Of a DNA stretch of 64,000 nt, positions 1 through 64,000 are shown one piece after another. The stretch is from Mizuhopecten yessoensis (taxonomy: Eukaryota). Each line of letters starts with the position of its first letter. The first letter of the stretch is position 1. The stretch covers positions 164,514-228,513 of the forward strand of contig NW_018408904.1 in NCBI RefSeq assembly GCF_002113885.1. The letters are read 5' to 3'. Below the pieces are notes generated by a model. That model had not been told where the DNA came from. It saw only the letters and a list, made by a program, of their open reading frames with translations, and did not search any database. The position numbers and the translations under genes were made by a program.

Positions 1-308
1 ATTGTATATCGTTGAGAAATGTGGAGAAAAGGAAAGATGACATATTTTCACCTTGCCTGACTCCATTTTCACACCTGAAGAAATCTGACGTTTCTCCATT
101 ATTTACTATTCTTGACTTTATCTCACTGTACATATTGACTATAATTCTATGCATGTTTCCATTGATGTTATTAGCTAATAATTTGTGCCATAGTGCCTCA
201 CGCCAAACAGTATCAAAGGCCTTTTCAAAGTCAATAAAGGCACAATATATGTTCTTCCGTTTTTGACTTTTGATTAGTTCAAATAGCAAATGTACGGTGA
301 AGATATTG
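1..308 (-). mobile_element. LINE (non-LTR) reverse transcriptase fragment, 5'-truncated, runs off the window edge
   Basis: Manual minus-strand translation: NIFTVHLLFELIKSQKRKNIYCAFIDFEKAFDTVWREALWHKL...FRCENGVRQGENMSSFLFSTFLNDIQ, containing the FIDFEKAFD and GVRQG motifs of LINE RT. Confidence 0.85.
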
Positions 309-519
309 ACAAGACCTCCGTAAGCTCTTCTATATCCCCAGCGTAACACTGAAATAAACCCAAATCTAAATATATGCAAACATTAACGATAATCTAGATT
401 TTTTCTTTCTTCAAGATATAACATACAACATACAATCAAATATTGCCATGTAATATACATATATCAAATATCACCATATAATGCACATGTAACAAAATAT
501 AGCCATGCGCCATCCATAT

Positions 520-3500
520 ATCAATCTAAACATGAAACATGCATACATGTATCAATCTCGCCATGCGTCATACATGTATTAATCTCGCCATGCGTCAAAC
601 ATGTATAAACCTTGCCATGCGTCATGCATGTATTAATCTCGCCATGCCGCAAACATGTATCAATCTCGCCATGAGTCATACATGTATTAATCTCGTCATG
701 CGCATGTATCAATATCGCCATGCGGCAAACATGAATCAATCTCGCCATGCGGCAAACATGAATCAATCTCGCCATGCGGCAAACATGTAACAATCTCGCC
801 ATGCGGCAAGCATGTATTAATCTCGCCATGCCGCAAACATGTATCAATCTCGTCATGCGGCAAACATGTATCAATATCGCCATGCGTCATACATGTACTA
901 ATCTCGCCATGCGGCAAACATGTAACAATCTCGCCATGCGGCAAGCATGTATTAATCTCGCCATGCCGCAAACATGTATCAATCTCACCATGCGGCAAAC
1001 ATGTATTAATCTCGCCATGCCGCAAACATGTATCAATCTCGCCAACCGGCAAACATGTATCAATCTCGCCATCCGGCAAACATGTATCAATCTTGCCATG
1101 CGTCATACATGTATTGTATCAATCTCGCCATGCTGCAAACATGTATCAATCTCGTCATGCGTCATGCATGTATTAATCTCGCCATGCCGCAAACATGTAT
1201 CAATCTCACCATGCGGCAAACATGTATTAATCTCGCCATGCGGCAAACATGCATTAATCCCGCCTTGCGGCAAACATGTATCAATATCGCCATGCGTCAT
1301 ACATGTACTAATCTCGCCATGCGGCAAACATGCATTAATCCCGCATTGCGGCAAACATGTATCAATCTCGTCATGCGTCATGCATGTATTAATCTCGTCA
1401 TGCGGCAAACATGTATCAATCTCGCCATCCGGCAAACATGTATCAATCTCGCCAACCGGCAAACATGTATCAATCTTGCCATGCGTCATACATGTATGAA
1501 TCTCGCCATGCGGCAAACATGTATCAATCTCGTCATGCGTCATGCATGTATTAATCTCGTCATGCGCATGTATCAATATCGCCATGCGTCATACATGTAT
1601 CAATCTCGCCACGCGTCATACATGTATTAATATCGCCATGCGGCAAACATGCATTAATCCCGCCTTGCGGCAAACATGTATCAATCTCGTCATGCGTCAT
1701 GCATGTATTAATCTCGCCATGCCGCAAACATGTATCAATCTCGTCATGCGTCATGCATGTATTAATCTCGTCATGCGGCAAACATGTATCAATCTTGCCA
1801 TGCGTCATACATGTATGAATCTCGCCATGCGGCAAACATGCATTAATCCCGCCTTGCGGCAAACATGTATCAATTTCGCCATGCGTCATACATGTATCAA
1901 TCTCGCCATGCGTCATACATGTATTAATCTCGCCATGCGGCAAACATGTATAAATCTCGCCATGCGTCATGCATGTATTAATCTCGTCATGCGGCAAACA
2001 TGTATCAATCTCGCCACGCGGCAAACATGTATCAATCTCGCCTTGCGGCAAGCATGTATCAATCTCGTCATGCGGCAAACATGTATCAATCTCGCCTTGC
2101 GGCAAGCATGTATCAATCTCGTCATGCGGCAAACATGTATTAATCTCGCCGTGCGGCAAACATGTATCAATCTCGCCACGCGGCAAACATGTATCAATCT
2201 CGCCAGGCGGCAAACATGTATCAATCTCGCCACGCGTCATACATGTATTAATCTCGCCATGCGTCAAACATGTATAAACCTTGCCATGCGTCATGCATGT
2301 ATTAATCTTGCCATGCGGCAAACATGTATCAATCACGCCATGCGGCAAACATGTATCAGTCTCGCCATGCGGCAAACATGTATCACTCTCGCCATGCGGC
2401 AAACATGTATCACTCTCGCCATGCGGCAAACATGTATCAGTCTCGCCATGCGGCAAACATGTATCAGTCTCGCCATGCGGCAAACATGTATCAGTCTCGC
2501 CATGCGGCAAACATGTATCACTCTCGCCATGCGGCAAACATGTATCAGTCTCGCCATGCGGCAAACATGTATCAGTCTCGCCATGCGGCAAACATGTATC
2601 AGTCTCGCCATGCGGCAAACATGTATCAAGCTCGCCATGCGGCAAACATGTATCAATATCGCCATGCGGCAAACATGCATTAATCCCGCATTGCGGCAAA
2701 CATGTATCAATATCGCCAACCGGCAAACATGTATCAAGCTCGCCATGCGGCAAACATGTATCAACCTCGCCATGCGGCAAACATGTATCAGTCTCGCCAT
2801 GCGGCAAACATGTATCAAGCTCGCCATGCGGCAAACATGTATCAGTCTCGCCATGCGGCAAACATGTATCAGTCTCGCCATGCGGCAAACATGTATCAAG
2901 CTCGCCATGCGGCAAACATGTATTAATGTCGCCATGCGGCAAACATGTATCAACCTCGCCATGCGGCAAACATGTATCACTCTCGCCATGCGGCAAACAT
3001 GTATCAAGCTCGCCATGCGGCAAACATGTATCACTCTCGCCATGCGGCAAACATGTATCAGTCTCGCCATGCGGCAAACATGTATCACTCTCGCCATGCG
3101 GCAAACATGTATCAACCTCGCCATGCGGCAAACATGTATCAGTCTCGCCATGCGGCAAACATGTATCACTCTCGCCATGCGGCAAACATGTATCACTCTC
3201 GCCATGCGGCAAACATGTATCACTCTCGCCATGCGGCAAACATGTATCACTCTCGCCATGCGGCAAACATGTATCAACCTCGCCATGCGGCAAACATGTA
3301 TCAGTCTCGCCATGCGGCAAACATGTATCACTCTCGCCATGCGGCAAACATGTATCAGTCTCGCCATGCGGCAAACATGTATCACTCTCGCCATGCGGCA
3401 AACATGTATCAACCTCGCCATGCGGCAAACATGTATCAACCTCGCCATGCGGCAAACATGTATCAACCTCGCCATGCGGCAAACATGTATCAGTCTCGCC

Positions 3501-4560
3501 ATGCGGCAAACATGTATCAGTCTCGCCATGCGGCAAACATGTATCAGTCTCGCCATGCGGCAAACATGTATCAGTCTCGCCATGCGGCAAACATGTATCA
3601 ATATCGCCATGCGTCATACATGTATTAATCTCGCCATGCGTCAAACATGTATCAATCTCGCCATCCGGCAAACATGTATCAAGCTCACCATGCGGCAAGC
3701 ATGTATCAATCTCGTCATGCGGCAAACATGTATCAATATCGCCATGCGGCAAACATGTATAAATCTCGCCATGCGTCATGCATGTATTAATCTTGCCATG
3801 CGGCAAACATGTATCAATCACGCCATGCTTCATACATGTATTAATCTCGCCATGCGGCATGCATGTATCAATCTCGCCATGCGGCATACATGTATCAATC
3901 TCGCCATGCGGAAACATGCATTAATCCCGCATTGCGGCAAACATGTATCAATATCGCCATGCGTCATACATGTATTAATATCGCCATGCGGCAAACATGT
4001 ATAAATCTCGCCATGCGGCAAACATGTACCAATCTCGCCATGCGGCAAACATGTAGCAATCTCGCCATGCGGCAAACATGTACCAATCTCGCCATGCGGC
4101 AAACATGTATCAGTCTCGCCATGCGGCAAACATGTATCAGTCTCGCCATGCGGCAAACATGTATCAAGCTCGCCATGCGGCAAACATGTATCACTCTCGC
4201 CATGCGGCAAACATGTATCACTCTCGCCATGCGGCAAACATGTATCAGTCTCGCCATGCGGCAAACATGTATCACTCTCGCCATGCGGCAAACATGTATC
4301 AGTCTCGCCATGCGGCAAACATGTATCAGTCTCGCCATGCGGCAAACATGTATCAACCTCGCCATGCGGCAAACATGTATCAATCGCGCCATGCGGCAAA
4401 CATGTATCAATCGCGCCATGCGGCAAACATGTATCAATATCGCCAACCGGCAAACATGTATCAATCTCGCCATGCGGCAAACATGTATCAATCTCGCCAT
4501 CCGGCATACATGTATCAATATCGACATACGGCACATGAAACAAACAATATAATCGCCATG
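520..4560. repeat. 27-bp minisatellite array (consensus CATGTATCAATCTCGCCATGCGGCAAA), about 150 units
   Basis: Direct tandem periodicity; 9-codon periodic ORFs in several frames; degenerate units at both edges, homogeneous core at about 2345-3600. Confidence 0.97.
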
Positions 4561-4713
4561 CGAAATACATGAATTGTAAACATTCAATATCATTATCTAA
4601 AGCCATGTGGCATACTATCAAAATCTATATTATACCATACCACAATTAGTATATAGTTTAATCAACATAAAATTATACAACGATCCTTTCAAAACACCAT
4701 TCATCAAAATGTC

Positions 4714-7010
4714 TCAATAATGCAAAATTTTATCTGCCATGGAAATATTTCTACAGTCCATATACAACGCTAACATTCGGAACTTCAAATCCGTAGTGCC
4801 AAACATACAGACGCCGTTTTTATATGGCGTGAACCACTCTTTTCGCGTTGGTAAATCTATGAAATCTGACACTTGTGGTATAAATGCACCGTCTTTTTTT
4901 TTGCAAATAATCGACCAAAAACTAGACGATCTCCATAAAGGCACAATCAAAACACCCTGTCCTTTTTCATCAACCTTTTTTCTCATAACTCGTAAAATCA
5001 ATATTGGCGGGGGCACACAAAAGCCCCTACTATCTCCCCAATGATGAACAAATGCATCCACCCCTGTAGAACACTCACTCTAAAACCCTGAAAAGAAAAC
5101 GGGTAAATTTGCGTTATGTTCACAGGAAAACCAATCAACATCAAGCGTTCCCCATCTCTGAACAATGATATTTAACATATCCATGGAAAGGCCCAAATCA
5201 TCCCTGTCGGGGATCCGTGATAGGCAATCCACCCTCTCGTTAAGCGTCCTTGGCAACCATTCCATCTCTAGGGACACAGTATACTTGATACAAGTATGAA
5301 ACATATCCATAGCAACCAATTGCAAACCAGGTTTCATAGAGACCTTGTCTACAATTCTACAAACTCCTGTGTTATCTGTAAACCATTTCACTCTGTGACC
5401 GCTTAAGCTTTCCCCAAAGATTTCAAAGCCGCCACTAATTCCCGCCATGTTGACGACTGAACACTCTCCTCCTCTGTCCACACCTCGTGTGCTACACCAT
5501 TTATTGTACTAACCTCGTAGCCACCAAATCCCAAACCACTTGCATCACTATAAACAATTTTCAAACACTTTTCAACATCCCTCAATGACTTAAAATTGAC
5601 ATTCTTTATATTGTCTCACCAAAACTGAAGCTGTAGTAAACTCTCATCAGACAACTTTATGCTGATACACCTCGTCATAATCTGAGAAGTACTACCTGTG
5701 ACGACAGCCATGGATATAATTTGGCCCACCAAACTGGCTACTTTTCTAACAAGAAACCTCCTACTCTTCCTGACTACTTACTCAATGTGACCTATATTAT
5801 CCATGATTCTGTCAATTCTACTTTCTGTAACATCCAGAATAAACCGATCTGAATCGATACCACATCCTAAAAACGGTTAAACCTTGATCGATACCCACAA
5901 AGACTTTTACCGCCTTTGGAACAAAACCGGACTTGAGAAAGTCTAATTTAATTTCCTGCGCTAAAATCTGCGTCTCTAAAAAGTCTTTCACACATCCAAA
6001 ACCATCGTCAAGATACCCTAGCATCAACTTCCCCTCTCCTCTCCATTTCGCTATCAGAAGCCGACAAAGTTTTGTAAATATGTATGGCGCCGAAAATAAA
6101 CCAAAAGGCAACACCAAAAATTTATAATACACAGTTGTACCATCTTTATAGGTCTAGGAAAACCCTAACTATTCTGTATGTGACAAATAGATCTCCACAA
6201 AATGATATGCTGGATGAATATTAAATTTGAACACAAGTGCTGTACGAATGTCCGCATGTCTATTAACTACTCTTAAATCCAAAATCAACCTCTTTTTAGA
6301 ACAAATCTGAATAGCAAGTACACGCGAATTTCATTGCATATCTCGATCAAATTCCTCTGCAAAAGATCATTAATGGCTTGTTCAACAAAATTAGACTCTG
6401 CCAACGCAGACTTGTTAATTTTTAACGTGCACTTTTTGGAGGTAGAATAAAAAGGTATCTTATACCCATTCAAAATAACATCTAAAATGTACGCATTAGT
6501 GCTAATATTTTTCCAAAAGTCAGAACTTTCCTTCAATCTCTCTTTCACTAAGATTTTCTTACCCCCTTGCTCATATTCAAAATAATCACTAGTAAATTGA
6601 TTATCAATTAAATACTCATCTTCCAAGTCATCTTTTGGAACTGGTCTTTTACTCTCCTCACTTCCTAACAGCCTGGATGGAAACTGCTGTCGCTGACCCT
6701 GCCGAATACGGACAGTCCCGTCTGTAATGGGTGAACTCGCCGCAGCTGAAGCACGCCCCTCCGCCATACTATGTCCCTGCCCTGGGGTAGACAGGCTGAC
6801 TCCCGGGACCTCTGGCATACCTGATTCCTTGAAAGGGGTTGTCCCTGTTGTTTAACTGCTGATTGACCGCCCAAATAACCACCACTGAAAGAAGAAATAA
6901 CCACCGAATTTTGCTTTCATCATCAGAATCGTTCGCTACAGGGTGGCACTCGTACTGCCCAACTGTCTCCCATCCGCCTTCAGATGTATATCTGCTATGC
7001 GTATCAACTT
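4714..7010 (-). mobile_element. Decayed DIRS/Ngaro-type (tyrosine-recombinase class) retrotransposon: gag, RT, RNase H, adenine-methyltransferase-like domain; recombinase not seen
   Basis: Minus strand: gag-like NKLIRIAD..SEGGWETVGQYECHPVANDSDDESKI (about 6900-7010); CCHC knuckle CFSCGEFTHYRRDC (about 6710-6755); RT YKFLVLPFGLFSAPYIFTK...GYLDDG; RNase H VYSDASGLGFGG...SSTWRELVA...WFTDN; MT-like DVDWFSCEHNA..DAFVHHW..CVPPP..LIVPLWRSSSFW. Many frameshifts. Confidence 0.85.
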
Positions 7011-7069
7011 GTTAGGTACCTTGAGCTTATCACCAACTTGTTAGGTACCTTGAGCTTATCACCAACTTC

Positions 7070-9800
7070 GCTCAAAAGTTCTCGAGGATAGTCCGCTTCA
7101 TTATTTAGCTAGCTATATTGGTCGACTGCTTACTAGCCGATCCGCTATTAGACGCCTCTCCTAAATCATCCCCATCCATGCCGAACAAAAACCGTGTGTA
7201 CTGTCGGTGCGACTATCGCTGAATGACCCGACAGTCACATACCGCACACCCAGCACGTGCGATACCCGACTTCAACGCCCTCTCGGTTATACGTGATCAG
7301 GAACTGTTGAAATCTGATATCGAGTTGATCTCAGATGTTGAAATCTCGTGTGAAACAATCGACAAGGTGTTTACGGAAGACATGAAACATGGTGCAGCTC
7401 CGAAGTCCCTCGCTGATAGGCTACATTTAGTTTCATCCAAAACACTGTCGTTCGAGAAGTATCGGAAATCTACTATGGTTGAGCTTTCAAGTCTTACTCA
7501 GTCTATCAGTCATGTCAGTTTAGGACTGGACCGCGTCAATGATGTTCGTTTTTCAAATGGGAACTCTGTCCGTAATAATATCCGTACAGTCCAAGAGAAA
7601 CTTGATGGTATTGAACGAGACCTCACCTCTCATATGTCAATTGTGAACTCTGTCCAAGGTTGCATATCTTCACTGCACTCGCGTGTTCGCGACACGGAAC
7701 ATTCTATTGCCGAAGCTCCGGTAAGAGCCAACGCTTGTGTGCTGACACTGCAATCAGGGTGTTTTCTGAGGAGCTATAGCTAATGATATAAACGGCGTTC
7801 GTAGGTATGTTTATGAGACTGTGAATGCACGGCAACCGGTTACTTCTCCTGACATACAAACCCACTCTAAAGTTCCTCTTGGTGGATCCTTCAACACATC
7901 AACCAATATGTGTGGATTTGCCAAGTCCGGCTCCGAAGCAATCGTACGAGGAATCGGTGACTTCGTCAGCAAGTGCACCGAAACCCATTCGATCCGTCTG
8001 TTCGAACGCACTTGCAGAAGAACCTGACGTTACGCACACAAGTAGTGGCTTTGTGGGTGTCACGATGAAAAAGACTTCACGTCTATTTGTATGTGGTATG
8101 TCGGATACCTGTACTGCAGATGACGTAAGGTCGTACCTTGAGGACAGGGGTTTACACGTAACATTTTTACGGCTCATCAAGAGCCGTATGCGTGACTGTG
8201 TGTCTGCGTGGGTCAACATCTTGTCAAGTGATATCATCAAAACTAAAGCACGTGATTTCTGGCCAGGGGGAGTCCGATGTCGTAAATGGGTAAGTAAAAC
8301 CCGGTCCTATGGTGAGAGTGCCCAGAGTTCAGAAGAATGCGATCCTAATGAATAATAACCATACTATGAGCTGATTCGTTATCTGTCTATTGACACTTTT
8401 ATGCATGGAATATCTCCGCATAATGACATGGAACGTGACAGGAATTATGTCGTCTGGGCTTAACCTCTACAAGGCGTTTCGTTTTAATCATATTGATACA
8501 TGCGGCATATCGGAACACTGGCTTTTTGAGGAAAAACAGCCATATGTTTCAGAGCATCCACAATTCCTACGATTCTCATGTTATATGTGATTTCTCTTTA
8601 CAACCTCATGCTGACAGAAGAACGCGTAAAAGTGGTGTTGTGTTGATGTGACACAAGATAGTTGTTGTTGATTACGATGACTACCGAATCGCGATATTTC
8701 AAGTTGTGCTTGACGATACCGTTTTTTATATACCCCAGGTGTACCTTCCAACAATGCGGTATGGGATGGACCTGTTTCGCTCATATATAGACAAGCTCGA
8801 TGAATTGTACACGAAATTCTCTACAAGTGGAATGTTATTGTTATGGGTGATTTCAACGCTCACTTGACTGGTCCTCGCATCAGCACCGACCTCAATCCTC
8901 AGGGCATCGTACTGAAACGTTTCCTGGAGTTGAACAAGTTAACCGCCGTAAACACACTCTCTTCTTGCCACGGTCCCATAAATTCGTTTGTGCATGGTGA
9001 CGATGGAGCCTGCTCCTTAATAGATTATATCATTATAGACTCAGGAAAGATTGACCTGGTGTGTGACTATAAAACCTCAGACGACAGGTTCCTTGACGTG
9101 TCTAATTACAGAGCCATATTCTGTGATATACGTATACCTGATCAATTTCTACAAAACGATCACAGTTCTGAAAAGGCTTTTGAAAAAACATCTTTCAAGT
9201 GGATCACCTCTGGCGACAATAGTAACGTTGACGTATATCGTAGTAATGCTGAACGTCTATTGCGTGACTCTGGTTTACTTGAACGTGAAATTTCGATTTG
9301 TGGTGAAATTGAAACCTTTACATCTGATCTTGTTGAAGTCATTAAAGAAGTCTCTTTTACTTGCATCAAAAGAAACTTTCACCTTTCTTAAGCCTTATTG
9401 GAATGGTCATCTCAAGGATCTCCATAAACGAATGTGGAATCTTCGCTGTAGTTGGGTTAGGCTTGGCCGACCACGAGGCCCCAATGCAGAGTCTTTTCGT
9501 TTATATAAAGAGACAAAGCGCGACTTTCGTAGATCTCACCGTCGACTGTCAGAGGAACATTTACAGAAACTCAATTATGACATTGCAGAAGCAGCTGAGG
9601 TAGATCAGCGGACCTTTTGGAAGCTTTAAAATATCGTTGTCAACGTAACAATGGAACAAGCTAGTGCAGAAGGCAAAACAGTCCGTAATCCCCAACACCT
9701 TGCAGTTCATTGGGGTAGATATTTTTCATTTTTGTATAAACAATGTGAAAACACAGATTATGATAACGAATTTAAAGTAATTGTTGATTCTAATTGAAAG
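7070..9800 (+). mobile_element. Decayed LINE, 5' half: ORF1 (coiled coil + RRM-like) and ORF2 AP-endonuclease; truncated before RT
   Basis: ORF1 pieces 7223-7783 and 7825-8355 (RLFVCGMSDTCTADDVRSYL...FWPGGVRCRKW); APE motifs IMTWNVTGI, GISEHWL, MGDFNAH, LIDYII; linker KPYWN...WVRLGRPRG. Frameshifted. Confidence 0.85.
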
Positions 9801-9880
9801 ATTGTCTTGATCAGCCCTCTGTATCATCGGGTTTTAGTGATTTTACAATGTTTGAAGTCTACACGGGTTGTAATAAATTA

Positions 9881-9985
9881 GAAACCATGAAATTGCGTTT
9901 GGACTGGCTACAATTTTGAAAATATGAATCCCCCCTGAGTTCTTTTGAAGAAAACAAATTCGTCAGCAAGATTTAGCATACCCCA
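9881..9985 (+). repeat. Dispersed repeat fragment, second copy at about 30418-30523
   Basis: gaaaccatgaaattgcgtttggactggctacaattttgaaaatat...gatttagcata vs gaaaccatgaaaatgcatttggactggcaaccattttgaaaatat...gatttagcata. Confidence 0.75.
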
Positions 9986-11164
9986 TATTTGCAAACCGAT
10001 CCGATGCCCAGCACAGCATTCCACCCGATCACATTGGAAACGGACAATGGGTGAACCAATTGTTGCCAATTGAAGAAATGCTGAATATTGAGCAGGGAAT
10101 AACAACTACCATTTTCAAAGATTTAGGTGTGATCCCGCGTGTGGACAGAACCTTTAACGTTCTAACAGCTAAGGAAGGCACTAGGAAACAAAAAAAAGGA
10201 GTTAGCAAGTAGAAATAAATAAAAAGATCCAAAAATGTTGCAATAGGACAGCGGATCAATTGTGGAATACTTCGATGTCCCTTTAGTAGAAGACACAGAA
10301 GAAAAACTCCAATTATCCGAACATACGAGAATTATTGGAAAGAACGGTTCTATTGTAGTGTCTGTCTGGCTTGGTTCATGGCTTTAGTCACAATACAGGT
10401 GAGGGTTTTATAAGTTATATTAAGAAACTAGTTCTAGGTCAGGTGTAAACTCACTAAAATTCATATGTGTTTTGTTTCAATACAAAAGAGGGGGTCGCAA
10501 ACCCAGCCTTAACTACTTCCGGTACTAAAATGTATACACCGAAATTTAGTATTTGGCTACATTTTGGATGAAGCAACTCGTCACTAATTTTTTTTTATTA
10601 TAGATATATAGTATATGTATCCTTATGTTGTAGCTGCGGGTGAAACACTTATATTTATCGTAAACCTGTTGGTAGGGGGCTCCCCACCTATGTGCCTGTA
10701 ATATCAGTCTTTATGTGACTTAAGTTTTTACGTTTTTGTGTGCAGATTACTTTATATTGACATCATACCAATGAAACAGATTACTTTATATTGACATCAT
10801 ACCAATGAAACAGACGATTTAATCAATGCTTACTTGTTGTATATATGTTTTCTTCTTCTTTTGCAATAGGTACACAAGGGAAATACAGGATAATTACTGT
10901 CGCTAAGGACGAGTCAACTCCAGTTCTCAGGGGTGCTGTTGTGGCTAAAATGTCGTTAAATTTGTTTGAAGGAGCTTATCTCATCCACCTGATGACGTCA
11001 ATCATATGACAATGCACAAGCCATTCCTAGGTGCTACAGTTTTCAGGAGAAGAGAAACGATTGCCGTTTTGATATTAGGTATTTGAGTGGAGACCTTTAC
11101 ATGTCTCCCAGTACCCTGGCGCTGACTGTTATGAGGTGGCATTGTTAAGATAATGATAATCCCT

Positions 11165-11946
11165 TTACGGATCAAGGCTACCTCTAGGGTTACGGGTCAA
11201 GGCTATCTGTAGGGTTACGGGTCAAGGCTACCTCTAGGGTTACGGGTCAAGGCTACCTCTAGGGTTACGGGTCAAGGCTACCTCTAGGGTTACGGATCAA
11301 GGCTACCTCTAGGGTTAGGGGTCAAGGCTATCTGTAGGGTTACGGGTCAAGGCTTCCTCTAGGGTTACGGTCAATACTACCTCTAGGGTTACGGGTCAAG
11401 GCTACCTCTAGGGCTACGGGTCAAGGCTACCTCTAGGGTTACGGGTCAATACTACCTCTAGGGTTACGGGTCAATACTACCTCTAGGGTTAAGGGTCAAG
11501 GCTACCTCTAGGGTTACTGGTCAAGGCTATCGGTAGGGTTACGGGTCAAGGCTACCTCTTGGGTTACGGGTCAATACTACCTCTAGGGTTACGGGTCAAG
11601 GCTACCTCTAGGGTTACGGGTCAATACTACCTCTAGGGTTACGGGTCACGTCTACCTCTAGCGTTACGGCTCAAGGCTACCTCTAGGGCTACGGATCAAG
11701 GCCACCTCTAGGGTTACGGGTCAAGGCTACCACTAGGGTTACGGGTCAAGGCTATCGGTAGGGTTACGGGTCAAGGCTACCTCTAGGGTAACTGGTCAAG
11801 GCTACCTTTATGGTTACGGATCAAGGCTACCTCTAGGGTTACGGGTCAAGGCTACCTCTAGGGTTACGGGTCAATGCTACCTCTTGGGTTACGGGTCAAG
11901 GCTACCTCTAGGGCTACGGATCAAGGCTACATTTACGGTTACGGGT
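11165..11946. repeat. 25-bp minisatellite (GGTCAAGGCTACCTCTAGGGTTACG), about 31 units
   Basis: Direct tandem periodicity. Confidence 0.95.
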
Positions 11947-12329
11947 GAATTCTCTATTTCCAGAAGTTTTTCAACTTATCGCAAAAAAAAGTGAGTCTGC
12001 CACAGGTTTTGACTGTAGATTTGAGTCAATGCTACAAATCCCGATTGAAAATGTTTTTCTACATAACTCCACAATGAGTGACCTATTGTGGTTCAAGTTC
12101 TAGACTTCCCTAAGCTAAAATATGACTCAATAAATGAATTTTTGCGGGACATTTTGGATGGAGATAAATACTAGTATATCTCCACTGGTACACTGCACAC
12201 ATGTGGTTTAAAGGCAGCCATAATGTATCTGTAGTGCACGCGAACTTTCAACTTCAATTTGTTTCTCATAGTTGATTGAAAAATGGAAAACGGAGGACCT
12301 TCTCCTGTTTGTATCTCTGCTGCACTTTG

Positions 12330-12900
12330 CTATTCTGCGTCGGCATCCGCGTTATGGATGCGTGGTCGATAGTGTTCTAAGTCAGATTTGTACCCACCGA
12401 TAGCTGTAACCCACCTCTTTGATGTGGCATCCAGTGTCACGAGGTCACGACATAAGTCAATAAGTTTTGTCGGTCACTCCAAAGAACAGTGAGTCCTTAA
12501 GTTTGTCGATCGCTTCCAACTTCAGCGTTAGGAACTCAACTATGTGTTTAGGGTATCGGCATGCGTCTTCCGACAACCTTCAAGTGACATTAGTAACGAC
12601 CTCCTTCTTCACACCAATCTTACATGGAAGACAACACCATATCCTAACAATAAGGCGTCTGTGTGAAGAACCAATAGGCGCTCGGAAGCTGGATGTTTTC
12701 AAAAAAGCCTCTTTTGATAATTTCAAAAGAGGCTTTTGTGCCTCTGCCCGAACATATTGGCGATATTCCCTTTTTGACGTTATTTGCTTCCATCTTAGAT
12801 TTCCTGGTTGCATGTATCAGTATGGCTAGCGGACGAGCGATGAGTGAGATTGAACCGACGGTAGCATCCCCATAAACCACAAATGTCATGAGGCCCTTTT
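12330..12900 (-). mobile_element. Highly decayed Ty3/Gypsy pol fragment (RT connection / RNase H)
   Basis: Minus-strand pieces IARPL, RYPKHIVEFLTLKLEAIDKLKD and LDATSKRWVTAIGGYKSDLEHYRPRIHNADADA resemble Gypsy RNase H motifs (YPAHKLEFLALKWA..; LDATG.RW...YRPG..N.DADALS). Confidence 0.65.
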
Positions 12901-14584
12901 GAAAACTTGGCCTGAACGGTCTGAGTAAATATTAAACCCTATTTTAGTCCATAGATGGTTTTTGACCTTGACTTGGTATTCAACTAGCAGTCTCCAAGCG
13001 ACGAACATTTTAGTATTATAATGTAATTCTAACGCTGACGTAAGTGACACGGTGGCACGGGGGATGTTTACACAGATATACCACAAATATGAACAATGTG
13101 TCGGGTATTGTTATTGTTAATGCTACGATACATTTTTTGTGACCCCGTATATGTAAATTGTTTGTTTTCGCGACCGCTTCACTATCAAGAAGTTTGATTA
13201 TCGAATAGACAATATCTAAGTCTGCGAATGAAACATGAGCTTTATATAGAGATTGAACGGTGTTTTTTTTTTAATTTTCATGCCAGTATGAACGCAATCT
13301 CATTAAAATCAGATGTTAATAAAAATACCTACGCATGCGGTACGTGATAATGAACAGCTGTATTTATTCAGATTGGTATGAACGCAAATAGGTTGCATCC
13401 ATATTGCATCCGCTAGGGATGTATGTAACCAAGTTGCTTTTATACTCAAATGAATGCATATCTGCTGGTAACGTTCATATAGTGGGTTGCAGCAAAAATG
13501 TAAATATATTGCATATACTCGGGACTTTTGTGACTAAGCATGAAAATAAGCCGAATCTCCCCTGTGAGAGAGCCAGAATTATAAACTGCCAACCTTAGAT
13601 ATAGAAAAAGGTAACCAAGGCAACTGTGATATCAAAATAACGAAAAGTCCTGTTTAATAATTATAGACTTTGTATGAGGGGAAATGTTATTTAAGTTCCT
13701 TCCTGTCAAAACATTGACAAGGATCGTCAAATGTTTCAGTGTAGTTACACAAGTTAAAGTCTCGAGGTAATGAAGAACTTGAACATGTTGTTAAAATTTA
13801 AATCCTACTGTTGATAATGTGCTCCAGGACTATAATGCTTTCGATGTGAAATCAATGGATTGACGCGACGCTGCCGTTCTTATACTCCACGAACAGTGTC
13901 AGTTTCAAATATGTGTTTTAAACGGCTAGAGTCAGATTGGGATACACTTGAATCATGCCCTACTTTTCAGTCCTGGCTATATATAATATTGTCACCACAT
14001 GCCGTGTTATTAATATCATGGCATATGGTCATCCTTTGTATGAGGAGACTCATCTACACGAGCGTTATTGCAACTGCTATTGTTTGTAGTATATTAATGA
14101 ACATATACTAAGCTCTATTGCTGCAGTTGCGGGATAGCGTGCTCGTAATGTTATTTAAAATGTTCTCCAGTCCTTTAATCGATCCTTTTTTCATATCATT
14201 ATTTTATTAATGTTATTTTTTTCTTAAATCGATAAACAGTTGAAGCAGATATGATCGGTTTTCGTTATCTTTTGATTTTGCGCGGGAAACAGACCATGAC
14301 GTCAGCTGTTCCTCGTGGCTATTGTAATTTTTGACCTCGTCTCGGCGATAAAGACGGCAAAATTTGAATTGTAAGGAAAGACACTAATTGCATTTTTTTA
14401 TGCTAAAAAAAAACCACCACAAAAAACAAACAAACAAACGAATAGTGTATACCTGGAATAACTGTCACCTGTATAGCAGACAAACTTATCGTGATGTGGA
14501 ATCCAAAAATTCAAATTGAAGAACCTTTTTTATTGACATGAAATATTTAAAGCGGAATTACAATAAATTTCGTAAATAATACCG

Positions 14585-15790
14585 ATCACAACAGTTCATT
14601 CAAAGGATAATAATCACAACACATTCAAAGGGATTCTATTCATAGGACGTCATACAAACGATACTAACCAGAGGAGAGATTTTTTTTATCACAACGCGTT
14701 ATACAACTGATACTAGTCACAACAAATCATACAAAACATACGCTATACACAAGGACAAAGGACACTTATCACAAACTAAAATACAAATAATATCAATCAC
14801 AGAATGTCATATCACGGATACTAATCACAGCACGTCACATAACGGATAATAATCATAACACGTCAAATAACATATATACCAATCACAGCACGTCCATAAC
14901 GGATACTTATCACGAGATGTCACGTAACGGACACTGATCACAACACGTTATATCACGGAAACTAATCACAGTACGTCACATAACGGATAATAATCACATC
15001 ACGTCACATAACGGATACTTATAACACGTCACATAACGGATTCTTATAACACGTCACATAACGGATTCTTATCACAGCACGTCACATATCGGATACTCAC
15101 AGGACGTTACAAAACGGATAATAATCACATCACGTCACATAACGGATTCTTATCACAGCACGTCACATATCGGATACTAATCACAGGACGTTACATAACG
15201 GATATGATCACAGCACGTCACATAACGGATATGATCACAGCACGTCACATAACGGATATGATCACAGCACGTCACATAACGGATACTGATCACTACATGT
15301 CACATAACGGGAAAACAATCACATCACGTCATTTAACGGATAATTATCATTACACGTCACATAACGGATAATAATCACAGCACGTCACATAACAGATAAT
15401 AATCACAGCACGTCATATAACGGACACTTATGACGGCACGTCACATAACGGACATTTATCACAGCCCGTCACATAACGGACACTTATCACAGCACGTCAC
15501 ATAACGAATAATAATCACAGCACGTCATATAACGGACACTTATGACAGCACGTCACATAACGGACACTTATCACAGCCCGTCATATAACAGATAACAATC
15601 ACAGCCCGTCACATAACAGATAATAATCACAGCATGTCACATAACGGATAACAATCACAGCACGTCACATAACGGTCACTTATCACAGCACGTCATATAA
15701 CAGACACTTATCACAGCACGTCACATAACGGATAACAATCACAGCGCGTCATATAACAGATAATAATCACAGCACGTCACATAACGGATA
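14585..15790. repeat. 28-bp minisatellite (ATCACAGCACGTCACATAACGGATAATA) downstream of nAChR-like gene 1
   Basis: Tandem periodicity, degenerating toward 14585; reverse complement matches the 47715-49815 array. Confidence 0.93.
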
Positions 15791-16225
15791 GCTGTGCATA
15801 GGCCGTATCCCCGACCAATCCATATCTGGCCTGCAAGCGCCATATCTGCCCGGAAGAGGCAATATCCCCCCGGCACGCGCCATATCCGTTTAATGTCCGG
15901 TTGAAAAACTTTTCAGAAAAATCGCACCTCAAACGTGTAGTGTTCACACTGCATATCTGTCCGGATTTGCTATTCGGTCAATGTTTTTTTCTTTAGGGAG
16001 GATGGTGATTGTAGTAAAGCTAATGACAAATAATGTTTCTGCCAGTTCTATGTGTTATTTTCATACGTTTGACGTTATTGAGCAGTATGAAAAATCACCA
16101 TATGACTACTTCCATACAATCCTACTCCGTATCAGCCCTCGACCGATATATAATAGCCTTCGGGCTGATATGGGAGCTCGTGCCCATACGGAGTAGGATA
16201 TGGAAATGGTCATATAATAACTTCT
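15791..16225. mobile_element. Probable non-autonomous DNA-element fragment with terminal hairpin, in the 3' flank of gene 1
   Basis: Inverted repeat atcctactccgtat (16119-16132) / atacggagtaggat (16186-16199) with nested atcagccc/gggctgat; no counterpart after the stop codon of paralog 2. Confidence 0.5.
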
Positions 16226-16235
16226 AAGTACAGGA

Positions 16236-17519
16236 TCACATGCCTTTAACAGAATGATAGAAGACAAGGCCCATCTCCATTATGGTTATCATGATACAGA
16301 TGGAGAAATTCCACCTGTCAATCGCGTGACTCACTATCTGCCAGGTCAGTATAGGGCGCCGGTCAATGTCCTCCGACACAACAGCGTGATGTGTGATACC
16401 ATCCGTCCCAGTGACACCCAGATTCGTCTTTGCCCTTGGAGACATGCTTTCTGGCGTTTTTCCTGTGAGGACGTCTTTTGTGTTGCAATTACTTTTGTAT
16501 GTTCGCCAAGTCACCAACATGGTTAAACATCGGAGATGGCAAGGTATGTCCCTGGTGTCACTTCGATGGTGGTAATTCAAGGATAGAATAGTACACGTGC
16601 ATACTATGACGTTATTGGCGAGATGTATACAGAGAATAATGCTTACAACGGGAACATCTGTGGACAATGGAGGTAACTGATCCATGACGATAGTCATGAA
16701 GATTGCAAGAGACAGAAGTACAGTGATGGAGTAGCTTGCCTTCTCCCCACACTCAGCTGGAAGGAAAAACACAAACAAGTTCATACAGATCAGGAAGGCA
16801 ATGGGGATGAACAGATTCAGAAGTAAAAACTCTGGTCGACGTGACAACTGTATGGATAAATCAACATACCGAGATGCGTTATTTCCTGCAACAATAAACT
16901 TTGCGGTGAGGTTCAACGCGTCCACAGTCCATTGACCATTATCCACCAGTTGGTCCAAATAAACATGTGACGGGACGGAAATCACTTCGCCCAAACTGTA
17001 ACCTAGGTGACTGATCATCAGGTGACAAGTGTGAGAGTCGAATGGAAAATATTTGATAAATGGTTTACACGTGCTCTCGAGATAAGTAGCGAAGAGCAAC
17101 ATCGCTAAGCCTTCCGAGGAGTACTGAACGAGAAGCATGTCCTTCTCTTTGCTTAGGAAGCCGTAGCTGTCCGCTGGGTTCACCAGTACCATGGGCGGAA
17201 CCCACACGTCGAGCAGGGGGAGGTTTACCACTGTGATGTTGTCGTATTCTTCACTGTCCCAACGTATGTACTCATCCGTCCACTGCAGCATGAATAAAAG
17301 GTGTGTTCCTAAAACACTCTCCACGATATTAAACTCTTTCAACATGTAGAAGTATAAGCTTATATGTACCAACAACGGATCATTTTGATTTCGAAGAGGA
17401 CGAGTAGACTTTGTATAATTCTGTAAAAGGTTACGTTTTAACCGTGTCATATTCTCATAGGATTCTCCGTTTACATTCGAACATAAAAGAAACACGGAGA
17501 TTAAAGATAGCACCAACAT
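16236..17519 (-). CDS. Intronless nicotinic acetylcholine receptor-like (Cys-loop ligand-gated cation channel) subunit, non-alpha type, paralog 1, 427 aa
   Basis: Signal peptide; RP..N, WTDEYIRW, VWVP motifs; Cys-loop CKPFIKYFPFDSHTC (C-x13-C); four TM segments; GEK before M2; W..VSHAIDR before M4; no vicinal CC in loop C. Confidence 0.95.
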   Translation of the reverse strand: MLVLSLISVFLLCSNVNGESYENMTRLKRNLLQNYTKSTRPLRNQNDPLLVHISLYFYMLKEFNIVESVLGTHLLFMLQWTDEYIRWDSEEYDNITVVNLPLLDVWVPPMVLVNPADSYGFLSKEKDMLLVQYSSEGLAMLLFATYLESTCKPFIKYFPFDSHTCHLMISHLGYSLGEVISVPSHVYLDQLVDNGQWTVDALNLTAKFIVAGNNASRYVDLSIQLSRRPEFLLLNLFIPIAFLICMNLFVFFLPAECGEKASYSITVLLSLAIFMTIVMDQLPPLSTDVPVVSIILCIHLANNVIVCTCTILSLNYHHRSDTRDIPCHLRCLTMLVTWRTYKSNCNTKDVLTGKTPESMSPRAKTNLGVTGTDGITHHAVVSEDIDRRPILTWQIVSHAIDRWNFSICIMITIMEMGLVFYHSVKGM

Positions 17520-17559
17520 GGTAACGGATAGATCACACGTAACTTTCTATATCTCAGCA

Positions 17560-20500
17560 GTTAGTAACCAATTATTCACCTGTGATTATCTCCTCAGATT
17601 GTAACTGATGGTTCACCTGTGGATGTCTCCTCAGATTGTAACCGATTATTCACCTGTGATTATCTTATCAGATTGTAACTGATGGTTCACATGTGAATGT
17701 CTCCTCAGATTGTATCTGATGGTCCACCTGTGGATGTCTCCTCAGATTGTAACCGATTATTCACCTGTGATTATCTTATCAGATTGTAACTGATGGTTCA
17801 CATGTGAATGTCTCCTCAGATTGTATCTGATGGTCCACCTGTGGATGTCTCCTCAGATTGTAACCGATTATTCACCTGTGAATGTCTCCTCAGATTGTTA
17901 CTGATGGTTCACCTGTGATTATCGCCTCAGATTGTTCTCCTCAGATTGTAACCGAATATTCACCTGTGATTATCGCCTCAGATTGTTCTCCTCAGATTGT
18001 AACCGAATATTCACCTGTGATTATCGCCTCAGATTGTAACTGATAGTTCACCTGTGATTATCTCCTCAGATTGTAACAGATTATTCACCTGTGAATGTCT
18101 CCTCAGATTGTTACTGATGGTTCACCTGTGATTATCGCCTCAGATTGTAACTGATAGTTCACCTGTGATTATCTCCTCAGATTGTAACAGATTATTCACC
18201 TGTGAATGTCTCCTCAGATTGTACCTGATGGTTCACCTGTGATTATCGCCTCAGCTTGTAACCGATTATTAACCTGTGATTATTTCCTCAGATTGTAACT
18301 GATGGTCCACCTGTGGATGTCTCCTCAGATTGTAACCGATTATTCACCTGTGAATGTCTCCTCAGATTGTACCTGATGGTTCACCTGTGATTATCGCCTC
18401 AGCTTGTAACCGATTATTAACCTGTGATTATTTCATCAGATTGTAACTGATGGTCCACCTGTGAATGTCTCCTCATATTGTAACTGATGGTTCACCTGTG
18501 ATTATCTCCTCAGATTGTAACAGATTATTCACCTGTGAATGTCTCCTCAGATTGTACCTGATGGTTCACCTGTGATTATCGCCTCAGATTGTTCTCCTCA
18601 GATTGTAACCGAATATTCACCTGTGATTATCGCCTCAGATTGTAACCGATTATTAACCTGTGATTATTTCCTCAGATTGTAACTGATGGTCCACCTGTGA
18701 ATGCCTCCTCAGATTGTAACCGATTATTCACCTGTGATTATCTCATCAGATTGTAACTGATGGTTCACATGTGAATGTCTCCTCAGATTGTAACTTATGG
18801 TTCACCTGTGATTATCGCCTCAGATTGTTCTCCTCAGATTGTAACCGAATATTCACCTGTGATTATCGCCTCAGATTGTAACTGATAGTTCACCTGTGAA
18901 TGTCTCCTCAAATTGTAACCGATTATTCACCTGTGATTATCGCCTCAGATTGTTCTCCTCAGATTGTAACCGAATATTCACCTGTGATTATCGCCTCAGA
19001 TTGTAACCGCTTATTAACCTGTGATTATTTCCTCAGATTGTAACTGATGGTCCACCTGTGATTATCTCCTCAGATTGTAACTGATGGTTCATCTGTGAAT
19101 ATCTCCTCAGATTGTAACCGATTATTCACCTGTGATTATCTCATCAGATTGTAACTGATGGTTCACATGTGAATGTCTCCTCAGATTGTAACTTATGGTT
19201 CACCTGTGATTATCGCCTCAGCTTGTAACCGATTATTAACCTGTGATTATTTCCTCAGATTGTAACTGATGGTCCACCTGTGATTATCTCCTCAGATTGT
19301 AACCTATGGTCCACTTGTGATTATCTCCTCAGATTGTAACTGATGGTTCACCTGTGATTATCTCCTCAGATTGTAACAGATTATTCACCTGTGAATGTCT
19401 CCTCAGATTGTACCTGATGGTTCACCTGTGATTATCGCCTCAGATTGTAACCGATTATTTACCTGTGATTATTTCCTCAGATTGTAACTGATGGTCCACC
19501 TGTGGATGGCTCCTCAGATTGTAACTGATAGTTCATCTGTGAATGTCTCATCAGATTGTAACCGATTATTCACCTGTGAATGTCTCCTCAGATTGTTACT
19601 GATGGTTCACCTGTGATTATCGCCTCAGCTTGTAACCGATTATTAACCTGTGATTATTTCCTCAGATTGTAACTGATGGTCCACCTGTGAATGCCTCCTC
19701 AGATTGTAACCGATTATTCACCTGTGAATGTCTCCTCAGATTGTAACCGATTATTCACCTGTGATTATCTCCTAAGATTGTAACAGATAGTTAATCTGTG
19801 AATGTCTCCTCAGATTGTAACTGATGGTTCACCTGTGATTATCGCCTCAGATTGTAACCGATTATTAACCTGTGATTATTTCCTCAGATTGTAACTGATG
19901 GTCCACCTGTGAATGTCTCCTTAGATTGTAACTGATGGTTAACCTGTGATTATTTCATCAGATTGTAACTGATTGTTCACATGTGATTATCGCCTCAGAA
20001 TGTAACTGATTATTCATCTGTGAATGTCTCCTTAGATTGTAACTGATGGTTAACCTGTGATTATTTCATCAGATTGTAAATGATGGTTCACCTGTGGATG
20101 TCTCCTCAGATTGTAACCTATGGTCCACCTGTGAATGTCTCCTTAGATTGTAACTGATGATTCACCTGTGAATGTCTAATCAGATTGTAACCGAATGTCT
20201 CCTCAGATTATAACTGATGGTTCACATGTGATTATCTCCTCCGATTGTAACTGATGATTAACCTGTGATTATCTCCTAAGATTGTAACAGATAGTTAATC
20301 TGTGAATATCTCCTCAGATTGTAACTGATGGTTAACCTGTGATTATTTCATCAGATTGTAACTGATGGTTCACCTGTGATTATCGCCTCAGATTGTAACT
20401 GATTATTCATCTGTGAATGTCTCCTCAGATTGTAACTGATGGTTAACCTGTGATTATCTCCTCAGATTGTAACTGATGATTCACCTGTGAATGTCTCCTC

Positions 20501-20830
20501 AGATTGTAACTGATAGTTCATCTGTGAATGTCTCCTCAGGATGTAACAGATAGTTCACCTGTGATTATCCCCTCAGATTGTAACTGATGGTTCACCTGTG
20601 AATGTCTCCTCAGATTTTAACTGATGGTTCACCTGTGATTATCGCCTCAGATTGTAACTGATAGTTCACCTGTGAATGTCTCCTCAGATTGTAACTGATT
20701 ATTCTCCTGTGAATGTCTCCTCAGATTGTAACTGATGGTTCACCTGTGAATGTCTCCTCAGATTGTAACTGATAGTTCACCTGTGATTATCTCCGAAGAT
20801 TTTAACCGCCGGTTTACACGTGAGTGTCTC
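17560..20830. repeat. 37-bp minisatellite (TTCACCTGTGATTATCTCCTCAGATTGTAACTGATGG), about 88 units, directly upstream of gene 1 ATG
   Basis: Tandem periodicity; most units carry CACCTG; a recurring short variant (cagattgttctcct) marks higher-order duplications. Confidence 0.96.
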
Positions 20831-21004
20831 TTCAGATTGTTTCTGGTGGTACCGGTGTCTAATTTTGTTCATAGCTCAGATTGTAAATGTAGGGTTGATA
20901 CGTGAGTGGCAGGTGTATCGGTCTTCTTTATTAGTTCCGAACTAAATCTACATTTCCCACATTAATCTGTACATCATAAACCGTAAAACGGTTTTCCAAG
21001 AGAA

Positions 21005-21320
21005 AGAACTGTCGGCTTAAAACGAATATGCTACATTCCATTAACTGTAATCCATTTATATGGTATAAAACATTATTGTGTATTGTCTTGCCTTTAACAG
21101 AATCACTTTAGAGAGACCACAAACAGGGGAATGGTAGGACAAATCAAATAACGATGTTCGTCGTTGAGATACAGACAAATAAAGAGGAGATAAACATTTG
21201 ACAAGTGTGTAAATAGGCCTCAATACGTTACTATGTTACATTACGTGTGGTGAGTTACTTGTGTAAATAATGGCATCTCCGTTAATGGTCTGCAATGTAT
21301 ATTGATTCGTATCACACGGA
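21005..21320 (-). promoter_or_regulatory. Conserved upstream block of gene 1, homologous to about 45440-45730 upstream of gene 2
   Basis: Reverse complement of 21238-21292 matches 45466-45520 at 45/55 nt without gaps; atattcgttttaag is also shared. Regulatory role is inferred only. Confidence 0.55.
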
Positions 21321-22089
21321 GACCATCGATATCAGTACCATAACACCTAATGTCTCGGTGAGTTTACACTAGTGTGAAGTCCATCTGGCGTTTTGCTGTT
21401 CTTACACTTTCTTAAAAAATAGCAAAAAAATGGAAGTTTGCTGAAATAAATTATGTTGACCTATCCAAAAAGCCAGAGGTTTCGACGTTAACAAGAGAGA
21501 ATAAGCAGATAAATATCCGATCGTGTGTCCGACTGTTCGTTCATCTATGTTACATCAATATTATCCGTATCAAGGTAAAGAAGCAGGGTTCCATTGCTCT
21601 TGTCAAACTCGCAATCGTTTTGTGTAGAATTGAATATTTAACTATAACCACGTATATTTTTTTATAAGTATTATATAATAATAACTTTTGAACACAATCA
21701 GGACTTGAAAACATATTTTGAGAGCTTTCGAAAACGTCCGTTTCCATTGTCAAGCAAAGAATGCAAATGACCGGTGTCTCGACCCTAAACCCGCTGAAAA
21801 CAACTCACTTAGTCTCAGGGGGCCAAATCAGTAAAGTCAACTGTCAAAAATCATAGAGACAGTTCACCCAATTGCACTCTAATACTGCAGGTAGTCAGGG
21901 GGACGGGTAACATGTTTACCCATTCCGCCCCTTATTGAACTCAGACACCCCTTGTATATTTGTTTCTTGGGTCCATTTTGACCCGAATGGTTCATAAAAA
22001 ACGTAGAAAAAAACATTCGGGGTATTCACATATACATGTTGTCAGGGTCTGTTTGATATGCATTCAAATGGGCCGAAAGAAACAAAAAG

Positions 22090-23822
22090 TGTTATATATC
22101 GGTAGACGATGTGGCCAGTGTCGTCTACAGGTAGACAGTGGACCATGTTCTATGTACAGGTACACGTTTGGCCCAGTGTTATGTATCGGTAGATGATGTT
22201 ACTAGTATCGTTTACAGGTAGACATTGGACCATGTTTTATGTACAGGTACACGTTTGGCCCAGTGTTATGTATCGGTAGATGATGTTACCAGTATCGTCT
22301 ACAGGTAGAAAGTAGACCATGTTTGATGTACCGGTACAAGTTTGACCTTGTTTCATGTATCGATAGACGATGTGACCAGTATCGTCTACAGGTAGACAGT
22401 TGACCATGTTCTATGTACAGGTACACGTTTGGCCCAGTGTTATGTACCGGTAGACGATGTGGCCAGAATCGTCTACATGTAGACAGTGGACCATGTTCTA
22501 TGTACAGGTACACGTCTGGCCCAGTGTTATGTACCGGTAGACGATGTGACCAGTATCGTCTACAGGTAGTAGGTAGGCCATGTTATATGTACAGGTACAC
22601 GTTTGGCCTAGTGTTATGTACCGGTAGACGATGTTACTAGTATCGGCTACAGGTAGACAGTGGACCATGTTCTATGTACCGTTACACGTTTGGCCCAGTG
22701 TTATGTACCGGTAGACGATGTGACCAGAATCGTCTACAGGTAGACAGTGGACCATGTTCTATGTACAGGTACACGTTTGGCCTAGTGTTATGTACCGGTA
22801 GACGATGTGGCCAGAATCGTCTACAGGTAGACAGTGGACCATGTTCTATGTACAGGTACACGTTTGGCCTAGTGTTATGTACCGGTAGACGATGTGGCCA
22901 GAATCGTCTACAGGTAGACAGTGGACCATGTTCTATGTACAGGTACACGTTTGGCCTAGTGTTATGTACCGGTAGACGATGTGGCCAGAATCGTCTACAG
23001 GTAGACAGTGGACCATGTTCTATGTACAGGTACACGTTTGGCCTAGTGTTATGTACCGGTAGACGATGTGGCCAGAATCGTCTACAGGTAGACAGTGGAC
23101 CATGTTCTATGTACAGGTACACGTTTGGCCTAGTGTTATGTACCGGTAGACGATGTGGCCAGAATCGTCTACAGGTAGACAGTGGACCATGTTCTATGTA
23201 CAGGTACACGTTTGGCCTAGTGTTATGTACCGGTAGACGATGTGGCCAGAATCGTCTACAGGTAGACAGTGGACCATGTTCTATGTACAGGTACACGTTT
23301 GGCCTAGTGTTATGTACCGGTAGACGATGTGGCCAGAATCGTCTACAGGTAGACAGTGGACCATGTTCTATGTACAGGTACACGTTTGGCCTAGTGTTAT
23401 GTACCGGTAGACGATGTGGCCAGAATCGTCTACAGGTAGACAGTGGACCATGTTCTATGTACAGGTACACGTTTGGCCTAGTGTTATGTACCGGTAGACG
23501 ATGTGGCCAGAATCGTCTACAGGTAGACAGTGGACCATGTTCTATGTACAGGTACACGTTTGGCCTAGTGTTATGTACCGGTAGACGATGTGGCCAGAAT
23601 CGTCTACAGGTAGACAGTGGACCATGTTCTATGTACAGGTACACGTTTGGCCTAGTGTTATGTACCGGTAGACGATGTGGCCAGAATCGTCTACAGGTAG
23701 ACAGTGGACCATGTTCTATGTACAGGTACACGTTTGGCCTAGTGTTATGTACCGGTAGACGATGTGACCAGAATCGTTTACAGGTAGTAGGTAGGCCATG
23801 TTCTATGTACAGGTACACGTTT
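22090..23822. repeat. 87-bp satellite made of three 29-bp subunits, about 20 units
   Basis: ggtagacgatgtggccagaatcgtctaca / ggtagacagtggaccatgttctatgtaca / ggtacacgtttggcctagtgttatgtacc; essentially identical units at about 22740-23760. Confidence 0.97.
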
Positions 23823-25150
23823 GACGTATGATGGTATGACGTCAGAATGGATCACTGTTAAATCCGGAGTTCGACAAGGTGGGGTGTTGTCAAGTTTTCT
23901 CTACCAAGTGTTTATTGACAGCCCACTTTGTACCCTAGAAAAGAGGAACCAAGGAGCTAGAATCGTGTCTATACCGGTAGGGAATCCTACTCTCGCTGAT
24001 TATGTTGCCTTAATTGCTATAACACCAGCCTCGCTACAAAATATGTTAAATATGTGTCACACCTACAGCACGACATGGCAGTATAGATTCTATAGTTCCA
24101 AATGCTCTATTATCGTGATAGGCAGATTCATTCCAAGGGAACCCTCGTTTTCCTGGTCAATAGGAACCAATCCTATTCAAATTGCATCATCATATATACA
24201 CCTCGGCGTCCCAGTTTCCAATAGGATGAACAATGGCGAACGGGTTGCTAAAGCATGAGTCATCCATGTTGTTCTTGGAATTAATGCAAAGTCGACTTCC
24301 ATAAATGCTTTAGTGAAAGTTAATCTATATAAGAAAGTCGTCATTCCATCAATTCTCTTCGGATGCGAACATTGGTTGCAAATCAACCAGACGGACATCC
24401 GTGATTTAAATACGTTTCATCATTACCCTGCCAAACTTATCATAAACATAAGGAAAGGGACAGGGTCAGACATTGCAGAAAAGTATATTGGGGATCCAGC
24501 GAATAGGCGCCACTTTCGACCAACGGAAACTCATCTTCCTAGCACAACTGATTCACCTAGATTGTAGATACATTGTAAAAACAATGGTCTTAGTCCGTCT
24601 ATATAGCTACATTATTGGCGAGGAAGACGGAAATACAACACAACAACGTGGTTTCATCCCGGATATAGTTGCAATACTTCACAAATACAACCTAAGATCC
24701 TATCTCGATAAGTAACAGTTTAAATTCCCGGGAAAAGGTGAGTGGAAACGTGTCGTAAAGAGAGCCATTAGCCGTTTTGAAAATATTGCCTTAAGAACGA
24801 GGCNGTTTGCGCCAGGCGTGAGTTTCTCAATTTACTCAATCGAGCAGTTTAGTTCCGCCTGGAACTGTCCATTAATGCAATGGACATTTCTAAACTTCAT
24901 ACATTTTTGTACTAACTATTAACACTGTATCATATCTGAGGAATTACATATGTATACTATATATTCAAAACTTAAACTCCACTTTATAGTATCAGCAAGA
25001 AAAAATAACGTCATGAAAACCTATACTTGTCAAAATCATGTGCAAGCCCGGGCTTATTGGCTTACATGGTAGCTACGCGCCTGGAGGCTATCCAACGATG
25101 ATGACTTTCTTAGATGTAGACGAATTCATTCGACGTACCATCCCTATGTT
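23823..25150 (+). mobile_element. Decayed 5'-truncated LINE, RT C-terminal half and downstream region
   Basis: SGVRQGGVLSSFLYQVFID, GNPTLADY (xADD box mutated), YIHLGV, LYKKVVIPSILFGCEHW; stops and frameshifts; single N at 24804. Confidence 0.85.
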
Positions 25151-25734
25151 CTGTGGGCTGCTTGCAAATTTACGAAGCATATTAGACAAGTGTACTTCCT
25201 GTGTAATGGTTTGACCTGTGTTAATTCACATCAAATCCGACGATGAACCTGTTGTCAGATAGACGTCCAAGACACGACCCGCCATATATGTGTGTCAATC
25301 AACCAGGCCACTGAAAACCCGCTTCTTGACTAATGCTATGCTTGAGTATGGACCACAGGTTTATAGTTATCTAAATGACATGGAAGACGAGGATTTCCTC
25401 TTTGCACTTTTTTTTTGTCCCAGACTTGCCAGACCACCCCACCAGAGACGATTTCAGATTTAATTGTGCAGCCTTCATCATGGAAGCTATGCACATCTAT
25501 TATAGCAATAACTGAGCAGGCACTGCTACTCATCTATTTGCTGAACCACAATTGTGTTTTCTTACCAATGATATATAAAGTAATATAACATATACTGAAC
25601 TGTGATGACATATGATTATCATTCGAAATCGTATGGTCTGAGAAAGCTTATTTGGCTATTATCCTATCACTAATTATTGATTAATAAGTATGTGTAAATA
25701 CTAGCTGGATATTGGTGGTAGCGCATAACAGTGA

Positions 25735-37334: not shown

Positions 37335-40300
37335 CACACAGAAGTATAAGTAATAATTATTTTTCAGTCTAGGCATGATTTTCTTTGCATTCGAAATGAT
37401 ACATGAAATACATATGAAAGGTGTTTAACGATAACATTCGCTTTTAGCCAAAGTATGTTTTTCTTTACTTAACGACAGAATGCCAAGGTATACATGGTTA
37501 CAAAACATACCTATTGCATACGTATTTGGAGAGTGATCTCGCATGACAAGCATACCGAACACAGAGAGTAACATAAACATGTATGTATAAAATACATCAT
37601 AAACATAATAGTACAAGAAAAATTAACTTAAGTTAAATTTAACTTAACAGACANNNNNNNNNNNNNNNNNNNNNNNNNNNNNNNAAAATGAACTTAAGTT
37701 AAATTTAACTTAACAGACACATACTGACGGAGATGAGCCAATGTTACCTTGAATGGGATTACATTGGTGCTGAGTCAATCTACCACTTATGTAACACTTA
37801 TTGATTAAGTTTAATAATACATCTATGTTGTACAACATCAGCAATCATACTACTATTATACAGACAGACAGAAGTAAAAGTAATGATTCGTTTTTAGCGA
37901 TGTCATGCTTTTCTTAGAATTCGAAATATACCTGAAATACATATGTGAGGTATATAACGATAATATTCACTTTTATCCAAAGTGCGTTTTTCTTTTCTTA
38001 AAGGCAAAATGAATATATTTTCCAAGATTATTTAGTTCCTTAACATTATTTATACTTAACAGTTGCACAAGTTTGAAAACGCTTGGTGATTTATAATAGT
38101 ACCTTTTAATATACCTTTGTCTAATTTCTATATAAAATGGACATTGCAGTATAAAATGGAACTCGTCTTCAATTTCAAAACTTTGGCAACGTTCACATAT
38201 TCTGCGTCTTTTATCAATGTTGTGATAGCGGCCATTTTCGATTTTTAACTGGTGTGATGACAATCTAATACTGGCTATAGATTTTTTATATATATTATCA
38301 AGAGGTTTCAGTAAATAATATTGCATGCAAAAATGATCAATTAGATGTTTGTATAGGTCACCTCTGGCAGCATTTATAATTCTTGCTCTCATTTCCTGGG
38401 TGTAACAATCTTTAAATCGTTGTTCTACTACTTTGTACATATTTCCATTTATAGCATCACTAGTCCAAAAGTAAGATAAACCAAGTTTATCTAGTTCTTG
38501 TTTAATATTGTTTATCCAATCATCATTCATTATTAATCGCTCTTCTAAACATGTGGCCAATATACAATTTTTGGATTCTTTTAATTTTAACCAGTATTTT
38601 ATAACTTTTAACTTTCTATTTATGTAACGTGACTGTCTACCAAGCTCGTAATATACAAAATCAGTACCTGTACTTTTTTTGACACCAAGCAATCGTTTAC
38701 AAAACCCAGAATGGAGCTTTTCTATCTCTGGTGCTTTGTGAAAGCCCCATATCTCGCTTCCATACTCGAGTATGCTGTTGACATATGTATCAAACACTGA
38801 ACATNNNNNNNNNNNNNNNNNNNNNNNNNNNNNNNNNNNNNNNNNNNNNNNNNNNNNNNNNNNNNNNNNNNNNNNNNNNNNNNNNNNNNNNNNNNNNNNN
38901 NNNNNNNNNNNNNNNNNNNNNNNNNNNNNNNNNNNNNNNNNNNNNNNNNNNNNNNNNNNNNNNNNNNNNNNNNNNNNNNNNNNNNNNNNNNNNNNNNNNN
39001 NNNNNNNNNNNNNNNNNNNNNNNNNNNNNNNNNNNNNNNNNNNNNNNNNNNNNNNNNNNNNNNNNNNNNNNNNNNNNNNNNNNNNNNNNNNNNNNNNNNN
39101 NNNNNNNNNNNNNNNNNNNNNNNNNNNNNNNNNNNNNNNNNNNNNNNNNNNNNNNNNNNNNNNNNNNNNNNNNNNNNNNNNNNNNNNNNNNNNNNNNNNN
39201 NNNNNNNNNNNNNNNNNNNNNNNNNNNNNNNNNNNNNNNNNNNNNNNNNNNNNNNNNNNNNNNNNNNNNNNNNNNNNNNNNNNNNNNNNNNNNNNNNNNN
39301 NNNNNNNNNNNNNNNNNNNNNNNNNNNNNNNNNNNNNNNNNNNNNNNNNNNNNNNNNNNNNNNNNNNNNNNNNNNNNNNNNNNNNNNNNNNNNNNNNNNN
39401 NNNNNNNNNNNNNNNNNNNNNNNNNNNNNNNNNNNNNNNNNNNNNNNNNNNNNNNNNNNNNNNNNNNNNNNNNNNNNNNNNNNNNNNNNNNNNNNNNNNN
39501 NNNNNNNNNNNNNNNNNNNNNNNNNNNNNNNNNNNNNNNNNNNNNNNNNNNNNNNNNNNNNNNNNNNNNNNNNNNNNNNNNNNNNNNNNNNNNNNNNNNN
39601 NNNNNNNNNNNNNNNNNNNNNNNNNNNNNNNNNNNNNNNNNNNNNNNNNNNNNNNNNNNNNNNNNNNNNNNNNNNNNNNNNNNNNNNNNNNNNNNNNNNN
39701 NNNNNNNNNNNNNNNNNTATATTTCCACACTTCATTATTTCTTATGTTTCCCCCGTTTCTAAAAACCATGACTTTTGTTTTATCAATGTTGACTTCCAGA
39801 TCCCATTTTCTAGAGTAACTGTGTAAAGAATCTAACATGTTTTGCAATGCAGCTGGACTATCAGCGAAAAAAACCATATCATCAGCATACATTAGCAGGA
39901 AAAGGTTAAGCATCTGTAAATCAATACTTGGACAATTATCATTAATAAAATTAATTTCAAAATCATTCACATACAAAGAAAACAACACAGGTGACAATAT
40001 TTCCCCTTGTAAGAGACCGGTATAATTAGGGAAACAATGACTTAATTGACCCTCAAATTTTACACAGGATTTGACATTATCATACAAAGATAATAATATT
40101 TTTAAAAATTTTCCACGAATACCTTGGTGTATTAATTTACTCCACAGGTTCCCTCTATTAACAAAATCAAATGCTTTTTTTAAATCTATAAAGCAACAGT
40201 AAAGTCTCTCTTTTTTACGCAATTTCTTGTTAATTAATGTTTGTAAAACAAATATGGCGTCAATGGTTGAACTGCCTTTTCTAAAACCAAACTGAGCATC

Positions 40301-41068
40301 TGTTATTATACAATTTTCTTTTTCCCATGTCATAATTCTATTATTCAGGATTGATGTAAATAATTTACCAAAACAGCTTACAAGTGATATACCACGATAA
40401 TTGTTAGTGTCGTTAATACAGCCTTTCTTAAAAACAGGAACAATACATGCTTGTGACCAAGATTCAGGGAAAAACCCAGATATAAAAATAGCATTAAACA
40501 ACCGTTCCAAATATGGCACCAGAATATGCTTTCCTTGAATAAAAACTCTGTGTGTCATTAAGTCTTCAATACAACTTTTGTTTGATTTCAGGTTTAATAA
40601 CAAATACTATTCATTACGGTCAAACGGTATCGCATATCAGCTCTGTGTGTCAGAACTGGTCAGGTAAAACTCCGGACACTCATAAAATTGTTATTTACCT
40701 GTTCTGTTACCTTGGAGCCAAACCCATTCTTGACAGCCTATATATAGCTAACGGTCGCTGTAATACTGTCAGTGTGTAACACGAATTGTGAAATTGTATA
40801 ATCTTGATTATTGTGATGAGAAATTACAGATATATACACAGTGTACATTATCGCATACAAGCCTTCCGTATTTTTGTCATTCCGTAGTTTTGATCTACAA
40901 ATGATACCAAATCGCACAGTTGTGCGGAGAGAAGCGCACAAAGGGGCGAACGATTGCCAAATCGTACAGTTGTGCGCACCATGTGTGGACGACATGCGGA
41001 CGGTGTGTGAACGATGTATGCACGGTGTGCGCACGCTATTTTTGATGCGTTGTGCGGTCCCACAACTG
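36886..41068. mobile_element. Non-autonomous TIR DNA element with TA target duplication (Tc1/mariner-like), carrying a nested LINE
   Basis: TA|cagttgtgggatcg ... cggtcccacaactg|TA; removing it with one TA restores the minisatellite unit tgttactaatgtattaacta; shared subterminal cggtgtgtgaacg motifs. Confidence 0.85.
36977..40600 (-). mobile_element. 5'-truncated LINE with open RT (N gap 38805-39717), C-terminal CCHC motif, long 3' UTR and (TTGAA)n tail
   Basis: NNYRGISLVS, AQFGFRKG, CCFIDLKKAFD, LLQGEILSP, LLMYADD, RICERC..EDEFHFILQC; stop at 37973; minus-strand AATAAA followed by cttgaattgaattgaattg at 36977-37001. Confidence 0.92.
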
Positions 41069-41290
41069 TACTAATGTATTAACTATGTTACTACTAATTA
41101 GTTGATATTGTGACTGTTATGTTACTAATGTATTAACTATGTTACTGTTGTAACTAATTAGTTGATATTGTAACTATTATGTTACTTATGTAACAACTAT
41201 GTTGCTATTGTTAGTAATTAGTTTCTATTGTAACTGTTATGTGACTTATGTAACAATTATGTTGCTATTGGTATTAATAGTTTACTACTG
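41069..41290. repeat. 40-bp (2 x 20 bp) minisatellite, right part
   Basis: Same units as 36105-36885, degenerating distally. Confidence 0.88.
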
Positions 41291-41664
41291 AAAATAGTTC
41301 GCTACTGTATCATGTTCATGCTAATATTGTATTGTCTCAATATTGTGTTAATTCTTTGCTAGAAACATGGTTGAGGTAACATTACAGATCATGATTTGAG
41401 CTCAACATACGGCGAAAACATAAAAATAAAACAAAATGAAGAGAACAGCACATTAACATAGACAATGGTATTACGAAATGTATAGTTGGTATGTATACCC
41501 GCAGCATTATAAGGGGGGTTCAGGTCACTGAAATCGATGTGGTATCCAGCCGTTCAATGCGGGACATTTACAAAATATAACGTTTTTATTTGAAAAATAA
41601 CAGAAATATGAAAGAGAAGTCTGGAACGAAGGCCACGTTCAGCGACAGACGGTAAACGAGCAAG

Positions 41665-41927
41665 TATGGTGGCTGATTAGTGCCATGTTCTCTTTTTCGC
41701 GGTCGAAAGCGAAAAAGCGCCAAAATAACGCGAAAAAGCGCCGAAGCTTAAAGCGAAAAATCGAAGTTTTAGCCATGTCGCATTCGCTTTTTTTGCGTGC
41801 ATTTTGTCGCTTTTTTCGCTTTTTCGTGTTTAAAAAACCGCGAAAACGCGAAAAATAGGTGTTTTATTTTCGCTTTTTCGCATTTTTGACCGCGACAAAG
41901 GGAAAATGTCACCAATCAGCCACCATA
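41665..41927. mobile_element. About 260-bp foldback MITE bounded by TA
   Basis: tatggtggctgatt ... aatcagccaccata termini; left arm rich in gcgaaaa, right arm in ttttcgc. Confidence 0.8.
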
Positions 41928-42664
41928 GGTATGCCCACTGATTGACGCGGCAGGCGTTTTTGCCATTATCGTCCGATTTCTCAGTGTTTTCGTTGTTTTG
42001 TTATTTCGCTACGAAAAACAAGTTTAGTGGTATACACAGACGATTAACCAATCAGAAAGCTTGAAATGTGCGTCATTATAACGTCAAAATCTCCAACGTC
42101 ATGAAATGAGGACCCATTCACAATGCTTTTAATTCACAAGGTATTTAATGGTTTTCCGTTGAACACCACCTAATATTTCACAAGTTTCGCAGATTACGGA
42201 TTTACTCAACTGTACCGTTTCTGCTATTATTTCTTAAGATTTGCTTACAGAAATGGTATCATTTGTGTAGATAAATAAATACTTTAGTATATGTGACAAA
42301 TGCCAAACAACCACTTATCCCAACGTCGCTTCATCTGTATATGTCCTGAAGCCAATAGGAATAGGCACTAGTGCCATTCTGATAGTCTATTCCAAAAGTG
42401 ATATACATTGTATTTCTACTTTCTGATGAGCATTTATTTTGCATGAAGATGCCTTAAGAAAAGACCTACATAAATTGCTGTATTTGAATAAAAAGCGTTT
42501 GACCCCATGATAGATATTTGGGATCAAATGAAGGGCAGAGTAATAACATATATTTCGTTTCTCTGTTCCAATATCCATTCAAAACATTTTAGTCAAGATC
42601 ATTTATTCAGAAAGTAACATCCATTAAAAATAATTAAATCAAGAATAAGTTGTTTTTAATTTAA

Positions 42665-43385
42665 GGGCATATAATGTTCCTTTGCCCTGACAGAAGTGAG
42701 TTGGTAATAGGGCCTAAACTGTTCCTTTATCCTGACAGAAGTGAGTTGGTAATATGGCCTATTATGTTCCTTTGTCCTGACAGAGGTGAGTTGGTAATAG
42801 GGCTTATAATGTTCCTTTGTCCTGACAGCAGTGAGTTGGTAATAGGGCATATAATGTTCCTTTGCCCTGACAGAAGTGAGTTGGTAATAGGGCATATCAT
42901 GTTCCTTTGTCCTGACAGATGTGAGTTGGTAATAGGGCCTAAACTGTTCCTTTGTCCTGACAGCAGTGAGTTGGTAATAGGGCATATAATGTTACTTTGT
43001 CCTGACAGAAGTGAGTTTGTAATAGGGCCTATCCTGTTCCTTTGTCCTGACAGAAGTGGGTTGGTAATAGGGCCTAAACTGTTCCTTTATCCTGACAGAA
43101 GTGAGTTGGTAATATGGCCTATACTGTTCCTTTGTCCTGACAGCAGTGAGTTGGTAATAGGGCATATCATGTTCCTTTGTCCTGACAGACGTGAGTTGGT
43201 AATAGGGCGTATATATAATGTTCCTTTGTCCTGACAGCAGTGAGTTGGTAATAGGGCATATCATGTTCCTTTGTCCTGACAGAAGTGGGTTGGTAATAGG
43301 GCCTAAACTGTTCCTTTGTCCTGACAGGAGTGAGTTGGTAATAGGGCCTATACTGTTCCGTTGTCCTGACAGAAGTGAGTTGGGA
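42665..43385. repeat. 45-bp minisatellite (TGTTCCTTTGTCCTGACAGAAGTGAGTTGGTAATAGGGCATATAA), first block
   Basis: Tandem periodicity; 15-codon periodic ORFs. Confidence 0.95.
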
Positions 43386-44171
43386 TGTAGTTTGCTGAAT
43401 ATGACTCTGTTGGTCAGGGAGTTTTACGGCTGGCTTTTCACCAGAGACTCTAGACACTAAAGTACATGGACTGTCATTTCTGAAAACTCTTTCCTCGTTT
43501 TTCAAATTAGCTGAGGTTCTAATACAAAAAAGTCAAACAAGAAGAGACAATGTCTGTGCATGTTGGAAGGATCAATATATAATAGGGCCTATAATGTTCC
43601 TTTGTCGTGACAGAAGTGAGTTGGGATGTAGTTTGCTGAATATGACTCTATTGGTCAGGTAGTTTTACGGCTGGCTTTTCACCAGAGACTCTAGACACTA
43701 AAGTACATGGACTGTCATTTCTGAAAACTCTTTCCTCGTTTTTCAAATTAGCTGAGGTTCTAATACAAAAAAGTCAAACAAGAAGAGACAATGTCTGTGC
43801 ATGTTGGAAGGATCAATATATAATAGGGCCTATAATGTTCCATGAAGATGCCTTAAGAAAAGACCTACATAAATTGCTGTATTTGAATAAAAAGCGTTTG
43901 ACCCCATGATAGATATTTGGGATCAAATGAAGGGCAGAGTAATAACATATATTTCGTTTCTCTGTTCCAATATCCATTCAAAACATTTTAGTCAAAATCA
44001 TTTATTCAGAAAGTAACATCCATTAAAAATAATTAAATCAAGAATAAGTTGTTTTTAATTCACATAAAGTTAACCCTCATTTTGGCCATAAAACTTTGTT
44101 AAAATGTCAATGAAAAGAGAATAATAAATGTACGTTGTGCTTTCCCTATGAACTGAATAGTAATCAATATA

Positions 44172-44665
44172 TAATAGGGCCTATAATGTTCCTTCGTCCT
44201 GACAGAAGTGAGTTGGTAATATGGCCTATTATGTTCCTTTGTCCTGACAGAGGTGAGTTGGTAATAGGGCTTATACTGTTCCTTTGTAATGACAGAAGTG
44301 AGTTGGTAATAGAGCCTATACTGTTCCTTTGTCCTGACAGCAGTGAGTTGGTAATAGGGCATTTAATGTTCCTTTGTCCTGACAGCAGTGAGTTGGTAAT
44401 AGGGCATTTAATGTTCCTTTGTCCTGACAGAGGTGAGTTGGTAATAGGGCTTATAATGTTCCTTTGTCCTGACAGCAGTGAGTTGGTAATAGGGCATATA
44501 ATGTTACTTTGTCCTGACAGAAGTGAGTTGCTAATAGGGCTTGTACTGTTCCTTTGTCCTGACAGAAGGGAGTTGGTAATAGGGCATATAATGTTACTTT
44601 GTCCTGACAGAAGTGAGTTGCTAATAGGGCTTGTACTGTTCCTTTGTCCTGACAGAAGTGAGTTG
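44172..44665. repeat. 45-bp minisatellite, second block
   Basis: Same unit as 42665-43385. Confidence 0.95.
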
Positions 44666-44943
44666 GGATGTAGTTTGCTGAATATGACTCTATTGGTCAG
44701 GTAGTTTTACGGCTGTCTTTTCACAAGAGACTCTAGACACTAAAGTACATGTACTGTCATTTCTGAAAACTCTTTCCTCGTTTTTCAAATTAGCTGAGGT
44801 TCTAATACAAAAAGGTCAAACAAGAAGAGACAATGTCTGTGCATGTTGGAAGGGGCGATATAAAGTCTCATTAAATTAATTCTCCTTCCGCGGACATTAT
44901 CTCCGTTTCCTCCAAAAACACACGCAATTTCAGAGCAATTATT

Positions 44944-45294
44944 CGTATGACACCGTTTACCTCACCATCACAGTTACTCAAGCCACTCTACATATATCGT
45001 ATTCCTTGTGTATTTTTGTATTCATATTGGTGATTAAACTACATTGTCTCAATCTATTAAAAGGTGTTTTATCCATATAGCCTTATAAGTTGAACAACGT
45101 CATTTATTTCATTAAACCATATAAAACTTTCCTTGAAAATAGTTATTTATTTGAACATGCTTTCATTCAGGTCTTGTGATAATAAAGACGATGTCGGTTA
45201 AAAGGACTGATTGACGCCTGAAGGACCACCTGTCTAATACATACACTAGTGAGATAAAGTCAACAAGAGGACCTTTCCTAGATATAACTACTGA
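44944..45294 (+). repeat. About 345-bp dispersed repeat, second copy at 60026-60367
   Basis: Both start cgtatgacaccgtttacctcaccatcacagttactcaagcc and end cctagatataactactga, colinear in between. Confidence 0.85.
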
Positions 45295-45789
45295 AATGTT
45301 CTACTCCAGTGTTTAGATTCTCCCTTATGACTTACCTGCAGAAATCAGATTGTATCAAACAATACCTCTAATATACAATTTATCTCGCGTACTGGTAAAC
45401 CAGTTTTGTACGGTATAACCGAAAACGCGCACATTTGCTACAAATCAATGCATATTCAACCTTATCAGACAATCAACGGCGATGCCATTACTTACACAAA
45501 CACTACACCTCACGTAATGTTGATTGACTCCAATGAACATACTTGTCCGAGCTTTTCCCCACTGATTTGTTAACACGTTGTTTGTTATGTACTTATTGCC
45601 GGTCCTTCCTTTGACTGTTAAAAGTAATTCATTTTAAAGGCCAGGATGATTCTGCTCAATTAGGCTTTGCCCTAAATTAATAGATTGCAATAAAGTGATA
45701 GCAAGTCGTATATTCGTTTTAAGTCACCTTTTTTTCAATAGTCATACAGTCACATAGGATCTGTTGGATGAGACAGTCACGAGTGCTGG

Positions 45790-45935
45790 CCCATCAGTAA
45801 GTGTTTGAGGAGAAACAAGGTGACCCATCAGTAAGTGTTTGAGGAGAAACAAGGTGACCCATCAGTAAGTGTATGAGGAGAAACAAGGTGACCCATCAGT
45901 AAGTGTATGAGGAGAAACAAGGTGACCCATCAGTA
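45790..45935. repeat. 34-bp minisatellite (CCCATCAGTAAGTGTWTGAGGAGAAACAAGGTGA), 4 units plus a partial, ending 2 nt before gene 2 ATG
   Basis: Direct reading; homologous to the reverse complement of the 37-bp unit upstream of gene 1. Confidence 0.92.
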
Positions 45936-45937
45936 TC

Positions 45938-47227
45938 ATGTTAATGCTGCGTGCTATCATCGTGTTACTTTTATGTTCAAATGTAACTGGGAAGTCATAT
46001 CAGAATTTAACACGTTTAAAACTTAACCTTTTACAGAACTATACAAAGTCTAATCGTCCGCTTCGAAATCAAAATGATCAGCTGTTGGTACGTGTAAGCG
46101 TATATTTCCATATGTTAAAAGAGTTTAATATCGTGGAGAGTGTTTTAGGAACACACCTTTTCTTCACGCTGCAGTGGACGGATGAGTACATACGTTGGGA
46201 CAGTGAAGAATACGACAACATCACAGTGGTAAACCTCCCCCTCCTCGACGTGTGGGTTCCGCCCATGGTACTGATGAACCCAGCCGGCAGCTTCGGCTTC
46301 CTAAGCAAAGAGAAAGACATGCTTCTTGTTCAGTATTCTTCGAAAGGCTTGGCATCATTGGTCTTCGCTGCCTATCTCGAGAGCACGTGCAAACCATTTA
46401 TCAAATATTTTCCATTCGACTCTCACACTTGTCACCTGATGATAAGCCATCTAGGCTACAGTATGGGCGAAGTGACCTCCGCCCCGTCACATGTTTATGT
46501 GAATAATTTTGTGGATAACGGACAATGGATTGTGGACGAATTGAACCTCACAGAGAAATGGTTAATTCCTGGAGTTAACGAATCTCAGTATGTTGATTTA
46601 TCCATACAGTTGTCACGTCGACCAGAATTTTTACTTCTAAATCTGTTCATCCCCATTGCCTTCCTGATCTGTATGAATTTGTTTGTGTTTTTCCTTCCAG
46701 CTGAGTGTGGGGAGAAGGCAAGCTACTCCATCACTGTACTTCTGTCTCTGGCAATCTTCATGACTATCGTCATGGATCAGTTACCTCCATTGTCCTCAGA
46801 TGTTCCCGTTGTAAGCATTATTCTCTGTATGCATCTCGCCAATAACGTCATAGTATGCACGTGTACTATTCTATCCCTGAACTACCACCATCGAAGTGAC
46901 ACCAGGGACATACCTTGCCATCTCCGACTTTTAACCATGTTGGTGACTTGGCGAACATACAAGAGTAATTGCAACAAAATAGGAGACGTCCCAAAGAGAA
47001 CAGCAAAAGAAAACATGTCCCCAGGGGCTGACGAGAAGAATAGCAACATAACAGAGACGGATGATATCACACACCGCGCTGATGTGTCGGAGGACATTGA
47101 CCGGCGTCATATACTGACCTGGCAGAAAGTGAGTCACGCGATTGACAGGTGGAATTTCTTCATCTGTATCATGATGACAATACTTGAGAGTGGCCTTGTC
47201 TTTTACCATTCATTTCAAGACATGTAA
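45938..47227 (+). CDS. Intronless nAChR-like Cys-loop subunit, non-alpha type, paralog 2, 429 aa
   Basis: Same motifs as paralog 1 (Cys-loop CKPFIKYFPFDSHTC, GEKASYSITVLLSL M2); colinear over the full length. Confidence 0.95.
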   Translation: MLMLRAIIVLLLCSNVTGKSYQNLTRLKLNLLQNYTKSNRPLRNQNDQLLVRVSVYFHMLKEFNIVESVLGTHLFFTLQWTDEYIRWDSEEYDNITVVNLPLLDVWVPPMVLMNPAGSFGFLSKEKDMLLVQYSSKGLASLVFAAYLESTCKPFIKYFPFDSHTCHLMISHLGYSMGEVTSAPSHVYVNNFVDNGQWIVDELNLTEKWLIPGVNESQYVDLSIQLSRRPEFLLLNLFIPIAFLICMNLFVFFLPAECGEKASYSITVLLSLAIFMTIVMDQLPPLSSDVPVVSIILCMHLANNVIVCTCTILSLNYHHRSDTRDIPCHLRLLTMLVTWRTYKSNCNKIGDVPKRTAKENMSPGADEKNSNITETDDITHRADVSEDIDRRHILTWQKVSHAIDRWNFFICIMMTILESGLVFYHSFQDM

Positions 47228-47714
47228 TCCTGTGTTCACTCAGCCACTCTCATCTTGTTCTTCAGGGGGAAACCTTGTTAAAGTGTAACATTAAACATGA
47301 AATATATATGCGGAATTTAGTGAATGACCAATTAGATGCGAAGTGGAGTGATTTCCTGCAAACTGAATGTCAAACTTCATTGTATATTTCGGAGCATCTG
47401 GATGGGCCTATTTAATATGATTATTGGAATAGCCATCTTTTATGTACAACATATGGATCGGTGTTATATCATTTGAGTTAATGGAAATATGATAGCTTTG
47501 ATTTTGTGCAACTGTTGTAGGTTTGCTATATGTAATGTGGAACAACGTGTGTTTTCTTTTCGACAGGCTTGCTATTTGTTATAAGTGAAGTGCGTCTGAT
47601 ACCTGTGATGTATATATCTGATATGCCACGCGTATGCCTTTATTTTTAAATCCACTCATGAGATCCGTTTTCTTCCATGGACCAAATTTTAGTCTATATG
47701 ATCTTTTCTCGAAC

Positions 47715-49815
47715 TTGATGTATGACGTGTTATGATTCATATCCTTTGAATGACGTGTTTGTATTGAATATACTTTGTATGATGTGTTGTGATTAATATC
47801 GTTTGAATGGCGTGTTTGTATTGAATATACTTTGTATGATGTGTTGTGATCAATATCGTTTGCATGATATATTGTGATTTATATCCTTTGTATAATGTGT
47901 TGTGATAAATATCCTTTGTATGACGTATTGTCATCAATATCCGTTGTATGACGTGTTGTCATCAATATCCTTTGTATGACGTATTGCCATCAATATCCTT
48001 TGTATGACGTGTTGTCATCAATATCCTTTGTATGACGTATTGCCATCAATATCCTTTGTATGATGTGTAGTCATTGATATTCTTTGTATGACGTGTTGTC
48101 ATTGATATTCTTTGTATGACGTGTTGTCATCAATATCCTTTGTATGACGTGTTGTCATCAATATCCTTTGTATGACGTATTGCCATCAATATCCTTTGTA
48201 TGATGTGTAGTCATTGATATTCTTTGTATGACGTGTTGTCATCAATATTCTTTGTATGACGTGTTGTCATCAATATCCTTTGTATGACGTGTCGTCATCA
48301 ATATCCTTTGTATGACGTGTTGTCATCAATATCCTTTGTCTGATGTGTTGTCATCAATATCCTTTGTCTGACGTGTTGGTCATCAATATCCTTTGTATGA
48401 TGTGTTGCCATCAATATCCTTTGTATGATGTGTTGTGATCATTTGTATGACGTGTTGTGATCAATATCCTTTGTATGACGTGTTGTCATCAATATCCTTT
48501 GTCTGGCGTGTTGTCAGCAATATCCTTTGTATGATGTGTTGTGATCATTTGTATGACGTGTTGTGATCAATATCCTTTGTATGACGTGTTGTCATCAATA
48601 TCCTTTGTATGACGTGTTGTCATCAATATCCGTTGTATGACGTGTTGTCATTAATATCCTTTGTCTGACGTGTTGTCATCAATATCCTTTGTATGACGTG
48701 TTGTCATCAATATCCTTTGTCTGACGTGTTGTCATCAATATCCTTTGTCTGACGTATTGGTCATCAATATCCTTTGTATGATGTGTTGCCATCAATATCC
48801 TTTGTATGACGTGTTGTGATCAATATCATTTGTATGACGTGTTGTGATCAATATCCTTTGTATGACGTGTTGTCATCAATATCCTTTGTGTGACGTGTTG
48901 TCATTTATATCCTTTGTCTGACGTGTTGTCATTAATATCCTTTGCATAATGTGTTGTCATCAATATCCTTTGTGTGACGTGTTGTCATCAATATCCTTTG
49001 TATGACGTATTGTCATAAATATCCTTTGTATGACATGTTGTCATCAATATCCTTTGTATGACGTGTTGTCATCAATATCCTTTGTATGACGTGTTGTCAT
49101 CAATATCCTTTGTATGATGTGTTGTCATCAATATCCTTTGTATGAAGTGTTGTCATCAATATCCTTTGTATGACGTATTGGCATTAATATCCTTTGTATG
49201 ACGTGTTGTCATCAATATCCTTTGTATGACGTGTTGTCATCAATATTCTTTGTATGATGTGTTGTGATCAATATCCTTTTGTATGACGTGTTGTCATCAA
49301 TATCCTTTGTATGACGTGTTGTCATCAATATCCTTTGTATGACGTGTTGTCATCAATATCCTTTATATGACGTGTTGTCATCAATAACCTTTGTATGATG
49401 TGTTGTCATCAATATCCTTTGTATGATGTGTTGTCATCAATATCCTTTNNNNNNNNNNNNNNNNNNNNNNNNNNNNNNNCCTTTGTATGACGTGTTGTCA
49501 TCAATATCCTTTGTATGACGTGTTGTCATCAATATCCTTTGTATGACGTGTTGTCATCAATATCCTTTGTATGACGTGTTGTCATCAATATCCTTTTTAT
49601 GACGTGTTGTCATCAATAACCTTTGCATGATATGTTGTCATCAATATCCTTTGTATGATGTGGTGTCATCAATATCCTTTGTATGACGTGTTGTCATCAA
49701 TATCCTTTGTATGATGTGTTGTCATCAATATCCTTTGTATGACGTGTTGTCATCAATATCCTTTGTATGACGTGTTGTCATCAATATCCTTTGTATGACG
49801 TGTTGTCATCAATAN
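47715..49815. repeat. 28-bp minisatellite (CAATATCCTTTGTATGACGTGTTGTCAT), about 75 units, downstream of gene 2
   Basis: Tandem periodicity; N gap at 49449-49479. Confidence 0.96.
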
Positions 49816-50297
49816 TATTTCGTAATCTGAGGGCCAAATTTTTTTTTTTTGAGGGTGTAAATAAATATAATATTCATAAAATATTGTTTTACTACGATAT
49901 ATCAGGTGTAAGATCACACGACGTTACATGATGTGTGGTATGCGTACAATGCACGAACGATGTACGTGTGCACGATGTGCAAATGATAGAAAACTCGGCG
50001 ATTAAAGCTTCACCTGAGCGCACGACGGATGAATGTAGGCGATAGCAATCGTGGTTGATGTAAATAGAAGAATGGCTTAACGATAAATACGATTTCGTTT
50101 CCAGCTTTTCCTAACAACCTTAATCATCGAAATGTGTACAACACACATCGGACACGGTCATACACACATTTGTATACCGACAAACATAGCCGAACGTCCC
50201 CCCTCCCCCCACCAGGGCAGTCAGAGGTATGAAAATGCCAGGTACCGCACACGGAAAAAGTATTAACGAGGTCCGGCTGTGTTTATATAACATTTCT

Positions 50298-53200
50298 ACA
50301 GCACCATCGATCAACTCAATGAGTCATACAGCACAACCGATCAACTAAATGAGTCATACAGCACCACCGAACAACTCAATGAGTCACACAGCACCACCGA
50401 ACAACTCAATACATCATACAGCACCACCGATCAACTCAATGAGTCATACAGCACCACCGATCATCTCAATAAGTCACACAGCACCACCGAACAACTCAAT
50501 ACATCATACAGCACCACCGATCAACAAAATAAGTCATACAGCACCACCGAACAACTCACTACCTCATACAGCACCACCGATCAACTCAATACCTTATACA
50601 GCACCACCGATCAACTCAATGAGTCATACAGCACCAACGATCAACTCAATACCTCATACAGCACCACCGATCAACTCAATGAGTCATACAGCACCACCGA
50701 TCATCTCAATAAGTCACTACAGCACCACCGATCAACTCAATACCTCATACAGCACCACCGATCAACTCAATGAGTCATACAGGACCACAGTACAACTCAA
50801 TGAGTCACACAGCACCACCGATCAACTCAATGAGTCATACAGGACCACCGATCAACTCAATAAGTCATGCAGCACCACCGGTCAACTCAATGAGTCATAC
50901 AGTACCACCGAACAACTCAATGAGTCACACAGCACCACCGATCAACTCAATAAGTCATACAGGACCACCAAACAACTCAATATCTCATACATCACCACCG
51001 ATCAACTCAATGAGTCATACAACTTCACCGAACGACTCAATACATCATACAGCACCACCGATCAACTCAATAAGTCGTCATACAGCACCAACGATCAACT
51101 CAAGATCTCATACAGCACCACCGATCAACTCAATGAGTCATACAGCACCACCAATCATCTCAAAGAGTCACACAGCACCACCGGTCAACTCAATGAGTCA
51201 CACAGCACCACCGATCGACTCAATAATCATACAGACCACCGATCAACTCAATAAGTCGTCATACAGCACCACCGAACAACTCAATACCTTATACAGCACC
51301 AACGATCAACTCAATGAGTCACACAGCACCAATGATCAACTACATGACTCATACAGCTTCACCGAACGACTCAATACATCATACAGCACCACCGATCAAC
51401 TCAATAAGTCGTCATACAGCACCACCGAACAACTCAATACCTTATACAGCACCACCGAACAACTCAATGAGTCATACAGCACCACCGATCATCTCAAAGA
51501 GTCACACAGCACCACCGGTCAACTCAATGAGTCACACAGCACCACCGATCAACTCAATATCTCATACAGTAACACCGATCAACACAATGAGTCATACAGC
51601 ACCACCGATTAACTCCATGAGTCATACAGCTCTACCGAACGACTCAATACATCATACAGCACCACCAATCAACTCAATAACCCATACAGCACCACCGATC
51701 AACTCAATAAGTAAAATAGCATCACCAATCAACTCAATACCTCATACAGCACCTACAATCAACTCAATGAGTCATACAGAAGCACCGTACAACTCAATGA
51801 GTCACACAGCACCACCAAAAACTCAATGAGTCACACAGCAACACCGAACAACTCAATATATCATACAGCACCAGCGATCGACTTAATAAGTCATACAGCA
51901 CCACCGAACAACTCAATACCTCATACAGAACCACTGATCAACTCAATAAGTCGTCATACAGCACCACCGATCAACTCCATATCTCATACAGCACCACCGA
52001 TCAACTCAATGAGTCATACAGGACCACCTATCAACTCAATGTCACACAGCACCACCGAACAACTCAATACCTCATACAGAACCACTGATCAACTCAATAA
52101 GTCGTTTATACAGCACCACCGATCAACTCCATATCTCATACAGCACCACCGTTCAACTCAATGAGTCATACAGGACCACCGAACAACCCAATGAGTCATA
52201 CAGGACCACCGAACAACTCAATGAGTCACACAGCACCACTAATCAACTCAATGAGTCACACAGCACCACCGAATAATTTAATACCTCATACAGCACCACC
52301 GAAAAACTCAATGAGTCATACAGCACCACCGATCAACTCAATAAGTCGTCATATAGCACCACCGATCAACTCAATATCTCATACAGCACCACCGATCAGT
52401 TCAATGAGTCATACAGGACCACCGATCAACTCAATACCTCATACAGCACCACCGAACAACTCAATGAGTCATACAGCACCACCGAACAACTCAACAAGTC
52501 ATACAGCACCACTGATCATCTCAATGAGTCATACAGCACCACCAAACAACCCAATACATCATACAGCACCACAAATCAACTCAATACCTCATACAGCACC
52601 AGCAATCATCTCAATGAGTCATACAGCACCACCGAACAACTCAATGAGTCATACAGCACCGCCGAACAACTCAACAAGTCATACAGCACCACTTATCATC
52701 TCAATGAGTCATACAGCACCACCAAACAACCCAATACATCATACAGCACCAGCAATCATTTCAATGAGTCATACAGCACCACCGATCAACTCAATAAGTC
52801 ATACAGCACCACCGAACAACTCAATGAGTCACACAGCACCACCGATCAACTCAATACCTCATACAGCACCACCGAACAACTCAATAAGTCATACAACACC
52901 ACCAATCAACTCAATACCTCATACAGCACCAGCAATCATTTCAATGAGTCATACAGCACCACCGATCAACTCAATAAGTCATACAGCACCACCGAACAAC
53001 TCAATGAGTCACACAGCACCACCGATCAACTCAATACCTCATACAGCACCACCGAACAACTCAATAAGTCATACAACACCACCAATCAACTCAATACCTC
53101 ATACAGCACCAGCAATCATTTCAATGAGTCATACAGCACCACCGATCAACTCAATAAGTCATACAGCACCACCGAACAACTCAATGAGTCACACAGCACC

Positions 53201-53855
53201 ACCGATCAACTCAATACCTCATACAGCACCACCGAACAACTCAATAAGTCATACAACACCACCAATCAACNACCGATCAACTCAATAAGTCGTCATACAG
53301 CACCACCGAACAACTCAATACCTCATACAGCACCACCGATCAACTCCATGACTCATACAGCTTCACCGAACGACTCAATACATCATACAGCACCACCGAT
53401 CAACTCAATAAGTCGTCATACAGCACCACCGAACAACTCAATTCCCCATACAGCACCACCGATCAACTCAATGACTCATTCAGCTGCACCGAACAACTCA
53501 ATACCTCATACAGCACCACCGAACAACTCAATACCTCATACAGTACAACTCAATGAGTCACACAGCACCACCGATCAACTCAATGAGTCATACAGGACCA
53601 CCGAACGACTCAATACATCATACAGCACCACCGATCAACTCAATAAGTCGTCATACAGCACCACCAAACAACTCAATACCTTATACAGCACCACCGATCA
53701 ACTCAATGAGTCATACAGCACCACCGATCATCTAAAAGAGTCACACAGCACCACCGGTCAACTCAATGAGTCATACAGCACCACCGATCAACTCAATGAG
53801 TCATACAGCACCACCGATCAAATAAATAAGTCATACAGCACCACCGAACAACTCC
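50298..53855. repeat. 30-bp minisatellite (CATACAGCACCACCGATCAACTCAATGAGT), about 118 units
   Basis: Tandem periodicity, occasional 33-bp units, 180-bp higher-order repeat about three times at 52741-53270. Confidence 0.96.
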
Positions 53856-54979
53856 ATGCGACAGGCACAGGCCATTCAAACCTCCGATCACTCTTTTCAA
53901 AATGTTAATGATCCAATATTTACCTGGATAGTGAAGCCCATTATTGACAGTTAACAGTCTCTATAATACTGTGTAACACGCGTTGTAAAAATAGACATAA
54001 TGCAAACTGTATTGATCAACAAGAGTACCGCGGGGCGGAACAATATACGCCCGTCGACTGCCATATAGTGTTATATACTTTCATTTTAAGAGTGATTAGC
54101 TGACATGCTATAAAAATGAAGGAGAAAATCTCCGGACAAAAATCAGTGTGTGACGGTTTGCGGGCCCGGCGCGTTGCGTTCTACTACGGTCTGACACGGC
54201 GCGCACGCGCGGTCTGGGAGGGAGTATATAAAAGCCAAAATCCCATGGCGCACTACGTTTCGTACACAAAATCTTCTTCATCATGGGAATTCGTGATGTT
54301 ATCTCGTCGATTCGTCTGAGGATATAATGATTGCTTTTGCCTGGGAGGCCTTCTTGGGCACAAACGTGCTCCAAAGCTGTCCGGTGTCCACGTTTCATCT
54401 ATCATAAAGAATTTTATGATAATAGTGCTATTTATGAACATTAATTTAACATTTCATCTCATTCATTATTTGCAAACTTTCGCCATTTAATTTCGTTCAG
54501 TAACAATTTCATACCTAAACTATTTAATTACATTTGTACCATTTAAGAAAACCTCTATGTGTAAATGTAGCTTCTTTGATTCATTGTCGTCAGATTAACT
54601 CATGTAATATTGGTGTCCATCTTATACATTATACCTTTCAAGTCAATTATGTTACGTAATGAGATTAACTGGTCTTACCAAGTATGACACTTAAGCCTCG
54701 GACAAAGGACAGGCTAATTGCCTTACCTGTTCGGGTACTCACCAGTCAGAATAGAGAGATAAGTGACAGCTGTCGATCAAATTAACTTTATTGTGTTAAT
54801 TGTCAATGTATCACGGTTCTACATGTTTGGTAATCAGTAAGGAGCTAGGCATCGGACTGTACAGGTGTGTTTTTGGATACTCCAGAAATCACCCACCGAC
54901 CTAGAGAAAGTTATTTTAATAAATTTATATTTGGACCATACAACATCTCCAGAACTTTTACTTTTCAAATTGTATAACA

Positions 54980-55325
54980 ATACCCCACAAAAGTGTTGTT
55001 TTACATCCGTGGAAAACCTTGACAGAACGTGAAAAACGTGTCGGACATTCATCAGAACGTGAGGGACCCCATCAGAACGTGACGGGCCTGGAGGGAACGT
55101 ACTGGCATCCGTGGTAGACCGCGGGCCGAACCGTACTGCGCCTTGGAGCCTCCGGGACTCAGCAGCAGCTTCCCCCCACGGCCCATCACGGATACCGTGA
55201 CAGACCGTGGGAAAACTTGCCAAGACTTGAATTCAGAGAAAAAATGGCCAAAATCCCACGGCGCACTACGTTTCGGGCAAACGCGACTGCCGTGGCTGCC
55301 GGGAACATAATGTAAACGTGGCATA
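54980..55325 (-). mobile_element. One end of a probable non-autonomous DNA transposon (PIF/Harbinger-like terminus); related fragment at about 54140-54270
   Basis: GC-rich block ending ggaacataatgtaaacgtggcataa; motif gccaaaatccca(c/t)ggcgcactacgtttcg shared with about 54234-54262. Superfamily call is tentative. Confidence 0.45.
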
Positions 55326-55949
55326 AACAAGGCCACACAGTGTCAGATGACATACGATGTACCAGGGGAAGTAACCTTGGGTGTCTACTGAGTAATCAGA
55401 GATACTTCAGTCGATTAAAACTTTTACAAAGATTTAACCTTTTCGTCGACTTATGTATTACAGTATAAAAATTCAGTTAAGAAACATACACAACAAACAT
55501 TTCCTCTGATTAAATATTTTCATCGGTCAAATATATTTGAATTAGCGTATGTGGTTTATATATTAGTCAGAAATAGTTATTAGGGACAAAACACTATTTC
55601 CTTAAACATTAATTACTTAAAACATACATCTACATTGCTCTATTTAGTTATTTCGCTATCATTACGTCAGTTCGTAAAGTGTTTGAATCAGCAGTCAGTG
55701 TTTTCACGGATAGTTGACATCAAAATAAGGGTTACCTGATATGGCATTGTATGTTAGTGAAATGTCTGATCGGAAGGTGACGCAAAAACTCACTACAAGA
55801 AGTTCATCAAAACTGTTTTTTGCTTTGCCTGTCTCTCATACAATATTGTACGTCTCTTTCCCCCATTTCTGTCATTTCTAGTTCTTATAATTATCTGTTG
55901 TTGTTCTGTAGCATGTGTGTGTAAGAGTGAATGAATGTATATATGGGTG

Positions 55950-56346
55950 TAATGATGAAGTTGATGACAGGATGATGATGATGATGATGATGATGAATGG
56001 TTATAAGTATGATGAAGATGAAGATGATGANNNNNNNNNNNNNNNNNNNNNNNNNNNNNNNNNNNNNNNNNNNNNNNNNNNNNNNNNNNNNNNNNNNNNN
56101 NNNNNNNNNNNNNNNNNNNNNNNNNNNNNNNNNNNNNNNNNNNNNNNNNNNNNNNNNNNNNNNNNNNNNNNNNNNNNNNNNNNNNNNNNNNNNNNNNNNN
56201 NNNNNNNNNNNNNNNNNNNNNNNNNNNNNNNNNNNNNNNNNNNNNNNNNNNNNNNNNNNNNNNNNNNNNNNNNNNNNNNNNNNNNNNNNNNNNNNNNNNN
56301 NNNNNNNNNNNNNNTGAAGATGATGATGATGACGATAATGATGATT
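55950..56346. repeat. (GAT)n microsatellite spanning an N gap
   Basis: gatgatgat runs on both sides of the gap 56031-56314. Confidence 0.85.
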
Positions 56347-57822
56347 CCATGTTATTATCTATCTACATTTTTCTCCTAATTTCTAAGAACGTCGATTCTT
56401 ACGTTGATTCTTGTATGTGTCAAGCCAATTTACCATCTTCAGTGAAAGGAAGACAAAGATGATTCAGGAATTTATTGTAAGTTATCGGTTGATTAGGTTA
56501 TTTCTGAAAAAAATAATTGTTTCAGTTTTTGAAGCATTAAATTTCAAATACCACCTTTTGTCCATGTACTTATATTCTGAAGGTCATTTGCTAGATTATC
56601 AATAATAATGTATGAGGAGGTATCATCAACAAATTATTTAATGTTATTATTAACTTGATCTGATATATCATTAAATTAAAATAAGGTGCAGGTGGATGAA
56701 GACATGGACAAGTTCAATGGTCGCCATAATGATATCATTGAGCAATATGCTATTTCTGTTTATGATCTGAAGATATATGTTTTTGATTATGTTCATTGTG
56801 CTACCTTGTGGTTTTATTGTCACTACCCGAGTTCGTGATTCGAGGACGTGGCTTTACTTGGATTTAACCTAGATTTACGCTTAGAAGACGCTTACTTTTC
56901 CGGAATACCTGATCATACGGACGTATCAAAATATTGGTCAGTATTTCGGTCCATAAAGGATACTTATAATGCTCGTCCTGGTCGACAAATTTGTTTGCAT
57001 ACTGTAAAAAAAAACTTGTTTCGTGGTTTTAGAGAAACAAAAGCGTAAAGGTGGGGTCAACATTTGGCCCCCACTTTGATTTCCTTTATTCTTTAGCCAT
57101 ATGTAGATACATAAAAATGATCAATAACTGCATAAATGATTATTCATAATTGTTACTGACAACCGTAGTAGACCTCCTTGCATAGCACCAGGTTGAGTGA
57201 CGGGGGTATCCTAACAAAATGACCGATAAATATCACAGGCAAATGTTAATTTGGAAATGAATTTTGATAGTGTATGGTGTATAAAATTACTGTTATTTTG
57301 ATACTAAATATGTCATATTGGTAGACATGAAGTAAGCATAGTGATACTTTTAATTGGAAAAACATGCAAAATTTTCACAAAATTTAAAATAAAACTTACA
57401 TTGTAAACTTGCCTTTATATAGTTACAATGGTAGTCTTTATTTTAAACTTCTTTAAAAACTTCCTATATATGTATTCTGTCTACAGAATAATTTTTTTGT
57501 AATATCAAAACCGGTAATGTACTTTTTTTAGCATGCCAAACATGATCAATGCCCAATTTCACATAACCTTGAAGATTTGACTATCAATGTTTATTATGAT
57601 AAATACCGATACATTTTCTGTTTTTGTATCATACTAAAACACTTTATTATGTTAGGCATGTTTCCAAGTTATGCGCAGCAGTAATAACTCATGAATATGT
57701 ATTATGTCACAGTAATCTTTCCTATGGAGAACTACTTTAGGTTTGAGATTGTGTTATAGACAAAGCTATGCAATTATCTAAAAAGAAATAAAATAATCTT
57801 AATCACAAAACTATTATACACT

Positions 57823-58400
57823 TTATTATACCCCCGCAACGACGTTAGGGGTGGGGATGGGGGTGGAGGGGATGGAGGTATACTGGAATCAGCTTGTCTA
57901 TCCGTCTATCTGTCAACTCATTCTAAAGTAGTGGACCAATTTCAACGAAAGTTTCCAGATATGGTAACAACCATCCTATAGTGTTTATCCAGGATTTTTT
58001 TTTTCAATCTGACTATTTTTTTTACGGAGTAATGGCCCTTTGTTGAAAAACACTTGTCCAGACAACTCCTCCAAAACTATGGAGCCAATTTCAACGGAAG
58101 TTTACAGATATGGTAACTGCCCCTTGACATTGTGCATCCAAGAAGTATGTTTTCATTCCGACCCTTTAAAAAGGTGTTATGGCCTTTTCTTGAACAAAAC
58201 TTTGTCTGCCTCTTAAACCTCTGGGCCATTTTAATGAAAGCTTACAGATATCGTAATTACCCCCTGATGTTTTGCATCAGGGTAGTATTTGTTCATTTCG
58301 ACCCTTTTAAGGAGTTATGGCCCTTTGTTAAAAATCTTTGTCTTGATAACTCTTCCTTAACTACTAGAACGATATCAGCCAAAGTGGGTCATCTAGGCTA
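57823..58400 (+). mobile_element. HINE/DINE-1-like (Helentron-derived) non-autonomous element with internal core repeats
   Basis: Starts ttattatacccccgcaac..ggtatactgg, then a gtct/atcc microsatellite-like tract, then several diverged cores containing ccaatttcaacg..cagatat and gagttatggccc; architecture typical of bivalve pearl/HINE-type elements. Confidence 0.6.
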
Positions 58401-58526
58401 ACAAGATGTGGCATGAAAGTATGTTTTGGCATAGGGAGGGAGTACAAGAAGTATGTCACTGACATCTATACATACATAATTACTGGTGGGAGACTGGACT
58501 AATTTGCAATGCTTTGCCTTAGCTAG

Positions 58527-58827
58527 CAGTTCTGGTTTATATAGGAGCGGAGGTTTTAGTTAAACTTTGGCTTACAGTTCTGGTTTATATAGGAGCGGAG
58601 GTTTTAGTTAAACTTTGGCTTACAGTTCTGGTTTATATAGGAGCGGAGGTTTTAGTTAAACTTTGACTTACAGTTCTGGTTTATATAGAAGCGGAGGTTT
58701 TAGTTAAACTTTGGCTTACAGTTCTGGTTTATATAGGAGCGGCGGTTTTAGTTAAACTTTGGCTTACAGTTCTAGTTTATATAGGAGCGGAGGTTTTAGT
58801 TAAACTTTGGCTTACAGTTCTAGTTTA
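58527..58827. repeat. 48-bp minisatellite (CAGTTCTGGTTTATATAGGAGCGGAGGTTTTAGTTAAACTTTGGCTTA), 6 units
   Basis: Direct tandem periodicity. Confidence 0.95.
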
Positions 58828-60025
58828 TTATTTTTGTAGCCTTTAACCATTCATTAAACAAACTATGAAGGATATTACACTATTTCATATCGATAACTCT
58901 AAACAAATAAAGCAAGGAAAGATACCCTTGTCCGACTCCCCATACAAAAATAATATTTCGGCACATTTGTTTTTTTATGACCTTGTATAAAGGTCAAGGT
59001 CATCAAAATTAAGAACACTTACACTCATTTACATGAACAACCTTCTTACCAAATATCAACACCCAATGACCTTTTGTCATGAAGAAAAACAGGTTAAAGA
59101 AAATGCGGAAAGAAATCTATGTTTTTCCTTTTTTGAACCAAAAGTAGTAAACGACAAATTTACCGGTTTTCATTTTTTTTGAAATTCCTGATGTTGAAAG
59201 ATATTATTGGTAGACAACTTTTTAAGAAGTAAGAAAAATAGACTAGTTTTAGAACTATATGAATTAACGTGTCAAAAATGGAAAATTTCTCATAAGAAAT
59301 GAAATTTCACACATTTTTCTGCTTAATTCTTAAATAAAAAGAACAATTCTTTATTGAAATAGTGTAATATTCGGTATCAAAATAACAGTTGAAATACTTT
59401 GCACATGATGATGATATAATTTTATTGTAATTGTGCCATTTAAATGCTCTAGGAGGAATTGTATTACTGCACCTTTAACACCCACACAGGTGTAAATCAA
59501 GGAGGTCCCATTTATCATTAAATGAATTCTGAAAGTAACTGTTCCTGATTTAAGCTTCCTATACCCATACCTTTTTGGATTTATCTTGTTTTGAAATTCC
59601 AAGTGGGGGCCGAAGCTAATGATAAATCTCCATAGGCGTTGACCCTACCTTTCATTTCTCTTGAGGAACAGAAGGCGTTGAGAATGTACATGGAGTGTCG
59701 GTGACGTCCTGGAAGTAGTCCTACAGCTGCGCTACTGGGTTTGTCTCCCTCTGTGTACTTGTTAACGGTACATACAATGCTCTCTTTGTCCACAAGGACA
59801 AAAATCAGTCAATCAGTCATTTCAGTATTTTTTGTAAAGGTCAATAATAATAATAATAAAAGATAATAATTGCAATGAACTCCATACTATTTGTATCAAA
59901 GATAACATTACAAAAGGCGTTATTTTTAAGAAAACATTATACACATACTTAATGAATATATCAAAGATAACGAATTACAACTCGCATGGAAAGTATTCAT
60001 TTATGTATCGATGTAGATCGAACGC

Positions 60026-60367
60026 CGTATGACACCGTTTACCTCACCATCACAGTTACTCAAGCCGCTCTACGTGTATTTTATTCCTCGTGTATTTAGT
60101 GCTTTTTAGATCTCGTGTATTTTTTATCCACACTGGTGATTAAATAACGTTGTCTCAAGCTTTTAAAATGTGTTTTATCCATGTAACCTTGAAAGTTGAA
60201 CAACGTCATCTATATCATTAAGCCCTATACAACTTTCCTTGAAAATAGTTATTTATTTGAACACTTTCATTTAGGCCTTGTGATATTAAAACAAAAGACA
60301 GATTGACACCTGTCTAATACAATGAGATAAAGTCAACAGGCGGACTTTCCCTAGATATAACTACTGA
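60026..60367 (+). repeat. Second copy of the 44944-45294 dispersed repeat
   Basis: Colinear similarity as described for 44944-45294. Confidence 0.85.
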
Positions 60368-60991
60368 TTTACATAGAAAAAAAATGATGCGATAACATTA
60401 GTAATAACATGTAAATACAAAAGCACTGTGAATGATAAATATTTCATTTTCAAATTTATGAAGATAAAATTCAACATCTTATTTTTTAACATCAAACGAG
60501 GAATAACAAACTATTTCCCTTTTAATCTGCATCTAAGGAAGCATCAACATTTGTATTTAACTTCCAAAATTATCAAACAGTCGTTTTTAAAATTAGGTTT
60601 ATATTAGACAAATACATCATTAATATTAGAAAGATACAAAAAGAAAGAATAAAATTTGTGTATGTTAAACAAAATTAAATTGAAATGCCACAGTAAAATA
60701 TAGTTTTAAATACATAAAACATGGTAATCGTCAATTAGTTCGGTATGGTAACAATAACAATATAGAACATTTTGCTTACCTAAGGACTGATGCTCAGATA
60801 CAGACGTTCCAAATTATTATTCAACATTTCATACACTAACAATGCTCGTCCTAGTCGACCAAATTGTTAGCATACTGTGAAAGCATACACTTTTGTTGAG
60901 GATTTACTAGTATATTTCGCGGTTTTTTTTTAGAGCAACAAAAGCGTACACTTAATTTCGTTTGAGGAACTGAAGACGCTAGTAATGTACA

Positions 60992-61111
60992 TGGGCCCAC
61001 TTGTATAAAACATCTCAATGTTAAGGAAATTCCCACGCAATGTATTGTCTATGGGAAATCTTAGAATTGAGGAAATCTCAAGAGTAGAGATGTTTTATAC
61101 AAGTGGGCCCA
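60992..61111. mobile_element. 120-bp MITE with perfect 25-bp TIRs
   Basis: tgggcccacttgtataaaacatctc (60992-61016) / gagatgttttatacaagtgggccca (61087-61111). Confidence 0.82.
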
Positions 61112-62011
61112 GGTGTTTCAGTGACGTCGTAGTATTAGTACAGTACTAGTTGCGCTACCACTTTGTCCTAGTTAACGGTACATACAATGCTCGTCTTTGT
61201 CCACAAGGAAATATTAATAGATCAGTCATGCACTCACTTCATTCTATTTGTGAAGGCATAATAAAAGAGAGGAAAAACCGATAATAATTGCATTGAACTA
61301 GATACAGTTGTGTATCAAATATAACATAATATACAGTTGTATATTAAAATTTCAAGGACAGTCCACCCTTCGTAATACACATGATTTTTCTTGCTGCGTT
61401 CTCGTCTCGTCATTTTCGTATGGTGTATCGGGCATTTCGAAGCCGTTGTGCAAATTCCTCTAAGCAGATTTGTTCAAGGGGTTGAGAGTGAGGAAACATA
61501 TAGTGGCTGTGGGAGAATTCGTATATTAAAGATTAACCGTCGTGTTACGTCACGGTCCGTTACAGAGTTTACCTCACCCAATTCTAATATTACAGGAAAA
61601 CCTATCTTTCACAATTTCACAAATTGAACAATTTGTGTTTGTCAAGTGTAGACTGTTATTTCATCATAATAACTCAAACCCATCTACATACATTTCTGTA
61701 TTCGTTCCTGTACATGGACACAAAAACAAACATAAATCGATATATTAGTATTGACATTAAGTTTAATAACAATAACAAGATAACAGATTGATATCAAAAT
61801 TAAATAAAAAATAAATATAAACATGAGTTATTTTAGTTTCATACCATTCAACGATAAGTGATATAAAACAAATCCACGTTTGTTAAAGTTTTCTTATGAA
61901 GGCTAAATATTATAAAATTAATGAATCACGACACTAGTCTACAACGATAAATCTTAATATAGCGTCAACATTCAAACGAACGTCAAACCACACCATCGAA
62001 AAGGACATTCT

Positions 62012-62659
62012 TCACACCTTTGAAAACACTTGTTTGATATATGAAAAAGGTGACGTAAAGTAAAATGATTTTGACTCCTTTTTCACGGTTGCACTCTCGT
62101 CCTTTCCTCTCAATATTTCTCCTGCTTGTTTCCTAGTAGTAGCATCTACAAGCCAGTCCAGCATCTCATACAATCCCTCCCCGGTGGTGGCTGTGGTACC
62201 AAACACTTCACACAGGTGTGATTTACGGATGGTGTTGATGTCCATTTTCTCGCTTATCTCTAATGGAGTCAGAGCTCCGGATATATCCTGTTTGTTAGCC
62301 ACAACGACAAGCACAACATCCTTCAGTGATTCCTCTTTCACGGTACGGTGGAGTTCCTCCCGGGCGGATTCAATTCGTTCTTTGTCATTACTATCAACTA
62401 CAAAAACAAAGGCACTAGTTCCACTATAGTAATGTCTATAAAGAGGCCGAATATTGCCCCTGCCTCCTATGTCCCAAGTCACCAACTGTATGTTCTTATG
62501 TTCGACTGTCTCCACGTTGAATCCTATTGTAGGAATCGTTGTGACAACTTTACCCAGTTTCAGTCTGTAAAGAATAGTTGTTTTACCAGCAGCATCAAGT
62601 CCGTTTAATAGAACTCTAAATTCACGCTTGCGGAATAATTTGCCAAATATACCACCCAT
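62012..62659 (-). CDS. Intronless ADP-ribosylation factor (ARF)-like small GTPase, 215 aa, with atypical G3 box and C-terminal extension
   Basis: N-terminal MG; G1 GLDAAGKTT; switch [14 protein letters not shown]; G3 WDIGGR; G4 NKQD; G5 TTA; about 35-40 extra C-terminal residues. Confidence 0.93.
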
Positions 62660-62728
62660 CGTTGCTGTAATGGTTAATTTACAAACACACCCCTCGTATA
62701 CATTACGTACGGCATACCAAGTCGGGTA

Positions 62729-62736
62729 TTTATATA
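62729..62736 (-). promoter_or_regulatory. Candidate TATA box (TATATAAA) of the ARF-like gene
   Basis: About 70 nt upstream of the ATG on the coding strand, with TGACGT about 10 nt further upstream. Confidence 0.5.
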
Positions 62737-64000
62737 CACCTAGTTACACGTCACTGGTTGTGTGTAAACAAGGCCACGCAGTTAGAAATGACAACGCGTA
62801 AATGGGAAATAACCCACAATGTTTACTGTGTTACCACAGAAGGTTACACAATACTATTTCGACCAGATGGAAAACATAGCATGGGCTTATCGATATGTAA
62901 GAGTAGAGATATATAAATCGATTCAGAAAAGAAACAAGCACACGGAGACATCTACTATTTGCTTTGGTGAAAGATTTTGAATCAGTGAAAAATTTCAGTC
63001 GGATACAACAGATCAATAGCTGTAATGGTCCAATAGAATTACGGATCAATATATATATATATCAATTTATTAACAGTAAATACTTATACTGATATCTACA
63101 GATTTGATATCACTGAAGTTACTTCACTTTTCTTACGGTGTTCAAGTCTCACAACACGTATTGCATTATGCAGAGCAAAGTTTTGTTAAGGAGGAAATGT
63201 TTAATCGAAATGCGACGTGAAAAAGTCTCTTTAATTCATATCGTCGTCCAAAATCATTTAAATACGAACCCACGGAATTTGCAAACATGAATATTTTGGT
63301 AGTTACATATAATAAAAACAATCCAATTACGTGCACACATGTATATAGAGAGACGATTGATTTGCTTCTTTACGTTTTTGGCATTAACTTCAAAGCAAGT
63401 TTTGGTATGTGCTTTTTTATCATTATTGGAAACATCGTTTTGTTATTTTTTCTGACTAAACATCGGATAAAAAAGACGTGTTCTTAGTTAAAAGTTAAAA
63501 AACAACATGCATACCTAGATGTATTTTATCGGTTTCCCTTTCAAAAACATATAAAAAAGGAACAAAGATGTATAAATCGTACAAATCCATATCAACAACT
63601 GAATTATTTGGCAATTTCGCTATGTTACAGTTTATAAAGAATTATTAACTTGTTCAAATAATTCAAAGGAATTTATGTTTTGCCCATGTAATTCCATTCA
63701 CAATACACAACCGGCAAAGCCACTAAAATGTATCGCTCATATATTCAGGGCAGAATCACTCGCAAGGTTTTGTTAATAGTCATGACGTAGAATAATGTCA
63801 AATATAGAATTAACATTGATTTTTTAAAGAATAATGAATGTAATCATCACTGAAAGATTAAAACATTGGAATAGTACATAATTACATAACTATCTCTTTT
63901 AGCATAATAGCAAAGTTCTACATTCTACACAAACAATGTACGTGTCAAAGTGTCAAAGTGTAGAAAGTCAAACTTTGATATCACATATTTCCAAACTGAT

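What the first reader, a model, noticed from the sequence alone, without database searches (positions are those of the whole stretch)
16236..47227. Pair of nAChR-like channels lacking the acetylcholine site and diverging in the ligand-binding loops: candidate orphan/chemosensory receptors
Seen: both proteins lack the loop C vicinal cysteines, the loop B Trp (ISHLGYS where nAChRs have GSWTY), the loop A Tyr (PPMVLVN/PPMVLMN) and the loop D Trp (HLLFMLQW/HLFFTLQW), yet keep the Cys-loop and the cation-type GEK-M2. Between paralogs, 69 consecutive residues spanning M1-M2 (YVDLS...LPPLS) are identical, while mature-ectodomain substitutions cluster at beta1 (HISLYFY/RVSVYFH), loop D, loop A (VNPADSY/MNPAGSF), loop E (EGLAMLLFAT/KGLASLVFAA), loop B-F (SLGEVISV..LDQL/SMGEVTSA..VNNF) and loop C (AKFIVAGNNASR/EKWLIPGVNESQ); the signal peptide and M3-M4 loop also differ. 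Established: molluscs have expanded, often intronless nAChR-like families, and cephalopod chemotactile receptors are ACh-insensitive nAChR derivatives. Inference: these may be receptors for non-ACh ligands under diversifying selection on the binding pocket.
Basis: partly seen in the sequence, partly recalled or inferred. Interest (0 to 1): 0.78.

Follow-up and report, generated by a model that had tools for sequence, protein, structure and literature searches.

The report
Scallop orphan nAChR-like channel gene pair
Two intact, intronless scallop genes encode nicotinic-receptor-like cation-channel subunits that lack the acetylcholine site, but so do all 50 of their closest relatives in this genome, and their differences show relaxed constraint and gene conversion, not proven adaptive tuning.

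Summary
Two intact single-exon ORFs, A (16236-17519, minus strand, 427 aa) and B (45938-47227, plus strand, 429 aa), encode complete Cys-loop channel subunits that are 83% identical. Both keep the Cys-loop and the cation-type GEK M2. Both lack the loop A Tyr, loop B Trp, loop C Tyr/Cys-Cys and loop D Trp. The 69-residue identical run is exact. The assembly gaps lie in a retroelement between the genes, not in either gene.

Loss of the ACh site is not special to this pair: none of the 50 closest paralogs in this scallop genome has W55, Y93 or the vicinal cysteines. The expansion is published (Jiao 2019).

The identical TM block reflects strong purifying selection (omega 0.03-0.06 across Pecten, Ylistrum and Argopecten orthologs) plus A-B gene conversion (dS 0.086 against 0.34-0.59 in the ectodomain).

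Replacements do cluster in the binding loops, but loop omega is 0.39, the same as in orthologs. Site and ectodomain branch-site models find no positive selection.

One real residue remains: copy A alone has replaced canonical pocket positions that B and all orthologs conserve. RNA support is trace-level.

The parts
16236..17519 (-). Gene A: intronless CDS, 427 aa, a complete pLGIC subunit (signal peptide 1-18, ectodomain 19-217, M1-M3 229-317, disordered ICD about 347-387, MA/M4 393-426). This is the derived copy at pocket positions.
45938..47227 (+). Gene B: intronless CDS, 429 aa, paralog of A (83% aa, 89% nt identity). This is the conservative copy, which keeps the pocket states shared by the Pecten, Ylistrum and Argopecten orthologs.
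16500..16868 (-). Gene A codons 218-340 (pre-M1 to post-M3 helix): low-divergence tract against B (2.7% nt; dS 0.086 for codons 218-322). Purifying selection plus inferred gene conversion.
46589..46957 (+). Gene B codons 218-340: partner of the low-divergence TM tract.
17160..17339 (-). Gene A codons 61-120 (beta2 to loop A): second low-divergence tract (3.9% nt, dS 0.055). In its cleanest stretch, about codons 61-112, the only two amino-acid differences are the W55- and Q57-equivalent loop D positions (75, 77).
46118..46297 (+). Gene B codons 61-120: partner of the second low-divergence tract.
17575..20840 (.). 37-nt minisatellite (about 88 units) starting 56 nt upstream of A's ATG.
45790..45935 (.). 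34-nt minisatellite (4.3 units) ending 2 nt before B's ATG.
14795..15790 (.). 28-nt tandem array (about 36 units) 0.45 kb downstream of A's stop. About 70% alike to the array downstream of B, so it belongs to the duplicated unit.
47719..49814 (.). 28-nt tandem array (about 75 units) 0.5 kb downstream of B's stop, homologous to the array downstream of A.

Best explanation
A and B are two paralogous subunits of a cation-selective pentameric ligand-gated channel. They belong to a Pectinidae-specific orphan clade within the published bivalve expansion of intronless nAChR-like genes.

The canonical ACh site (aromatic box plus vicinal cysteines) was already absent in the clade's ancestor, and it is absent from all 50 closest paralogs in this genome. 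The channel is therefore very unlikely to be gated by ACh in the canonical cation-pi way (inferred).

The pair arose in the Mizuhopecten lineage, together with a third copy on another contig, by a DNA-level inverted segmental duplication. The duplicated unit included the flanking minisatellites.

Since then the whole gene has been under purifying selection. This is extreme in pre-M1 to M3 and weaker in the binding loops and the ICD. Two tracts (about codons 61-120 and 218-340) were later homogenised between A and B by gene conversion. Both effects together produce the striking 'identical pore, divergent loops' picture.

Copy B keeps the ancestral pectinid pocket. Copy A has replaced several pocket residues with other aliphatic ones (F75L, S140M, V142L, P211A, L209I). 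I cannot tell whether that is retuning for another hydrophobic ligand or relaxation because A no longer contributes a binding face.
For: - Domains, fold and pore motifs.
- Family context: at least 98 mostly single-ORF pLGIC matches in the 988-Mb scallop genome. Jiao 2019 reports 138 nAChR genes in M. yessoensis, many intronless and in arrays, with few keeping the full principal site.
- Census of the 50 closest paralogs: W55 0/50, Y93 0/50, vicinal CC 0/50.
- Single orthologs found in Pecten maximus, Ylistrum balloti and Argopecten irradians at 64-72% identity, with the same signal peptide and the same pocket losses.
- A, B and C form a species-specific clade with 100% support and unresolved internal order.
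- Purifying selection: A-B omega is 0.35 overall, 0.27 in the ectodomain and 0.10 in the TM block. Ortholog TM omega is 0.03-0.06.
- Conversion: A-B dS is 0.086 in the TM block and 0.055 in codons 61-120, against 0.47-0.59 elsewhere. Synonymous-site Fisher p=0.0005-0.0009, with flat controls (A-Pmax p=0.55; A-C and B-C TM dS about 0.28). Silent-site heterogeneity permutation p<=0.007 for A-B and non-significant for orthologs. Nucleotide divergence is bimodal, 17-19% against 2.7-3.9%.
- No positive selection.
- Duplication unit.
- A-specific pocket change: A-B 7/12 (p=0.0015), A-orthologs 7-8/12 (p=0.03-0.04), B-orthologs 3-4/12 and ortholog pairs 3-5/12 (non-significant). At ortholog-invariant sites, 3 of 6 pocket positions differ against 6 of 102 others (p=0.007).
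Against: - Function is entirely inferred. There is no electrophysiology and no ligand.
- Expression is barely detectable: one read pair in 12.4 M reads of one RNA-seq run, one partial read in another, and a few low-depth contigs in runs whose RNA status is only guessed. The tissues are unknown, so the genes could be silent or narrowly expressed.
- Gene conversion is inferred from synonymous-site heterogeneity with only three paralogs. No donor-recipient polarity or tract ends are proven.
- Whole-gene branch-site tests gave marginal signals (A p=0.036, B p=0.018, uncorrected). I discount these because they rest on multi-nucleotide codon changes, and for B the sites lie outside the ectodomain.
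- Pocket positions were mapped by sequence alignment to alpha7, not on a pentamer model.
- Linkage and orientation of A and B cross two assembly gaps.
Confidence: 0.72

Rival explanations
1. Copy A, or the pair, is a chemosensory or orphan receptor whose pocket was adaptively retuned to a non-ACh, probably hydrophobic, ligand. This would be analogous to cephalopod chemotactile receptors, and it is the first reader's reading.
For: - No ACh box, an intronless gene and an all-aliphatic pocket in A (LMVLMLLYIAGS at the 12 canonical positions).
- Pocket replacement is specific to the A lineage and hits sites that are invariant in B and three orthologs (p=0.007).
- Inside the cleanest stretch of the homogenised tract, about codons 61-112, the only two amino-acid differences are the W55- and Q57-equivalents.
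- S140M has posterior 0.77-0.90 in branch-site runs.
- CRs show that such a transition exists in molluscs (PMC11526382), and a CR-like clade is reported to include bivalves (PMC13174522).
Against: - Omega is below 1 in the loops (0.39, p=0.007 against neutrality), the same as between orthologs.
- M2a is not better than M1a, and ectodomain branch-site p is 0.15 for A.
- The A-specific changes are conservative aliphatic swaps.
- S140M is a two-nucleotide codon change, a known source of branch-site false positives.
- RNA support is only trace-level, with unknown tissue.
Confidence: 0.15
2. A and B are accessory or structural subunits that co-assemble with other family members and contribute no agonist site. 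A's pocket changes would then be local relaxation of a face that no longer binds anything.
For: - Both the principal residues (Y93, W149, Y188, Y195, CC) and the complementary residue (W55) are missing.
- The pore and gating elements are extremely conserved while the pocket drifts in A.
- Loop omega is well below 1 but higher than in the core, as expected for relaxed constraint.
Against: - In B and all three orthologs, six of the twelve pocket positions are invariant. The pocket is therefore constrained in the clade, which argues that it does something.
- No partner subunit is identified.
Confidence: 0.1
3. The genes are decaying retrocopies or unexpressed relics with no function.
For: - RNA evidence is only trace-level.
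- Public gene models start at the internal Met59 and lack the signal peptide.
- The genes sit in a repeat-rich neighbourhood.
Against: - Both frames are intact.
- Omega is 0.35 between the paralogs and 0.07-0.17 to orthologs that diverged at dS above 1.
- The signal peptide and all gating motifs are conserved across four scallop genera.
Confidence: 0.03

Closest known systems
Bivalve-expanded intronless nAChR-like genes (Jiao et al. 2019, BMC Genomics, PMC6896357)
   Same: Intronless LBD plus TM architecture. Clustered duplicates. Most members lack the full ACh principal site. M. yessoensis is one of the genomes surveyed (138 genes). [quoted passage not shown]
   Different: That paper gives no gene-level analysis of this clade. 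The pectinid orthology, the inverted segmental duplication with minisatellite flanks, the A-B conversion tracts and the A-specific pocket replacement are described here for the first time, as far as I could find.
Cephalopod chemotactile receptors (CRs; van Giesen 2020, Allard 2023, Kang 2023, as summarised in PMC11526382)
   Same: nAChR-derived, intronless cation channels without the ACh-coordinating residues. The pocket is lined by hydrophobic residues.
   Different: CR pocket sites are reported to be under strong diversifying selection, whereas here omega is below 1 and site models find none. CRs form a predominantly cephalopod clade (PMC13174522), and membership of this scallop clade was not tested. 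No sensory expression or ligand is known for A or B.
Alpo4, an orphan lophotrochozoan nAChR-like receptor from Alvinella pompejana (eLife 2023, PMC10338036)
   Same: A lophotrochozoan orphan Cys-loop receptor that lacks the loop C vicinal disulfide, is not gated by ACh or serotonin, and has a hydrophobic groove at the orthosteric site.
   Different: Alpo4 keeps the aromatic cage (F103, W159, Y199, Y205, W65). A and B have lost every one of those except the Y151-equivalent Tyr.
Human alpha7 nAChR (for example PDB 7KOO, 9NX0)
   Same: It is the best sequence and fold match (phmmer E about 1e-39; Foldseek TM 0.70-0.77). It shares the Cys-loop, the GEK -1' ring, the 9' Leu, a 20' acidic residue, the pre-M1 Arg and the M2-M3 Pro.
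   Different: Identity is only 22-25%. W55, Y93, W149, Y188, C190-C191 and Y195 are all replaced by non-aromatic residues, and the ICD is much shorter.

Membership tests
Cys-loop / pentameric ligand-gated ion channel superfamily | Neur_chan_LBD plus Neur_chan_memb domains with four TM helices | tested here: met
   Pfam E about 2-3e-34 (LBD) and 6e-15 / 5e-16 (TM) for A and B. The AF2 model has M1-M3 and MA/M4 helices with mean pLDDT 81.5. Foldseek top hits are nAChRs at TM 0.70-0.80.
Cys-loop / pentameric ligand-gated ion channel superfamily | Signature disulfide loop C-x13-C with an FPFD core | tested here: met
   CKPFIKYFPFDSHTC at residues 151-165 in both proteins.
Cation-selective nAChR/5-HT3 branch | A -1' Glu (GEK) with no Pro-Ala-Arg anion motif, a 9' Leu gate and a 20' acidic ring | tested here: met
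   The M2 reads GEKASYSITVLLSLAIFMTIVMDQ in both. Ion selectivity itself was not measured.
ACh-gated nicotinic receptor (functional sense) | Aromatic box: loop A Tyr93, loop B Trp149, loop C Tyr188 and Tyr195, loop D Trp55 | tested here: not met
   A has V, L, I, S and L at these positions. B has M, L, L, S and F.
ACh-gated nicotinic receptor (functional sense) | Alpha-type vicinal Cys190-Cys191 in loop C | tested here: not met
   A has A-G and B has P-G. No CC occurs within 45 residues before pre-M1.
Bivalve-expanded intronless nAChR-like family (Jiao 2019) | Single-exon gene, clustered duplicates, LBD-NTM architecture, mollusc lineage-specific clade | tested here: met
   Uninterrupted ORFs. 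At least 98 mostly single-ORF relatives in the genome. The clade nests among this scallop genome's own paralogs and two other bivalve proteins, apart from the alpha7-type references. Paper.
Cephalopod chemotactile receptors (CR) | Membership of the CR clade in a phylogeny | not tested
   No CR sequence could be obtained, and CR chains were not among the listed PDB hits. The literature places the CR clade mainly in cephalopods, with a broader 'CR-like' clade that includes bivalves.
Cephalopod chemotactile receptors (CR) | Binding-pocket sites under diversifying selection | tested here: not met
   Loop omega is 0.39. M1a vs M2a gives p=0.125 for the whole gene and 2dlnL=0 for the ectodomain. Ectodomain branch-site p is 0.15 (A) and 0.45 (B).
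Cephalopod chemotactile receptors (CR) | Expression in a sensory epithelium and gating by poorly soluble or hydrophobic ligands | not testable with these tools
   Only trace reads were found, in runs of unknown tissue.

The most novel reading that the evidence does not exclude
After a lineage-specific duplication, copy A was retuned to a new hydrophobic ligand through a handful of pocket substitutions (F75L, T/Q77M, S140M, V142L, L209I, P211A). Gene conversion kept its pore and gating machinery identical to B. In this reading the pair is a natural 'same channel, two pockets' experiment and a bivalve counterpart of cephalopod chemotactile receptors. The fast-evolving third copy, MyC, would be a further step in the same radiation.
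Probability: 0.15. Interest if true: 0.6.

Novelty: new member of a known kind. Interest (0 to 1): 0.3.

Why it matters
Bivalves carry more than 100 nAChR-like genes of unknown function, and none has been de-orphanised. This clade offers a tidy test case. It has single orthologs found in the three other scallop genera examined and a recent triplication in one lineage. One conservative copy (B) and one pocket-altered copy (A) share a practically identical pore, so any pharmacological difference between them must map to about 36 ectodomain residues, 7 of which sit at canonical pocket positions.

The more useful result for the scan is negative. The 'identical TM, divergent loops' pattern is not evidence of diversifying selection, and neither is loss of the ACh box. 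The first is produced by ordinary constraint plus gene conversion. The second is the norm for this family.

Tried and rejected
I did not attempt it another way. I used relative-rate counts against extant outgroups and likelihood models that output no ancestral sequences.
- A single-tract max-chi-square scan on silent sites showed significant heterogeneity but chose an uninformative tract (27-419 against the ends), because the signal-peptide end is very divergent. I relied on the pre-defined domain comparison and the binned profile instead.
- Whole-gene branch-site signals for A and B (p=0.036 and 0.018) were set aside. They would not survive correction for four tests and rest on multi-nucleotide codon changes.
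- Haplotig or assembly artefact was rejected: 11% nt divergence, dS 0.27, and flanks that do not align apart from the repeat arrays.
- Pseudogene status was rejected: omega is well below 1 and orthologs are conserved.
- Conversion of MyC from a divergent donor is judged unlikely, because no paralog closer than 39% aa exists apart from A and B.
- Loop C columns in the 53-sequence family alignment were unreliable, since the insect alpha7 CC misaligned. I scanned for vicinal cysteines directly instead.
- CR sequences could not be obtained, so no tree with CRs was built.
- A pentamer model and a distance-based pocket definition were not possible. Only a monomer model without coordinates was available.
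- The first IQ-TREE run failed on the thread count and was rerun.
- A word search of earlier scan notes for nAChR-like genes returned nothing.
Full report
WHAT IS THERE

The window holds two uninterrupted ORFs. A lies at 16236-17519 on the minus strand (427 aa). B lies at 45938-47227 on the plus strand (429 aa). Both score Pfam Neur_chan_LBD (E about 2-3e-34) and Neur_chan_memb, and they are 83% identical.

An AlphaFold2 model of A has mean pLDDT 81.5. It shows a signal helix, the alpha1 helix, the beta-sandwich, M1 to M3, a disordered intracellular loop (347-387) and an MA/M4 helix. Its best structural matches are alpha7, alpha4beta2 and muscle nAChR chains, at TM 0.70-0.80 and 20-25% identity.

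The assembly gaps flagged by the scan (37654-37684 and 38805-39717) lie in or beside a reverse-transcriptase-like ORF between the genes. They do not touch either CDS. Only the 28.4-kb spacing and the head-to-head arrangement depend on the scaffold being continuous there.

CHECK OF THE OBSERVATION

The phmmer alignment to human alpha7, the codon table and the position map confirm each stated loss:

| alpha7 position | Loop | A | B |
|---|---|---|---|
| W55 | D | L | F |
| Q57 | D | M | T |
| Y93 | A | V | M |
| W149 | B | L | L |
| Y188 | C | I | L |
| C190-C191 | C | A-G | P-G |
| Y195 | C | S | S |

- The Cys-loop (C151-x13-C165) is kept, and so is the Y151-equivalent Tyr.
- The M2 keeps GEK at -1', Leu at 9' and Asp at 20'.
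- The identical run is residues 218-286, exactly 69 residues.
- 26 of the 36 ectodomain differences fall in 75 loop residues, against 10 in the other 124 (p=3.7e-6).
- 7 of the 12 canonical pocket positions differ (p=0.0015).

CONTEXT

- The genome is 987.6 Mb in 82,659 contigs and is a scallop. Annotated homologues are from Mizuhopecten yessoensis and other Pectinidae.
- It contains at least 98 pLGIC-like matches, nearly all single open frames. This agrees with Jiao et al. 2019, who counted 138 nAChR genes in M. yessoensis. They described the intronless, tandem expansion and noted that few members keep the principal ACh residues.
- Among the 50 closest intact paralogs, none has the loop D Trp, the loop A Tyr or vicinal cysteines. 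About 30 keep the loop B Trp. Lacking the ACh site is therefore the norm in this family, and only loss of the loop B Trp is less common.
- One ortholog each was found in Pecten maximus, Ylistrum balloti and Argopecten irradians (64-72% identity). All are intronless, with the same signal peptide and the same pocket losses.
- A third Mizuhopecten copy (MyC, on contig C2356) and an older paralog (MyD) complete a 100%-supported clade. That clade nests among this genome's own paralogs and two other bivalve proteins, and is separate from the alpha7-type references.
- The order of A, B and C is unresolved (support 21-46).
- Homology between A and B covers the CDS (89% over 1,278 nt) and a 28-nt array downstream of each gene. 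Each ATG is preceded by a 34-37-nt minisatellite. The pair is therefore a DNA-level inverted segmental duplication.

WHY THE TM BLOCK IS IDENTICAL

There are two reasons.

1. Constraint. Across orthologs that differ at dS of about 1 or more, pre-M1 to M3 has omega 0.03-0.06. The same 69 residues are almost invariant in all four genera.
2. Gene conversion.
   - A-B synonymous divergence is 0.086 in this block and 0.055 in codons 61-120, against 0.47-0.59 in the rest of the ectodomain.
   - The synonymous deficit in the TM block is significant (Fisher p=0.0005-0.0009).
   - It is absent in A-Pecten (p=0.55) and in A-C and B-C (TM dS about 0.28).
   - Silent-site heterogeneity is significant for A-B (permutation p<=0.007) and not for ortholog pairs.
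   - Nucleotide divergence is bimodal, 17-19% against 2.7-3.9%.
   - Three-way site patterns are mosaic outside these tracts.

IS THE POCKET UNDER DIVERSIFYING SELECTION?

| Test | Result |
|---|---|
| A-B omega, binding loops | 0.39, below 1 (p=0.007) |
| A-B omega, rest of ectodomain | 0.15 |
| Loop omega, A-Pecten and B-Pecten | 0.37 |
| Overlap of A-B differences with ortholog-variable sites | odds ratio 4.6, p=1.6e-4 |
| M2a vs M1a, whole gene | 2dlnL=4.16, p=0.125; the only candidate site is residue 367 in the ICD |
| M2a vs M1a, ectodomain only | 2dlnL=0 |
| Branch-site, ectodomain | p=0.15 (A), 0.45 (B), 0.17 (A+B) |
| Branch-site, whole gene | p=0.036 (A), 0.018 (B), uncorrected |

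The codon models are my own implementation. Its M0 likelihood matches IQ-TREE's. The whole-gene branch-site signals rest on multi-nucleotide codon changes (140 TCN>ATG, 331, 356, 416), and for B the sites lie outside the ectodomain. Diversifying selection is therefore not supported, although six sequences give limited power.

WHAT SURVIVES

The pocket concentration is specific to copy A.

| Comparison | Pocket positions differing (of 12) | p |
|---|---|---|
| A vs B | 7 | 0.0015 |
| A vs Pecten | 7 | 0.042 |
| A vs Ylistrum | 8 | 0.027 |
| B vs orthologs | 3-4 | 0.5-0.8 |
| Ortholog vs ortholog | 3-5 | 0.47-0.79 |

- Restricted to ectodomain sites invariant in the three orthologs, 3 of 6 pocket positions differ between A and B, against 6 of 102 other sites (p=0.007).
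- The A-specific states are F75L, S140M and V142L at ortholog-invariant positions, plus L209I and P211A where one ortholog also differs. They give A an all-aliphatic pocket.
- In the cleanest stretch of the homogenised tract, about codons 61-112, the only two amino-acid differences are the W55- and Q57-equivalents.
- B is thus the conservative copy, and A has a remodelled pocket on an unchanged pore.
- Six of the twelve pocket positions are invariant in B and the orthologs. The pocket is therefore constrained in the clade and is not vestigial.
- I cannot decide whether A's changes are adaptive retuning or local relaxation, for example if A became an accessory subunit.

EXPRESSION

- No run on record as RNA holds gene A.
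- Two raw RNA-seq runs yielded one read pair and one partial read in about 12-13 million reads each.
- Small runs guessed to be RNA carried a 264-nt perfect contig over codons 28-115 and two contigs with 4-5 mismatches.
- This is trace-level support with unknown tissue. It neither proves silence nor shows function.
- The public gene models start at the internal Met59. Conservation of the upstream signal peptide in Ylistrum and Argopecten supports the full ORF.

COMPARISON WITH KNOWN SYSTEMS

The genes are members of the pLGIC superfamily and of the bivalve intronless nAChR-like expansion. They fail the defining features of an ACh-gated receptor. They resemble cephalopod chemotactile receptors in being intronless, ACh-box-less cation channels with a hydrophobic pocket. 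They do not show the pocket-directed diversifying selection reported for CRs (PMC11526382). Their clade membership could not be tested. A 2026 preprint reports a 'CR-like' clade that includes bivalves and other clades with pocket substitutions (PMC13174522). Alpo4, a solved orphan annelid receptor, lacks the vicinal disulfide but keeps the aromatic cage (PMC10338036), so A and B are further derived than Alpo4.

VERDICT

The pair is a new, well-behaved member of a known kind. Interest is modest, at 0.3. It rests on the A/B contrast as a clean substrate for de-orphanisation and on the fast-evolving third copy noted below.

Noticed in passing
L003:1501-2763 (G000:C2356:103037-104287, + strand), outside the window: The third species-specific paralog, MyC, is an intact 421-aa ORF. 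Its public model P0006 is a 336-aa truncation named alpha-9-II. It evolves at omega of about 0.85-1 or more, including in the TM helices. The branch-site test gives 2dlnL=23.9 (p about 5e-7) with omega2 4.6 on 41% of sites. Its frame would stay open in only 0.08% of neutral simulations with the same roughly 223 substitutions. It is therefore maintained by selection while changing very fast. No plausible conversion donor exists, because the next paralog is 39% identical.
   Followed up: partly
window 17575-20840 and 45790-45935: There are minisatellites directly upstream of both start codons: 37-nt units in about 88 copies before A, and 34-nt units in 4.3 copies ending 2 nt before B's ATG. The copy-number difference could affect the promoter or 5'UTR of the two paralogs. 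I confirmed their positions and copy numbers, but blastn did not align them.
   Followed up: partly
window 14795-15790 and 47719-49814: Homologous 28-nt tandem arrays (about 36 and 75 units, about 70% alike) lie 0.45-0.5 kb downstream of each stop codon. They mark the 3' edge of the duplicated unit.
   Followed up: partly
window 28241-29983 (- strand): An intronless 580-aa ORF encodes a BTB-BACK-Kelch (KLHL-type) protein between the two receptor genes. Pfam gives BTB 1.4e-24, BACK 7.4e-24 and Kelch_1 4e-22.
   Followed up: no
window 37973-40603 (- strand): A reverse-transcriptase-like ORF, with a YADD motif in the translation, is interrupted by the 38805-39717 assembly gap. The second gap (37654-37684) lies just downstream. 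It is probably a non-LTR retroelement. I did not scan it against Pfam.
   Followed up: no
window 22088-23823, 26929-28158, 42664-44666: Large tandem arrays (87-nt x 20, 24-nt x 51, 45-nt x 11-16) create long spurious ORFs on both strands between the genes.
   Followed up: no
window 50001-54000: This stretch has a strong strand compositional asymmetry (GC skew -0.45 to -0.52, AT skew +0.37 to +0.38), unlike the rest of the window.
   Followed up: no
P0001 / P0002 (public models of A and B): The public gene models for both genes begin at the internal Met59 (369 and 371 aa), so they lack the signal peptide, the alpha1 helix and beta1. The full ORF start is conserved in the Ylistrum and Argopecten orthologs, so the models look truncated.
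   Followed up: yes
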